Assembly: GCA_043228905.1 (NCBI GenBank)
Contig: JBHGNT010000022.1
Location: 1,612,001-1,676,000, forward strand
Reading direction: 5' to 3'
Length of the DNA: 64,000 bases
Source: Azolla caroliniana
Taxonomy: Eukaryota > Plantae > Polypodiophyta
Both the position numbers and the translations under genes were made by a program. How positions within the stretch are numbered: position 1 is the stretch's first letter; every line of letters starts with the position of its first letter. The notes under the pieces were generated by a model. That model was not told where the DNA came from and searched no databases. It was given only the letters and a program-made list of their open reading frames with translations. Positions 1-64,000 of this stretch are shown piece after piece.

Positions 1-3000
1 CGTGGTTGACAGCGCAACCGTCTTCTGCAGCCTCGACTGCCATGAAACAGCTCCCCCTGCATACGTCATCACATACCCTGATGTGGACCGGCTGGTATCT
101 GCATCAGCCGACATGTCCGAATCGGTAAAGCCGTCGAGTTCGGGCTTACCGGAGCCGAATCGGAGGCACACGTTTGCCGTGCCCTTCAGGTATCGGAGTA
201 TCCATTTGGACGCGTTCCAATGCTCTTTGCCGGGATTGCTCATGTACCGGCTCACCACTCCGACTGCATATCCGATGTCCGGTCTCGTACACACCATGGC
301 GTACATCAAGCTCTCGACGGCTGAGGCATACGACACTTTCATCATATCCTCCTTTTCAGCCTTTGTCTTGGGACTTTGCTTGCTGGACAGCCTGCAGTTT
401 GCCGGGAGGGTCGATCCGACCGGTCTTGCTTCTGACATGTTGAACCGGCGAAGCACCTTCGTCACGTACTTTTCCTGTGACAGCCACAACTGCTTCTTCT
501 TCCGGTCCCGGATGATGTGCATCCCTAGCATTTGCCTCGCCGGACCCAGGTCCTTCATTGCGAAGGTTCGGTGAAGAGCCTTCTTCAGCATCCGTATCTT
601 GACCTGGTCCCGTCCGACGATCAACATGTCGTCCACGTACAGGAGGAGTATTAGAAAGTCTCCTCCTTCGAACTTCTTCACAAACACGCAGTGGTCGGAC
701 TGCAATTTGAGGTACCCTTCGTCGGTCATGAAGGAGTCGAACTTCCGGTACCATTGCCAGGGAGCCTGCTTCAGTCCGTAAAGGCTCTTCTTCAACCGGC
801 ATACCAGGTGCTCCTCCCCTTCCTTCTCGAATCCTTCCGGTTGCTGCATGTAGATCTCTTCTTCGAGGTCACCGTGAAGGAATGCCGTCTTCACGTCCAT
901 CTGTTCTACCTCGAGGTCCATGCTTGCCGCTATGCTCAGCACCGTCCGGATGGAGGTCATCTTCACTACCGGGGCAAATATCTCGTCGAAGTCGATGCCC
1001 TTCTTTTGCTGAAACCCCTTCACCACGATCCTGGCTTTGTATCTCGGGGGGTTTCTGGCATCTCCCGGTTTAAGCTTGAACACCCACTTGTTTCGAAGTG
1101 CCCGCTTTCCTTTCGGCAACTCCACAAGTTCATATGTGTGGTTCTCATGCAGGGAATCCATCTCGTCCTGCATGGCACTCAACCACCTGCGGCTCTGGGT
1201 GTCATGTTTTGCTTCTTCAAAGCTCTCCGGCTCCCCCTCGTCGGTTAGCAGCACATGCTCTGGTTCCGGAAATCTCCGGGGGGCCCTTCTCTCTCTTAGA
1301 GGATATCTCCGTTCGGGAGCTTCGGTAACCGGTTCTTCCGATTCTTCTTCATCCGAATACATTTCGGGATCGGGGCCGGTTCCGGTATCGTTTTCATCTT
1401 CTTCGGCCGGTTCTGTTTCTTCACCGTCTTCGGCCGGATCCTCGAGTGTTAACCGGTCCCTTGCCGGTCGGGACTGCTCCTCGTAGAGTTGATCCTCACC
1501 GGTCGACTTGGAGCTCTTCACCTTCTTCTCCGACTCCCAGTCGGCGAGTGTCTTGTCCTCCATGAAGATGATGTCTCGACTCCTGAATATCTTCTTGTCG
1601 ACCGGGTCCCATACTCGGTAGCCGAACTCGTCGTCGCCGTAACCGAGGAATATGCATGGCCGGGTCTTCGGATCTAGCTTTCCTCTCCGGTCCTTTGCCA
1701 CATGCACGTATGCGAGACACCCGAACACCTTCAGATGCCGGTAGGATACTTCCCTACCGGTCCACACTCTCTGCGGCGTGTCTCCGTCCAAAGGTACTGA
1801 GGGTGATCGGTTTATCACATATGTCGCCGTCGACATTGCCTCAGCCCAAAACCCCTTGGGTAATTTCGCATGCGCCAGCATACTCCGGACCCTCTCCATT
1901 ATGGTCCGGTTCATCCTCTCGGCCAGCCCGTTCAGTTCCGGCGTCTTCGGCATAGTAAACTCGAGCCGGATTCCCTTCGAGCGACAGTACTCCTGGAACT
2001 GTCCCCGGTATTCCCCTCCGTTATCCGCTCGTATCGCTTTCAGCTTCTTGCCGGATTCCCTTTCCACTCTCGCGTGGAGTTCTTTGAAGACGGACAATAC
2101 TTGGTCCTTTGTCTTCAACGGTGCCGTCCACAGTCTTCGGCTGTGATCATCTATGAATGTTACGAAGTACTGGGCTCCGCCATGTGACTTCGTTTCTACC
2201 TGACACACGTCGGTGTGCACCAACTCCAATGGTGCGCTACGTCTCGTCGGTGGCCTTGAGTGGAAGGAGGTTCGGTTCTGCTTACCGGCCAGGCAGTCGG
2301 TGCACTTCTCCAGGTGCACATGCTTCACCGGAATAAGGTTGTCTTCTGCAAGCCTCTTCATCCCCTTCTCACTCATGTGGCACAGTCTCTTGTGCCACAG
2401 CTCACCGGCAGTGTCGGCTGCCACATTCAGCTCTTCCGGACATAACCGGGCATTCATCAGGTACAGTGTGTTGACTTTCCGGGCCCGAGCCACTATCAAG
2501 CTCCCCTTGCTGAACTTCATGACACCGTTCCGGATGCTACCCGTGTAGCCTTCATCGTCTAGCCTCCCGGCCGAAATCAGGTTCAATCGGACCTCCGGAA
2601 CGTGTCGTACATCCTTCAACAGCATCTTGCATCCGGTCGGGGTTGTCAACCACACGTCTCCGATGCCGGCTATCCGGCACGTACCTTCATTTCCCATCCG
2701 AACACAGCCATGCTCGCCGGCTGTGTAGGATGAGAAGTATCTTCTCTCCGGGGTCAGGTGGAACGATGCTCCGGAATCGACCACCCAGGTCGTCTCATCG
2801 CCGGCAATGTTTAGTTCACCTTCTTCGGTGATGAGCATGATCTCCTCTTCACTTGCCGCGAGTGCCGTCGTTCCTTTCCGGTCCTGTCCTCGCCGATCCG
2901 AACCATTCCGGTCCGTGGCTCCCCGGTATGCACCGTTTCTCTCCGGTGACTTCTTCGAATCGGTGTTGTCGGTTCCATTGTCCTTTCGGTAATGCCGACA

Positions 3001-3735
3001 ATTCTTTCGGAAGTGCCCCGGCTTCCCACAGTGGAAGCATGTGGGCCTTCCTCTTGACTGCGACCGGGTCCCCGACTTCTCCCGTCTTTGCGGACTCCGG
3101 TTCCATTGTCTTCCCCGATCCGATTCGGTAAACAACATCTTCGGGTCAGAGGTCGGTTCCTTATCTCTCCGACGCGCTTCTTCATTCAAAATACTTGTCT
3201 TTACCGTTTGTAAGGACAAGTTATCTTCGGTGCAGGAGGTGCTGAGAGTCACCACCAAGTTCTCCCAGCTTTCTGGCAATGTACACATCAGGATGATGGC
3301 TTGCATTGCATCCTCCAACGGGAACTTAATCGCCGCAAGCTGGTTCACGAATCCCATGAACGTGCTTACGTGTTCAACCATACTCTCGCCGTCCCGGTAC
3401 TTGAGGTTCACTATCTTCCTCATCAGGGAGGTCCGGTTCAACGCATTTTTCCTCTCGTAGAGGCCCGACAGCTTCTTCCACATCTCATATGCGTTGGTGT
3501 CGTTTGCCACATGTTGTAGGACGCTTACGTCGACATACTGTCGGATCGTCGCTACGGCTTTCCGGTTCAGGAGCTTCCACTCCGACTCAAGTACCCCTTT
3601 CGGTATTTCCGACCTGTCAATCGGTTCGTACAGGTCCCGAACAATCAGAAGATCCTCCATCTTGATCTTCCAGTCGGCGTAATTCTGTGCATTCAGCACC
3701 ATCATCATCGGCTGCCCGCTGCCGCCGCCTTCCAT
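1..3735 (-). CDS. Copia gag-pol polyprotein, partial (1245 codons, apparently open to the window edge)
   Basis: ATG at 3735 (MEGGGSGQPMMMVLNAQNY) is in frame with LQKTVALSTT at base 1; the ORF track lists no stop-terminated ORF in this frame; CGA is retained where paralog A2 has TGA. Confidence 0.8.
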   Translation of the reverse strand, partial: MEGGGSGQPMMMVLNAQNYADWKIKMEDLLIVRDLYEPIDRSEIPKGVLESEWKLLNRKAVATIRQYVDVSVLQHVANDTNAYEMWKKLSGLYERKNALNRTSLMRKIVNLKYRDGESMVEHVSTFMGFVNQLAAIKFPLEDAMQAIILMCTLPESWENLVVTLSTSCTEDNLSLQTVKTSILNEEARRRDKEPTSDPKMLFTESDRGRQWNRSPQRREKSGTRSQSRGRPTCFHCGKPGHFRKNCRHYRKDNGTDNTDSKKSPERNGAYRGATDRNGSDRRGQDRKGTTALAASEEEIMLITEEGELNIAGDETTWVVDSGASFHLTPERRYFSSYTAGEHGCVRMGNEGTCRIAGIGDVWLTTPTGCKMLLKDVRHVPEVRLNLISAGRLDDEGYTGSIRNGVMKFSKGSLIVARARKVNTLYLMNARLCPEELNVAADTAGELWHKRLCHMSEKGMKRLAEDNLIPVKHVHLEKCTDCLAGKQNRTSFHSRPPTRRSAPLELVHTDVCQVETKSHGGAQYFVTFIDDHSRRLWTAPLKTKDQVLSVFKELHARVERESGKKLKAIRADNGGEYRGQFQEYCRSKGIRLEFTMPKTPELNGLAERMNRTIMERVRSMLAHAKLPKGFWAEAMSTATYVINRSPSVPLDGDTPQRVWTGREVSYRHLKVFGCLAYVHVAKDRRGKLDPKTRPCIFLGYGDDEFGYRVWDPVDKKIFRSRDIIFMEDKTLADWESEKKVKSSKSTGEDQLYEEQSRPARDRLTLEDPAEDGEETEPAEEDENDTGTGPDPEMYSDEEESEEPVTEAPERRYPLRERRAPRRFPEPEHVLLTDEGEPESFEEAKHDTQSRRWLSAMQDEMDSLHENHTYELVELPKGKRALRNKWVFKLKPGDARNPPRYKARIVVKGFQQKKGIDFDEIFAPVVKMTSIRTVLSIAASMDLEVEQMDVKTAFLHGDLEEEIYMQQPEGFEKEGEEHLVCRLKKSLYGLKQAPWQWYRKFDSFMTDEGYLKLQSDHCVFVKKFEGGDFLILLLYVDDMLIVGRDQVKIRMLKKALHRTFAMKDLGPARQMLGMHIIRDRKKKQLWLSQEKYVTKVLRRFNMSEARPVGSTLPANCRLSSKQSPKTKAEKEDMMKVSYASAVESLMYAMVCTRPDIGYAVGVVSRYMSNPGKEHWNASKWILRYLKGTANVCLRFGSGKPELDGFTDSDMSADADTSRSTSGYVMTYAGGAVSWQSRLQKTVALSTT

Positions 3736-3749
3736 TTTCTGCAACAGTC

Positions 3750-3761
3750 GCTCTGATACCA
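3750..3761 (-). promoter_or_regulatory. PBS (initiator tRNA-Met type) of A1
   Basis: gctctgatacca = reverse complement of TGGTATCAGAGC, next to the LTR end. Confidence 0.9.
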
Positions 3762-3764
3762 GTT

Positions 3765-4127
3765 TGTAACGAATCGATGCTTCGATTAACCTTCTTCCCT
3801 CGGCCACAACCGAGCAATCGCGGATCAATGTAGCAGAAAATAGAAACCAAAAAAAAGAGAAATACTCGAGTACACAGTGATTAACGTGGAAAACCCTAGA
3901 TGGGAAAAACCACGGGAGTACAAGACTCCAACGACACTATACAAAGAGAAGTATACAATGACGAGCTCCAAGGCGACGACCTTGAGCTCGCTGTCCTCGC
4001 CACAGGCGGCGGAAATACACAGAGGCATCGTCCTCTTCCTCTCTCGCGCTCTATCTCTCTCTCTCTCTCTCACTCACGGCTGCTTACACTTCACTCCTCT
4101 TGAGTGGAAAAACAGAAAAATGAGTAG
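3765..4127 (-). repeat. A1 5' LTR, 3' part only
   Basis: Homologous to the LTR at 28434-29044; breaks off before the TATA region where it is fused to B1 gag. Confidence 0.85.
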
Positions 4128-7100
4128 CACCACAGCCAGGAAGCTTCAGCTCCGACAGGAGTTGAGCAACCTACGACAACGCGACTTGTCGATGGCGGAC
4201 TATACCTCGAAGATCAAGGATATCTGCGACTCCCTTGCCTCCATAGAGGTGAACATCGAGGAGAGCGAGATGGTCCAGATCTGTCTCGGAGGTTTGGCGT
4301 CGAAGTTCGGAGCGTTCCAAACGGCTGTGTACCCGGGAGAATACGCCGTCCTTTTTCGACTTACAGTCAATGCTCCTGGTAGAGGAGAACCACGCGGGTG
4401 CGTCTACAAGCACACACACCGACAGCAGAATGCTGTACACGAAGGGAGATAGGCCCCGTGGACGTGGAGGACGAGGCGAGTCGGCGCGCAATGGAGGCGG
4501 CCGACGAGATCAAGGAAGAAGGCACCGAAGTGATGCCAACAGCAACTCCGGACCCTCCGGAAACAGGGGGAGTCAAAGCGATGAGAACCGGCAAAGGAAG
4601 GTCATCGCGGAGTGCTGTTACTGTGGCAAGAAAGGCCACAGGGAAAGTGAGTGCTGGAAGAAGCGCGCCGATTCGGAGAGAACCGGTTCCGGAAACGGCT
4701 CCGGACATACCGACAAGGGAAATCGGCAGTGATCGCACTACGCCGAAGACTCCGAGAGAGCCGAAGAAGGGTTTGCGTTCGTGACGAGACACAAAGCAAA
4801 CTCAATGAAACGGACCACCCTGAGATCGGACGAGGTGTGGTACGTAGACTCCGGCGCGTCAAACCACATGACGAGCCATAAGGAGTGGTTCTCGTACCTT
4901 GAAAAACCGATACAACCTGGAGTAGTAGCAACTGGAGACGACACTCCGCATCCGATCGCGAATGTCGGAGAAGTTCCCCTTAGCCATGTCGGGTAGAAAG
5001 GGAAACTCATGAACGTGCTGCACGTTCCGACAATCACGAAGAACTTGGTCTCGGTCAGACAGATCGTCGACCAAGGGATGGAGGTTCGGTTTACACACCT
5101 TGGGTGCTTCATTGAGGAAGAAGGCCGTGTGATTGCGCAAGGGCGCAGAGACGGGAGGATGTTCATCCTCGATTCCACTGACGACGGCACCGCAATGTTT
5201 GCGAAGGGACAAAAATCTGAGTCGGACATCGACTTGTGGCACAAGCGGATAGGCCACGTCAACTACCAGCGGCTTCAAGATCTGCAATCGAAACAGGTAG
5301 TGTTCGGATTGCCCAAATTTAGTGGCCGAAAGGCACAAATTTGTGAAGCCTGCCAGCTCAGGAAGCAACACCGACTTCCTTTCCCCAACGAGCGAAACCG
5401 GAGCCGGAACAAGCTCGACCTTATACACTCCGATGTATGGGGGCCGGCACAAAACGTTAGTCTTGGCGGGAGCTGATATTTCGTCTCCTTCATCGACTAC
5501 CACACGCGGCACACGTGGATCTACCTCATTGAGAGGAAGAGCGAAGTCTTCGACTGTTTCCGGGACCTCAAAGGGTTCGTGGAAACGGAAACGGGACGAA
5601 AGATCAAGTGCCTGTGGTCGGATGGCGGGAAAGAGTACTTTTCTGGTCAATTCAACGGTTATCTACAACAAATGGGAATTCGGCGTGAATTCAGTTGTAG
5701 ATACACACCGGAGCAGAACGGCGTGGCCGAGAGGAAGAATCGGTCAGTTGTGGAAGTGGCACAATCAATGTTGGAGGAGAAGAGCTTGCCCAAGTTCTAC
5801 TGGGCCGAGGCGGTAAGGACCGCGGTATACATCCAGAACCGGATCGGAGACAAAGTGTCGGCGCACGAGCTATATTTCGGAACGAAGCCGAACTTGCGAC
5901 ACTTGAGGGTGTTTGGTAGCATTGCGTATGTGCATGTACCGAAGGAGAAAAGGAGGAAGCTGGACTCAAAGGCCGAGAAATGCATCTTGGTCGGTTACTC
6001 GGACGAGCAGAAGGGTTATAAGTGCTATAACCCTCGCACTAAACAAGCGCGTGTTAGCCGCGACGTTGTGTTTGACGGGTCTGCGTCCTGGTACCAGCCC
6101 CCGACTCCGAACCCCGACTCCAATCCGAGTTCTGACGATGAGGTCAGCGAGGCTGAGATGCCTCCGGATGAGCCCGAAATCGAGACCCGCGAAGAGAGTC
6201 CGATTTCACTCCGTTTAAGTGGACCGATTGGACGACTGAGTCGGTACGATCAATCCGATGAAGAGCTGGCCAGTAGTGGAGACTCGGCCGTGCATTCCCC
6301 CGCGCAGGAAGTCGAGGAGACGGCTTACGCGCAAAGAGAAAGGGAAGAAGAAGGTGTCGGATTCCGGCACGGATAGGAACGAGTCAGACCGACGCGAGTC
6401 CGACTCCGAGGGAACCGGTGACGGGTCTTTAAAGGTGAAGTCCGCGTCGACCGAGAAGGGCTCGACATCGGCTAATGTGAGATTACGCCGATCTACCCGC
6501 CAGAAGAATCTTGTTTTGCGGTTCGGATACAACGAGTACATGGCGCATCATTATGCGTACATGACCCGTGTAGCGGAAGTGCGTGAGCCGGAGAGCTACG
6601 CAGAAGCGGCTAAAGACGCGAATTGGCGTGCCGCGATGGAGGAAGAGATGCACGCATTGGCGGAGAACGAGACCTGTGACCTGGTTGACACACCAACAGG
6701 GGTAAAACCGATCGGGTGTAGGTGGGTGTACAAGGTCAAGTACAACACCGATGGCTCGGTCAACCGGTACAAGGCTCGGCTAGTGGCAAAGGGCTACGCG
6801 TAGAAACACGACATCGACTACGATGAGACGTTTGCGCCGGTCGCGAAAATGACGACCGTCCGTGTTTTGCTCGTAGTAGCTGCGGTGAAGGGGTGGCACT
6901 TACATCAGATGGATGTAAAGAATGCGTTCCTGCAAGGTGACCTTGAAGAACAGGTGTACATGGTACAGCCCCCCGGATTTCACTCTGGAACGAACTCCTC
7001 GGTAGTATGCCGACTAAAGAAGTCCCTTTACGGACTGAGGCAAGCCCCGCGTGCCTGGAACGCGAAGATCACGCAACAACTGCGTCGGATGGGCTTCGTC

Positions 7101-8747
7101 ACGTCAAAATCGGACTCTTCCCTGTTCATCTGGAAAGGTCGACTCGGACCGGTTAGTATTTTACTATATGTTGATGACTTGGTCATCACCGGCGCCGACC
7201 TAGGTGAAATCGACCGCGTGAAGCTCCAGCTTGTGGCATCGTTCGACATGAAGGATCTGGGGGACCTTCATTACTTCCTCGGGATCGAAGTGATCCGTAC
7301 CCCCGAAGGCATATTGATGACTTGGTCATCACCGGCGCCGACCTAGGTGAAATCGACCGCGTGAAGCTCCAGCTTGTGGCATCGTTCGACATGAAGGATC
7401 TGGGGGACCTTCATTACTTCCTCGGGATCGAAGTGATCCGTACCCCCGAAGGCATATTGATCAGCCAACGTCATTACGTACTGAGTATGCTCTTCAAATT
7501 CGGGATGGCCGACTGTAAGTCTGTCTCGACTCCACTGGACAGAACCATTAAGCTTCGTCCCGATACAGGAAAGGTATGCGACCCGATGAGGTTCCGACAA
7601 ATTGTCGGAAGCCTCATATACTTGACCATCACCCGACCCGACCTTAGTTATCCGGTCGGAGTGATCAGTCAATTCATAGCGCGACCTACCGAGGAGCACC
7701 TCCAGTGTGCGCAATGCATACTTTGGTATGTCAACGGCACTAAGGACCGGGGACTGCTATATTGAACCGGTGCCGCCGCGTAGTTAGTCGGCTACACCGA
7801 TGCTGATTGGGCTGGCAACGCCGCCGATCGCCGATCCACGTCCGGATACGCTGTCTCCCTCGGGAGTGCCGCAATCGCGTGGAGCAGTAAGAAGCAGCCG
7901 ACAGTTGCACTGTCGAGCACCGAACCTGAGTACCGAGGAGCGGCTGTCGCGACATGCGAAGCCATATGGTTGAAATGGGTACTTAGGGACCTACAAGAGG
8001 AGGTGTCAGATCCGACGACGATCTACTACGAGAACCTCAGCAGCATCCAGCTCGCGAAAAACCCTGTTTTCCACGCATGGACCAAGCACATTGAGGTGCA
8101 CTACCATTTTGTCCGTGAGCATGTCCTTTCCGGTGAAGTCGAACTTCAGTACGTTCCGATGGATCGGCAGACTCCCGACATCTTCACCAAGCCTCTTGGT
8201 CTGGACAAGTTGCGGCAATTCTCAGGTGCGTTCGGATTGCGTCACGTCGACGTCCCGAACGACCAAGCAAGGCAGCAGGAAAGGAGTGGAGACTGCAACA
8301 CCGACTCGGTTGACTCGGTTGTCGAGTTCGACTTCGGATCGACTGAAGAAGCCGAGGGCGGACCCGCGGAAAAGTCCGGAAGCGGACAAAAGGGGAGCAG
8401 CCGAAGGAGAGAGCCGAAGCCAACCACGCATGGGGAAAATGACGCCATCGAGGGCGAGAAGACCGAAGACAAGTTGGAGACAGCCAACTCGGACGAGAGC
8501 AAAAACCGATCGGAGGTAGCCGAGTTGGTTCGGATGTTTGATTCAGATATGCTGAATCAACCGAGGCCCAAGCGGAAGAAAAGGCAGCAGGAGAAGCGTC
8601 AACACCGCAACATCAGAAGAGCTGATAAGGGCCACATGGGCAGACAAGCCGACCGGAAGTGGAGTGTGAGCGAGGCGTGAAGCCAGGAGGAACCGGAACT
8701 GTGAGCCCGAAGATCCCGAAGAGCCTCAAGTTGAGCTTGAGGGGGAG
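4124..8747 (+). pseudogene. B1 gag-pol pseudogene with C-terminal extension
   Basis: ORF fragments 4370-4732, 4781-4996, 5009-5476, 5579-6376, 6258-6803, 6849-7346, 7322-7765, 7970-8680 separated by stops and frameshifts. Confidence 0.9.
7171..7461 (+). repeat. 143-bp tandem duplication inside B1 RT
   Basis: 7171-7313 repeated at 7314-7456, with TTGAT microhomology at the junctions. Confidence 0.95.
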
Positions 8748-9201
8748 TGTTGAGAGACAAGCTCAACATTGGCCGGATCAGTTGAAGAAGCCGAGGAACG
8801 GATCGGTTAGGACCGATCGGTTAGGCCGAATGCATAAACCGGTACGTAGACCGGTGCGTAGGTAGGGCCGGATCGGTGCGTAAACCGGGAGGCCGTTAGG
8901 AAAGATATTCCGTGAGGAATATATTTGGGAGTTAGTGTAGGAGCTCTTAATGAGCATTGAAGTACTGTCAGTACTTCGGTCAATCCTTCTAGGACTTGTA
9001 TAAAAGTGTTCATTGAACACACATATGTATAGAGTGTGGTGAATAGAGATTGAGTACCTTTTTTGAATATAGTTCTTGCTTTCCTCTCTCACTCTCTCTG
9101 TCTCTCCCGCGTATACTGCGTGAGCTCAAGATCTCCATTAAACCTGAGTCTTCTTCCTTCTGTTCGATCTTCATACTTGCTTCCGCACGTTTCTTTTTAT
9201 A
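8748..9201 (+). repeat. B1 3' LTR
   Basis: Starts TGTTGAG after the PPT; TATA near 8998; ends ttttata (TTTTACA in B2 and B3). Confidence 0.85.
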
Positions 9202-11848
9202 GATAGCGCAATTTTATGCGTTGTATCAGGAGCAACAGGAAATGGTGTCTCAATTCGTGATCCGTTTTCAGAATTTGCAACTTCAAATTTCCAGGCCTAT
9301 TCCGGACAATGAATTAAAGGATGTATTCCTTGAAGCAATTCGTGAACCATTACGAACAACACTAAAAGTGTTCGATTTCTGGAATTAGAATATCAAGCAA
9401 GTGATTGATAAGGCAATCGCTATGGGTTGATCGCGGATAAATGTACGGAGGATGGATATGTCAGCACTAAATCGAACACTGCCAATGATGGAGGAGTTAC
9501 AATTTCGACAAGCAGTTCAGTGTATTACTTGTTTAAATATCGATCATTCGACGATCGAATGTAGTCTACGGAAACATTGCACAATATGTCATTCTAAACT
9601 TCATTCGGTCAAGCAATGTGAGTATAACTTGCTCAATAAGACGACGGCTCCGATAAGACAAATTTTTCCGGAAAACGGGTACCACAATAACGAGAGTTCG
9701 TTCAATAATGGATACCAACGTAATAGTTTTCCACAAGGTCAACAAAATAATTTTCAAAAAAATCAAGCCTTTCAGCAAAATAAATTCCAAAAGAATCCAG
9801 CTTTTCAACAAAATAATCAATCTTTTCAACAAAGTAATTTTTAGCACAATCAAGACTTTCAACAAAATCAAGAATTCTCGGTAGCACCGAATATGAATCA
9901 GTAACAGCAAAATGGAGGACGGTTTAAGCAAAACCGGTATAAAAATAAAAAATTCTACAAGCCGAAAGTCTCACGACAGTTTCAACAATCGCCGAATGAT
10001 GGTCAATAGTTTATGCAAAATGATGGTTCTCGTCAGTTTGAGCAAGGCGAGGGAAGTGGAACGTTTGTTCCTACTTGCTATATTTGATGTCAAACTGGTC
10101 ATTATGCTAATCAGTGTCCTGGTAAAGGAAAAGGACCGGCGGTTAATATGGTTATACTGGAAAAACAACAAGTAACCACTAAAAGCAAAAGTAAAAAATC
10201 CGAGTGGGAGATTCAGGAAGCAGTCCGGAAAACAACCAAGGAATGGGTAGAGGAAGCAAACAAAAATAATGTAAACCGGATGCTCCAAGACAATGAAATT
10301 AACCAAGGTACCGAATTACCAGGAGTTATTGCTGTACCAGAACAAGAGGAAACTTGGAAGCTCTTGGCAGATTGCCAGGTATCATTACCACTAACATGAT
10401 TACTTAAGTTGGTCCCTAGATTTATCGAAAAAGTGGCGACATTGATTGCCCAAAAGGGGTCAAAACAAGTATCGGTACACTATAGTCAGCCGAGCACCAA
10501 CCCTTCAATCATGGATGATATTGGCAGTAATACTTCATTTGGAAGCTCCTGGTGCATATCCTTTGTTATTAGGGCGACCGTGGTTAAAGATTGCTAACAT
10601 CAAGCAGAATTGGAATCAGAATCAACTAACATTCAGAAAAGGCAAAACGAAAATCCGGGTTTCGACATAGAACAAGGTTGCGACAAGCAAACAGTGTTTG
10701 CCTGTGTATGCTGAGTCTGTCAATATGATGGAGGGATTAGACGAGGTCAAAGAAAATCAGTATTTTGATGATAATCCGAAAATCATTCCTTTGTTCGAAG
10801 TGGATATTTTACAAGCCTTGACACCATATGTGGATTCCCAGGAGGAATTGCCAATAGATGAGCAAGCAATGAAGGAAATACGACTCCAACAAGAAGCTAC
10901 CGACTGAGAGATGAAGGTGTCCCAACGAGTTCAAGCTTTAGCACTGGAGGAAATAAATTTGGCAGAAGAAGATAAGGACAATGAGTTGAAAACAGTACTC
11001 ATTGCTAGAGATATGATAGAAGCTGACAAACAACGGTTAACAGCATTATTAAAGCAATATAAGGATGTCTTTGCATGGTCTTTTGAAGATATGAAGGGAC
11101 TGGATCCAGCTTTTTGTCAACATCAAATCAATCTCCATAAGGATGCAAAGCCAGTTCAACAACGTAGGTACCGATTAAATCCTAATTATGCTATTAAAGT
11201 TAAAGAAGAAATAGATAAACTTTTGAAAGTACGGTTTATTCGTCCGGTGAAAAAATCGATTACCAGAAAAAGAATGGCAAGATTCGGGTATGTGTCGACT
11301 ACCGGAAACTAAATGCGGCTACCGTTACGGATCCGTTTCCATTACCATTTACGAATGGTATATTGGATGCGGTAGCTGGCCATGAAGTATATAGTTTCCT
11401 AGATGGTTTTAGTGGTTATAATCAGGTTCAGATGAATCCAAAAGATCAAGAAAAGACAGCTTTTGTTACAGAATGGGGAGTGTTTGTAGCAGTAGTAATG
11501 ATGTTTGGCTTGAAGACTGCTCCGGCGACATTTCAAAGAGTGATACAGGAAATATTTGGGAATTACATTCCTGCCTTTATGCAAGTATTTTTGGATGATT
11601 TTGCTGTTTATAGTCGGAAAACCGAACATTTTGAGAATTTACGATTATGTTTGGAGAAATGTCGGGAAGGACGGCTTAGTTTAAATCCGGCAAAATGTGC
11701 ATTCGGGGTCACTAATGGCACATTATTAGGCCATATTGTCAGGAAGGAAGGAATTGCAGTGGACTCTGACAAGGTTAAAGTCATACTGGAAGCACCGACA
11801 CCCACAAATGCTAAAGCTCTCAGTCGGTTTTTGGGACAGATTAGATGG
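9202..11848 (+). pseudogene. C1 gag, partly deleted protease and RT
   Basis: ORF pieces 9452-9844 (two CX2CX4HX4C), 10911-11312, 11363-11848; no protease active site seen near 10520. Confidence 0.85.
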
Positions 11849-12148
11849 TGTCGAATACAAGTGTATAATGGACGTATTCACACTATCCCTTTGTATAGAT
11901 CAAGTTTGGGCCATTTGTGTAATTAGCATAAATGGTAGTTGCCCTAAGTCGGTCACTATATATAGTGACCTTGTAACCTTTTTGTAAGGTTGGTTGTATT
12001 ATTGTTTCTATTGAATAGAAAGTCTTTTGTGCCTTCTCTCTCTCTCTCTCTGTCTCTGTGCACGATCTTGCAAACTGTCATACGCAGGTTCTCAACCCCA
12101 ATCGAATGCTACTTGATCTTCCGCATCGACACGGCCTTGTCTTCAACA
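11849..12148 (+). repeat. D 5' LTR
   Basis: tgtcgaatac...cttcaaca; 2 differences from the 3' LTR seen by eye. Confidence 0.95.
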
Positions 12149-12150
12149 TC

Positions 12151-12162
12151 TGGTATCAGAGC
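12151..12162 (+). promoter_or_regulatory. PBS (tRNA-iMet) of D
   Basis: TGGTATCAGAGC 2 nt after the LTR. Confidence 0.93.
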
Positions 12163-12845
12163 CTGCACAGTATTCGGTCCTTCATCCCGCTGTCGGCCGT
12201 CGTCTCAGCCTGCACAACATTCGGTTTCTTGCGTCATTCGAAGAAGAGAGAAGAAGAAGAAAAACGAGGCTTGCATCTCATCGCGTTAGATCATCTTCGC
12301 TTGGAGTAAGCCAGCAGGTTGTACTCTGTTCCTTGTGATCGTAACCGCTCGAGGTGAAATCCCCTTGTGCAACATTGACACGATCGTGCTCCACTCGGTT
12401 AAACGGCATCCGAAGAGGTCATCAAACGCTGCTCGCCGCTCATTGTAACCACTCGGTGCAGATCGGTCTCAAGACAACAACCCCAATTCGTGCTTCATCC
12501 GGCTGATTGACATTCGGGAGGATCAGTTGGATCCGTCTCTCTCATCGCTGCAGTCACCCGAAGCAGAATCGGTCCAGACAATCGGTTTCAATAATCGGTA
12601 TTTGGCATATATATTCGGAAGCGAACCGGGCTCACTCCGACTCGGCAACATTCGGGAAGACCAGTCGGTTCTGTCCCTCAAGTTACCGGAGTCAATTCGA
12701 GCAAGTTCAACAATACATATATCCGAAGCCGAACCGACTCGGGTTCAAATCCGACTAGAACGATATCGGGTGAGCCAACCGGCTGCACTCCAACAAGGTT
12801 CGTAGTCAACTCCGAACCGAGCTTCGTCAACCGAAACCAAATTTG

Positions 12846-13367
12846 ATGGCATCAACATCCGGCTCGTCAGAAATGAGTCTACGAAAGTTCGATGGATCGA
12901 ACTTCAACTTCTGGAAGGAGCAAATGCAGGACTATCTCATAGTCAAGGGGCAAATCGATCCCATCGAAAATGAAGAACCTCCAGAAGGATACAAACCAAT
13001 TGAGTGGCAGAAGCTGGACAAAATCGTCCGCGCCACGATTCGGATGCACCTATCGGAATCGGTATACTTTACGGTGCAATCGTGTACGACAGCATTCGAA
13101 CTGTGGAAAACACTGTCGGACACCTACGAAAAGAAGGTCGTTGCAACGAAGATGTTTCTGATCCGGCGCCTCTACAACTTGCGAATGAAAGAATCAGATT
13201 CGGTTCAAGCACATCTCAATGAGTACGAAAGCATAAGCTCCCAAATCTCATCTCAGGGGACGGCAATCGAGGATGAACTCAGAGCAATGATACTCATGAG
13301 CAGCCTTCCCTCATCATGGGAAACTTTCGTAACATTCTGTGTGCAACGCGTCAACCACGGCTGTTAA
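12846..13367 (+). CDS. D gag N-terminal part (frameshifted near 13335)
   Basis: KFDGSNFNFWKEQMQDYL...LMSSLPSSWETFVT copia gag motifs. Confidence 0.85.
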   Translation: MASTSGSSEMSLRKFDGSNFNFWKEQMQDYLIVKGQIDPIENEEPPEGYKPIEWQKLDKIVRATIRMHLSESVYFTVQSCTTAFELWKTLSDTYEKKVVATKMFLIRRLYNLRMKESDSVQAHLNEYESISSQISSQGTAIEDELRAMILMSSLPSSWETFVTFCVQRVNHGC

Positions 13368-16300
13368 ATACTCCGAAGTCACGAGCGCAATCCTGACCGA
13401 AGCAGCTCGAAGAAAGTCTTTCGCCAAAGACTCAACAGACGACGCTTATGTAGTACAAGGTTCGACAGACCGATCGAACATACGAGGAAGAGATTCCTCA
13501 CGGCAGCCGAACAATCAGCGAAGACGGAGCCAGTCACGGGATAATCGAATCTGCAACTATTGCAAGAAACCAGGACACATCAAAGCCGACTGCCGCGCAC
13601 TCAAGAACAAGAACGACAAGTCTCAGAAATCAGACAAGAAGAGTGGCCGGCATGAGGAGATCAATTACGTCAGCTTCTCAGCTGATGTGCTACCAAACGA
13701 CCCGAATATACTATCAATCGAAGATCTAGTCGGATCAGAAGTTCTGCTCACGACTGAAGAATCGAGCACATGGCTCTTAGATTCGGGCGCGTCATTTCAC
13801 GTGACTCCTCATCGATCCCAATTTCGGCAATATACGATCCGTCACTCCAACTCAGTTCGAGTCGGCAACTCGCAACACTGTGACATCATTGGAATCGGCA
13901 TAGTAGAGCTCAACCTTGCAGGTGGCTCTACACTTGTACTTCACAATGTCCGACATGTACCCGAGCTCTCAAGGCCATTGATCTCAGTCGGACAACTAGA
14001 TGAAGACGGCATTCGTGCCGGTTTTTCTTCGGGAGGGTGGACACTCCACAGGGGGAACCTCCTGCTTGCTAGAGGACCCAAGATACACTCACTGTATCCG
14101 TTACATGTTACGCTCAGAGAGGGTAACCTGTTTTTGGTGGATATTCCTGTGTCATCACTATGGCACAGAAGATTAGGACACCTCAGCAAGGCCGGCATTA
14201 CGCACCTATCTAGAGCCGGATACATCCCTAAACTCTCCTTCTCCGACCATCAATTCTGCGAACATTGCCAGTATGGCAAACAAGCAGCCGCATCACACCC
14301 GACATCAGCACCAAGAGAAACGAGACCTCTCGATTTAGTCCACTCGGACGTCTGTGGCCCAATGCCGCATCAGTCTCTTGGCGGTGCCTCTTACTTCGTC
14401 AGTTTTATTGACGATTCGACTCGAAAGGTGTGGGCTTATCCAATTCGCACCAAAGATCGTGTCTTCTCGATCTTCTCCGATTGGCTCGCTATGGTAGAAA
14501 ATCAAACTGACCGAAAACTGAAATGCTTTCGGACCGACAATGGGGGAGAGTTCAAATCAGAAGAATTCGTCAAATTCTGCCGACAACGCGGCATCCGACG
14601 TGAATTTACGGCACCACACAGTCCGGAGCAAAACGGGATTGCAGAACGCATGAATCGGACAATCCAAGAACGGATAGTTTCCATGCTCCAACACTCCAGA
14701 CTGTCGGATGGCTTCTGGGCAGAGGCTCTACTCACGGCAGTACACATAATCAATATGTCGCCAAGTAGACCTCTAGGACTTCAAATTCCTCAGGAACTAT
14801 GGATCGGCAGTAAGCCGAATTACGACAAGCTGAGGATCTTCGGATGCGAGGCGTACGCCCTTATTCCGAAAGATGATCGCCGAAAACTTGCACCTCGGTC
14901 CAGGAAATGCATTTTCCTTGGATATGGATCAGACGGCGAAATGGGATACCGACTCTGGGACCCCGAACGCAGACAAATCGTTCGAAGTTCGGACGTTGTG
15001 TTCAACGAGTCGGCTATGAATCCATCAGTCGAAAAACCGATCGAAGTCCGAAGGGTAACATTTTCCGATGTGCCGACCCTTCAAGAAGGCCCCGCTCTTA
15101 ACACACGGTCAGCTTCACGGGTAGCTGAACCTTACACCACCGACTCGGACAACTCTGACTCGGCACAGCAGAATAATTCGCTTTCGGACCATCCGACCTC
15201 GATACCCGATGCGACCAGTCCAATCATACCTCGACGATCCGAGAGACTGTCGCAACCTCCGGAGAGGTATTCTCCTGGAATTTTCTTCATCGACGCCGGC
15301 GAACCGACGTCTTACGAAGAAGCATCGACATCTGTCGATTCAGCCACCTGGCATCTGGCGATGGAGTCGGAAATGCACTCCATTCGGGCAAACAAGACTT
15401 GGGATCTGGTCGAACTACCTAAGAATCGACGTGCTCTTCCTTGCAAGTGGGTTTATCGACTAAAAGAGACGTCTGATTCGACCACCCCAAAGTACAAGGC
15501 CAGATTAGTTGCGAAGGGCTTCCGACAAGAATATAGCGTCGACTTCGACGAGATTTTTTCACCAGTGGTGAAAATGACAACCCTTCGTTTTCTACTCGGC
15601 GTAGTGGCAGCCGACAACTTGGAGCTGATTCAGCTAGATGTCAAAACAGCCTTCCTCCATGGTGATCTTGAAGAGGAAATTTATATGGAACAGCCAAAAG
15701 GCTTCGTGGCAACTGGCCAAGAACATCTAGTCTGCCGACTCAGGAAGAGTCTATACGGCCTCAAACAGGCACCGCGACAATGGTACAAGAAGTTCGACGA
15801 CTTCATCCAATCGATCGGCTTCTCAAAAAGCGATGAGGACCATTGTCTTTTTACCAACACAGCTCAAGATGGATCACCCATCTTCCTCATCATCTACGTG
15901 GACGACATGCTAATTTCTGGACGCCACGCGGGCGAACTTGCCGATCTCATTCGGCAACTGCGGTTGAAGTTTGCCATGAAGGACCTCGGTCCGGCACGAC
16001 ACATACTCGGCATGAAGATTAGTCGGCATCGCGACAAACGACATCTTTTTTTGTCTCAGACCGACTATATCGGACGTGTCTTGGAACGCTTCAACATGCA
16101 ATCAGCCAAATCTGCTTCAACCCCGCTCCCCATGAATCTTCGGCTCTCTCAGCGAGACTGCCCGACATCCGGTCCGGAGGGGGAAGATATGAAGTCGGTA
16201 CCGTATGCACCGGCAGTCGGCTCCCTTATGTACCTGATGGTCGCGACACGGCCTGATATCTCTCATGCCGTAGGAGTCGTTATCAGATTTATGCACAATC

Positions 16301-16878
16301 CTGGCCGATCGCATTGGAACGCAGTCAAGCATGTGTTCAAATATCTGGCTGGCACAAAAGATCATGGCATTCTTTTCGGTCCGAACTCAACCTCAGGCGT
16401 AGTCGGTTACACCGACTCGGACTTCGCCGGATGTATAGACAGTCGGAAATCAACAACCAGATACTGCTTCAAATTCGGCAATGGAGCAATTTCGTGGAAG
16501 TCGAAACTTCAGGAGTGCACAACGACCTCAACGACCGAAGCAGAATATGTAGCTGCGTCCGACGCTGCAAAAGAAGCTTTGTGGCTCGGCCGGCTGGCGC
16601 ACACGTTTCGACAAGTCGACCATGACTCGGCCCCAGTTGTCTATAGCGACAGTCAAGGTGCTGTTGCCTTGTCGAAAAATCCGGTTCACCACAACGCCTC
16701 CAAACATATCGACGTTCGATATCACTTCGTTCGGGACTGTGTCATTTCAGGGAAAATCGGTCTAGAGAAAATATCCACAACCGACAATGTCGCAGATGGA
16801 ATGACCAAGTGTCTTTCGGCAGACCGCTTTCGGTCCCTTCGGCATCAGATGGGCGTAACGACAAACCAGTCCGGTTAG
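13339..16878 (+). CDS. D gag C-terminus plus pol (knuckle, protease, integrase, RT, RNase H), 1179 aa open
   Basis: CNYCKKPGHIKADC, LLDSGAS, HSDVCGP, TDNGGEF, YVDD, ADGMTK. Confidence 0.93.
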   Translation: MCNASTTAVKYSEVTSAILTEAARRKSFAKDSTDDAYVVQGSTDRSNIRGRDSSRQPNNQRRRSQSRDNRICNYCKKPGHIKADCRALKNKNDKSQKSDKKSGRHEEINYVSFSADVLPNDPNILSIEDLVGSEVLLTTEESSTWLLDSGASFHVTPHRSQFRQYTIRHSNSVRVGNSQHCDIIGIGIVELNLAGGSTLVLHNVRHVPELSRPLISVGQLDEDGIRAGFSSGGWTLHRGNLLLARGPKIHSLYPLHVTLREGNLFLVDIPVSSLWHRRLGHLSKAGITHLSRAGYIPKLSFSDHQFCEHCQYGKQAAASHPTSAPRETRPLDLVHSDVCGPMPHQSLGGASYFVSFIDDSTRKVWAYPIRTKDRVFSIFSDWLAMVENQTDRKLKCFRTDNGGEFKSEEFVKFCRQRGIRREFTAPHSPEQNGIAERMNRTIQERIVSMLQHSRLSDGFWAEALLTAVHIINMSPSRPLGLQIPQELWIGSKPNYDKLRIFGCEAYALIPKDDRRKLAPRSRKCIFLGYGSDGEMGYRLWDPERRQIVRSSDVVFNESAMNPSVEKPIEVRRVTFSDVPTLQEGPALNTRSASRVAEPYTTDSDNSDSAQQNNSLSDHPTSIPDATSPIIPRRSERLSQPPERYSPGIFFIDAGEPTSYEEASTSVDSATWHLAMESEMHSIRANKTWDLVELPKNRRALPCKWVYRLKETSDSTTPKYKARLVAKGFRQEYSVDFDEIFSPVVKMTTLRFLLGVVAADNLELIQLDVKTAFLHGDLEEEIYMEQPKGFVATGQEHLVCRLRKSLYGLKQAPRQWYKKFDDFIQSIGFSKSDEDHCLFTNTAQDGSPIFLIIYVDDMLISGRHAGELADLIRQLRLKFAMKDLGPARHILGMKISRHRDKRHLFLSQTDYIGRVLERFNMQSAKSASTPLPMNLRLSQRDCPTSGPEGEDMKSVPYAPAVGSLMYLMVATRPDISHAVGVVIRFMHNPGRSHWNAVKHVFKYLAGTKDHGILFGPNSTSGVVGYTDSDFAGCIDSRKSTTRYCFKFGNGAISWKSKLQECTTTSTTEAEYVAASDAAKEALWLGRLAHTFRQVDHDSAPVVYSDSQGAVALSKNPVHHNASKHIDVRYHFVRDCVISGKIGLEKISTTDNVADGMTKCLSADRFRSLRHQMGVTTNQSG

Positions 16879-17071
16879 AGTCGGACACAACGCAGGATGG
16901 TTTCAGACAACCGACATCAGTTCCTTAATGATCGGCTTCAACTCTTCCGACCCGACCAGTCCGGTCTTCTGCCTTCGGACCCTGCCGACTCGAACAAAAC
17001 TGATATGTCCGAGAACCTAGGTTTATACCTGTAATCTTAGATAACCCATGTATACGCCCATTACGGGGGAG

Positions 17072-17371
17072 TGTCGAATACAAGTGTATAATGGACGTAT
17101 TCACACTATCCCTTTGTATAGATCAAGTTTGGGCCATTTGTGTAATTAGCATAAATGGTATTTGCCCTAAGTCGGTCACTATATATAGTGACCTTGTAAC
17201 CTTTTTGTAAGGTTGGTTGTATTATTGTTTCTATTGAATAGAAAGTCTTTTGTGCCTTCTCTCTCTCTGTCTCTGTCTCTGTGCACGATCTTGCAAACTG
17301 TCATACGCAGGTTCTCAACCCCAATCGAATGCTACTTGATCTTCCGCATCGACACGGCCTTGTCTTCAACA
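17072..17371 (+). repeat. D 3' LTR
   Basis: Follows PPT gggggag; matches the 5' LTR. Confidence 0.95.
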
Positions 17372-19293
17372 GATGGCATAGCCGAATGATAAGATATCTT
17401 GCGGATATCGCCATTCCCTTACATACAACAGTACACAAAGTTCCTTTTCAGTGGACAAGTGTGGAACATGATGCATATGATTGTCTGAAGAAAATGTTGG
17501 CCAAAGTTCCAATCGTTCAACCACTTGATTGGAATAAGCCATTCCATGTTTTTGTCGACGCATCGGACATCGCAATCGGAAGTGCATTAATGCAGTTAAC
17601 CGAACTGAATTGGTACAGGCCAGTTTACTATGCTAGTCGGAAACTCTCGACAACAGAAAGAAATTACTCTACCACTGAGAGGGAAGCTTTAGGAATGATC
17701 TATAGTGTCAATAAATTTCGACACTATCTTTTGGGGAAAAAGTTTACGTTTCATGTTGATCATTCGGCTCTTCTTTATTTGGTCTCGAAACAAGAGTTAA
17801 CTGGCAAGTTAGCAAGATGGACTCTTCTACTCCAAGAATTCGAATTTGACATTTTACATCGGCCAGGAGTACAACATGCAGTGGCCGATTATCTCAGTCG
17901 ACTGGAGTCAAGAGAAGAAGGCACAAGTGTCAAGGATGATTTTCCGGATGGCCAACTTTTTCGAGTGGACGCAGTAAATGCATAGGTTGTAAATGAAGAA
18001 AGTGAGGATGGTTGGATCTCAGAAATGACAATCTTTCTTACAACAGGGTTACCACCCAAGCATCTGTCGGCAGACGAAAGGAAAAGGTTGGCAGTACGGA
18101 GTCGTAATTTTTGTCTTTTGAACGACACTCTATATCATAAAGGAGGATATGGTATTTGGAGAAGAACAGTACGACAATTTGAAAAATTGGTCATTCTTCG
18201 GGAATCACATTGTGGAATTGCAGGAGGAAACTATGCTGGAGAAACCACAACAAGAAAAATATGGAACAGTGGCTTATGGTGGCCGACAGTGATGAAGGAT
18301 GCAGTCGAATATTGTCAGAAATATGATTTATGCCAACGTATGAAACAACCGATAGAAAAGGACCGGATGCTGTTTCAACCTGTGTTACCTCTTGAACCTT
18401 TCTAGAAATGGGGTTTGGATTTTGTAGGCCCATTCAAACCGGCAACAGTAAGAATAGGCAATAGATATATTATAGTGGCCACTGACTACTATACGAAGTG
18501 GGTAGAAGCTAAAGCTCTTAGGGATAATACGGCAGCTTCAACAACAAAATTTTTGTACAAAAGTATATGGTGTAGATTCGGCTGCCCAATAGAATTAGTG
18601 GGCGATCAAGTTACGCATTTCAAATTGTCTACCTACTATGCAGTGGTTCATAAGAAAAGCATGCCTTACTATCCACAAGTGAATGGATTGGCAGAGTCAA
18701 CAAACAAAACCCTACAGACAATACTCAAGAAGATAGTAAATGAGAATCGTACGGACTGGGATCAAAAGTTGCATAGTGCTTTATGGGCATATCGCACGTC
18801 GTACAAAACATCTATTAAATCAACACCTTTCCGAATGGCTTTCGGATTGGAGGCAGTTATGCCAATCAAATTCCAGATTCCGACACTTCGAATACAAGCA
18901 ACCAAAAAATTAAATGAACTACAATCGAAGCAATTTTGGAAAGAATCTTTATTGATGTTAGAAGAAGACCGAATACAAGCTATGACAGCTTTGGAGCACA
19001 AGCAAAGGCAAACGAAGGCATTTGTAAATTGACACTGACGAAAAACCGAATCTCAATTCGGAATCGGGAAACCATTACTGGTTTTCTAGACCAAGATGGG
19101 GGCGATGCCAGGAAAACTTCGGTATAGATGGACGGGACCAGTTTGGATCGTGAACAGTAAAAATGGTACGTATCATCAACTAGGAGCACTATTAGGTGAG
19201 ATTTTACCGAAATGGGTCAATGGTTTCCGACTTAAGCCATATCATGGACACATGCAAGAAAATCCATTCAAGGCTGAACCGGAAGAAAAGTAA
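17372..19293 (+). pseudogene. C1 RT connection, RNase H and integrase
   Basis: FVDASDIAIG, ERNYSTTEREAL, HCG...GLWWP, DFVGP, NGLAESTNK, WAYRT. Confidence 0.9.
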
Positions 19294-19642
19294 AAAAAGA
19301 AAAAAAAACTAACTATAGAATATTTTCTTGCCAAATCATAACTAACTGTCACGAAAAGATTCTTGGAGTAATTTCAGAAGGCTATAAGTAAAAGTAGTGC
19401 AAACATATTTCTATTAGTCATGATTACTATTTCTAGCCATTACTCCACTAGTACGCCTAGTCGTTACCACATTAATAGTACTTTTATTCCCTAGGCATCA
19501 TGCAAAAAATTATTCCCTTAAAAAACCTATTTCTGTAATGATTGTTTCACCACAGAAGTAGAAATGCATTCGACCTCACAGGTTTTCTGATCTTATTCGC
19601 CATAGCCCAAACCGTTTCTCACCGCCACCACAGAGTGACGAT

Positions 19643-22262
19643 CTGTCAATCGACGATGACAACATGCCGATTGTCGTATCTGATAACCTGCGTCGCTGGC
19701 TCATTCACAATAATTTACAAGGATTCTTGAAAGGCGCAGAAGCAGAACCGCACCCGAACGCGGAAGCTTTGATGGCAGAAATCGATGTCTCGACGATCAC
19801 AAATAAGAAGGTAAGAGCCGTGTTGGAGATGCCAAGAGGCGGGTTCGACGCTGTTAACAAGGTCACAGAGGATGGTTTGCGGTCCTATTTCGGTGAATAT
19901 TTTCTCTCTGCCAAAGCGTATCAGACACAAGGAGGTAGGGACATGTTTTTTCATGAAGTTGCAAAATTTTTATTGGAAGTAGGGTTTGTTAGTCCGAGAT
20001 TCTACTGTATGCCCAAAAAGAGGGCCGGATTTATCCTCGCCGCTTATGAAGGCGAAGCTTTCGATTGGGGGCTACTGTCGGCAGATGCTCTGAGAGAGCA
20101 ACTGAATGGAGTTTAGAAGGGAAAACCAATGAAGCCGATTTTTGCTCGTTGGTTATCAGTATTATTTCCGACTTCAGAGCCGGAAAACCGATCAGAGGTG
20201 CATCGGCCGCCTCAGGTATAGTCATCCCGAACCCGATGACAAGTCCAACGGGAAGAGTGGAGGGAAGAAGAATCAACGCAGGACGATACCACTCAGACCG
20301 AATTTGACCAACCGGACCCAAGGCAACAACAAGAATCAGAACAACAACAGTCGACGCAGTCTCAACAGTCGACACCACAACCCGAACTTGCCCAACAATT
20401 GTCGACTCAACAATTGAAGTTTCAACCACAGAGGACACAACAACCCTCACAACAACAGGAATCCTCACAACAGCAGGAATCGAGATGAGTCAACATTGAC
20501 CAACAACCGCTGAAGCAACGCAGGGGTTAAACAACGGTCCCAAAGATATTCTAGACCAGAGCAAGAACAACCTGCGTAGAAGAAATAGAGAACTAACGAT
20601 CAAGCCACCCAAAGCACACAAGTACCTCGTGTCAATCCAGATGACACGTCAAGAGTTCAAAAAGGGCAGGCATCAACGACAACGGTGCAAGAGGCACTCG
20701 GTTTTTCTGACATCCCGACAATAGCACATGAGCTAGCTGCCATTCTGTAGTTCGGAACATCATATGAACTGGTAGAATGGTTAGCTAAAAGACTTCAAGA
20801 AGTGTCAGAAAGAACGGCGCAAGAGCACCGAGATCAAATAATGATCCAAAAGTCATTATGTGGAGCTGTCGAACCCAACGAGCACGCGGAAGTGGATAGA
20901 ATTGGTCGATAGCAAAATGCTAAAAATAGAGGTGAAGCCATTCAGATAACACCATTACATCAGGCACTGGTGGAAGTCCACTGAGAATATGAAAAGGCTA
21001 GCAGAGCGGCCAGGGATATGGCCGAATTATACAAATAGGCTACAACAACTGCATATGTGCTTAATGCACAGTATAAACGGATGCAGGCAGAAAATCAACA
21101 GTTGAAGAATAAACTGCAAGAAGAACAAGTGGCTCTAGAAAAAGCGAGAGAATAGATATTACAGCCAGAGTCACAAAGACAACCTTTGGAGACGGATTCG
21201 GAATTACAAAAGAGGTTGGACCAAGCCGAAAAAGCACGAAGAGAGGCAGAAATTAGGGCAGAAAAGACCGAAGACAGGTCTAGAGAAATGGAGGCTCGAT
21301 TACAGTTGGCAAAAACGACGGCCGACAGATGTTTGGGGGAAAAAGATAATGTGATACAAGATTTACGCCGACAGTTAGCCCAACAGCAAGAGGCTACAAG
21401 GCAACAAGTCGAGGAACTGGAAGAGTATTTCAACATCCAAGAGACTTGTTTTACAACACAGTTGGCTGGTAAAGACAAGCTAATAGACGAAATCAACAAA
21501 AAAATGATTCAGCAGCAGAACGATTGGAATGAAGAGAAAGCGAAGCTAGAAAACCGATGTGCAGAAGTTCAAACGGTCTTCGAGAAAAGGCGACTGGACC
21601 TCTTAGTGGCACAAGCTAAATTGATGCAGGCAGAAGGGCATACCAATGCGGTAATCATTGATTTGCGGAAAACATTGGCAATATCACAATTTGTGGCTAG
21701 AATGACTCAGGATAGGGTTCAATCAATCATTAGACGTCATTGACTTAACACCCTAAAATTGGTCAATGAATCGCTGGAGAAGGGCTGGCAAACATGGTCG
21801 GCGCAAGCCGCGGAGCTTCAGCTATTAAGAGCCAACAGAGAAAATAGGAAAGTTCAGAGGAAAGGCTTCCTTAAGATGTCAGAGGAAGCAATGACCACAG
21901 TTCAAGAAGATATTGCTAAGGACCTATACGACATGGCGGCTTATTTTAGAGAAGAAATTAACCGAATCATGCAGGAATTCGACAAGCATGATGTCGAGAC
22001 ATCCGTCGAGTTAGACAATATCGAAGCCGAAAGAATAACCAAAACACTTGGACTCGGAGCACCAGAGTCAGCAGAGCCAAGACCATCGACCAGAGAAGCC
22101 CGCCAGGAAAACAATGACGGGGAGGGCACCGAAGATAAAGACGAAGACGAGGTAGGCGTGGCAACATAGGAAGCAGAACCCTCATTATTCGACATTCTGC
22201 AGGACGACGCAGACGATGATTTGGAGATGAAGGAAGATCTTTCCTTAGAGCAGTAGGAGTGA
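19643..22262 (+). pseudogene. C1 extra sense ORF2 (globular N-terminus, Q/P/T linker, long coiled coil, acidic tail)
   Basis: Pieces 19664-20116, 21186-21743, 21759-22169; colinear homolog in C2. Confidence 0.8.
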
Positions 22263-22274
22263 AGGAAAGCAGCC

Positions 22275-22435
22275 AATCCTACTACCTATAATTATCAAGA
22301 ATTACAAAACTTCGTAACTAACTATGTCCTATTCGGCTATCTACTGAGTCATCGATCGGAATTGTCGATCTGACTCTGACTCTGACTCTGAACATCTTTC
22401 CGACTCCGACGCATCCATACTTTGTCCAAGTAACA
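22275..22435 (-). repeat. Family C LTR fragment (U3 start), inverted relative to C1
   Basis: Matches 43914-44049; terminus ...gtaaca abuts B2 coding sequence. Confidence 0.85.
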
Positions 22436-25400
22436 AGGGCCGGATTATTGCGCAAGGGCATAGAGATGGGAGGATGTTCATCCTTGATACCAATGTCGTC
22501 GGCACCGCTTTGTTCGCCAAAGGACAGAAGATTGAATCGGATATTGATCTCTGGCGCAAGCGGATCGACCACGTCAATTACCAAAGGCTTCAAGACTTGC
22601 AAACGAAACAAGTTTTTTTCGGTTTGCCAAAGTTCAGTGGCCGGAAGGTCCAAATATCTGAAGCCTGCCAACTCGGGAAGCAACACCGGCTTCCATTCCC
22701 CACCGAATGAAACCGTAGCTGTAACAAGCTCAACCTTATTCATTTGGATGTATGGGGACTCGCACATAACGTTAACGACTACAACCGGCACATATGGATC
22801 TACCTCATTGAATGGAAGAGCGAAGTCTTCGAGTGTTTCCGGAACCTGCAAAGTCTGGTTGAACGAGAAATGGAGAGGAAGATCAACTGCCTGCGGTCGG
22901 ATGGCGGAAAAGAATATTTTTCCGGCCAATTCAACAGTTATCTATAGCAAAAAGGAATTCGGAGAGAGTTCAGCTCCAAATACACACCGGAGCAAAACGG
23001 TGTGGCAAAGGCGATGCTAGAGCAAAAGAGCATGCCCAAATTCTACTAGGCTGAGGTGGTCCGGACGGCCATCTATATCCAAAACCGGATCAGTGAGAAA
23101 GTGTCCGGGCATGAGCTGTATTTCGGGCACTAGCCGAAATTGAGACACCTTCGGTATTCGGTAGCATTGCGTATGTGCATGTGCCGGATGAAAAGCGGAG
23201 GAAGTTGGATGCAAAGTCAAAGAGAAGTGTATCTTAGTCAGTTACTCGCATGAGCAAAAGGGGTATAAGTGTTACAACCCCCAGATGAAGCAGGTTCGAG
23301 TAAGCCGAGATGTTGAGTTCGATGAATCGGCATCATGGTACTCCTTACCGGCTCTGACTTCCGACCCCGACCCGATATTGGAGGATGAGGCTAGTGAGCT
23401 TGAACCGGTCCAATTAGAAGACAAAGGGTTCAAAACTCTAGATGAGAGTCCAGATTCGTTTCAGTTGAGCGGGTCAAACGAGCGACTGGGTCTGACAGAC
23501 CAGTCGGATGATGAACCGACGAGTAGTGGAGACTCTGTCGTGCTCTCCCCGCGCAAGAAACCGAGGAGACGGTTCACACACAAGGAGAAGGGGAAGAAGA
23601 AGATGACGGAACACGAGACTGACAATGGTGAGTCAGATCGAAGCGGATCCGACTCCGGTAAGGAAGAAGTCGGATCTTTGGGAACGAAGACCGAACCGGC
23701 CAAGAAGGGCACCAAACTGGGTAACGCTCAGTTACACCGGTCTTCCCGCCAGAAGAACCCTGTGAAGGAGTACGGGTACAATGAGTACATGGCGAATCAC
23801 TATGCGCACATGACCAAGGTGGCAGAAGTGCATGAGCCGGAGAGCTACGCAAAATCGGCAAAGGACGCAAATTGGCGTGCCACTATTGAAGAAGAAATGT
23901 GGGCACTTGATGCCAACAACACATGGGACCTAGTTGACCCTCCCCAACACTGTAAACCAATTGGATGTAAGTGGGTGTACAAGGTAAAGTACAATGCCGA
24001 CGGTTCGGTTAACCGGTACAAGGCCTGGTTAGTGGCAAAGGGATACGTGCAGACCCACGGAATAGGCTACGACGAGACCTTCGATCCGGTAGAGAAAATG
24101 ACGACGGTTCATGTCGTGCTGGCTATTGTTGCGGCAAGGGGGTGGCATTTTCACCAGATGGACGTGAAGAATGCATTTCTTCAAGGAGATCTTGAAGAAG
24201 AGGTCTTTATGACCCAACCCCCCGGTTTCCAATTGTAGATGAACAAGTCGGCGGTATGCCGTCTGAAGAAGTCACTTTATGGCCTGAAGCAAGCCCCCCG
24301 AGTATGGAATGCGAAGATCACGCACCGGTTGCGTAAGATGGGGTTTGTGGCCTCCAATTCTGACTCTTCGTTGTTCATCCGGCAAGGTCTGGATGGTCCG
24401 ATTTGCATCTTGCTGTATGTTGATGATATAGTCATCACCGGACCCGAACTCGATGAAATCAGCCGAGTCAAGTCCCAATTGTCGGACGCATTTGAGATGG
24501 AGGACCTGGGGGACCTTCACTATTTCCTTGGGATCGAGGTAATCCGAACCCCCGACAACATATTTCCCTCATAGAGACACTAAGTGTTGAAGCCAATATA
24601 TGGAGAAGCCAACCGTGGAGCAGCTTTTGTCCGCGCATCAAATTTTGCGATATGTGAGCGGCACGAAGGACCGGGGACTGTTATACTGACATGGTATAAC
24701 CAAAGAGCTAGTCGGCTACACCGATGCCGACTAGGCCGACGATGCATCGGATCGCCTATCCACCTCCGTCTATATGTTTTCCCTTGGTAGCGCGATTGTT
24801 GCGTGGAGCAGCAAAAAGCAGCCAACAGTGACCCTTTCGAGCACTGAGGATGAATACCGGGGTGCTACTGTTGCCACCTGTGAAGCCATTTGGATTCGGT
24901 GACTTTTGCAAGACCTGCGGATCGAGGTGTCGACCCCGATCTTGATCTACTGCGACAACATAAGCAGCATGCAGCTCGACAAGAACCCCATATTCCATGC
25001 TTGCAAAAAGCCCATAGAAGTGCCCTACCACTTCGTGCATTAGCGTGTCCTGAGCGGTGAAGTCGAACTTCAGTATGTCCATACGGATCGGCAAGTTGCC
25101 GAAATCTTCACCAAACTGCTTGGATCAATAAAGTTGCAACACTTCATCGAAATGCATGGTGTTCAACATCTCGACGTGCCACACTTTAGGGGGAGAATGG
25201 GGAAAGACACCGGAACGGGCAAAGGCAAAGAAACTGCCGATTGCGCCGGTGAGGGAAGAATGACCAAAGGGAGAGACAAGAAGAAGAAATGAGCTGAGTC
25301 GACAAAGGAAGTTGACACATCCGAACAAGTCGGAACAAGCGGCAGCAGCGGCAGAGTCAAGAAGGACAGAGCCAATCGAAAGAAGAAGACCAAGAGCCGG

Positions 25401-26189
25401 ACATGGTCTGATATGGTGAAGGGCCTGGAACCGGAAGACGAATCAGGAGCGACCAATTTGGACAAGAGCTAGAACAAATCGGAGACAGCCGATTCGGTTC
25501 AACAGATGAATTCGGACGAACCGGTTCAACTGAAGGCCAAGCGGATGAGAAGGCAACGGAAGTCAACACCAACACAAAAGAATCGACGGGTCGACAAGCG
25601 CCGAATTCACAGCAGTGAGGGAGCTGAATTGGGCCTATTGAACAAACAAGTCGATCAAGGAGGTCAAGGTGCGCAGAATCAGAAGGGTCGCGGAAATTAG
25701 GACCGGACCGGATCAGGAGCACGACCAAGGCGGAGTGACGCCAGAAGGAGCTAGGTGGAAGGACCGGCTGCCATGGAGACTGACACTACGATTTGACCTC
25801 AACTTGAGTTTGAGGGGGAGTGTTGAGCGACAAGCTCATCCGGATCCGGATCAACTGAATAAGCCTGAGCCGGATCGGCATCCGGAAGGATGAGTCGGAT
25901 CGGTGAGCCGGTGAGCAAGCGAGCTGGTGAGTTGGGGAGCCGGTTAGCCATATCAAGTAGTAATTGAAAGCCTAGTAGCAACCTAGACTACTAGGTAGTT
26001 AATGTCTCGTAGTTAGTGTTAGACGCTCGTATGAGCATTGAAGTACACCGTACTTCTGTCAGTCCTCTTAGGACTTGTATAAATAGTGTTGTTGAGCACA
26101 TTGTATGTACAGAGAATTTACAAAGTTGTTGGTAATAGATTTAAGTTGTTATGGTCTTTCTCTGTCTCTCCTGCATACCTTCTGTGTGT

Positions 26190-26224
<35 letters not shown>

Positions 26225-26274
26225 GCTATCCGTCGAAGCCGGTTGTCTAAAGCTTCTGCACCTTCGTTTTTACA
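22436..26274 (+). mobile_element. Copia element B2, 5'-truncated, degenerate
   Basis: Integrase, RT and RNase H fragments homologous to B1; PPT; 3' LTR. Confidence 0.92.
25821..26274 (+). repeat. B2 3' LTR
   Basis: tgttgagcga...tttttaca after gagggggag; similar to the B3 LTR. Confidence 0.9.
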
Positions 26275-27330
26275 GTGCCCTTCAATGATGGCTAGTACGA
26301 GACAACTCCTGGGGTCGATTGCGAAGGGAGGGTGGTAAGTGAGACGGAAACATCAAGTGTGGGGGCTGGTAATTCCACCTCGGCCCACTTCCTCCTTGTG
26401 TCACCATAGGCGTGTTCCACTATTTCTACCAAAAGCACAAATGGGCAGTAACCACGTCATTGGAGTGGCTGCAAACCTCGTCCAATTGCCCTCGTAGGCA
26501 AGCTGATAATCGCAAACTATATGTCCATGATCACTTCCTCTGGGGGCCACACCAGATCCTGAAAGACCTCTAGGCAATGCGCTTTCCATACATACCACGG
26601 GGTGAAGCCTACGATCAACATCCAAATGTCCGGGAACCTAGGGGATGTGTACTGGAAGCCTCTCTCAAATCGAATCTTGGCGATTTTGCCTCTCATGCAT
26701 ACGTAGCACCAACTATCTGTATTGAAGGTGTCCGTCCACCTATCCATGGAGTGATCAAGCCATGCCGCAACACTCCACGATGTTGTTCCTTCCACTTCAC
26801 ATGCCGCAAGGAGGCGAGTAACTCTATCTGATACCTTTTGAGATTGAGGGAAATCCCATAGACAATGCCTTAGAGTCTCAATAGGTGAATGGCAAAGTGG
26901 GTAACCTAAAGGGCCACCACGTTTACCTAGCCATTCGCCAACGGGAACCACATTATGATCGATTTGCCACCAAAAAAACTTTATCTTTTCTGGCATGTGG
27001 AGATGCTAGAGACCCTTCCAAAAGGTAATGAGTACCTCATCATGGATGCCCAATGTACACCAGCCATTGCGTAAGCGGCTGTCTAGCTGTAGTTGAATAG
27101 TCTGGCCCAGTTTAGTGTTTTACTCAAAGAAATGGTGAAATCTGCCATCATGTTTCCACCTGAAATCCCCTGGGTCCCATTCTAGTTCGAAGAGGGGACG
27201 ACAACCATATACTCATAACTTCCAATGGGTTTCCATCTTAGCAACATCCGGATCTGTCTTTCAGATGTTACCAACTGCGCCACCACGTAGATTGGGTGCC
27301 AAGAGCCCCTACTCTGACTCTCCCCAAAAA
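26275..27330 (-). mobile_element. LINE (L1-like) ORF2 3' remnant with zf-RVT-like region
   Basis: PEKIKFFWWQI...PLCHSPIETLRHCLWD...WYVWKA in ORF 26517-26996. Confidence 0.75.
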
Positions 27331-27381
27331 TTGTATCTCTTCCCGATCCGCTCACGCCCTTCAGCAACTTAACCCGTCCAG

Positions 27382-27514
27382 GCTCTCCGGGTACATTCGT
27401 CATCCGGTACCGAAACCGGGGTCTTCGTCATCCGGATCCGAAACCGAAACCGGGCTTGTCGGCATTCATCTCCAATATCCGACCATCCCATGAGAAGGGA
27501 CCGTAATCCCAACA
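27382..27514 (-). repeat. Family A LTR start fragment
   Basis: Reverse complement of 28434-28566 with one mismatch. Confidence 0.93.
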
Positions 27515-28423
27515 CGAACCTTCTCAATGAAGGACCTGGGTCCGGCGAGACAAATACTAGGGATGCACATCATCCGGGACCGGAGCAAGAAGCAGTTGTG
27601 GCTGTCACAGGAGAAGTACGTGACGAAGGTGCTTCACCGGTTCAACATGTCGGAAGCAAGACCGGTCGGATCGACCCTCCCGACAAACTGCAAGCTGTCC
27701 AGCAAGCAAAGTCCCAAGACAAAGGCTGAAAAGGAGGATATGATGAAAGTGCCGTATGCCTCAGCCGTCGGGAGCTTGATGTACGCCATGGTGTGTACGA
27801 GACCGGACATCGGATATGCAGTCGGAGTGGTGAGCCGGTACATGAGCAATCCCGGCAAAGAGCATTGGAACGCGGCCAAGTGGATACTCCGATACCTGAA
27901 GGGCACGGCAAACGTGTGCCTCCGATTCGGCTCCGGAAAGCCCGAACTCGACGGCTTTACCGATTCGGATATGTCGGCTGATGCAGATACCAGCCGGTCC
28001 ACATCAGGGTATGTGATGACGTATGCAGGGGGAGCTGTTTCATGGCAGTCGAGGCTGCAGAAGACGGTTGCGTTGTCAACTACGGAGGCGGAGTACATGG
28101 CGGCTGTTGAAGCCGGCAAGGAAGTAATATGGATGAAGGACTTCATTAGAGAGCTCGGTATCCGGCAGGAGGAGTACCGACTCTACTGTGACAGTCAGAG
28201 TGCAATCCACCTTGCGAAGAACGCGGCCTATCACTCCCGGACGAAGCACATCCAGCGAAGATATCACTGGATCCGGGAAAGGATAGAAGACAAGGAGTTC
28301 GTGCTGACAAAGATCCACACGGACGAGAACGGGTCGGATATGCTGACCAAGGTCCTCACACCCGACAAGCTGGAAGCATGCCGGAAGAGGATCGGTTTGG
28401 AAAGACATCCCATGCCGAAGTGA
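27515..28423 (+). pseudogene. Inverted 3' part of family A pol (RT end plus RNase H)
   Basis: RTFSMKDLG...SDMLTK continues the A2 frame that breaks at ALHR (29045). Confidence 0.92.
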
Positions 28424-28433
28424 AGGGGGAGTT

Positions 28434-29044
28434 TGTTGGGATTACGGTCCCTTCTCATGGGATGGTCGGATATCGGAGATGAATGCCGACAAGCCCGGTT
28501 TCGGTTTCGGATCCGGATGACGAAGACCCCGGTTTCGGTACCGGATGACGAATGTACCCGGAGAGCGATCCGGATGCAGGGACATATCCGTGAATATGTT
28601 CGCTATGGGCCCCTGAGGCTACAGTTGTAAATAGCCCAAAGTCATATAAGTATAAATATGACTTAGGGCAAACAGTGTTGTTGTTGCTTATCATTTTTCT
28701 GTTTTTCCACTCAAGAGGAGTGAAGAGGGAGCAGCCGTGAGACAGAGTGAGAGATAGAGCGCGAGAGAAGAAGAGGACGACGCCTCTGTGTATTTCCGCC
28801 GCCTGTGGCGAGGACAGCGAGCTCAAGGTCGTCGCCTTGGAGCTCGTCATTGTATACTTCTCTTGTATAGTGTTGTTTGGAGTATTGTACTCCCGTGGTT
28901 TTTCCCATCTAGGGTTTTCCACGTTAATCCCTGTGTACTCGTGTGTTTCTCTCTTTTTTGGTTTCTATTTTCTGCTGCATTGATCCGCGATTACTCGGTT
29001 GTGGCCGAAAGGAAGAAGGTGAATCGAAGCATCGATTCCCAACA
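28434..29044 (+). repeat. Complete family A 3' LTR (611 bp)
   Basis: tgttggga...tcccaaca after PPT gaagggggag. Confidence 0.93.
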
Positions 29045-32000
29045 GTTCGGTGAAGCGCTTTCTTCAGCGTCCGTATCTTGACCTGATCCCGTCCGACGAT
29101 CAACATGTCGTCCACGTACAGGAGGAGTATTAGAGAGTCTCCTCCTTCGAACTTCTTCACAAACACGCAGTGATCAGACTGCGTTTTGTGGTACCCTTCG
29201 TCGGTCATGAAGGAGTCGAACTTCCGGTACCATTGCCGGGGAGCCTGCTTCAGTCCGTAAAGGCTCTTCTTCAACTGGCATACCAGGTGCTCCTTCCCTT
29301 TCTTCTCGAATCCTTCCGGTTGCTGCATGTAGATCTCTTCTTCGAGGTCACCGTGAAGGAATGCCGTCTTCACGTCCATCTGTTCTACCTCGAGGTCCAT
29401 AATTGCCGTTATGCTCAGCACCGTCCGGATGGAGGTCATCTTCACTACCGGGGCAAATATCTCGTCGAAGTCGACGCCCTTCTTCTGCTGGAACCCCTTC
29501 ACCACGATCCTGGCTTTGTATCTCGGGGGGTTTCCGGCATCTCCCGGTTTCAGCTTGAACACCCACTTGTTTCGAAGTGCCCGCTTTCCTTTCGGCAACT
29601 CCACAAGTTCATATGTGTGGTTCTCATGCAGGGAATCCATCTCCTCCTGCATGGCACTTAACCACCTGCGGCTATGGGTGTCAAACTTTGCTTCTTCAAA
29701 ACTCTCCGGTTCCCCCTCGTCGGTCAGCAGCACGTGCTCAGGTTCCGGAAATCTCCGGGGGGCCCTTCTCTCTCTTAGAGGATATCTCCGTTCCGGAGCT
29801 TCGGTAACCGGCTCCTCCGTTTCCTCTTCATCCGAATCCATTTCGGGATCGGGGCCGGTTCCGGTATCAGTTTCATCTTCCTCGGCCGGTTCTGTTTCTT
29901 CACCGTCTTCGGCCGGATCCTCGAGTCCTAACCGGTCCCTTGCCGGTCGGGACTGCTCCTCGTAGAGTTGATTCTCACCGGTCGACTTTGAGCTCTTCAT
30001 CTTCTTCTCCGACTCCCAGTCGGCGAGCGTCTTGTCCTCCATGAAGATGATATCTCGACTCCTGAATATCTTCTTGTCGACCGGGTCCCATACTCGGTAG
30101 CCGAACTCGTCGTCGCCGTAACCGAGGAATATGCATGGCCGGGTCTTTGGATCTAACTTTCCTCTCCGGTCCTTTGCCACATGCACGTATGCGAGACACC
30201 CGAACACCTTCAGATGCCGGTAGGACACTTCCTTACTGGTCCACACTTTCTGCGGCGTGTCTCCGTCCAAAGGTACTGAGGGTGATCTATTTATCACATA
30301 CGTCGCCGTCGACATTGCCTCAGCCCAAAATCCCTTGGGTAATTTCGCATGTGCTAGCATACTCCGGACTCTCTCCATTATGGTCCGGTTCATCCTCTCG
30401 GCCAGCCCGTTCAGTTCCGGCGTCTTCGGCACAGTAAACTCGAGCCGGATTCCCTTCGAGCGACAGTACTCCTCGAACTGCCCCCGGTATTCCCCTCCGT
30501 TATCCGCTCGTATCGCTTTCAGCTTCTTGCCGGATTCCCTTTCCACTCTCGCGTGGAGTTCTTTGAAGACAGACAATACTTGGTCCTTTGTCTTCAACGG
30601 TGCCGTCCACAGCTTCCGACTATGGTGATCTATGAATGTTACGAAGTACTGGGCTCCGCCATGTGACTTCGTTTCTACCTGACACACATCAGTGTGTACC
30701 AACTCCAATGGTACACTACGTCTCATCGGTGGTCTTGAACGGAAGGAGGTTCGGTTCTGCTTACCGGCCAGACAGTCGGTACACTTCCCCAAGTGTACGT
30801 GCTTTACCGGTATCAGGTTGTCTTCGGCAAGTCTCTTCATCCCCTTCTCGCTCATGTGGCACAGTCTCTTGTGCCACAGCTCACCGGCAGTGTCGGCTGC
30901 CACGTTCAACTCTTCCAGACACAACCAGGCATTCATAAGGTACAGTGTGTTGACTTTCCGGGCCCGAGCCACTATCAGGCTCCCCTTGCTGAACTTCATT
31001 ACGCCGTTCCGGATGCTACCTGTGTAGCCTTCATCGTCTAGCCTCCCGGCCGAAATCAGGTTCAATCGAACCTCCGGAACGTGTCTGACATCCTTCAGCA
31101 GCATTTTGCATCCGGTCGAGGTTGTCACCCACACGTCTCCTATGCCGGCAATCCGGCACGTACCTTCATTTCCCATCCGAACACAGCCATGCTCACCGGC
31201 TGTGTAGGATGAGAAGTATCTTCTCTCCGGGGTTAGGTGGAACGACGCTCCAGAATCGACCACCCAGGTCGTCTCATCGCCGGCAATGTTTAGTTCACCT
31301 TCTTCGGTGATGAGCATGATTTCTTCCTCACTTGCCGCGAGTGCCGTCGTTCCTTTCCGGTCCTGCCCTTGCCGATCCGGACCTCTCCGGTCCGTGGCTC
31401 CCCGGTATGCACCGTTTCTCTCCGGTGACTTCTTCGAATCGGTGTCGTCGGCTCCGTTGTCCTTTCAGTAATGCCGACAATTCTTCTGGAAGTGCCCCGG
31501 CTTCCCACAGTGGAAGCATGTGGGTCTTCCTCTTGACTGCGACCGGGTCCCCGACTTCTCCCGTCTTTGTGGACTCCGGTTCCATTGTCTTCCCCGTTCC
31601 GATTCGGTAAGCAGCGCCTTCGAGTCGGAGGCCGGTTCTTTATCTCTCCGACGCGCTTCTTCGTTCAAAATACTCGTCTTTACCGTTTGTAGGGACAAGT
31701 TATCTTCGGTGCAGGAGGTGCTGAGAGTCACCACCAAGTTCTCCCAGCTGTCCGGCAATGTACACATCAGAATGATGGCTTGCATTGCATCCTCCAACGG
31801 GAACTTGATCGCCGCAAGCTGGTTCACGAATCCCACGAACGTGCTTACGTGTTCCACCATACTCTCGCCGTCCCGGTACTTGAGGTTCACTATCTTTCTC
31901 ATCAGGGAGGTCCGGTTCAACGCATTCTTCCTCTCGTAGAGGCCCGACAGCTTCCGCCACATCTCATATGCGTTGGTGTCGTTCGCCATGTGTTGTAGAA

Positions 32001-32214
32001 CACTCACGTCGACGTATTGCCGAATGGTTGCAACGGCTTTCCAGTTCAGAAGCCTCCATTCCGACTCAAGTACCCCCTTCGGTATTTCCGACCTGTCAAT
32101 CGGTTCGTACAGATCCCGAACAATCAGAAGATCCTCCATCTTGATCTTCCAGTCGGCGTAATTCTGCGCATTCAGCACCATCATCCCCGGCTGCCCGCTG
32201 CTGCCGCCTTCCAT
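29045..32214 (-). pseudogene. A2 gag-pol with a premature stop at 31465-31467 and an inversion break
   Basis: ORFs 31465-32325 and 28924-31317 are in the same frame; CGA in A1 is TGA here. Confidence 0.9.
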
Positions 32215-32244
32215 TTTCTGTGTTACCGTCGCTCTGATACCACT

Positions 32245-32953
32245 TGTTGAACACAGTGCTCGGCCACAACCGAGGAACAGGATCGATTCACAGAAAACGG
32301 GAAATACAAGAATGCACGAAAACAATAGAGAGAAGGGTACACTGGATGTTTTACGTGGAAAGCCCTAAATGGGAAAAACCACGGGAGTGCAAGACTCCAA
32401 CTATCACTATACGCGGGGAATGTACAATGGCGAGCTGCAAGGCGACGACCTTGAGCTCGCTGTCCTCGCCACAGGCGGCGGTATTACACAGAGGCGTCGA
32501 CCTCTTCCTTCCTCTTTCTCTCTCACTCTCTCTCGGCTGCTCTCACTTCGCTTCCTCTCAGTGGAAAAACAGAAAATGAGCAACAACTTCAACAACAACC
32601 AAAACTGTTTGCCCTAAGTCATATTTATACACATATGACTTTCGGGCTATTTACAAAATATAGCCTCAAGGGCCCTTGGCAAACATATTCACAAATATGT
32701 CCCCGCATCCGGATCTCTCTCCGGGTACATACGTCATCCGGCTCCGTAACCGGGGTCTTCAGCATCCGGCTCCGTAACCGGGGTCTTCAGCATCCGGCTC
32801 CGTAACCGGGGTCTTCATCATCCGGATCCGCAGCCGGGTACTCTTCATCCGGCTTCATGCCGGGTGCTCTTCATCATACGGTTCCGTAGCAGCCTCCGGG
32901 CCTGCCGTCATTCATCTCCGGACATCCCATCCGGAGGGACCGAAATCCCAACA
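32245..32953 (-). repeat. A2 5' LTR (different LTR subtype) with an internal 28-bp tandem repeat at 32735-32818
   Basis: TG...CA termini; three copies of catccggctccgtaaccggggtcttcag followed by degenerate copies. Confidence 0.9.
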
Positions 32954-33625
32954 AGGTCTAGTCTCATGGATGGTGATCTGAGAAGGTAAGACTTGCCAAG
33001 ATAGCGAAGGAGCCCCCCAGCTCTTCGAGGGACGAGCTGATGTATATGCAGTCTAGCCGTGCAAGACTACCACCCCTAGCACTCACGACAGCTCGGGAGA
33101 AGTGTAGAGAATGTGACCATCTCCTATGGGAAGAGCCCCATGTATCCTTCACCCCAATTTTTCCAATTAGGAAAGCCCATGAGTCCAACTGTGCACCATG
33201 AAGCGGTCTTCGGGTCCCCCCTTTCCTATCTCCCAGATGCTCAGTCATGTTAAAATCTCCAGCCATTAACCACGCCTCTGCATCAAGCAATGTTGTCACT
33301 AACATCCTCAAAAAGATTGCTCTCTCGGGGGAAGAGTTAGGGTCATAAATGTTCAAAAGTACATATAAGGCTCTACCCACCACCAACGTGCCATGTGATG
33401 TTACTTCGTAACAGGCTTGATCGCTAATCGAGATGCAGACCCCACCTCTTCGGTGGAGGTCACCCTATGCTGTCGACCACCACGTGGTCCATCCACCCGA
33501 CAAGGGGTTTAGTAGGCTCTGAGTTCTCTCTTGAGAGAGGTGGTGTTCCTGAAAAAGCAATATGTCAATATTGTCCCCTATATTAAGGGGATTCAACTCC
33601 TCCCGAAGTCTTTGAGAAGAAATAG
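32954..33625 (-). mobile_element. LINE ORF2 AP-endonuclease remnant
   Basis: DILLFQEH, LNIYDPN, GDFN, ARLDCIY, SDHHP motifs. Confidence 0.85.
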
Positions 33626-34354
33626 TGTGGAATATCGCTCGGCCACAACCTAGTCTTGAATCACAGAAATGGGAATGAACAAGAGAGTACACAGAAATGA
33701 CACAGGATGTTTACATGGAAAACCCTAATAGGGAAAAACCACATGAGCCCAAGGACTCCAACTATCACTATATGAGAGGAAATACAAAGTGGAGGCACAA
33801 AGGCAACGACCTCGTGCTCGCGATCATCGCCAGACAACGGTTACAACAGAGAGTGCTCGTAGCTTCTCTCTCTCTCTCTCTGTCGCTCTTTGTACTGTAG
33901 TTATGCACATACAACAATATGACAATAACAATACAACACTCTATACAAGTGATTACCCTAAGTCATATTTATACTTATATGAACTTAGGGCTATTTACAA
34001 ATATAGCCTCAATGGGCTTACTTGAAAGATATTTACATACATGTCTCTCTTCCGGTTCTCACCAGCTCTCTTCCGGTTCTCACCAGGTCCTCTTCATTCT
34101 TCACTGGATCCCATCTGGAGGGACCGATTTCCCAACAATCTCCCCCTTCACTCCGGCATGGGATGTCTCGTCAGCCCGATTCGCTTTTGGTAGGCATCCA
34201 ACTTGTCAATCATTAACACCTTGGTCAACAAGAACTCTTGATCTTCTACACTCTCCCAGATCTAGTGGTACCTCCGCTAGATATGTTTCGTCCGGGAATG
34301 GTAGGCCGCATTCTTTGCAAGGTGGATGACACTTTGACTGTTGCAGTAGAGCCG

Positions 34355-34684
34355 CGTTGAGCGGCAGCTCAACCGGATCCAGATCGACATCTGGAAGGAT
34401 GAGCCGGATCGGTGAGCTAGTGAGCTGGGGAGCCCATTAGCCGGATCAAGCAGTAACCGGAACCCTAGTAGCAGCCTAGACTACTAAGTAGTTAATATCT
34501 CATAGTTAGTGTTAGACGCTCGTGTGAGCATTGAAGTACATTGTACTTCTGTCAGTCCTCTTAGGACTTGTATAAATAGTGTTGTTGAGCACGTTGTATG
34601 TACAGAGAATTTTACAGAGTTTTTTGATAATAGATTTAAGTGGTTCTGCTCTTTCTCTATCTCTACTGTGTACCTTCTATGTGT

Positions 34685-34726
<42 letters not shown>

Positions 34727-37573
34727 CTATCCGGCTAAGCCGGTTGTCTAATGCTTCAGCACCTTCGTTTTTACATGGTATCAGAGCGCCACGGTTGAGA
34801 ACCTCTGCAACCGACATCAACATCTAGAGACAAACCCTAAGACCCGGTAAGAACAGAAAGAGAAGTGATGGACAGAGGAATGGCTAGCTCGCTCCCGGTA
34901 GAGAAGCTCAATAGATCCAACTACGCATCTTGGTCATACAATATGCACCAGTACCTGCTTGGGCATGGTTGCTGGAGCTATGTCGACGGAGCTAACGACA
35001 CAACACCTGATGCGGCACACAAGGACTTCCCAGTGTGGGAACAAGCGGCAAGCAGAGTGATGTACTGCTTTGCGTCCAGTGTCGGAGACCAGCTGCTCAG
35101 CCATGTCCGCGATGCCAAGATGCCAAAAGAAGCTTGGGGAAACCTGAAGAAGGTTTTCACGGCAAGCACTACGGCTCGGAAGCAGCAACTCCGACATGAG
35201 TTGAGCAATGTCCAACAGAAGGACATGTCGGTAACCGATTACACGGCCTGAATCAAAGAGATCCTTGACTCACTTGCCTCTATCAACGTCACTATAGAGG
35301 AAGATGAGATGGTGCAGATCTGTCTTGGGGGCCTAGTGTTTAAGTTCAGAGCATTCCGAACTACAGTATGTACAAGGGAGAATATGTCATCATTTTTCGA
35401 CTTACAGTCGATGCTCCTTGTAGAGGAGAACTAGAAAAGCCGGTAAAGGGCCAGCCTTGGTGATGAATCAACGAGGCTAACTCGATGAAGAAGACCACTT
35501 CCAAATCAGAGGAACTGTAGTATGTTGATTCCGTTGCGTCGAATCACATGACGAGCCACAAAGAGTAGTTCTCCTTCTTGGGGAAACCGGAACAACCGGG
35601 AGTCATCAAAACCGTAGACGACACTCCTCACCCAATCGTGCATGTCGGAGAAGTCCCTTTGAGCCACGTCGGATAGAGGGGGAAGCTGATGAATGTATTA
35701 CACACTAGAGCAAAACGGTGTGGCCGAAAGGAAGAATTGGTCGATTGTCGACACCGCAAGGGCAATGTTAGAGGAGAAGAGCATGCCCCATTTCTACTGG
35801 GCCTAGGCGGTCCGAACGGCCGTCTATATCCAAAACCGGATCGGTGACAAGGTGTCCACGCATGACCTATATTTCGGGCGCAAGCCGAATTTGAGACACC
35901 TTCGAATATTCAGTAGCATTGCATATGTGCATGTGCTGGATGAGAAGCAGAAGAAGTTGGATGCAAAGTCGGAGAAATGCATCATGGTCGGTTACTCGCA
36001 TGAGCAAAAGGGGTATAAGTGTTATAACCCCTAGACGAAGTAGGTCCGAGTTAGCCGGGATGTTGAGTTTGATGAGACGGCATCATGGTATGCCTTACCG
36101 GCTCCGACTTCCGACCCCGACCTGATACCGAAGGATGAGGCTAGTGAGCCTGAACCGGTCCAATTAGAAGACGAAGGGTTCGAGACTCTAGATGTGAGTC
36201 CAGAATCGTTTCAGTTGAGCAGGCCGAACGAGCGACTAGGTCAGACAGACCAGTCGGAAGATGAACTGGTGAATAGTGGAGACTCTACCATGGTCCCCCC
36301 ATGCAAGGAATAGAGGAGACGATTCACGCCCAAGGAAAAGGGAAAGAGGAAGATGCTGGAGCATGAGACCGGCAATGGTGAGTCGGATCGGAGCAAATCC
36401 GACTCCGAAAAAGAAGAAGGTGGATCTTCAGCAACGAAGACCAAACGAGCCAAGAAGGGCCTCAAAGCGGTACGGGTACAATGAGTACATGGCGCATCAC
36501 TATGCTTACATGACCAAGGTCACAAAAGTGCGTGAGCCAGAGAGCTACGCAGAATTCGCATGGCGCTATGGAGGAAGAAATGCGGGCTCTTGATGCCAAC
36601 GACACATGGGACCTAGTTGACCCTCCCCGACACTGTAAACCGATCGGATGTAAGTGGGTGTACAAGGTAAACTACAATGCCGACGGTTCGGTTAACCAGT
36701 ACAAGAGGATATGTGCAGACCCACAGAATTGACTACGACGAGACCTTCGCTCTGATAGCGAAGATGATGACGGTTCATGTGGTGCTGGTGGTTGTTACGG
36801 TAAGGGGGTGGCATCTTCACCAGATGGACGTGAAGAATGCATTTCTTCCAGGCGATCTTGAAGAAGAGGTCTTTATGACCCAACCCCCCGATTTCCAGTC
36901 AGAGATGAACAAGTCGGTGGTATGCCGGCTGAAGAAGTCACTTTATGGCCTAAAGCAAGCCCCCCGAGCTTGGAATGCGAAAATCACACACCGGTTGCGT
37001 AAGATGGGATTTGAGGCCTCCAAGTCCGACTCTTCGTTGTTCATCCGGCAAGGTCCGGACGGTCCGATTTGCATCTTACCGACCGATCTCCACACACCTG
37101 GACCGGAACTAGAAGCTCCGTCTCGACTCTAGACCAGCCTGCGATGAGAAGCGGTTCTGACAAATCATCAGAAGCCTTATATATTTGACAATCACCCAAC
37201 CCGACATCAATTATCTGGTTGGCGTGATCAACCAATATATGGAGAAGCCGACTGTGGAGCACCTTCTGTGCGCGCATCAAATTTTGCGATATGTGCGCGT
37301 CACAAAGGGCCGAGGACTGTTATACCAGCATGGTATAACCGAAGAGCTAGTCAGCTACACCGATGCCGATTGGGGCGGCGATGCATCAGATCATCGATCC
37401 ACCTCCGGCTATATGTTTTCCCTTGGTACCACGTCTATTGCGTGGAGTAGCAAAAAGCAGCCAATAGTGGCCCTTTCGAGCACTGAGGCTGAATACCGGG
37501 GCTCTACCGTTGACACCTGTCAAGCCAATTGGTTTTGGCGAATGCTGCAAGACCTGCGGATCGAGGTGCCGAC
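34355..37573 (+). mobile_element. Copia B3: 5' LTR 34355-34775, PBS 34776-34787, internally deleted gag-pol, 3'-truncated
   Basis: ttttaca followed by TGGTATCAGAGC; gag ORF 34865-35251; RT and RNase H fragments. Confidence 0.9.
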
Positions 37574-38016
37574 TGGCTCACCACTCCGACTGCATATCCG
37601 ATACCTGGTTGGGTTCATATCATCGCGTACATCAAGCTCCCGACAACAAAGGCATATGGTATCTTCATCATATCCGTCTTCTCTGCCTTTGTCCTCGGGC
37701 TTTATTTACCAGATATCTTGTAGTTTGCCAGAAGTATCGATACGACCGGTTTTGCCTCCGACATGTTGGACTGTTGAAGCACCTTTGTCACATACTTCTC
37801 CTGTGACAACCACAACAACTTATTCGACCGTTCCCGGATGATCCGCTTTTGGTAGGCATCCAACTTGTCAATCATTAACACCTTGGTCAACAAGAACTCT
37901 TGATCTTCTACACTCTCCCAGATCTAGTGGTACCTCCGCTAGATATGTTTCGTCCGGGAATGGTAGGCCGCATTCTTTGCAAGGTGGATGACACTTTGAC
38001 TGTTGCAGTAGAGCCG

Positions 38017-38346
38017 CGTTGAGCGGCAGCTCAACCGGATCCAGATCGACATCTGGAAGGATGAGCCGGATCGGTGAGCTAGTGAGCTGGGGAGCCCATT
38101 AGCCGGATCAAGCAGTAACCGGAACCCTAGTAGCAGCCTAGACTACTAAGTAGTTAATATCTCATAGTTAGTGTTAGACGCTCGTGTGAGCATTGAAGTA
38201 CATTGTACTTCTGTCAGTCCTCTTAGGACTTGTATAAATAGTGTTGTTGAGCACGTTGTATGTACAGAGAATTTTACAGAGTTTTTTGATAATAGATTTA
38301 AGTGGTTCTGCTCTTTCTCTATCTCTACTGTGTACCTTCTATGTGT

Positions 38347-38388
<42 letters not shown>

Positions 38389-41235
38389 CTATCCGGCTAA
38401 GCCGGTTGTCTAATGCTTCAGCACCTTCGTTTTTACATGGTATCAGAGCGCCACGGTTGAGAACCTCTGCAACCGACATCAACATCTAGAGACAAACCCT
38501 AAGACCCGGTAAGAACAGAAAGAGAAGTGATGGACAGAGGAATGGCTAGCTCGCTCCCGGTAGAGAAGCTCAATAGATCCAACTACGCATCTTGGTCATA
38601 CAATATGCACCAGTACCTGCTTGGGCATGGTTGCTGGAGCTATGTCGACGGAGCTAACGACACAACACCTGATGCGGCACACAAGGACTTCCCAGTGTGG
38701 GAACAAGCGGCAAGCAGAGTGATGTACTGCTTTGCGTCCAGTGTCGGAGACCAGCTGCTCAGCCATGTCCGCGATGCCAAGATGCCAAAAGAAGCTTGGG
38801 GAAACCTGAAGAAGGTTTTCACGGCAAGCACTACGGCTCGGAAGCAGCAACTCCGACATGAGTTGAGCAATGTCCAACAGAAGGACATGTCGGTAACCGA
38901 TTACACGGCCTGAATCAAAGAGATCCTTGACTCACTTGCCTCTATCAACGTCACTATAGAGGAAGATGAGATGGTGCAGATCTGTCTTGGGGGCCTAGTG
39001 TTTAAGTTCAGAGCATTCCGAACTACAGTATGTACAAGGGAGAATATGTCATCATTTTTCGACTTACAGTCGATGCTCCTTGTAGAGGAGAACTAGAAAA
39101 GCCGGTAAAGGGCCAGCCTTGGTGATGAATCAACGAGGCTAACTCGATGAAGAAGACCACTTCCAAATCAGAGGAACTGTAGTATGTTGATTCCGTTGCG
39201 TCGAATCACATGACGAGCCACAAAGAGTAGTTCTCCTTCTTGGGGAAACCGGAACAACCGGGAGTCATCAAAACCGTAGACGACACTCCTCACCCAATCG
39301 TGCATGTCGGAGAAGTCCCTTTGAGCCACGTCGGATAGAGGGGGAAGCTGATGAATGTATTACACACTAGAGCAAAACGGTGTGGCCGAAAGGAAGAATT
39401 GGTCGATTGTCGACACCGCAAGGGCAATGTTAGAGGAGAAGAGCATGCCCCATTTCTACTGGGCCTAGGCGGTCCGAACGGCCGTCTATATCCAAAACCG
39501 GATCGGTGACAAGGTGTCCACGCATGACCTATATTTCGGGCGCAAGCCGAATTTGAGACACCTTCGAATATTCAGTAGCATTGCATATGTGCATGTGCTG
39601 GATGAGAAGCAGAAGAAGTTGGATGCAAAGTCGGAGAAATGCATCATGGTCGGTTACTCGCATGAGCAAAAGGGGTATAAGTGTTATAACCCCTAGACGA
39701 AGTAGGTCCGAGTTAGCCGGGATGTTGAGTTTGATGAGACGGCATCATGGTATGCCTTACCGGCTCCGACTTCCGACCCCGACCTGATACCGAAGGATGA
39801 GGCTAGTGAGCCTGAACCGGTCCAATTAGAAGACGAAGGGTTCGAGACTCTAGATGTGAGTCCAGAATCGTTTCGGTTGAGCAGGCCGAACGAGCGACTA
39901 GGTCAGACAGACCAGTCGGAAGATGAACTGGTGAATAGTGGAGACTCTACCATGGTCCCCCCATGCAAGGAATAGAGGAGACGATTCACGCCCAAGGAAA
40001 AGGGAAAGAGGAAGATGCTGGAGCATGAGACCGGCAATGGTGAGTCGGATCGGAGCAAATCCGACTCCGAAAAAGAAGAAGGTGGATCTTCAGCAACGAA
40101 GACCAAACGAGCCAAGAAGGGCCTCAAAGCGGTACGGGTACAATGAGTACATGGCGCATCACTATGCTTACATGACCAAGGTCACAAAAGTGCGTGAGCC
40201 AGAGAGCTACGCAGAATTCGCATGGCGCTATGGAGGAAGAAATGCGGGCTCTTGATGCCAACGACACATGGGACCTAGTTGACCCTCCCCGACACTGTAA
40301 ACCGATCGGATGTAAGTGGGTGTACAAGGTAAACTACAATGCCGACGGTTCGGTTAACCAGTACAAGAGGATATGTGCAGACCCACAGAATTGACTACGA
40401 CGAGACCTTCGCTCTGATAGCGAAGATGATGACGGTTCATGTGGTGCTGGTGGTTGTTACGGTAAGGGGGTGGCATCTTCACCAGATGGACGTGAAGAAT
40501 GCATTTCTTCCAGGCGATCTTGAAGAAGAGGTCTTTATGACCCAACCCCCCGATTTCCAGTCAGAGATGAACAAGTCGGTGGTATGCCGGCTGAAGAAGT
40601 CACTTTATGGCCTAAAGCAAGCCCCCCGAGCTTGGAATGCGAAAATCACACACCGGTTGCGTAAGATGGGATTTGAGGCCTCCAAGTCCGACTCTTCGTT
40701 GTTCATCCGGCAAGGTCCGGACGGTCCGATTTGCATCTTACCGACCGATCTCCACACACCTGGACCGGAACTAGAAGCTCCGTCTCGACTCTAGACCAGC
40801 CTGCGATGAGAAGCAGTTCTGACAAATCATCAGAAGCCTTATATATTTGACAATCACCCAACCCGACATCAATTATCTGGTTGGCGTGATCAACCAATAT
40901 ATGGAGAAGCCGACTGTGGAGCACCTTCTGTGCGCGCATCAAATTTTGCGATATGTGCGCGTCACGAAGGGCCGAGGACTGTTATACCAGCATGGTATAA
41001 CCGAAGAGCTAGTCAGCTACACCGATGCCGATTGGGGCGGCGATGCATCAGATCATCGATCCACCTCCGGCTATATGTTTTCCCTTGGTACCACGTCTAT
41101 TGCGTGGAGTAGCAAAAAGCAGCCAATAGTGGCCCTTTCGAGCACTGAGGCTGAATACCGGGGCTCTACCGTTGACACCTGTCAAGCCAATTGGTTTTGG
41201 CGAATGCTGCAAGACCTGCGGATCGAGGTGCCGAC
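38017..41235 (+). mobile_element. Duplicate of B3 (LTR 38017-38437, PBS 38438-38449)
   Basis: Second unit of the tandem duplication. Confidence 0.9.
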
Positions 41236-43010
41236 TGGCTCACCACTCCGACTGCATATCCGATACCTGGTTGGGTTCATATCATCGCGTACATCAAGCT
41301 CCCGACAACAAAGGCATATGGTATCTTCATCATATCCGTCTTCTCTGCCTTTGTCCTCGGGCTTTATTTACCAGATATCTTGTAGTTTGCCAGAAGTATC
41401 GATACGACCGGTTTTGCCTCCGACATGTTGGACTGTTGAAGCACCTTTGTCACATACTTCTCCTGTGACAACCACAACAACTTATTCGACCGTTCCCGGA
41501 TGATGTGCATTCCCAATATTTGTCTTTCCGGCCCAAAGTCTTTCATTGAGAAGGTATGGTTCAGAGCCTTCTTTAGCATCTGTATCTTACCTTGGTCTCG
41601 TCTGACGATCAACATATCATCCACATACAGGAGGAGTATCAGGAAATCTCCTTCGTCAAATTTATTCACAAACACGCAGTGATCGGCTTGCGTCTTGTGG
41701 TACCCTTGGTCGGTCATGAAGGAGTCGAACTTCCAGTACCATTGCCGGGGAGCTTGCTTCAGTCTGTATAGGCTCTTCTTCAGCCAGCACACCAGGTGCT
41801 CCTTCCCTTTCTTCTCAAATCCTTCTGGTTGATGCATGTAGATGTCTTCTTCGAGGTCGCCATGTAGGAATGTCGTCTTGACATCTAGTTGCTCAATCTC
41901 GAGGTCCATGCTTGCAACTATGCCCAATATCGTCTGAATGGATGTCATGTTTAACACCAAGGCAAAGATCTCATTGAAGTCCACTCCTTTCTTCTACTGG
42001 AAACCCTTCACCACGATTCGGGCCTTATACATGGGTGGATTTCCGGCATCTCCCGGTTTCAACTTGTACACCCACTTGTTCCGGAGTGCTCTCTTCCCTT
42101 TCGGCAACTCCATCAGTTCATATGTGTGGTTCTCATGCAAGGAATCCATCTTGTCCTGCATGGCACTCAACCACTTGCGGCTGTGGGTGTCTTTCTCTGC
42201 TTCTTCAAAGCTTTCCGGCTCCCCCTCATTGGTTAGCAACACATGCTCTGCATCCGGAAATCTCTGTGGGGCTCTTCTCTCTTGAAGAGGATATCTCCAT
42301 CCTTGGTTTCTGACTATCGGTTCCTCCGTTTGTTCCTCATCCTCATCCGATTCGGGATCTTGTCCAATTCCGGTGTCTTCTTCTTCTTCTTCAATCAGTT
42401 CGGTTTCTTGTCCATATCCGTCTGGTTCGTCGAGTGTCATCCGGTTACTGGCTAGCGTCTGGTTTTCAACCGGGTAAGTCCTAGTGTCCTCAAGCCGGTT
42501 TTCATTGAATGATCCGGAGTTCATCACCTTCTTTTCCAACTCCTAGTCAGCAATGGTCCTGTCTTCCATGAAGACTATGTCCCGAGTCCGAAACACCTTC
42601 TTGTCGACCAAATACCACACCCAGTAACCAAATTCACCATCGTCGTATCCAAGGAATATGCATGGCCGGGACTTCGGATCCAACTTTGCTCTCTTGTCTT
42701 TCGCCACATCCACATATGCGAGACACCCAAACACCTCCAAATGCCGGTAAGATACATCTTTACCGGTCCATACTTTCTGATGTGAGTCTCCTCCCAAGGG
42801 TACTTAGGGTGATCTGTTTATCACATAGGTCGTCGTCATCAGCGCCTCAGCCCAAAACGTCTTGGGTAACTTGGCATGTACGAGCATGCTCCAGACTCTC
42901 TCCATTATGGTCTGGTTCATCCTTTCGGCCAGCCCATTTAGTTCCGGCGTCTTTGGCACAATAAACTTGAGTCGGATTCCCTTCGACCAGCAGTACTCCT
43001 CGAACTTCCC

Positions 43011-43446
43011 CCGGTATTCTCCTCCATTATTTGCTCGAACCGCCTTCAGCTTCCGACCGGTTTCTCTTTCCACTCTCGCATGGAGCTCCTTGAAGACAGA
43101 TAGCACCTAATCCTTCGTCTTCAATGGTGAGACCCACAGCTTCCGGCTATGGTCATCTATGAACGTCACGATGTACTGCGATCCGGCATGTGACTTTGTG
43201 TCCACTTGACACAGATCAGTATGCACCACCGGTATTCTCCTCCGTTATCTGCTCGAATAGCCTTCAACTTCCAGATGGTTTCTCTTTCCACTCTCGCGTG
43301 GAGCTCCTTGAAGACGGATAACAGTTGATCCTTCGTCTTCAATGGTGAGACCCACAGCTTCCGGCTATGTTCATCTATGAACGTCATGAAGTACTGCGAT
43401 CCGGCATGTGACTTTGTGTCCACTTGACACACATTAGTATGCACCA
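43011..43446. repeat. Diverged 218-bp tandem duplication in the A3 integrase
   Basis: ccggtattctcctcc...gtatgcacca at 43011 and 43229. Confidence 0.9.
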
Positions 43447-43653
43447 GCTCCAATGGTGCATTCCATCTCATCGGTGGTCTTGACCAGAAGGAGGTTCGGT
43501 TTTGTTTGCCAGCCAAGCAATCGGTGCACTTCTCAAATTGCACGTCCTTCACCGGAATGAGATTGTCTTCAGCAAGTCTTTTCATCCCTTTCTGGCTCAT
43601 ATGACACAGTCTTTTGTGCCACAGCTCACCGACAGTGTCGGATGTTATGTTCA

Positions 43654-44049
43654 TGTTGTTCGGTCGACAATTACTACTTTGCCGAAGTTGTGGTTAGACG
43701 AATAGATACAAATTAGTTGTAAACTTATCGGTGATAACAAACACCAAGATCGTGGCTTATGTAATTTAGCTTAGACTGAAGGAAATAGATGGCAAAAGCA
43801 ATTCGTACACAGAGGTTTCCTAATTAAACTTTATATTACTAAATACAATGATAGATTTTTACAATGCCTTCGATTCCTTTTATAGGTAACTCGAAGGTCT
43901 TTTCTCATCAAGAAATCCTACTGCTTATAATTATCAAGAATTACAAAACTTCGTAACTAACTATATCCTATTCGGCTATCTGATGAGTCATCGATCCAAA
44001 CTGTCGATCCGACTCCGACTCCGACGCATCCATACTTGTCCGGGTAACA
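43654..44049 (-). repeat. C2 3' LTR (396 bp)
   Basis: TG...CA termini; minus-strand cctataaaagg TATA near 43880. Confidence 0.85.
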
Positions 44050-46478
44050 CTTGGCATGCCCATGGGCCAGGATGTTGTCCTGTGAACCCACGGTAACCCC
44101 TTCACTCCTGTTGCTCTGAGGGATGATCTTCCTCCAAATCATCGTCTGCGTCGTCCTACAGAATGTCGAACAATGAGGGTTCCTCTTCTTGTGGTGCCTT
44201 ATTGACATCGTCTTCTTCGTCTTCGGTGTCCTCCTCGTCGTTGTTTTCCTGGTGTGCTTCTTCGGTCGATTGTCTTGGATCTGCTGAATCCGGTGCTCCG
44301 AGTCCAGGTGTTTTGCTTACTCTTTCGGCTTCGATATTGTCTAACTCGATGGACGTATCGACATCATGCTTGTCGAATTCTTGCACGATTTGGTTAACTT
44401 CTTCTCTGAAATAAGCCGCCATGTCGTATAGGTCTCTAACAATATCTTCCTGAACCGTGGTCATTGCTTCCTCCGACATCTTGAGGAAACCTTTGCCTTG
44501 AACTTTTCTATTTTCTCTATCGGCTTGTAATAGTTGAAGCTCTGCAGCTTGCGCCGACCATGTTTGCCAACCCGTCTCTAGTGATTCATTGACCAATTTT
44601 AGGTTGTTAAGCTGGTGACGTCTTATGATTGCTTGAACTCTGTCCTGAGTCATACTTGCCTCAAACTGTGTCGTTGCCAATGTTCATCGTAAATCAGTGA
44701 TTACTGCATTGGTATCGCCTTTGGCCTGCATCAGTTTGGCTTGTGCCACTAAGAGGTCAAGTCGCCTTTTCTCGGATACCGTTTGAACTTCTGCACATCG
44801 CATTTCCAGCTTCTCTTTCTCCTCATTCCAGTCGTTCTGCTATTGAATAATTTTTCCGTTGATTTCTTCTATCAGTTTGGCTCTTCCAACCAACTTTGTT
44901 GTAAAACAAGTCTCTACTTGTTTCGCATTTTTCCTTGTAGCCTCTTGCTGCTGGAGTAACTGTCGGTGTAAATCTTGTATCAAATTATCTTTTTCCTCTA
45001 AGCATTTGTCGGTCGCTGTTTTTGCCGACTGTAATCGATCCTCCATTTCTCTGGATCTGTCTTCGGCCTTTTCTGCCCTAATTTCCGCTTCTCTTTGTGC
45101 TTTTTCGGCTTGTTCCAACTTATGTTGTAGCTCTGAATCCGACTCCAAAGGTTGGCTTTGTGACTCTAGTTATAATATCTGCTCTCTCATTTTCTCTAGA
45201 ACCACTTGTGCTTCCCGCAGTTTACCCTTCAACTGCTAATTTTCTTCATGCTTCCGTGTATACTGTGCATTAAGCACATGTGTTGCTGTTGTTGCCCTTT
45301 TGTATAATTCAGCCATATCCTTGGCTGCTCTACTAGCCTTTTCATATTCCCTGTGGACTTCGACCAGTGCCTCATGTAGTGGTGGCATCTGGATGGCTTC
45401 ACCTTTATTTTTAGCATTTCGTTGTCGACCAATTCTATCCACTTCTGCTTGTTCATTGGGTTCGACAGCTCCACATAATGACTTTTGGATCATTATTTGA
45501 TCCCGGTGCTCTTGCGCCATTCTTTCCGAGACTTCTTGGAGTCTTTTAGCTAACCATTCTATCACTTCATATGACGTTCCGAACTACAGAATGGCAGCTA
45601 GCTCATGTGTTGTTGCCAGGATGTCGGAAAAACCAAGTGCCTCTGGCACCATTGCCGTTGATACATGCCCTTTCTGAATTCGTGACGTGTTATCGGGATT
45701 GACACGAGGTACTTGTGTGCTTTGGGAGGCTTGATCGTCGGTTCTCTGTTTCTTCTACGCCGGTTCTTCTTGCTCTGGTCTAGAATATATTTGGGACCGT
45801 TGTTTAACCCTGCGCTGCTTCGGCGGTTGTTGCTCTGTGTCGACTTGTGTCGATTCTTGCAGTTGTGTTTGTTGCTCACCTATCGTCTCTTGTTGTTGCG
45901 TCCTCGGTGGTTGAAACTCCGGGTGTTGAGTAGTCGGTTCCTGGTCAGGTTCGGGTTGCGGTGTCGACTGTTCCGATTTTTGTTGTTGCCTTGGTTCCGA
46001 TTGGTCGAATTCGGTCTGAGTGGTATCGTCCTGTGCCAATTCTTCTTCCCTCCACTCTTCCTGTTGGACTTGTTGTCGGGTTCGGGATGACTGTACCTGA
46101 GGTGTCTTACGCACCTCTGATCGGTTTTCCGCCTTTGGAGCCGGAAATAATATCGATAACCAACGAGCAAAAATCTTCTTCATTGGTTTTCCCTTCTGAA
46201 CTCTGTACAGTTGCTCTCTTAGAGCTTCTGCCGATAGTAGCCCCCAATCAAAAGCTTCTCCTTCATAAGCGGCGATGATAAATCCGGCCCTCTTTTTGGG
46301 CATACAATAGAATCTCGGACTAACAAACCCTACTTCCAATAAAAACTTTGCAACTTCATGAAAAAAGACATTCCTACCTCCTTGTGTCTGATACGCTTTG
46401 GCGGAGGGCGAATACTCACCAAAATATGAACGCAATCCTTCTTCTATGATCTTCTTGACAACGTCGAACCCGCCTCTT

Positions 46479-46931
46479 TGTCATCATATGGCAAGACTCG
46501 AACCCATGACCTTATGCTACATGGGTCGAGCTCTTACCATTAGACTATGAATTGTAATTTGTAGGATATTATTTTCATTTATGCTTTATCATAGAAAATT
46601 GATGTATATTCCAGATCTCTCTAGAACATTCTAGAAGCTTCAGGATTATTCCTAAAAACATTATAAAAGGAGGCACAAGGCATTGTTTTGAACCAAATTG
46701 GTTCAACGCCAGTCTTAAGCCTCTTAGCCGATTTGTACTTATCTTTTCACATAATATAAGAGTTGCTGTCATCATCCTTCTCTCTCTCTCTTTCTCGCTA
46801 TCTCTCTCTTCTCTTCTCTTCTCTTCTCACTTTCTCTCTCGGGAATCTTACGCAGTCCCGTCCTCTTAGTACTAATAGTATTGCTCTTCTTTAGTACTAA
46901 TTCCATCTCTGCTTTAGTACTACTCCTGACA
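46479..46931 (+). repeat. E 5' LTR
   Basis: tgtca...tgaca; roughly ten substitutions plus small indels versus the 3' LTR. Confidence 0.93.
46623..46642 (+). promoter_or_regulatory. Heat-shock element in the E LTR (also at 51852-51871)
   Basis: aGAAcaTTCtaGAAgcTTCa = four alternating nGAAn units, 20 bp upstream of TATAAAA. Confidence 0.6.
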
Positions 46932-46945
46932 GTTTGAACCAATTT
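46932..46945 (+). promoter_or_regulatory. Non-tRNA (self-priming) PBS of E
   Basis: ttgaaccaattt is complementary to aaattggttcaa at 46695-46706. Confidence 0.75.
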
Positions 46946-46970
46946 TTCCTCCTACCCTTTTCCCTATACT

Positions 46971-48128
46971 ATGGCTACTGTTAGCGCCCAAGAATATCAA
47001 TCCGTTTTCTCCGACCTACAGTGCTTAAAAGAAAATTTTGTTGCCTTGGAACAAGAAAACCAACGGCTGATAGGGGATCTGCAACAAATCTCTCTAGAAA
47101 AGCAACAAATGCAGCAACAACATGGGGAGTTAGCGTTACAGGTGCAACAACTCGAAGCGGCATTGCAACAACAAGGATCAAGTCCCCAAGGATTTCATAA
47201 AGAGCCGAAGATTGGACTTCCTGTGAAATTTGATGGAACGCGATCGCAATTCAGGGGATTCCTTAATCAGGTACGATTAGTCCTCCAAATGCATCCTTCC
47301 CGATACCCCACTGATGCATCCCGAGTCGGCTTAATAGGCACATTGCTTAGCGGCTCAGCCTTAACATGGTTCGCTCCGCTCCTAGAAAAACAATCGCCCT
47401 TGCTTAATAACTTTGAAGATTTTATTAGTGAGTTAAAAGCCTGCTTTGGAGACACCGACAGCATCAGGACGGCGATCAACAAGATCCGGCGATTGCGTCA
47501 AGGCGATCGTCCAACCTCTGCCTACGCGGCGGATTTCCGCCTACTCGCTTCAGACATACCCTGGGATGATCAAGCACTAATGGAGCAGTTTCGCTATGGC
47601 CTGCGAAACGATCTCAAAGATCTACTTCTAACTTTCCCCGAAGAACCAAAGTCTCTTACGGAGGCAATCAGTCGAGCGGTCCGATGTGACAACTGCCTTT
47701 TCGAACGGCGTTCGGAACGTCAATTACAAATACCACGCGCTAGGCCGGAGCCCACTTACGCCGCAGTCGCGGCTAAACCGTTTGCACGAGACATACCTCA
47801 AGCAAATACTTCGACACCAATGGAGATCGATACCATGCGTCGACGCGGCCCGTTATCAGAAGAAGAAAAGCAACGACGACGTGCAAATCGATTATGTCTT
47901 TATTGCGGTGGACCAGGGCATATCGCAATCAATTGTCCCCATAGGCCAAGAAGACAGGTAAATCAAATTGTAGCCTGTACTAAACCCGAGTCAATTCTTC
48001 CCTTAGGAGTGTCTAATAGTATTAATAGTACTAATAGAGTGTTTGATAGTATTCATAGTACTAATAGCCCAAGTATCTCAAATAAATTTGAAATCCTTAG
48101 TCAATTAGATGAAGAGTTAAATGATTGA
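46971..48128 (+). CDS. E gag, intact, 385 aa
   Basis: Coiled coil, PVKFDG, capsid region, PMEID, CLYCGGPGHIAINC. Confidence 0.92.
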   Translation: MATVSAQEYQSVFSDLQCLKENFVALEQENQRLIGDLQQISLEKQQMQQQHGELALQVQQLEAALQQQGSSPQGFHKEPKIGLPVKFDGTRSQFRGFLNQVRLVLQMHPSRYPTDASRVGLIGTLLSGSALTWFAPLLEKQSPLLNNFEDFISELKACFGDTDSIRTAINKIRRLRQGDRPTSAYAADFRLLASDIPWDDQALMEQFRYGLRNDLKDLLLTFPEEPKSLTEAISRAVRCDNCLFERRSERQLQIPRARPEPTYAAVAAKPFARDIPQANTSTPMEIDTMRRRGPLSEEEKQRRRANRLCLYCGGPGHIAINCPHRPRRQVNQIVACTKPESILPLGVSNSINSTNRVFDSIHSTNSPSISNKFEILSQLDEELND

Positions 48129-51100
48129 GTCCAGCCAAAATAGGAGTCGTTTGGTTGGACAGCAGCCCTAGATCTGTACAGCCCATTAGTGGTTCCATTC
48201 CTTCCAAGCAAGTTAGCAATGTGTTCCTAGCCCAAGTCATTGTTAGTACTAAAAGTACTCCCCCAGTACCCGTCCTAGCACTTTTAGATTCCGGAGCTAA
48301 TTCCTATTTCATGGATCAAAATTTTGCCCAAGCTTCTCAGATATCCTTAAGAAAACTTCCTTGTCCCGCAGCTGTAGTAGTCATTGATGGTCGTCCCATT
48401 GCTTCCAGGAATATTGTAGAAGAATCAGAACCCATTCAAGTTGTCCTAGGTAGTTTTGTGTGTGTAATATCATTTAATATAATTAGTAGTCCAGAGCATC
48501 CCATTGTCCTAGGATTACCTTGGTTTAAATTACATAATCCAGCCATAGATTGGAGAACAAGAGAAGTCCGATATCGACCACCCCAAGAATCAACTCACCG
48601 AGTTTCGACCATTTCACTCCATCAACTACGCGAAGAAGGACCCAAGGAGGCAATGTTCCTATTTGCAATATCAGTACATCCTTCCAACACTATTAAGAAG
48701 GACTCCTCAGTACAACTTCCAGCAAAATATCATCCTTATGCCGATGTATTTGACAAGGTAAAAGCCGGTACCCTTCCTCATCACCGTCCCTATGACTGTC
48801 CCATCGATTTACAACCAGGAACCGAGCCACCATGGGGACCAATTTAAAACTTGTCACCCACCGAGTTAGAAGTCCTTCGAGCCTACATAGAGGAGAACTT
48901 GGCAAGTGGGTTCATCCGTCATTCGAAATCTCCGGCTGGTGCACCCATCTTCTTTGTCAAGAAGAAAGATGGCTCACTTCGTCTTGTCGTTGATTACCGC
49001 GGATTGAATAAAGTCACCATCCGGAATAGGTATGCACTTCCTCTTATATCAAGTCTTTTAGAGCGAGTTAATGGTGCCAAGTTTTTTACTAAAATCAACC
49101 TACAAGGAGCGTATAACCTCGTGCGGATCCGACCGGGAGATGAATGGAAGACCGCCTTTCGCACGCGGTATGGGCATTTCGAGTATACTGTTATGCCGTT
49201 CGGCCTAACCAATGCACCCGCAGTCTTCCAACACATGGCAAATGATATATTCAGAGACCTCTTGGATATCTGTTTGATCATTTATCTGGATGATCTATTG
49301 ATTTATTCGAAGACCCAGGAAGAGCACGATTCTCATGTACTATTAGTACTAAAGTGACTCCGCGAGAATGGTCTTTATGCCAAGCTAGAAAAATGTAGCT
49401 TTGACTGCAAGCAAGTGGAATTTCTAGGCTACGTCATCTCCTCAAAGGGCATCGCCATGGATCCAGCTAAAATCCAAACTGTACTAGAGTGGCAAATTCC
49501 ACGGTCGGTACGAGATGTACAATGTTTTCTAGGTTTTTCTAACTTCTACCGTAAGTTTATACAGGATTACTCGAAGATTATTTTACCTCTCACACAACTT
49601 ACGAAGAAGGGCCAAGAATTTCTTTGGTCCATAGAAGCAGATATGGCTTTTCGGCATCTTAAGAAAGCCTTTACATCAGCACCGATTCTAGCTCATGTGG
49701 ATACAAGAAAACCATTCATCATGGAGGCCGACGCATCAGATTTCGCCCTCGGTAGCATCCTTTCTCAACCAGGAGATAAAGAAGAGTTGCATCCGGTGGC
49801 TTTCCATTCGCGCAAATTCGATGTCACAGAAATCAACTACGAAATACATGACAAGGAGTTATTAGCCATCGTGGATTCATTTGTACAATGGCGGCATTTT
49901 TTAGAGGGCTCTCCACATCAGGTCATTGTCTTTAGCGATCATAAAAATCTTGCTTATTTTCAGAACGCTCGCGTACTAAATCGACGGCAAGCTCGGTGGG
50001 CGCAATTCCTCACGCGTTTCGACTTCAAAATCACATATCGACCGGGGAAGCAGCAAGGAAAAGCAGATGCACTATCACGGCGTTCATATCTTGCACCTCG
50101 TCCTGGTGATGCAACATTTGATCATCAAAAGCAAGTAATCTTGGGACCAACACGATTGCACACGACGCAGATTTTTCACACCCCGATGGATTCACGGATT
50201 ACCGATGACATACATGCAACCTTGAAGACGGATAGTTTTGCTCAAGACATCCTGGCGCACATTGATACTTCTCGGGCATCGTGTTCTCGGTCTCAACAAC
50301 CAGGTATTGACTACCGACAATTCGAATATCATGATGGTTTGTTATTCTTTAAGAAGCGCGTATATGTCCCTGATTGCTCCTGTCGCCTTCAAATTGTCCA
50401 GCATTGTCACGACACCCATACGGCGGGACATTTCGGTAGTACTAAGACGTTGGAGCTAGTGCAGTGATCTTTTTGGTGGCCCCACATGCGCCGTTTTGTC
50501 GACGACTACGTTCGGACCTATGATGCTTGCTGCCGAGCGAAGATGCCACGACACCATCCATATGGCTTGTTGGAACCCTTACCGATTCCAAGTAAGACGT
50601 GGCAGTCTATTTGTCTTGATTTTATCACAGATCTACCAGTCTCGAAGGGGTTTGATGCTATCCTAACCATCGTCGATCGATATACGAAGATGGCACATTT
50701 TGTGCCGTGTACTAAAGCCATCACTAGCGAGGAAACCGCCGCCCTTGTTATGCGTGAGGTATTTCGGCATCATGGCCTCCTAGACAGTATCATCAGCGAC
50801 CGAGGACCGCAATTTGTCTCCAAATTTTGGCAGCATCTCTTCAAGATGCTCAAGGTCTCCTGCAATCTCTCCTCCGGCTACCATCCTCAGACCGACGGGC
50901 AAGCGGAACGAACAAACCAAACGTTGGAGCAATATCTCCGGTGTTTCCTGAGTTATCAACAGGACGATTGGGCCGAGATTCTCCACTTTGCAGAGTTTGC
51001 GTATAATAATGTTATTCACTCCTCGACTCGGGTCTCCCCATTTTTCGCTTATACCGGTTTTCATCCTCGTTGGTCGGTGATCGACACCCCGGAGCTACCT

Positions 51101-51696
51101 ACCAACCCTCGTGTCGAGGATCATTTGGAGAGGCTACACAAGATCCAGATGGATCTCTCTACTCACCTTCGTCATGCTCAACACACACAGAAGACTTATG
51201 CGGATCGTCATCGGATTCCCTCCTCTTTTGCCATCAGAGATCGAGTATGGCTCTTACGTCGTCACATCAAGACTACTCGACTGTGCGACAAGTTGGATTA
51301 TCGACGACTCGGTCCCTTCCGTATTATGGGTAAGATTAATGATGTCACATTCCGCCTTGATCTCCCTCCGCGCTTCAGATACATCCGGTTTTCCATTGTT
51401 CTCTTCTTGAACCTTATAAAGCAAACACCATTCCCGATCGTGTGACACCACCGCCGCCCCTGCTGGAGTTGGACGTCGGGCCGGAATATGAAGTTGCTGC
51501 CATCCTCAATTCCAAACTTGTTCGCAACAAACTTTATTACTTGGTCGATTTGCTCCGTTATAGTCCGAGCGAACGTACTTGGGAACCCGTCGAGCATGTT
51601 GCCAATGCATAGGATCTTCTTGCTGATTTCCACCGAAAGTATCCGGACAAACCCGGTTCGCAATTAGCGCCGACTCGTTCCACTCGTCGTCTTTAA
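48125..51696 (+). pseudogene. E pol (protease, RT, RNase H, integrase, chromodomain) with in-frame stops and a late frameshift
   Basis: LLDSGA, YLDD, EADAS, ISDRGPQF, and EYEVAAILNS...TWEP after 51440. Confidence 0.92.
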
Positions 51697-51707
51697 GGGG
51701 GAGATAG

Positions 51708-52154
51708 TGTCATGATATGGCAAGACTCGAACCCATGACCTTATGCTACATGGGTCAAGCTCTTACCATTAGACTATGAATTATAATTTGTAGGATATTA
51801 TTTTCATTTATGCTTTATCATAGAAAATTGATGTATATTCCAGATCTCTCTAGAACATTCTAGAAGCTTCAGGATTATTCCTAAAAACACTATAAAAGGA
51901 GGCACAAGGCATTGTTTTGAACCAAATTGGTTCAACGCTAGTCTTAAGCCTCTTAGCCGATTTGTACTTATCTTTTCACATAATATAAGAGCTGTTGTCA
52001 TCATCCTTCTCTCTCTCTCTTTCTCGCTATCTCTCTCTCTCTTCTCTTCTCACTTTCTCTCTCGGGAATCTTACGCAGTCCCGTCCTCTTAGTACTAATA
52101 ATACTGCTCTTCTTTAGTACTAATTCCATCTCTGCTTTAGTACTAGTCCTGACA
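51708..52154 (+). repeat. E 3' LTR
   Basis: Matches the 5' LTR. Confidence 0.93.
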
Positions 52155-52714
52155 CTCTTGGCATCTCCAACGCCGCTCTTACCTTCTTATTAGTGATCTT
52201 AGAGACATTGATTTCTTCCATTAGAGCTTCAGTGTGCAGGTGCGGCTCTGCTTCTGAGACTTTCAAGAATCCTTGTAAATTATTGCGAATGAGCCAGCGA
52301 CGCAAGTCATCAGATACAGTAATCGGCATATTGTCGTTGTCGATTGACATATCGTCGCTCTGTGGTGGCGGTGGAAAACATTGTGGGCTATGGCAGAGAA
52401 GATCAAAAAACCTATGAGCGCGAATACATTTCTACTTCTGTGGTGAAACAAACATTACAAAAATAGGTTTTAAGGAAATAATTCTTTGCATGATGCCTAG
52501 GGAATAAAAGTACTATTAATGTAAGAAATGACTAGGTGTACTATGGAGTAATAGCTAGAAATAGCAATAATGACTAATAGAAGCATGCCTCCACTACTTC
52601 TTACTTATAGCCTTCTTAAATCATTCCAATATTCCCCTTTTGACAGTTAGTTATGATTTGGCAAGAAAATTTTCTATAGTTTTTTTTTGTTGTTGTTGTT
52701 GTTACGTTACCACA

Positions 52715-53909
52715 TTACTTTTCTTCCGATTCAACCTTGAATGGATTTTCCGGCATTTCTCCATGATATGGCTTAAGCTAGAAACCATGGACCCATTTCG
52801 GCAAAATCTCACCTGATAGGGTTCCCAGTTGATACGTACCATTTTTACTATTCACGATCCAAATTGGTCATGTCCATCTATACCTAAGTTTACTTGGCAT
52901 AGCCCCATCCTGGTTTGCAAAACAAGTACCACTTTCCCAATTCCGAATTGAGTTTCGGTCTTTCGTCGGTGTCGATTTACAAATGCCTTCGTTTGCCTCT
53001 GCTTGTGCTCCAAAGCTGACATAGCTTGTATTCGGTCTTTTTCTAACAGTAATAAAGATTCCTTCCGAATTTGCTCCGATTGTAGTTCATTTAATTTCTT
53101 GGTTGCTTGTATTCGGAGTGTCGGAATCTAGAATTCGATTGGCATAACTGCCTCTAATCCGAAAGCCATTTGGAAGGGTGTTGATTTAATAGATGTTTTG
53201 TACGACGTGCGATATGCCCATAAAGCACTATGCAACTTTTGATCCCAGTTCATACGATTCTCATTTACTATCTTTTTGAGTATCGTCTGGAGGGTTTTGT
53301 TTGTCGATTCCGCCAATCCATTCGCTTGTGGATAGTAAGCCGTGCTTTTCTTATGAACCACTGCATAGTATGTAGACAATTCATGAACAAGCTTGTTAAT
53401 GAAATGTGTACCTTGATCGCTCACTAATTCTATTGGGTAGCCGAATCTACACCATATACTTTCGTACAAAAATTTTGTTGTTGAAGCTGCCGTATTATCC
53501 CTAAGAGCTTTAGCTTCTACCCACTTTGTGTAGTAGTCAATGGCAACTATAATATATCGATTGCTTGTACTTACTGTTGCCGGTTTGAATGGGCCTACAA
53601 AATCCAAACCCCATTTCTGGAAAGGTTCAAGAGATAACACAAGTTGAAACGGCATCCTGTCCTTTTCAGTCGGTTGTCCCATACGTTGGCATAAATCACA
53701 TTTCCGACAATATTCTACTACATCCTTCATCACTGTCAGCCACCATAAGCCACTGTTCCATATTTTTCTGGCTATGGTTTCTCCAGCATAGTGCCCTCCT
53801 GCAATTCCCGAAGAATGACCGATTTTTCGAATTGTCGTACTGCTCTTCTCCACATACCATCTACTCCTTTATGATACAGAGTGTCGTTCAAAAGAAAAAA
53901 ATTACGACT
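52715..53909 (-). pseudogene. C2 integrase remnant
   Basis: ORF 53128-53853 with DFVGP, SDQGTHF, WAYRT. Confidence 0.9.
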
Positions 53910-56758
53910 GTGGCACAAGTAGTTTGGCCATGTAAATTTCCCATGGCTTCGTGAGATGCAGATGAAGAACATTGTTTTCGGCCTGCCGAAATTTCGGGGC
54001 CGTAATGGCCAAGTCTGCGAAGCCTGTCAGATGGGAAAACAGCACCGACTTCCATTCCCCAATGAGCGTAATCATAGTCGAAGTCCGTTGGCTTTTATCC
54101 ACTCGGATGTGTGGGGACCGGCACAGAACGTCAGTCTTGGTGGAAGCCGTTACTTTGTAACCTTCATCGACGACTTCACTCGGCACACGTGGGTATGCAT
54201 GATCGCGAAGAAGAGCGAAGTCTTCGCATGTTTCCTGAAGGTGAAGAGCCTTGCGGAAAGGGAAACAAGGTGTAAGATCAAATGCCTACGGTCCGATGGC
54301 GGGAAGGAGTACTTCTCCGACCAGTTCACATGTTAGTGATGGCGGGAATTCTGAGGAAGAAGTCAATGAGGCCGAAATGCCTCCGTGCGATGAAGAAATC
54401 GGAGCTCTGAGAGAGAGTCCGATCTCATTTTAGCTAAGTGGGCCGAATGAGGGGTTGGGCCAAAATGGAAAACCTATTGAAGAGACGGTGAGTAGTGGAG
54501 ACTCAGTCGTGATGTCCCCGCATAAAGAACCGAGGAGACGGTTTACGTGCAAGGAGAAGGGCAAGAAGAAAATGCCTGAGTACGACTTCAGCAACGCCGA
54601 GTCAGTTCAGACCGAAGCTGAAATCGAGCCGATCATAAAGGAACCTTCGTGGAAGAGGTCAAAATCGGCCGAAAAGGTCGTGAAATCAGGTAATCACGAA
54701 TTACGCCGATCTACCCGCCTGAAGAACCCCGTGAAGAGATACAAGTACAATGAATACATGGCGCACCATTATGGGTACATGATGCGAGTGGCGAAAGTGT
54801 GTGAGCTGGGGAGCTACGCAAAAGCAGCGAGAGATGCGAATAGGCATGCCGCAATGGAAGAAGAGATGCGCGCTTTGACTGATAATGAGACTTGGGACCT
54901 AGTTGACGCACAGAAGGGTGTAAAGCTGATTGGATGCAAGTGGGTATATAAAGTGAAATACAACACCGACGGCTCTGTCAACCGATATAAGGCCCGCTTA
55001 GTAGCGAAAGGCTACATGCAGAAGCATGGCGTGGACTACAACGAGACCTTCGCGCCTGTCGCGAAGATGACTACCGTGCGTGTTCTACTAGTCGTAGCTA
55101 CGGCAAAGGGGTGGCACTTACATCAGATGGATGTAAAGAACGCGTTCCTGCAAGGTGATCTTGAGGAATAGGTGTACATGGTACAGCCCCCCGGATTTCT
55201 ATCCGAACAAAACACTTCGGCAATTTGCTGACTGAAGAAGTCACTCTATGGACTTAAGCAAGCCCCGCGAGCCTGGAACGCGAAGATTACGCAATAGTTG
55301 CGTAGGATGGGGTTTACGACGTCGAAATCGGACTCTTCACTCTTTGTTTGGCAAGGTCAATATGGACTGGTAAGTCTTCTCCTTTATGTTGATGATTTAG
55401 TCATCGCCGGTGCCAACCTGGACAAAATCCACCGTATAAATCCATCGCGGCATCATTTGAAATGAAGGATCTCGAAGACCTTCATTACTTCCTCGAGATC
55501 GAAGTGATCCGCACCCCCGAAGGCATATTGATCAGCCAGCATCATTACGCGTTGAATATGCTCTTCAAGTTCGGGATGGCAAACTGTAAGCCCATCTCGA
55601 CCCCTCTGGATAGAAACGCAAGCTTCGCAGAGATTCAGGAAAGGCATGCGACCCGACACAGTTTCGATAGATTGTCGGAAGCCTCATCTATTTGACGATT
55701 ACTTGGCCAGATCTTAGCTACCCAGTCGGCTTAATCAGTCAATTTATGTCACAGCCTACAACCGAACACTTTCAGTGCGCGCAAAGGATATTGCGATATG
55801 TCAACGGCACAAAAGACATGGCGTTGCTCTATCGAGCAGGCATAGCCGAATAGTTAGTCGGCTAAACAGATGCCAATTGGGCCGAAAATGCCCATGATCG
55901 TAGATCCACATCTAGATACGCATTCTCATTAGGAAGTGCGGCGATCGCATGGAGCAGCAAAAAGCAGCTGACAATGGCACTGTCGTGCATGGAGGCCGAA
56001 TATCGAGGGGCGACTGTCGCTACGTGCGAAGTCATTTGGTTGAAATCGCTATTACGAGATCTGCATGTAGAGGTGTCTGATCCGACGACGATCTATTGCG
56101 ACAACCTCAGCAATATCCACCTTGCGAAAAACCCTGTGTTCCATGCAAGGACCAAGCACATTGAACTGCATTACCATTTTGTCTATGAGCGGGTTCTTTC
56201 AGGTGAAGTCGAACTAGTGTATGTTCCGACGGATCGGCAGGTTGCTGACATCTTCACCAAGCCTCTTGGTCTCAACAAGTTGGGAGAGCTAGGAATGCGT
56301 CACCTCGACACGCCGAACTTGAGGGGAAGAAAGGAAGAACAGGAACAAGAGAGTGAAAGGAGCGGAGGTGTTCATCACAGTGGAAGTGACCGTGATGAGG
56401 AATCGTATGAAGAATTCGATTTCAAACCGGCTGAAGAAGCCGAAGAAGAGAGCAAGGGCAGCAATCGTAGGGAAGAGTTGAGGATAGCCAAATCAGGGGG
56501 ACATACAGCCAAGAAGGGCGTAAAGGCCAAGACCAAGATGTGGTCTGATGTAGTCAAAGGCCTGAAGACTGAAGACGAATTGGAGACAGCCAATACCGAT
56601 GAGAGCGGAATTGAATCGGAAGTGTTCGATTCAATCTAAATGTTTGATTCGGATATGCCGAATCAACTGATGGCCATGCGGAGAAAAGGGCAGCAAACGA
56701 CGCGCCGACACCACGACAACAAGGGAGCTAAGAAGGGTCAGATGAGCAGACAAGCCGA

Positions 56759-57382
56759 TGTCAAGATTCGAACTCTTGACATGACCATGTTATAATCGAG
56801 TGTTATGTGTTAACCACACATCTAGCATATAATCATGTATATACTTCCTCATTGTAGGTTTTAGCAAGCATCATGTGCATAATTTCTCCCTTGTATTATT
56901 TACACTTGGTACATGCATGTATACCTACTGCCTACATGCTCTATTGTATCACATGCGTGCAACAGGTATGCATGCCACTTAGTATAAATAGTTGAGTTCA
57001 CCTTGAAGGAATTCAAGGTGAACAACGCCAGTCATGGACATATCAATCTAGTATTCTCGTTTCGCCCATCTTCTCTCCTTAATCTTCATCTATATCTTTA
57101 TGCTCTTGTGTCATTCCGTCATCGCTCCATCGTAGCCTCATCATCTATGCTCCGTCTTAGTCCGCACTTGGTGTGTCCGTGACAGTTCGTTCACCTTCCA
57201 ACTAGAAGCATCACCCGTCTCCGTCATCGCCTTTGCTTCTAGAGTTACCATCGTCACCGTACCATCATCAACATCGCTTCATTTCCTATCTTCCTCGCCA
57301 TTTCTATCTCCTAGTTTCTTCTCATCATTTTCATTGGCTTTTAGTTCTCCTCATCGTTGTCTCTATTTTTTAGTTTCTTTCT

Positions 57383-57441
<59 letters not shown>

Positions 57442-58388
57442 CCGGTGAGGCCTACACAAGGCCATTCACTCCCGTTGGTGTTCGTGTTCGAGTTCCCGGT
57501 GAGGGCCGCATGGTCGCTCACGCACGTTCGTGTTCGAGTTCCCGGTGAGGGCCGCATGGTCGCTCACACACGTTCGTATTCGAGTTCCCGGTGAGGGCCG
57601 CATGGTTGCTCACACCCATTCGTGTTCCTGTTCCTAGTGAGGGCCACATGGTCGCTCACTCCCGTTCGTGTTCCAATCTCCGGTGAGGACCGCACATGGT
57701 CGCTCACTCCAGTTATTTTTCATGTTCCACATCCCGGCGAGGACCGACATGGTCGCTCATGCCCATTGCGGCTCATGTTCCAATTCTCGGTGAGGACCAC
57801 ACATGGTCGCTCACTCCAACTATTGTTCGTGTTTCAGATCCCGGTGAGGACCGACATGTTCGCTCATGCCTGTTGTTTTTCATGTTCCAGTTCCCGGTGA
57901 GGACCACACATGGTCGATTACTCCCGTTTGTGTTCTTGTTCCCGGTGAAGGCCACATGGTCGCTCATTCGTTCGAACTCTTGACATGACCATGTTATAAT
58001 CGAGTGTTATGTGTTAACCACACATCTAATATATAATCATGTATATACTTCCTCATTGTAGGTTTTAGCAAGCATCATGTGCATAATTTCTCCCTCGTAT
58101 TATTTATACTTGGCACATGCATGTGTACCTACTGCCTACATGCCCTATTGTATCACATGCGTGTAACAAGTATGCATGCCACTTAGTATAAATAGTTGAG
58201 TTCACCTTGAAGGAATTCAAAGTGAACAACGCCAGTCATGGACATATCAATCTAGTATTCTCGTTTTGCCCATCTTCTCTCCTTAATCTTCATCTCTATC
58301 TTTATGCTCTTGTGTCATTCCGTCATCACTCCGTTGTAGCCTCATCATCTGTGCTCCGTCTTAGTCTGCATTTGGTGTGTCCGTGACA
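56759..58388 (+). mobile_element. Non-coding LTR element F with TSD GCCGA; LTRs 56759-57184 and 57971-58388 (first 8 nt missing)
   Basis: tgtca...tgaca termini, gccga on both flanks, near-identical direct repeats. Confidence 0.92.
57384..57970 (+). repeat. (GTTCGT)n microsatellite followed by about 11 hairpin-forming units of 46-55 bp
   Basis: Core ccggtgaggrcc-N-catggtcgctcac recurs from 57441 to 57968. Confidence 0.92.
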
Positions 58389-59704
58389 GCCGACTGGATG
58401 GGTCGAGGCGCGCGAAATCGAACAGGTCGAGGAGCACGAGTGAGGCGTGAAGCCAGAAGGAACCGGAGCATAGATTCGGAGGAGCGGACGGAACCTCAAG
58501 TTGAGCTTGAGGGAGAGTGTTGAGACACAAGCTCAACATTCGATGTGTAATCGGGTGCATAACCCAGCGTGTAAACTGGGTGCGTAAAACCGTGCGCACA
58601 ATAGGCCGTAGTGGTGCGTAAACCGCGAGGCCGTTGGAAAGATATTCCGCATAGGAATATATTTTGGGAGTTAGTGTAGAGCTCATTTATGAGCGGTCAA
58701 GTACTGTCAGTACTTGTGTCAGCCCGATAGTCAGGGCTTGTATAAAAGGTGCTCACTGAGCACGATATATGTACAGAGCGTCATTATTTTGAAATAGAAC
58801 TGAGTTGTCTGCTCTCTCTCTGTGTTTTCTGCGTTTACCGAACTGTCTTATTTCTGAACTGTGTACTCTGCACAGCGATGGCGACGGTGGCGGCGAGGGG
58901 GGGGTTGTGGCGACCACCGCCCTTCGGAAAGTTGTGGTGAGCTGAGCTTCACATTCAGCTCTGCGCAATTCAGCTCCTGCTCCTGCACTCGCTTCGTTCT
59001 GCTGTGTGGTGGCTGCTGCTCCTCCGCTCTTTTGTTAACACTCTTCCCCGGAGGCCGCTGCCTCCATTGCTCTGATGCCTGCCTCCACTGCCTGCCTGAC
59101 CTTTGAGCATATTTTTCTTTAGAGTTTGGGTTTTGATCTTGTTTTGAAGAGTGTAAGAAACATAATGAGGAGGTATTTAATGAGACGAAGGTCATTTATA
59201 CCCTTTGATAAAAGGGTTTTGATTGTAATTGGACTATCAATAATATCACCCATAGTGATAGTATGAACCATACATACCATACTTGCATTCGCATTCACGA
59301 ATGGTTCATCCTAAAACTCCTCCTTCCAAACCCCCAACACACTCAATGAGTCGTAGCCTCTCAAGGTGTAGAAAAAGAAGATGATGATAAAAAATGAAAG
59401 TGGAGAGCGATTGCCCCACCCCTTTTTTTATTATGTAAGATGTCACATTTTCTTTTTATCTAAGGTGTCACACAACGATAGCCAAATATATATATATATA
59501 TATATATATATGAAAGCAGACTTATAAATAGTAGAGTAGACTTATAAATAGTAGAGTAGCTATAGATGCTTAGAGTATAGATAGCCTGATTTGTATATGC
59601 TATTCACCTAACTAACTAATGGGAAGCAGTTTTTTCTCGGAAAAAAAAGAATGAAATCTACCAACCCAAAAAACTCTTTAAGATATACAGAAATCTTCTA
59701 AACT

Positions 59705-59876
59705 CATTAATTGGTTTGCAACAGATTTCTGAGTTATGTATATATATATATATAGATGTCTTAGAAGATAATAATATATATATATATATATATATCAATA
59801 TGTAGTTAGAAGATGGTCTTTATCTTCTAAACATATATATATATATACTCAGGAATCTTTCGCAAACCAATTAATG
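59705..59876. repeat. Fold-back / MITE-like inverted repeat with (TA)n tracts
   Basis: cattaattggtttgc...ttagaagataa and its imperfect reverse complement at 59820-59876. Confidence 0.7.
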
Positions 59877-60160
59877 CATCAATTTTGCCTCTAAGTTGAT
59901 TAATCAACGGATTCATTCATGAGTCAAGTTTCATTTCTTGCGTAAAAATTGATGATGATGTCTAGTACCTTATAATATTATATGTATACACAAAGATGTC
60001 GACTTGTAAGTTACCAATCTTAATTATGCATGTTAATTTTTTCCCCGTGGGATTAAAAAACAGATGAACATGAGATGGGAATTCAATTTCCGAGCTCTGC
60101 TATATTTACAAAATTATGGTGCCCAACCCGCCCCCTCCCAAATTCATCCTCTCAGAAATT

Positions 60161-61600
60161 TCAAAAGAGAGTCCCTGCTGGGGCAGCTGATTCGGTGGTG
60201 GTGGTGGTGTCGTCGGCCGGGATTAAGGCGGAGGAGATCGGGGATCGGCCCAGCTCATACGCAACTCGTTGCCGGAAGAGCTCCCCGTTCTCACGCTCCT
60301 CCACGGGGGCATCCAGCGCCTCATTGATGGAGCCCTCTATGTTGGCATAGTACCCGGCGCTGTTCCGGTACAGCTCCGCCACCATGCCCATCTGCATGTC
60401 ATTCGAGAAGCTCCCGGCAAATGCCGCCATGGCGCTGCAGGCGGCCGCCATTACCCCCAAATGCTGGGTGATGCCGATTGGGCCAGTGGCCACGAGCACC
60501 GGCTGTGCCGCGTTCAGGAGGGCCGCCGCCGCCGCTAGCATGGGCGCCGCTATAGCCAGGGATTTGTTGATCTTCACCACGTTCGTCGCCCAACTGGTGT
60601 ACGTCTTAATGTCCGAGCGGCGGAGGCGGGCGGCGACGCCCCGGAGCTCCGCCTCCAGGTCCGCATTCCAGCCGCCGCTCCGCACCCCTGCTTCTTCTTG
60701 GGCTTCGGATCTCTGGTCGGGGACGATGGGGCCGCTTGGGCGGGCGAGAGGGGCGATGAGCAGGGGAGGGAGCATTTGGGATGGGAACTTCTCGAGGCCG
60801 CCCGGCGTGAGCGGCATGGGGAAGGCTTTGTCCAGCGCTTCCAGGCGGCGGCGGCAGTCCCGCAGAACAACCGCCGATGGCTGCCGGAGATACGGCGCCG
60901 CTTTGATCGCATAATCGATGTCGCTCACCAGTTTGCGGAAGAGGCGAGCCGCGGTCCTCTGCTCCTCGGCCAGCTGAGAGGGCTGGAACTGGTTTATGAC
61001 CGACATCATGGCGGCGCCGCCGGCGTTGAGAAGGGCGGCCGGCAGGGTGAGGCTGGCGACATTGGCGGAGATTTGGGCGGCCGCCATGGCGCCGCTGAGG
61101 GCGGCCAAGACGGTGGCGGTCATGGAGGTGGCGGTGAGGGTGTGCTGGAAGAGCTTGTTCCAGTTGTCGCGCTGGGTGGCCAGGATGGCGTGCATCTCGG
61201 CTCGGTCGGAGGCGGCATTGGCCACTAGGCGGAGCTCCGCCACGCGGAAGGCCTCCGCCGCCGCCGCCGCCTCTTCAGTGGCGGTGGGGCTGGGTTGCTG
61301 GCGGTGGAGGGGGGTGTGGGCGTCCCAGAAGGAAAGGGGGTCATCTCTCATGGAGGTGTAGCTACTGCTGGCAGCGGCGGACTGGTCCTGCGGGGGGGTG
61401 AGGCGCGGCGGCGCTTTGGTGGCGGAGGAGGAGGAGGAGGAGGAGGAGTCGGGGGTTTGCTGAGAAGCATTAATGGCGCGGCGGCGGAGGCGAGAGGTGG
61501 CAGAAGAGAGGGAGATGAGGCGTGGATGATGATGCGTGAAGGAGTCGTGAGAATTCGGAGCGGCGGCGGCGGTGGCGGCGATGGCGGCGATGGCGCTCAT
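60161..61600 (-). CDS. Intronless host gene, At4g22030-like / petal-formation-expressed family, 479 aa, possible plastid transit peptide
   Basis: DRAEMHAILATQRDNWN, QPSQLAEEQRTAARLF, LDKAFPMPL...LEKFP, ELYRNSAG, ERENGELF motifs recognised from this family. Confidence 0.88.
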   Translation of the reverse strand: MSAIAAIAATAAAAPNSHDSFTHHHPRLISLSSATSRLRRRAINASQQTPDSSSSSSSSATKAPPRLTPPQDQSAAASSSYTSMRDDPLSFWDAHTPLHRQQPSPTATEEAAAAAEAFRVAELRLVANAASDRAEMHAILATQRDNWNKLFQHTLTATSMTATVLAALSGAMAAAQISANVASLTLPAALLNAGGAAMMSVINQFQPSQLAEEQRTAARLFRKLVSDIDYAIKAAPYLRQPSAVVLRDCRRRLEALDKAFPMPLTPGGLEKFPSQMLPPLLIAPLARPSGPIVPDQRSEAQEEAGVRSGGWNADLEAELRGVAARLRRSDIKTYTSWATNVVKINKSLAIAAPMLAAAAALLNAAQPVLVATGPIGITQHLGVMAAACSAMAAFAGSFSNDMQMGMVAELYRNSAGYYANIEGSINEALDAPVEERENGELFRQRVAYELGRSPISSALIPADDTTTTTESAAPAGTLF

Positions 61601-61830
61601 AGCAGGCGGCGGAATATATAGAGAGAGAGTGTGTGTTGTTGTGCTTCTATTGATGGCTAAAATTGGAGATAGAGAGATAAAAATAGAGACAATTATTGCT
61701 CGCTCTTTGTTTTGGCTTGGCTTTGGTTCGATCTCTGTGTCTCTTTGTTTCTTCTGTTTTTCTGTCTTTTGCTGCTTCTTTCTTCTTCTCTCACAATTCC
61801 TTCATATAAACTCATAGAGACACATATACA

Positions 61831-61840
61831 TATTTATATA
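61831..61840 (-). promoter_or_regulatory. Candidate TATA box of the host gene
   Basis: TATATAAATA on the minus strand, about 230 bp upstream of the ATG. Confidence 0.5.
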
Positions 61841-64000
61841 CTACTACTACTGCTAGTACTCTACTCTTCTTCTTCTTCTTCTTCTTCTTCTTTTTTGTTC
61901 ATGTGGAGAAGAACAAGTCAATGGTCAAGTGGTGTTGTTTTGTCCATCCCCACGAGGTCCTTTTTTTCTTTGCTCTCTTTCTTTTTTTTGAACAAGCCCA
62001 CCTTCTCTCTCTTTGATGAAAATAAAGAGAAACACCCAAAGTCATGGTATTGTATTGCAATTACACTTTCTTTCTCGCCTCTCTATGGTTCGTCGTCCCA
62101 TGTGAAACGGAGCTTTCACTTTTACTCCTGCCCAGAGAAAAGACGGTTTCGGTCTCGGGATCTCACACTCGTTAACCCTCCTGCCTCAGAGCGCCCCCGG
62201 GGAAGTTGGTCGAATTAAATGTCGCTTGATTTGCCTGTGACATCTTTTGTATGCCATTACCACCTGCCCCCTTCCAACCTTCCTCTGAATGACGCATGCT
62301 TTGTGGAGTTCTCATGATGGCCTAGCTCGTGTCACCATCATGATCCCGAAGACTTCCTCAGACCATTCCATTGGAAAGAGCGACGGATAGTGTATACAAA
62401 GGGCATGGGTGTAATCAAATATGTGTTCACAAGTTTCTAGTGACCAATGAAGATAAAGTAATTGCAATGATCTATAACCAATCATGATAAAACTTCCAAA
62501 TCTTTGCTAGAACAATTTTTATTTTTTTTTCCATAAAAATTATCCTCCATTAGTATTAAGATTAAAGTAGCCAAAGGCAAGATACAAGATAATCTAACAT
62601 TACAATGAATATTGTGCAGCCAATCTTTCTAGATAAAGATAAAGGCAAGATATAAGATAATATTGGTGAACTTCTCCCTAAGTAATATTGTTGCCCTACC
62701 AACGTCCATATCACCAAGTAATGTTGATACCATGCCAAAGCCCCTAGCATCAATTCCATCGTATTCAACATGTAGTGATATATCTTCTTTCACAATGATT
62801 CCTTGATCGCTGCTACATGTAAGAGTTCATCTTATCCAAATGATCTAGATGAACCTACCATATGAAAATATTGGTTCTCTACTCAATCCAATCTCCTCAG
62901 ACCGTCATGAAAATTTGCTTCTACCTCCGCCACCATCTTCGCTCATCGTTGTATAAACTAAAAACAAATAAATGTGATTCAAAATATTTCCACATCAGCC
63001 ACCTCTCCATTTTCCATGAAATTCTTGTATAGACAACAACAACAAAAAAAATAGTTGTCCTCATCCACTCATGACATTTTGCTTCAACCCTCGACAACAT
63101 CCTCACTCATCCTTTCAAAAATTAGTAGTGATAAATCGCTAGAACAATTTATCTAGGAGATAAACTCTTTGAATTCATCAATGTATCGTACATACCAGGG
63201 CTCCAAACATCTACGAGCTTCGCAGATTTGGCATATGTTTTTGGCAATGAGTTAATGGAAAATGAAGCGATAATTGGAACACTTTCACAAGGCACCAATT
63301 TCAAAATCGTCATGGGAAGGGAATAGACACAAAAAATTCAGGATTTACTATGGCAAGCTTACCATGGAGAACATGTGTTTATTTCGTGTTAGATGTTTAA
63401 TACTGACAAACTAACAAACCAATAAACAAACATGCATAGTTTTTAGATGTAAAATATCCTAAATGTAATATATATTGTTGTTGTTGGTCATAACATCTTG
63501 AATTGACAAAGCAAGCACCATGGAGAACATGTGCTTTTTCATGTTAAAAATAACTGCCACATAACAAGCACCATGGAGACCATGTTTCATTTCACGTTTC
63601 TCGCATACACGATACATACTTTTCTAGATCTAGTCAATGTGGAATGTAATATTCTGCCTGTGGTGATATGTATTTCGAGCATGGACATGGGAAAGACCAT
63701 GGAGAACACGAGTTGTTTCAAAGTAGAGTTTCACATGCACCACACATTGTTTTTTATGCTTAGTGTCTTCTCTATCAACCGTGTTGCATATCTCCCTTAC
63801 CCTGTGATCCTAGCATGGAGACAATTCATAAATTTCCTCAATATAAATTTTCGCATGTGCGTCTTAAGCATCTTATTAGGATGAACAAAATTCTTCATCA
63901 AAATGTGGATCCTCATACACAAATCTATGGCACTATATAAAGGGAAGGATGGAATCATACAATCTATGTGGGAACTATCAAATATTTGTAGATTGATTGG

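What the first reader, a model, noticed from the sequence alone, without database searches (positions are those of the whole stretch)
27382..29049. Copia with its 3' end flipped between an inverted 5-bp TSD: possible autointegration footprint
Seen: A2 pol breaks at ...CAC-CGAAC (minus, 29049-29045) and joins precisely to the U5 end of an oppositely oriented LTR. The continuation starts CGAAC-CTTC on the plus strand at 27515, joined precisely to the U3 start of a near-identical LTR. So an integrase-type 5-bp duplication is present, but inverted. Inference, two models: (1) an autointegration inversion circle recombined into a resident relative; (2) a sister element inserted antisense, then inversion between homologous pol regions. 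Either model needs a later deletion on the left.
Basis: partly seen in the sequence, partly recalled or inferred. Interest (0 to 1): 0.7.

Follow-up and report, generated by a model that had tools for sequence, protein, structure and literature searches.

The report
Flipped junction of nested Copia pair
Pieces of two different copies of one plant jumping-gene family meet at the same internal 5-base site in opposite orientations; most likely one copy inserted backwards into the other and faulty DNA repair between the facing copies later flipped one junction and deleted nearby DNA, so it probably only imitates the footprint of an element inserting into itself.

Summary
Observation confirmed: precise LTR ends at 27514 and 29044 each abut one copy of CGAAC, inverted, and pol resumes exactly in register. 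Against 68 natural copies from this genome, the 5' piece is non-B down to 29056 and the flipped piece is subfamily B from 27550. The switch lies in a 41-bp invariant span around the junction, and 0 of 68 copies carry both haplotypes. The halves therefore come from two elements, which fails the single-molecule test for an autointegration product. About 2.46 kb of the host LINE is also missing, with a 3-bp microhomology at 27381/27382. Best reading (0.68): B inserted antisense into resident A2 (9 of 70 sampled family insertions abut related Copia DNA). A homology-driven switch between the inverted pol halves at their homology boundary, plus a microhomology join, then flipped about 140-170 bp and removed about 7.8 kb. 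Rivals: captured autointegration circle 0.10, misassembly 0.10 (contig-only runs inconclusive), two insertions at one site 0.08. The scan noted inversions between facing LTR copies on other DNA, not this structure.

The parts
26274..27381 (-). 3' part of host LINE (approximate left end), cut at 27381
   Evidence: zf-RVT hit; 90-92% to intact LINE copies L058-L060 and to paralogous block L020
27381..27385 (.). Junction J1, LINE to LTR fragment; CTC microhomology (27383-27385) after one non-matching base
   Evidence: comparison with 4 LINE copies
27382..27514 (-). First 133 bp (U3 start) of a subfamily-B LTR
   Evidence: 132/133 identical to 28434-28566
27515..27519 (+). CGAAC, one copy of the 5-bp duplication (junction J2), joined to the U3 start
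   Evidence: motif unique in assembly
27515..28423 (+). Subfamily-B pol 3' part (end of RT to the pol stop codon)
   Evidence: RVT_2 191-238; 100% to L004 over 27515-28000; 16 of 16 diagnostic sites B
28422..28433 (+). Polypurine tract
28434..29044 (+). Complete subfamily-B 3' LTR, 611 bp, TG...CA
   Evidence: 95-99% to B LTRs genome-wide
29045..29049 (-). Second, inverted copy of CGAAC (junction J3), joined to the U5 end
   Evidence: motif unique in assembly
29045..32246 (-). Resident element A2: PBS, gag, protease, integrase and 5' RT; non-B mosaic; one private premature stop at 31465-31467
   Evidence: Pfam; best matches non-B copies, e.g. L042; stop absent from 67 of 68 copies, 1 gapped
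32247..32953 (-). A2 5' LTR, subfamily A, 707 bp
   Evidence: 98-99% to A copies L021/L022; about 83% local and 67-69% global identity to B LTRs
32954..33613 (-). Upstream (endonuclease) part of a LINE of the same family and orientation; begins with AGGTC, the probable TSD of A2, whose left copy is lost

Best explanation
The locus joins pieces of two different Copia copies at the same internal 5-bp site in opposite orientations; likely a subfamily-B copy first inserted antisense into the RT gene of resident copy A2, and a later, inferred repair event between the facing pol halves flipped the left junction and deleted about 7.8 kb. Step 1 (junction shown, event inferred): integrase joins B's U5 end to A2 at CGAAC (J3 survives intact) and B's U3 end to the second CGAAC plus A2's pol 3' half. 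B's and A2's pol 3' halves are now about 95%-identical inverted repeats a few kb apart, and their homology ends exactly at CGAAC. Step 2 (inferred): a broken or stalled strand carrying B's pol 3' half pairs with A2's pol 3' half and loses its unpaired tail at the homology boundary. It copies through CGAAC into 133 bp of B's own 5' LTR, then rejoins the LINE at a 3-bp microhomology (one-sided invasion or BIR, then end joining). Lost would be about 3.7 kb of B, 1.6 kb of A2 and 2.46 kb of LINE. A crossover inversion within 30 bp of the site followed by a separate deletion gives the same product. I put the single event at about 0.45 and the two-step route at about 0.23. The product is a dead relic.
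For: Subfamily switch confined to 41 bp around the duplication; 0 of 68 copies share both haplotypes, 24 share only the 5'-side one, 28 only the 3'-side one, 16 neither. The flipped piece is B at 16 of 16 diagnostic sites; the last 200 bp of the 5' piece are B at 0 of 7. The 5' LTR is A-type, the other two LTR pieces B-type. Nested insertion is common here: 9 of 70 other sampled 5' LTR junctions abut related Copia DNA, 3 of them antisense. The LINE gap of 2457-2464 bp and the CTC microhomology show a deletion reaching into host DNA. The left LTR fragment differs from the 3' LTR by one C-to-T in a CGG context, as expected for the two LTRs of one young copy; only 16 of 140 sampled LTR starts are that close. 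The two-step scheme (homology switch at inverted repeats, then NHEJ or microhomology join) is described for human inverted repeats (PMC11293582 Introduction); one-sided invasion is the accepted route of templated repair in plants (PMC9299229 passage).
Against: No A-type base survives in the flipped piece, so the use of A2's pol 3' half as template is not directly visible; a captured inversion circle resolved at the same boundary yields the identical sequence. The pre-event allele is not in the assembly. The 4 sampled nested insertions into hosts at least 85% alike are all sense, and the 3 antisense ones are in hosts only 72-83% alike. 37 of the 68 copies were chosen for likeness to one side of the junction, which inflates the one-sided counts, though not the absence of two-sided copies. 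Flap removal at the homology boundary is recalled knowledge, not tested.
Confidence: 0.68

Rival explanations
1. An autointegration inversion circle of a B copy (or of an A/B recombinant cDNA) was captured into resident A2. A break in A2's 3' half would pair with the circle's pol 5' part, be trimmed at CGAAC, copy 1.66 kb of the circle and rejoin the LINE, losing about 4.1 kb.
For: The geometry (U5 end and U3 end on either side of an inverted 5-bp duplication, pol in register) is that of an inversion circle. Such circles are abundant in particles of one Arabidopsis Copia element, with sites throughout the element (PMC7197481 passages). It needs the smaller deletion.
Against: Sequence 5' of the site is non-B to within 6 bp, so a simple crossover is excluded. 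What remains needs a rare extrachromosomal circle to outcompete many chromosomal copies as template, or an RT template switch coinciding with the autointegration site (41 bp of about 4 kb). No exact internal PPT copy lies near the site; the nearest purine run is about 90 bp upstream.
Confidence: 0.1
2. Two independent nested insertions hit the same homologous site: B1 antisense into A2, then a second B copy antisense into B1, followed by one deletion of about 13 kb. No recombination is needed.
For: Predicts the switch exactly at the junctions. Same-site double hits exist: copies L032 and L066 sit at the same RT position in two hosts 82% alike.
Against: No other LTR end ending CAACA abuts this site in either orientation in the assembly (1 match each). 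The second element must be one of the few near-identical B copies (16 of 140 sampled LTR starts). It needs the largest deletion.
Confidence: 0.08
3. Assembly artefact: a chimeric read or a collapse of the inverted pol halves created J1 and J2.
For: No listed contig piece of 4 public runs bridges J2 (104 pieces were not shown, and no joint was listed). The region is repeat-dense and holds a 99.9% tandem duplication at 34178-41504.
Against: Those runs are short contigs that drop rare variants and may be other accessions. J2 and J3 are base-perfect integrase-type joints, J1 has microhomology, and the two U3 copies differ by a deamination-type change, unlike a fold-back read.
Confidence: 0.1

Closest known systems
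Autointegration inversion circles of LTR retroelements (Ty1; Arabidopsis SISYPHUS/ATCOPIA52, PMC7197481)
   Same: Both LTR ends joined at one internal site with an inverted segment between them; here with an inverted 5-bp duplication and pol in register.
   Different: Those are extrachromosomal and come from one molecule. Here the DNA is chromosomal, the two sides of the site come from different subfamilies, and the LTR upstream of gag is a different LTR.
Nested same-family LTR insertions ('autoinsertions', PMC6911290)
   Same: A copy inserted into an older relative with a 5-bp TSD; common in this genome.
   Different: An ordinary nest keeps a direct TSD and a whole inner element; here one junction is flipped and most of both elements' left side is gone.
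Inverted-repeat template-switch rearrangements (DUP-TRP/INV-DUP model, PMC11293582) and plant one-sided invasion (passage in PMC9299229)
   Same: One junction by homology inside an inverted repeat pair, the second by microhomology or end joining.
   Different: The outcome is deletion-inversion-deletion on a kb scale rather than amplification; the repeats are two retrotransposon pol halves about 95% alike; the switch sits at the homology boundary.

Membership tests
Ty1/Copia LTR retrotransposon | gag, protease, integrase, RT order | tested here: met
   Pfam Retrotran_gag_2, Pol_BBD, gag_pre-integrs, rve, RVT_2 in that order
Ty1/Copia LTR retrotransposon | TG...CA LTRs, PBS, PPT, 5-bp TSD | tested here: met
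   5-bp direct TSDs (exact or one mismatch) around the 16 B copies
Autointegration inversion circle | U5 end and U3 end joined to the two sides of one internal site, inverted, with 5-bp duplication | tested here: met
Autointegration inversion circle | Both sides of the site come from the same cDNA molecule | tested here: not met
   haplotype switch within 41 bp; 0 of 68 copies carry both haplotypes
Autointegration inversion circle | LTR upstream of gag identical to the inverted LTR | tested here: not met
   32247-32953 is A-type, about 83% local identity to 28434-29044
Autointegration inversion circle | Site near a central polypurine tract or flap (Ty1; not needed in SISYPHUS) | tested here: inconclusive
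   no exact internal PPT copy; purine run about 90 bp upstream
Autointegration inversion circle | Exists as circular extrachromosomal DNA | not testable with these tools
   needs circle or particle sequencing
Inverted-repeat template switch plus end joining | One junction inside homologous sequence of an inverted pair | tested here: met
   switch in an invariant 41-bp span shared by A and B
Inverted-repeat template switch plus end joining | Second junction with microhomology and loss of flanking DNA | tested here: met
   CTC at 27383-27385; 2457-2464 bp of LINE missing
Inverted-repeat template switch plus end joining | Pre-existing inverted pair in cis (ancestral allele) | not testable with these tools
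   no second copy of the junctions in the assembly; no relatives' genomes held

The most novel reading that the evidence does not exclude
A chromosomal fossil of a retrotransposon suicide circle: an autointegration inversion circle served as repair template and was written into a resident relative, so these dead-end circles can re-enter the germ line and reshape the genome.
Probability: 0.1. Interest if true: 0.6.

Novelty: new member of a known kind. Interest (0 to 1): 0.28.

Why it matters
As read here it is a single dead locus, but a clean one. It shows that an inverted TSD with perfect LTR ends is not diagnostic of autointegration once the two halves are typed by subfamily. It also illustrates how antisense same-family nests may decay and delete host DNA in plant genomes. 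If the circle-capture reading were true, it would be direct evidence that autointegration circles can be inherited; I saw no such case in the listings of paper searches.

Tried and rejected
Neighbour A1 (window 1-4132) as the lost continuation: rejected; it has its own 3' LTR in L020, 98.9% identical to its 5' LTR and only 92-94% to the B LTR. Natural recombinant subfamily explaining both halves: none among 68 copies. B-like tract at about 31400-30850 in the 5' piece as a model-1 crossover: rejected; non-B sequence follows for 1.8 kb up to the junction. Insertion hot spot at this site: no further hits; a degenerate motif for the control site returned only the two copies already seen. Second copy or haplotig of the junctions: none. 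Read support: 4 of 20 listed runs laid, all contigs; no listed piece bridges J2 and the tables were cut, so no verdict; J1, J3 and J4 were not examined singly. The Ty1 autointegration paper (Garfinkel 2006) was not held and is known here only through its citation in PMC7197481. No earlier scan notes near this place.

Full report
Setting. The window lies on contig C22 of a 523-Mb assembly in a dense nest of retrotransposons, with a plant-type gene hit near 60-62 kb. The family in question is a Ty1/Copia element of about 5.3-5.5 kb with many young full-length copies.

Observation. On the plus strand: LINE to 27381; reverse-complemented first 133 bp of an LTR (27382-27514); CGAAC and the 3' part of pol (27515-28423); polypurine tract; a complete LTR (28434-29044); GTTCG and, on the minus strand, the 5' part of pol, gag, PBS and a 5' LTR (29045-32953); LINE again from 32954. 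The two pol pieces overlap by exactly 5 nt in natural copies, and the RVT_2 profile breaks at 190/191. Both LTR ends are natural termini. Each junction motif is unique in the assembly.

Subfamily test. I fetched 80 stretches of the genome and used 68 element copies for site-by-site comparison: 16 found by the middle LTR (B; one of these as a neighbour of a hit), 15 by the right LTR or adjacent to the window (A), 17 by pol just 5' of the junction and 20 by pol just 3' of it. The other 12 stretches were flanks, LINE copies, or partial, solo or nested copies and were left out of the site table. The flipped piece is B throughout: 100% to L004 over 27515-28000, 16 of 16 diagnostic sites, LTR 98-99% to the closest B copies. 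The 5' piece has an A-type LTR (98% to L021/L022) and is a non-B mosaic with a B-like tract near 31400-30850. From 30846 to the junction its best matches are non-B copies at 98.5-100% per 200-bp window, and 0 of 7 diagnostic sites in the last 200 bp are B. The last non-B alleles are at 29059 and 29056, the first B alleles at 27550, 27585 and 27586. Of 68 copies, 24 share only the former, 28 only the latter, 16 neither and none both. The switch is confined to 6 + 5 + 30 = 41 bp.

Left side. Both flanks are the same LINE family in the same orientation; 3 of 3 intact copies have 2457-2464 bp between the positions matching 27381 and 32954. A paralogous block just left of the window shows the LINE running on past 27381. 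The LINE/LTR joint has CTC microhomology after one unmatched base. The missing pieces are not elsewhere nearby: A1 has its own LTR pair.

Priors from this genome. Of 72 5'-LTR junctions sampled, two are this locus. Of the other 70, 11 flanks resemble the family's own sequence and 9 abut it directly (6 sense, 3 antisense); the 4 hosts at least 85% alike are all sense. Nesting into relatives is thus ordinary here, in line with PMC6911290 (passages read). One pair of copies sits at the same RT position in two related hosts, so same-site double hits occur, but the site in question has no other hit.

Mechanism. An antisense insertion of B into A2 at CGAAC makes J3 as seen, and a J2 in the opposite orientation. 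It also turns the two pol 3' halves into inverted repeats whose homology ends exactly at CGAAC. A strand carrying B's pol 3' half that pairs with A2's half and is trimmed at the boundary (trimming by a flap nuclease is recalled knowledge) would copy CGAAC and the start of B's 5' LTR. Rejoining the LINE by microhomology after 133 bp gives the observed sequence in one event, losing about 7.8 kb. This matches the two-step scheme for inverted repeats in PMC11293582 (abstract and Introduction read) and plant one-sided invasion (PMC9299229, one passage). A crossover within 30 bp of the site plus a later deletion is equivalent, but a random crossover would land there only about 3-4% of the time (30-35 of 919 bp). 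Shown: the junctions, the two-element origin, the LINE loss. Inferred: the order of events and the repair route.

Rivals. An autointegration circle has the same geometry, and such circles are documented in Arabidopsis particles (PMC7197481, passages read). But the simple crossover version predicts B sequence 5' of the site and is excluded. A boundary-resolved capture of a circle cannot be told apart by sequence, but needs a rare template (0.10). Two insertions at the same site plus a 13-kb deletion: 0.08. Misassembly: 0.10; the four runs laid are contigs only, none of the listed pieces bridges J2, and that is no verdict.

Novelty. Paper searches (listings only, apart from the four papers named) showed no chromosomal inversion-circle fossil and no description of this exact flipped-nest architecture; no supplements were consulted. 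Earlier scan notes on other genomes describe inversions between facing LTR copies (unchecked). The locus is best filed as a new example of a known kind, TE-mediated rearrangement between inverted repeats, with the useful twist that it imitates an autointegration footprint. Interest 0.28.

Noticed in passing
window 34178-37842 and 37840-41504: 3.66-kb tandem duplication, 99.9% identical (4 mismatches); a very recent duplication or an assembly duplication.
   Followed up: no
L032 (C15:16541635) and L066 (C14:1662363): Two independent family copies inserted at exactly the same RT position of two related Copia hosts, with a third antisense 7 bp away (L036): a hint of target-site preference; only these two match the motif genome-wide.
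   Followed up: partly
window 24591-27385 vs L020 2096-4880: Old paralogous block (89.6%) about 32 kb to the left, holding the same Copia remnant and LINE insertion; the LINE there continues past the window's breakpoint.
   Followed up: partly
window 29045-32246 and copies L023, L024, L044, L047-L049, L051, L052: The family is heavily mosaic, with many A/B switches inside pol, consistent with frequent recombination between subfamilies.
   Followed up: partly
window 3762-4133: A1's 5' LTR has lost its U3 part at 4133, where another Copia fragment begins; its 3' LTR in L020 is complete.
   Followed up: no
L016 1675-7210; L018/L019: A B copy nested sense in a relative and truncated about 100 bp past the same RT site; a relative nested sense inside another B copy's RT.
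   Followed up: no
window 7168-7318 / 7311-7461; 43008-43446: Short tandem duplications (period about 143 bp and 218 bp) inside other Copia remnants.
   Followed up: no
window 60164-61801 (-): Open frame with a strong PF14476 (petal formation-expressed) hit, the only non-transposon hit among the 15 frames scanned.
   Followed up: no

What the first reader, a model, noticed from the sequence alone, without database searches (positions are those of the whole stretch)
46660..57197. Self-priming architecture with an upstream anti-primer hairpin, shared by LTR families E and F
Seen: neither element has a TGG-type PBS. In E, the PBS position (46932-46945, gtttgaaccaattt) is complementary to aaattggttcaac, 33 nt after the TATA start. 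In F, the PBS position (57185-57197, gttcgttcacctt) is complementary to aaggtgaacaac, 32 nt after the TATA start. Each duplex has one bulged base, and both primers run into the same motif CAACGCCAGTC. Both LTRs also carry a second copy of the PBS sequence just upstream of the primer, forming a hairpin: E ttgaaccaa-a-ttggttcaa, and F gttcaccttgaa-ggaa-ttcaaggtgaac. Known: S. pombe Tf1 primes with the 5' end of its own RNA. Inference: primer, PBS and anti-primer have changed together between the two families. The U3 copy would exist only at the RNA 3' end and could mask the 3' R copy so that only the 5' end primes. I do not know of this anti-primer being described.
Basis: partly seen in the sequence, partly recalled or inferred. 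Interest (0 to 1): 0.85.

Follow-up and report, generated by a model that had tools for sequence, protein, structure and literature searches.

The report
Hairpin masking a retrotransposon's own primer
These plant jumping genes carry a primer site that pairs with their own end repeat, so they likely start copying from their own RNA as yeast Tf1 does, and most related families also keep a hairpin arm just upstream that changes in step with the primer and likely hides the spare copy of it, a safeguard I did not find in the papers searched.

Summary
E (46479-52154) is a Ty3/gypsy chromovirus whose RT groups with fungal and frog elements. F (56759-58388) is a non-coding relative. Each primer-binding site (PBS) starts 2 nt after the LTR and pairs with 11-12 LTR bases that lie about 32 nt after TATA. 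That duplex has no bulge; the window's F copy has one point change. Self-priming is already predicted for this (Tcn1-type) clade in print. The upstream U3 arm is the addition. It masks the primer better than shuffled U3 in 33 of 35 distinct LTR cores (23 at p<=0.05), sits at different offsets in the two subclades, and shows one clean three-way compensatory change (L253). Against a strict role: one nested lineage lacks the arm yet spread, family G's arm is weak, E's own is borderline, and the stem has no RNA-strand bias. No RNA data could place the start site. Most likely (about 0.5) the arm hides primer copies that have U3 in front, chiefly the RNA's 3' copy.

The parts
46479..46931 (+). Element E, 5' LTR (453 bp, TG...CA); target-site duplication CTCTT at 46474-46478 and 52155-52159
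   Evidence: LTR pair 96.5% identical
46494..46547 (-). tRNA-type B box (46494-46504) and A box (46536-46547) at tRNA spacing, on the minus strand near the outer end of U3 (side finding)
   Evidence: no Rfam tRNA match
46662..46668 (+). E TATA box, 33 nt before the primer
46688..46695 (+). E anti-primer arm in U3 (8-bp stem with 46699-46706; its last base is the primer's first)
46695..46706 (+). E predicted self-primer, 12 nt, beginning at a pyrimidine|A site (predicted start of the RNA)
46707..46714 (+). Junction motif CGCCAGTC after the primer; predicted cleavage point at its 5' edge; in several families it pairs with the LTR end and the GT spacer
46934..46945 (+). E PBS, 2 nt after the LTR end, exact complement of the primer
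46971..51694 (+). E gag (Ty3 capsid, CCHC) and pol (PR-RT-RH-INT-chromodomain); this copy is broken by stop codons and a frameshift
51695..51707 (+). E polypurine tract
51708..52154 (+). E 3' LTR, with arm 51917-51924 and primer copy 51924-51935 (the copy that would carry U3 in the RNA)
56759..57184 (+). Element F, 5' LTR; target-site duplication GCCGA at 56754-56758 and 58389-58393; inserted in a copia element
56983..56989 (+). F TATA box, 32 nt before the primer
56996..57007 (+). F anti-primer arm (12-bp perfect stem with 57012-57023, 4-nt loop)
57015..57025 (+). F predicted self-primer, 11 nt
57026..57044 (+). F junction motif and R segment that pairs with the end of U5 (57173-57184 and upstream)
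   Evidence: folded on family copy L032: -26.2 kcal/mol, 0 of 200 shuffles
57187..57197 (+). F PBS, 10 of 11 bases complementary in this copy (11 of 11 in 29 of 31 family copies with a PBS call)
57198..57970 (+). F non-coding internal region with tandem repeats; this copy has lost the polypurine tract and the first bases of the 3' LTR
57971..58388 (+). F 3' LTR (5'-truncated), arm 58200-58211, primer copy 58219-58229 with one change

Best explanation
E and F are chromovirus-type LTR retrotransposons whose primer-binding site is the complement of 11-12 bases of their own LTR, so they likely prime reverse transcription with the 5' end of their own RNA, and the U3 arm just upstream is predicted to fold over any primer copy that has U3 in front of it and likely keeps that copy from reaching the primer-binding site. 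Steps. (1) Shown: the complementarity, its register and its covariation. (2) Inferred: transcription starts at the pyrimidine|A about 32 nt after TATA, so the RNA's 5' end is the primer and has no arm. (3) From Tf1 by analogy: primer and PBS pair and RNase H cuts after base 11 or 12. (4) Shown in folding models only: with U3 attached the primer is tied up in a hairpin. (5) Inferred: the RNA's 3' end (U3-R) holds a second primer copy; if it paired with the PBS and were cut, the acceptor for minus-strand transfer would be lost, and the arm lowers that risk. RNAs that start upstream in U3 would be masked in the same way. The arm is helpful rather than essential.
For: Primer and PBS match at 11 of 11 bases in 83 of 105 own-genome 5' LTRs with a PBS call, across seven primer sequences (calls needed <=3 mismatches). 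All 35 distinct cores start the primer at pyrimidine|A. From the predicted start, median P(primer:PBS) is 0.87-0.95 in all nine subfamilies. Primer opening energy exceeds the shuffled-U3 mean in 33 of 35 cores, 23 at p<=0.05; it is >=7 kcal/mol in 24 of 35 against 2 of 155 control segments from further upstream. U3 arms are clade-specific in swaps: F U3 gives 14.6 on its own primer and 3.6-6.6 on E/H primers; E/H U3s give 0.6-4.4 on the J primer. The conserved U3 bases sit at -5..-1 in the E/H clade (20-23 of 24 cores, against 8-16 at all but one of positions -21..-6) and at -19..-8 in the F/J clade, each where pairing needs them. L253 changes primer, PBS and arm together; the inner stem, wholly in U3, switches A-U to U-A (covariation score 0.214, shuffles 0.081, slid controls <=0.032). 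A U3-bearing primer copy binds the PBS fragment less well by a median 8.6 kcal/mol; 18 of 23 elements beat shuffled U3 at <=5 of 100 (14 of the 23 were hand-picked from 41 metagenome loci).
Against: One clade nested among arm-bearing families has no arm (L208, L236) and still left at least 9 LTR copies in this genome. G's arm is no better than shuffles (241 of 500) and E1's and E2's are borderline (52 and 46 of 500); F and J U3 mask the G primer better than G's own. With U3 attached in cis the arm beats the PBS only in E1, E3 and J (P 0.00-0.03), partly in F (0.64), and not in E2, E5, H1, H2, G (0.71-0.96). The plus-strand RNA hairpin is the more stable strand in only 11 of 35 cores. In 3 J copies primer and PBS changed and the arm did not. 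Only 3 of 12 pairs show a two-sided change (80 of 500 shuffles reach this), and part of that count comes from the out-of-register J and G rows. Tf1's two flanking helices are poorly supported: 8 of 33 and 3 of 33 elements.
Confidence: 0.5

Rival explanations
1. The same palindrome acts in the minus-strand cDNA. It folds over the freshly copied complement of R bases 1-11, so that neither the RNA primer still attached to the cDNA's 5' end (which RNase H would then destroy) nor the cDNA's own 3' end can pair there.
For: Stems are mostly Watson-Crick and about equally stable on both strands, as RNA and as DNA; G-U pairs number 18 on the plus strand and 26 on the minus strand. Ty3 makes displaced single-stranded intermediates (PMC5371799, passages).
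Against: That part of the cDNA is normally made double-stranded soon by plus-strand synthesis from the adjacent polypurine tract (established knowledge). No cDNA data were available.
Confidence: 0.2
2. The arm is a by-product. Fold-back template switching during reverse transcription copies the primer in reverse into U3 from time to time, and the arm then decays without a function.
For: Stem length runs from 5 to 13 bp, and long perfect stems run on into the junction motif (L213, L221), as fold-back copying would give. The arm is lost in one lineage, weak in G, and lags in J.
Against: The five-base arm core is kept in 20-23 of 24 E/H cores while most neighbouring U3 positions vary. Imperfect stems with bulges, G-U pairs and single compensatory changes are kept. 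Exact-arm LTRs number 3,077 against 9 for the armless lineage, although copy number is weak evidence.
Confidence: 0.18
3. The palindrome is a promoter or 3'-end signal: it fixes the exact start site, which a self-primer needs, or it helps termination and polyadenylation in the 3' LTR.
For: It straddles the predicted start site. Start-site choice controls Tf2 mobility (PMC5341516, passages).
Against: Arm sequence and offset differ between clades, so it is not a fixed protein-binding motif. The armless lineage keeps the same TATA-to-primer spacing and an intact PBS.
Confidence: 0.09
4. The PBS binds a tRNA fragment, for example one ending in the T loop, and the LTR match is incidental.
For: The last 7 bases of the E/H primers match the T loop of a tRNA-Lys in this genome.
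Against: F, G and J primers match only 4-5 bases of any of 39 distinct tRNA sequences (an incomplete set of 12 isotypes). The PBS follows the LTR primer through seven sequence variants.
Confidence: 0.03

Closest known systems
Tf1/Tf2 of Schizosaccharomyces pombe and the Tf1/sushi group (PMC7175516, PMC10085805, PMC4600332: passages read; the primary Levin papers were not held)
   Same: 11-12 nt at the predicted RNA 5' end complementary to a PBS next to the LTR; chromodomain integrase; RT groups with fungal and vertebrate elements.
   Different: An upstream U3 arm against the primer is not mentioned in the passages read. Tf1's two flanking helices are supported in only 8 and 3 of 33 elements here. 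Whether Tf1 itself has an arm could not be checked, because its LTR alignment is a picture.
Plant Tcn1 clade of chromoviruses (PMC6317226: passages and supplementary table 5; PMC2864245: passages)
   Same: Non-seed-plant chromoviruses with an aromatic-cage chromodomain, 5-bp target duplication, overlapping gag and pol; self-priming predicted for 83% of 1,500 elements.
   Different: That survey only scored complementarity between LTR and PBS. Its passages give no start-site geometry, junction motif or second arm. Its element table and sequence file were too large to read.
TAR (Houba/Osr-1) Ty1/copia elements (PMC6317226, passages)
   Same: Predicted self-priming in plants.
   Different: Other superfamily; not examined here.
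LTR-position switches such as the HIV-1 poly(A) hairpin and the duplicated epsilon of hepatitis B virus (recalled, no call)
   Same: A signal present at both RNA ends that must work at one end only.
   Different: Here the duplicated signal is the primer itself, and the silencing arm would be present only at the 3' end.

Membership tests
Ty3/gypsy chromovirus | Domain order gag, PR, RT, RH, INT | tested here: met
   Pfam scan of E's frames
Ty3/gypsy chromovirus | C-terminal chromodomain | tested here: met
   Found in 15 of 15 full-length relatives examined; damaged in the window copy
Tf1/sushi group, plant Tcn1 clade | Aromatic cage in the chromodomain | tested here: met
   Y..W..Y pattern in 15 of 15 copies; criterion from PMC6317226
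Tf1/sushi group, plant Tcn1 clade | RT-RH groups with fungal and vertebrate elements, apart from seed-plant chromoviruses | tested here: met
   Split supported 100/99 in a 25-row tree, midpoint-rooted
Tf1/sushi group, plant Tcn1 clade | One clade with named Tcn1, PpatensLTR or SM-Tcn1 references | not testable with these tools
   No named reference sequence was returned by any search
Tf1/sushi group, plant Tcn1 clade | 5-bp target duplication; gag and pol in overlapping frames | tested here: met
   CTCTT and GCCGA; overlapping long frames in L179, L180, L182, L183, L184
Tf1-type self-priming | PBS complementary to the LTR and not to a tRNA 3' end | tested here: met
   (tRNA set incomplete)
Tf1-type self-priming | Primer is the 5' end of the RNA | not testable with these tools
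   Only geometry: 30-33 nt after TATA, pyrimidine|A in 35 of 35 cores
Tf1-type self-priming | Three-duplex 'pretzel' around the PBS | tested here: inconclusive
   Upstream helix above shuffles in 8 of 33 (mostly F/G/J clade, not E), downstream helix in 3 of 33; 30-nt windows only
Tf1-type self-priming | RNase H cleavage after base 11 or 12 | not testable with these tools
   Needs biochemistry
Non-autonomous LTR element (F) | Short, non-coding, with LTRs, PBS and polypurine tract of an autonomous partner | tested here: met
   20 F loci with two LTR cores: spacing 0.55-1.7 kb, no gag/pol hit, tract-like motif in 17; L273 is a gag-bearing element with the same primer and arm

The most novel reading that the evidence does not exclude
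Self-primed retrotransposons face a problem that tRNA-primed ones do not: their primer occurs twice in the RNA. This lineage has a dedicated cis safety catch, a U3 anti-primer that silences every copy except the true 5' end. It has been re-set in different registers as primers changed, and may be a general, overlooked part of self-priming across gypsy and copia elements.
Probability: 0.4. Interest if true: 0.75.

Novelty: new variant of a known kind. Interest (0 to 1): 0.57.

Why it matters
Self-priming has been worked out experimentally mainly in Tf1. How the 5' primer is chosen over its twin at the RNA's 3' end is not addressed in the papers I could read. A family with thousands of copies, seven primer variants, arms from 5 to 13 bp and a natural armless lineage gives ready contrasts for that question. 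The geometry (TATA, primer, junction motif, GT spacer, PBS) also predicts the start site and cleavage point of a major plant retrotransposon group to the base.

Tried and rejected
RNA evidence: no RNA holder listed, so no reads were laid and nothing follows about expression or start site. Viral contigs gave no relative. Rfam found nothing relevant over the E LTR or two relatives; ARAGORN found no tRNA in the window. The idea that G-U pairs would point to the RNA strand failed. A search for a longer-range masking segment in the armless lineage found none (P paired with U3 0.15-0.30). F as the LTR of the surrounding copia element was rejected by its own target duplication. Of 78 metagenome loci, 32 gave no primer-PBS pair (not examined one by one; many contigs are short) and 5 calls were dropped as spurious before counting (L217, L230, L241, L246, L252). 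One single-copy subfamily (E4) was left out. Tf1/Tf2/Tosmo LTR sequences could not be read from the supplement. Literature searches for the arm found no description; primary Tf1 papers, Butler 2001 and the Esnault-Levin review were not seen and may mention it.
Full report
What the elements are. E is a full-length Ty3/gypsy element at 46479-52154 with 453-bp LTRs (96.5% identical) and a CTCTT target duplication. Its frames give gag, protease, RT, RNase H and integrase, broken by stops and a frameshift. Fifteen of 15 full-length relatives examined carry a chromodomain with the Y..W..Y cage. The RT-RH of E, H and J groups with fungal and frog elements, apart from seed-plant and algal chromoviruses (100/99). 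This matches the published description of the plant Tcn1 clade (PMC6317226, passages and supplementary table 5), but no named Tcn1 reference was in the tree. The host is likely a non-seed plant (inference from that clade's published range). F, 56759-58388, has its own GCCGA duplication and sits inside a copia element. It belongs to a non-coding family: 20 loci with two LTR cores gave no gag or pol hit. The window copy has lost its polypurine tract.

The observation. Every motif is at the stated place. The PBS starts 2 nt after the LTR's final TGACA. Read that way, E pairs 12 of 12 bases and the F family 11 of 11, without a bulge. The pattern TATA-gap-AACGCCAGTC has 3,140 matches against 3 for the control. 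Further pattern searches gave families with other primers: G (57 matches), H (52) and J (most of 115). Among 223 LTR cores in fetched loci, 105 had a PBS call, and 83 of these match their own primer at 11 of 11 bases (the call required at most 3 mismatches). A gag search of metagenome contigs gave 78 loci at 60-98% identity. 46 gave a primer-PBS pair, 5 were dropped as spurious, and 41 were kept. These contigs come almost all from one series of assemblies and may overlap this species, so they add lineages rather than independent hosts.

Self-priming. From the predicted start, the primer pairs with the PBS with median probability 0.87-0.95 in all nine subfamilies. All 35 distinct cores begin the primer at pyrimidine|A, 30-33 nt after TATAAA in the own-genome families. 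No tRNA among 39 distinct sequences matches more than 7 terminal bases (E/H) or 4-5 (F, G, J) (incomplete set). Tf1 pairs its first 11 bases with the PBS and is cut by RNase H between bases 11 and 12 (PMC7175516, passage). Self-priming is already predicted for 83% of 1,500 Tcn1 elements. One difference: Tf1 needs three duplexes (PMC10085805, passage). Here the helix between R and the U5 end beats shuffles in 8 of 33 elements, mostly the F/G/J clade, and the helix 3' of the PBS in 3 of 33.

The upstream arm, for. Opening the primer costs more with native U3 than with shuffled U3 in 33 of 35 cores, 23 at p<=0.05; means are 9.7 against 3.6 kcal/mol for 155 control segments. Swaps between clades lose the effect. 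The conserved U3 bases move with the pairing need: positions -5..-1 in the E/H clade and -19..-8 in the F/J clade. L253 shows a three-way change in primer, PBS and arm. The inner stem, wholly within U3 and so free of PBS constraint, switches A-U to U-A, and G-U is tolerated next to it. The covariation score is 0.214 against 0.081 for shuffles and at most 0.032 for slid controls; the tool warns that relatedness inflates this measure. In two-strand folds, U3 weakens binding of the primer to the PBS fragment by a median 8.6 kcal/mol over 23 elements. An exact five-base arm core is found in 3,077 E/H-type LTRs, next to 3,232 matches of a pattern that does not ask for it (the patterns are not strictly nested).

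The upstream arm, against. L208 and L236 form one clade nested among arm-bearing families (99/90). They have no arm and no longer-range substitute, and the lineage has 9 LTR matches in this genome, two followed by an intact PBS. G's arm does not beat shuffles, and E1's and E2's are borderline under dinucleotide shuffling. In cis the arm outcompetes the PBS in only three of nine subfamilies. The stem is no more stable on the RNA strand than on its complement (11 of 35). Three J copies changed primer and PBS but kept the old arm, so primer and PBS are coupled more tightly than the arm is. Only 3 of 12 pairs change on both sides, which shuffles reach 80 times in 500.

How it most likely works. 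A self-primer lies in R and is therefore present twice in the RNA. The 5' copy begins at the cap and has no U3. The 3' copy has U3 before it and is followed by the same junction sequence, so it could build the same structure with the PBS. A cut there would remove the 3' R that minus-strand transfer needs (inference). The arm folds over that copy, and in the longest stems (E3, J, L213, L221) also over the predicted cut site. I put this at about 0.5. The same stem could instead guard the minus-strand cDNA (0.2), be a by-product of fold-back copying (0.18) or serve start-site or 3'-end choice (0.09). These are not exclusive: fold-back copying may create the arm and selection keep it.

Novelty. 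Seven literature searches and passages of ten papers (PMC6317226, PMC2864245, PMC3601003, PMC10085805, PMC4600332, PMC5341516, PMC3035444, PMC7175516, PMC7466625, PMC5371799) showed no U3 arm against a self-primer. None was read whole. The primary Tf1 papers and the Esnault-Levin review were not held, and two large supplementary files of PMC6317226 and the LTR figures of PMC10085805 could not be read; any of these could bear on the claim. An unchecked note of this scan (e1-7577152) reports a U3/R hairpin beside a self-priming PBS in a diatom Copia element; I did not test it and do not count it as support. Verdict: a known priming mode with a real, covarying, apparently undescribed and dispensable add-on; new variant of a known kind; interest 0.57.

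Noticed in passing
window 46494-46547 (- strand); L199, L208, L210, L213, L259, L263, L266 and others: The outer end of U3 carries, on the minus strand, a tRNA-type A box and B box. 25 of 31 cores with U3 in the contig gave a scored pair, 22 of them at 43-45 nt spacing (tRNAs: 44-45); 16 of 31 beat the best of 60 shuffles. The sequence between the boxes differs between lineages, and Rfam calls no tRNA. It may be a TFIIIC site, an outward Pol III promoter, or a tRNA-pairing site as in Ty3's U3 (PMC5371799). Earlier unchecked notes report similar boxes in probably fungal elements; one literature search found nothing on it.
   Followed up: partly
L263, L266 (U3, - strand): The tRNA-like stretch is most complete here (score 27.9; relaxed ARAGORN calls tRNA-Tyr) and ends in CCA, which suggests capture of a whole tRNA.
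   Followed up: partly
window 56759-56781: The F LTR begins with an inverted repeat whose loop is the B-box core.
   Followed up: no
L194, L195, L196, L091 (family G); L031-L060 (family F): F and G are non-coding families of about 1.6-2.3 kb with tandem internal repeats; a similar repeat lies inside the autonomous J copy L190.
   Followed up: partly
window 34178-41504: A 3,662-bp tandem duplication, 99.9% identical, of copia-like sequence; recent duplication or assembly artefact.
   Followed up: no
window 44099-53909 and 18100-22265: E is inserted in a repeat that has an inverted copy at 18100-22265 (84-87% identical); the window is a nest of copia and gypsy insertions.
   Followed up: no
G000:C1:11022209-11046395: Five E-type LTR cores within 25 kb, with repeated flanks, suggest a tandem or duplicated array.
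   Followed up: no
window 60161-61801 (- strand): Host gene with Pfam PF14476 (Chloroplast_duf), E 2e-86.
   Followed up: no

What the first reader, a model, noticed from the sequence alone, without database searches (positions are those of the whole stretch)
46490..46550. Antisense tRNA-like A-box/B-box at the start of the chromovirus E LTR
Seen: the minus strand reads TAGTCTAATGGTAAG...GGGTTCGAGTC, with 45 nt from the first T to TTC, which is tRNA-like spacing. It is present in both LTRs (also about 51720-51780). No acceptor or anticodon stem forms. Inference: a tRNA/SINE-derived Pol III promoter or TFIIIC site fixed in U3. It could transcribe outward or antisense, or insulate the element, analogous to the 5S sequence in Cassandra LTRs.
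Basis: partly seen in the sequence, partly recalled or inferred. Interest (0 to 1): 0.72.

Follow-up and report, generated by a model that had tools for sequence, protein, structure and literature searches.

The report
Backward tRNA promoter inside retrotransposon LTRs
Protein-coding jumping genes of two distant lineages in a plant (likely a moss) carry, pointing backwards in their terminal repeats, the two promoter boxes of a tRNA gene at tRNA spacing; the boxes are conserved while the tRNA fold is lost, so they likely bind the tRNA-gene factor TFIIIC and would shield the element's own promoter from silencing, which is untested.

Summary
Real and selected, function untested. Both LTRs of this Tcn1-like chromovirus carry antisense A and B boxes at tRNA spacing, with the variable-loop AGGTC in register. 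A matrix from host tRNAs scores it 29.3 bits (tRNAs 26.7-38.9; 300 shuffles at most 15.3). It is not a tRNA. 23 of 29 related LTR families have the B box; 14 of these 23 have TGG 35-36 nt upstream (background 2.8%). T8 (16/16), R9 (16/16) and A14 (15/16) are kept, while the stems, T33 and A37 are lost. tRNA-Trp-primed non-chromovirus Gypsy elements (RT 27-29% identical) carry the same antisense pair in U3. The genome holds 8,753 such sites against 101 controls. A long hairpin over the boxes is clade-specific. Best reading: a tRNA/SINE-derived TFIIIC site acting as chromatin barrier beside the Pol II promoter (about 0.5). Closest known: Helenus TRIMs, which are non-coding and (plant family) sense. 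No conserved terminator, G10 is not kept, and there are no expression data. The scan's notes held no look-alike.

The parts
46479..46931 (+). 5' LTR (TG...CA, 453 bp) of a Ty3/gypsy chromovirus; TSD CTCTT
46537..46547 (-). A box, tRNA positions 8-19 (TAGTCTAATGG)
46508..46512 (-). Variable-loop motif AGGTC (tRNA positions 44-48), in register; G46-T47 kept in 16 of 16 families
   Evidence: sequence
46495..46504 (-). B box, tRNA positions 52-61 (GGTTCGAGTC)
46488..46540 (.). Long imperfect hairpin pairing the A-box half with the B-box half; strong in this clade, absent in most distant families
46620..46636 (+). Heat-shock-element-like array (GAAnnTTCnnGAA) in U3; motif identity recalled, not from a call
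   Evidence: (3 units; shuffle mean 0.10, 0 of 2000 as many)
46662..46668 (+). TATA box of the inferred Pol II promoter
46695..46706 (+). Predicted self-primer at the inferred RNA 5' end, complementary over 12 nt to the PBS
46932..46945 (+). Primer-binding site of self-priming type, directly behind the 5' LTR
46938..48128 (+). gag frame, stop to stop (Retrotrans_gag, Ty3_capsid, zf-CCHC)
48125..51696 (+). pol (protease, RT, RNase H, integrase, SH3, chromodomain-like end), broken by stop codons and a frameshift
   Evidence: Pfam Chromo in sister copy L070
51695..51707 (+). Polypurine tract
   Evidence: sequence
51708..52154 (+). 3' LTR (447 bp); 8-10 substitutions and one 6-nt gap against the 5' LTR
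51766..51776 (-). A box of the 3' LTR
51724..51733 (-). B box of the 3' LTR

Best explanation
The stretch is a pair of tRNA-type A and B boxes conserved antisense in the U3 of coding Gypsy retrotransposons, likely captured from a tRNA gene or SINE and likely kept as a DNA site for TFIIIC that would act as a chromatin barrier beside the element's own Pol II promoter. Shown: the sequence, spacing, orientation, position 114-245 nt upstream of the TATA-like box, conservation at promoter positions with loss of tRNA structure, and presence in two distant Gypsy lineages. Inferred: TFIIIC binds the B and A boxes and places TFIIIB on the AT-rich U3 stretch between the A box and the heat-shock array. 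This would keep that region open and stop heterochromatin spreading in from the flank, which suits elements that sit in repeat-dense DNA. Every new insertion and every solo LTR would then add one such site; the genome holds thousands. Some outward or antisense Pol III transcription may accompany this, but it has no conserved terminator.
For: (1) Score within the range of real tRNA genes. (2) Among 8 subfamilies (80 copies) fixed differences fall on degenerate box positions (9 A/G, 11 C/T, 12, 57 A/G, 59) and on 0 of 10 invariant ones; net divergence is 0.010 against 0.115 for other U3 columns, p=0.014. (3) 23 of 29 LTR families have an antisense B box, 15-72 nt from the LTR end, so it is not fixed to the integrase end; 14 of 23 have TGG and 16 of 23 GG at 35-36 nt (host tRNAs 34-37; background 2.8%). 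(4) The unanchored positions T8 16/16, R9 16/16, A14 15/16 and G46-T47 16/16 are kept, while T33 (6/16), A37 (3/16) and all four stems are at or near chance. (5) What is kept equals the minimal plant SINE boxes RVTGG and GTTCRA (PMC7315354, one passage). (6) The same antisense pair lies in both LTRs of tRNA-Trp-primed non-chromoviruses L324, L327 and gag-only L325, L326; L327 and L330 have it twice. (7) 8,753 genomic sites against 101 reversed-pattern controls. (8) TFIIIC binds B boxes and often sits at chromatin boundaries (PMC8136502, passage).
Against: No binding, chromatin or RNA data. G10 of the A box is kept in only 3 of 16 family representatives, and one young subfamily has G at 14, so the A box may be weak. 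The near-clade test is modest: Fisher p=0.03 at one clustering cut; at the finer cut Fisher p=0.17, Mann-Whitney p=0.024 and one invariant A-box column varies. Families share ancestry, so the binomial p overstates the evidence. Representatives were picked by best B score, and the B box and GG were used as anchors. AGGT at 44-47 is better kept than the classical B box requires, and positions 45-58 could also pair with a host tRNA. 6 of 29 families lack a scoring box, among them four distant chromovirus families (about 56-61% protein identity), so these elements can do without it. Five families with a B box have TGG at 42-44 nt instead and others at other distances. LTR methylation may block TFIIIC on most copies (recalled, not tested).
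Confidence: 0.5

Rival explanations
1. The boxes are a working Pol III gene and the RNA is the point: outward RNA from 5' and solo LTRs, antisense RNA from the 3' LTR, or a hairpin small-RNA precursor that tunes the element's own silencing or copy number, as foamy-virus LTRs make Pol III microRNAs.
For: Both boxes are kept at tRNA spacing, not the B box alone. From the 3' LTR the first T4 lies 1,593 nt downstream, inside pol, so a transcript would be antisense to integrase. Strong hairpin in this clade. Precedent in foamy viruses (PMC3993851, passages).
Against: A T4 run after the B box inside the LTR occurs in only 9 of 23 families, at 1-20 nt. The hairpin has z below -2 in only 5 of 23 representatives. 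The spacer is not conserved, so there is no common RNA product. No reads show it.
Confidence: 0.2
2. The motif works in the genomic RNA as a Ty3-type 3' tRNA-binding site: its sense strand pairs with the D loop and the variable loop/T arm of a host tRNA to bridge, dimerise or package the RNA.
For: In Ty3 the T and D arms of the primer tRNA pair with U3 (PMC5371799, passages); Drosophila gypsy has a 3' site for the anticodon and T stems (PMC1635307, section 19). Antisense orientation is what such pairing needs. With G-U allowed, runs of 12-24 nt match sampled host tRNAs, most often tRNA-Lys(TTT); one family has 21 identical nt.
Against: The window's element is predicted to self-prime. In the tRNA-Trp-primed families the motif shares only AGGT and GTTCGA with the primer and has G52 where tRNA-Trp has T. 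Positions 10-13, 59 and 62-65 vary freely, also by transversion. In non-chromoviruses the site lies 160-740 nt into U3. In this clade the sense RNA folds on itself (-25 kcal/mol). Only 14 tRNA types were sampled, and the tRNA-Lys set holds 21 array variants, which inflates matches.
Confidence: 0.13
3. It is a neutral relic of a tRNA or SINE insertion carried along by descent.
For: LTRs are copied whole, so related families share it anyway. Near-clade statistics are only moderate. Some families have lost it.
Against: Spacers and flanks are divergent and change length while ten or more box positions stay. In L195 and L165 the B-box block is the best-scoring stretch shared with the window LTR. 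The pair recurs in lineages with RT 27-29% identical.
Confidence: 0.08
4. The selected feature is a hairpin at the U3 start that aids plus-strand priming or end processing, and the tRNA likeness is a by-product.
For: z -5.45 in the window; subfamily L070 extends the stem by matched changes (z -6.3); L195-type LTRs have a short terminal hairpin.
Against: Most distant families keep the boxes without the hairpin. The distance from the LTR end varies from 15 to 72 nt, and to hundreds of nt in non-chromoviruses.
Confidence: 0.06

Closest known systems
Helenus TRIMs (TRIMp3; Kojima 2024, PMC10886601; read parts 1-4 of 6, figure legends and tables, and one supplement passage)
   Same: tRNA-derived sequence in both LTRs, conserved around boxes A and B, not a functional tRNA; Pol III use untested there too.
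   Different: Helenus is non-coding and 311-1263 bp; Helenus-1_SMo and the three wasp LTRs I saw carry the tRNA-like part in sense, proposed as the element's own promoter. Here the elements encode gag-pol, are 5.7-8 kb, have a TATA box and carry the boxes antisense. The paper expects autonomous elements to use Pol II and to share no long LTR stretch. It does note that 'not a few' Repbase LTRs resemble part of a tRNA, and analysed only TRIMs.
Cassandra and Ajax TRIMs (as described in PMC10886601; the original Cassandra paper was not read)
   Same: Small-RNA-gene promoter captured in an LTR.
   Different: 5S type (A, IE, C boxes), non-coding; in Cassandra it drives the element's own RNA from LTR to LTR.
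Plant tRNA-derived SINE heads (SINE-Finder boxes RVTGG and GTTCRA, spacer 25-50 nt; PMC7315354, one passage)
   Same: The same minimal motifs at a spacing inside that range.
   Different: No SINE body, tail or own TSD was found; the boxes are an integral part of U3.
Foamy-virus LTR Pol III microRNA cassettes (PMC3993851, passages)
   Same: A and B boxes in the LTR of an autonomous retroelement, with hairpins.
   Different: Those have terminators and proven small RNAs; here terminator and hairpin are not conserved and no RNA is shown.
Ty3 bipartite PBS and Drosophila gypsy 3' PBS (PMC5371799 passages; PMC1635307 abstract and section 19)
   Same: Sequence complementary to tRNA arms near the 3' end of the genomic RNA.
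   Different: Those match the element's primer tRNA over 11 nt or so; here the match is to positions common to all tRNAs, also in self-primed elements, and does not follow the tRNA-Trp primer.
tRNA-gene, B-box and B2-SINE chromatin boundaries (PMC8136502, passages; yeast work recalled)
   Same: TFIIIC sites beside or between chromatin domains.
   Different: Not described, in what I read, as a built-in part of an LTR.

Membership tests
Helenus (TRIMp3) | tRNA-derived sequence with conserved A and B boxes in the LTRs | tested here: met
Helenus (TRIMp3) | Short non-coding TRIM (under about 1.3 kb) | tested here: not met
   5.7-kb element with gag and pol; L324 and L327 about 8 kb
Helenus (TRIMp3) | Boxes oriented to transcribe the element (sense) | tested here: not met
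   antisense in all LTRs whose orientation was set by PBS, PPT or ORF; Helenus-1_SMo is sense
Cassandra / Ajax | 5S rRNA-derived A, IE and C boxes | tested here: not met
   no 5S or other meaningful Rfam hit; the motifs are tRNA type
tRNA gene | Cloverleaf with four stems, T33 and purine 37 | tested here: not met
   ARAGORN 0; Rfam no hit; stems at or near chance, T33 6/16
Type-2 Pol III promoter | A box and B box at workable spacing | tested here: met
   29.3 bits in the window; G10 relaxed in most families
Type-2 Pol III promoter | Oligo-T terminator close behind the B box | tested here: not met
   9 of 23 families have T4 inside the LTR; window: 70 nt away in the flank, 1,593 nt for the 3' LTR
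Type-2 Pol III promoter | TFIIIC / Pol III occupancy or transcript | not testable with these tools
   only contigs of uncertain RNA status were offered
Tcn1 chromovirus | Ty3/gypsy domain order with C-terminal chromodomain bearing the aromatic cage | tested here: met
   (Y, W, Y in intact sister copies; cage positions recalled)
Tcn1 chromovirus | Self-priming PBS instead of a tRNA PBS | tested here: met
   12-nt complement between PBS and inferred RNA start; feature from PMC6317226 passages
Tcn1 chromovirus | Phylogenetic placement with reference Tcn1 elements | not tested
   no reference sequences were in the tree
Ty3-type 3' primer-binding site | Complementarity specific to the element's primer tRNA | tested here: not met
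   window element self-primes; tRNA-Trp-primed families do not match the tRNA-Trp T stem
SINE insertion | Own TSD, body and A/T-rich tail | tested here: inconclusive
   none visible in the sequence, but an old capture would have lost them

The most novel reading that the evidence does not exclude
Autonomous Gypsy retrotransposons of this plant lineage carry a portable TFIIIC/Pol III module in U3, swapped between chromoviruses and non-chromoviruses, that insulates their stress-inducible Pol II promoter inside heterochromatin. With close to 9,000 pattern-matching sites, retrotransposon LTRs rather than tRNA genes would supply most TFIIIC sites and boundaries of the genome.
Probability: 0.35. Interest if true: 0.85.

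Novelty: new variant of a known kind. Interest (0 to 1): 0.68.

Why it matters
tRNA-derived boxes in LTRs were described for non-coding TRIMs, as their own promoter. Backward-facing boxes in coding elements cannot serve that role, so they must do something else for the element. If they bind TFIIIC, this is a built-in way for a retrotransposon to stay expressible in heterochromatin, and each insertion or solo LTR would plant a boundary. That makes a standing question directly testable in a moss-type model: how chromodomain-bearing elements that go to silent chromatin are transcribed at all. It also warns that thousands of tRNA-pseudogene or SINE calls in such genomes are LTR parts.

Tried and rejected
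tRNA gene: ARAGORN and Rfam negative. Integrase end signal: the B box lies 15-72 nt from the LTR end across families. Pairing of the U3 box with the element's own self-primer: the longest complement is 0-7 nt, mostly 5, and the box stays when the primer changes. Ty3-like targeting to Pol III genes: 0 tRNA genes in 66 flanks of 1 kb and 0 of 66 with a B box within 100 nt (about 7 of these 'flanks' are internal sequence of mis-typed 3' LTRs). Universal hairpin: rejected across families. Other elements in the window: a relaxed scan gave only scattered hits at other spacings, not traced to LTRs. A looser PPT pattern gave no more hits than its control and mostly non-LTR loci. Expression: 11 runs offered, none with raw reads or over 8% of words; 4 laid as contigs, which show relatives of the LTR in three runs but no strand or start. 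One search tested the wrong distance pair (34/35; 5 of 23); one search repeats it with 35/36, the two commonest host values. The careful tree did not finish; the quick tree needs 4 changes for the box label and monophyly was not tested. No covariance model was built. Three papers asked for by id were not held (HIV-1 U3 tRNA-like sequence, the original Ty3 bipartite PBS paper, the SINE-Finder paper), so they are recalled only.

Full report
The element. The finding lies at the start of the 5' LTR (46479-46931) of a 5.7-kb Ty3/gypsy element with a 3' LTR at 51708-52154 and the target duplication CTCTT. It encodes gag, protease, RT, RNase H, integrase and a chromodomain-like end, broken by stops and a frameshift; an intact sister copy gives a Pfam Chromo hit. 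The two LTRs differ at 8-10 of 447 positions. Behind the 5' LTR lies no tRNA site but a sequence complementary over 12 nt to the stretch about 30 nt behind the TATA box, the self-priming layout that Neumann et al. 2019 predict for most Tcn1 elements (PMC6317226, passages). Since plant Tcn1 is reported only from mosses and club-mosses (same paper; PMC2864245, passages), the host is likely a moss; this is inferred, and no reference elements were in my tree. The genome has 523 Mb and 767 exact PPT-plus-LTR-start junctions of this type.

The observation. On the minus strand the A box starts at 46547 and G53 of the B box is at 46503, 45 nt from T8 to T54, and the 3' LTR has the same pair. These are the only 2 hits of a strict pattern in the window, against 0.05 by chance. 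Counted in tRNA numbering, AGGTC falls exactly on the variable loop. A matrix built only from 13 host tRNA genes (some look organellar) gives 29.3 bits, inside the 26.7-38.9 range of those genes and above the best of 300 shuffles (15.3); of 123 LTR starts scored, 113 beat all 20 of their own shuffles and 106 have a B box of at least 10 bits within 60 nt of the LTR end. Those 123 are 113 of 148 PPT matches with a chromodomain hit upstream plus 10 LTR-related ones added back. It is not a tRNA: ARAGORN finds nothing and Rfam gives no tRNA hit for the window or for 20 relatives.

Conservation among close subfamilies. After dropping 11 rearranged or unrelated starts, copies were clustered on U3 columns outside the boxes. 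Among 8 subfamilies (80 copies), no fixed difference falls on the 10 invariant box positions, whereas positions 9, 11, 12, 57 and 59, which are degenerate in tRNA promoters, do differ. Net divergence is 0.010 against 0.115 for other U3 columns (Mann-Whitney p=0.014, Fisher p=0.03). At a finer cut the support weakens (p=0.024 and 0.17) and position 14 varies in one young subfamily. G10 also varies.

Conservation among distant families. A protein-profile scan of metagenome contigs gave 80 loci; 57 had a readable LTR start. With 22 copies from this genome they form 29 families at 70% identity, and 23 have an antisense B box of at least 7.5 bits. Its distance from the LTR end runs from 15 to 72 nt, but TGG lies 35-36 nt upstream of G53 in 14 of 23 and GG in 16 of 23; host tRNAs have 34-37 nt and other distance pairs average 2.8%. 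In those 16, positions not used as anchors are kept: T8 16, R9 16, A14 15, G46-T47 16. Positions that matter only for tRNA structure are not: T33 6, A37 3, and the D, anticodon, T and acceptor stems pair at 0.61, 0.39, 0.55 and 0.52 against 0.57, 0.35, 0.58 and 0.41 expected from composition. G10 is kept in only 3. What remains equals the minimal plant SINE boxes RVTGG and GTTCRA (PMC7315354, one passage). Caveats: the best-scoring member represents each family, the B box is an anchor, and families are related. Six families lack a scoring box; two look decayed and four are distant chromoviruses at about 56-61% identity. On a quick tree of 56 rows the box label needs 4 changes, with 31 of 32 rows of one well-supported branch carrying it.

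It is wider than one lineage. The pattern ATGG-N32/33-GGTTCRANTC has 8,753 matches in the genome against 101 for its reversed control; 3,752 fit the narrower form of this clade. Twenty loci were fetched by hand from the first 100 listed, chosen for unlike spacers. L324 and L327 are full Gypsy elements without a chromodomain hit, with RT 27-29% identical to the window's and a PBS matching host tRNA-Trp; L325 and L326 are gag-only relatives. All four carry the pair in both LTRs, antisense, 180-245 nt upstream of a TATA-like box (114 nt in the window), and L327 and L330 carry it twice. Among the 21 distinct non-Tcn1 sites, T8 holds in 16, R9 in 19, G10 in 15, A14 in 20 and G46-T47 in 20. L325 and L326 share 18 of 20 nt around the B box with the window LTR, which hints at a common source or exchange rather than separate captures. 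Several of the 20 loci were not assigned to an element, and the rest of the 8,753 were not classified.

The hairpin. In the window the A-box half pairs with the B-box half in a long stem (-31.4 kcal/mol, z -5.45), and sister subfamilies keep or extend it. Only 5 of 23 family representatives reach z below -2, so it is a secondary, clade-specific feature.

How it most likely works. The kept positions are those read by TFIIIC on DNA (established knowledge of type-2 promoters), and the boxes point away from the element, so they cannot drive its RNA. I infer that TFIIIC binds and sets TFIIIB on the AT-rich stretch upstream of the A box, next to a heat-shock-element-like array (3 units, 0 of 2000 shuffles as many) and the TATA box. 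This would hold the Pol II promoter open and block silencing from the flank; TFIIIC is reported at boundaries (PMC8136502, passage). I give this 0.5. A functional Pol III RNA (0.2) lacks a conserved terminator: 9 of 23 families have T4 inside the LTR, and from the window's 3' LTR the first T4 is 1,593 nt away. A Ty3-type tRNA-binding site in the genomic RNA (0.13; PMC5371799, PMC1635307) fits the orientation, and runs of 12-24 nt could pair with sampled tRNAs, but the window's element self-primes and the tRNA-Trp-primed families do not match their primer's T stem. A neutral relic (0.08) and a hairpin-first reading (0.06) fit the cross-family pattern poorly. No usable RNA data were offered.

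What is known. Helenus TRIMs have tRNA-derived LTR sequence conserved at boxes A and B, but are non-coding, and the plant family carries it in sense (PMC10886601). That paper notes that not a few Repbase LTRs resemble part of a tRNA without analysing the autonomous ones, so some cases may be catalogued in Repbase, which I could not see. Five full-text searches listed no paper whose title or abstract opening describes antisense boxes in autonomous plant Gypsy LTRs; most subscription papers and bioRxiv supplements are outside the library. The scan's own notes held no look-alike by sequence or words; notes on this genome concern another feature and notes elsewhere concern Helenus-type TRIMs.

Verdict. 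A real, selected feature of several coding Gypsy lineages: a new variant of a known kind, with an open and testable function. Interest 0.68.

Noticed in passing
window 46620-46636; L116, L184, L175, L098, L094, L251, L280, L281: Heat-shock-element-like arrays (TTCnnGAA repeats, up to 8 units) lie between the boxes and the TATA box in many of these chromovirus LTRs; some families have none.
   Followed up: partly
window 46700-46710: The predicted self-primer region reads GGTTCAACGCC on the plus strand, itself a fit to the classical B-box consensus; it is not kept in all families.
   Followed up: partly
L281 (metagenome), LTR start: 21 nt identical to a host tRNA-Lys(TTT) copy from the anticodon 3' strand to the T loop, a hint at the donor or at renewed capture.
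   Followed up: no
L062 1511-2219: Tandem array of a 354-bp unit made of chromodomain end, PPT and the LTR start up to the B box.
   Followed up: no
L328 about 4468-4541 and L329 about 4576-4649, minus strand: A repeated tRNA-like head with paired acceptor stem (ARAGORN at lowered threshold calls tRNA-Glu) followed by a shared body: a candidate SINE family.
   Followed up: no
L333 4350-4800: Two inverted copies of a box pair around a heat-shock-like array resembling that of family L175/L098, behind a purine tract; element type unclear.
   Followed up: no
L334, L335: Tandem degenerate units with A/B-like boxes, not assigned to an element.
   Followed up: no
window 44132-46478 and 52155-53909: The chromovirus interrupts another repeat whose uninterrupted inverted copy lies at 18100-22226; the window is a nest of Copia and Gypsy elements.
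   Followed up: no
G000 C5 17.99 Mb, C2 20.11 Mb, C8 17.80-17.82 Mb, C16 4.99-5.11 Mb, C22 1.44-1.53 Mb: Tandem arrays or clusters of single tRNA types: Lys and Ile arrays, tRNA-Trp-end matches on C8 and C16, and tRNA genes 80-180 kb from the window.
   Followed up: no
window 60164-61801, minus strand: Host gene with PF14476 (petal formation-expressed, DUF).
   Followed up: no
L325 1660-4875, L326 1838-5437: Gag-only LTR elements with 100% identical LTRs and a tRNA-Trp PBS, so recently mobile non-autonomous elements.
   Followed up: partly
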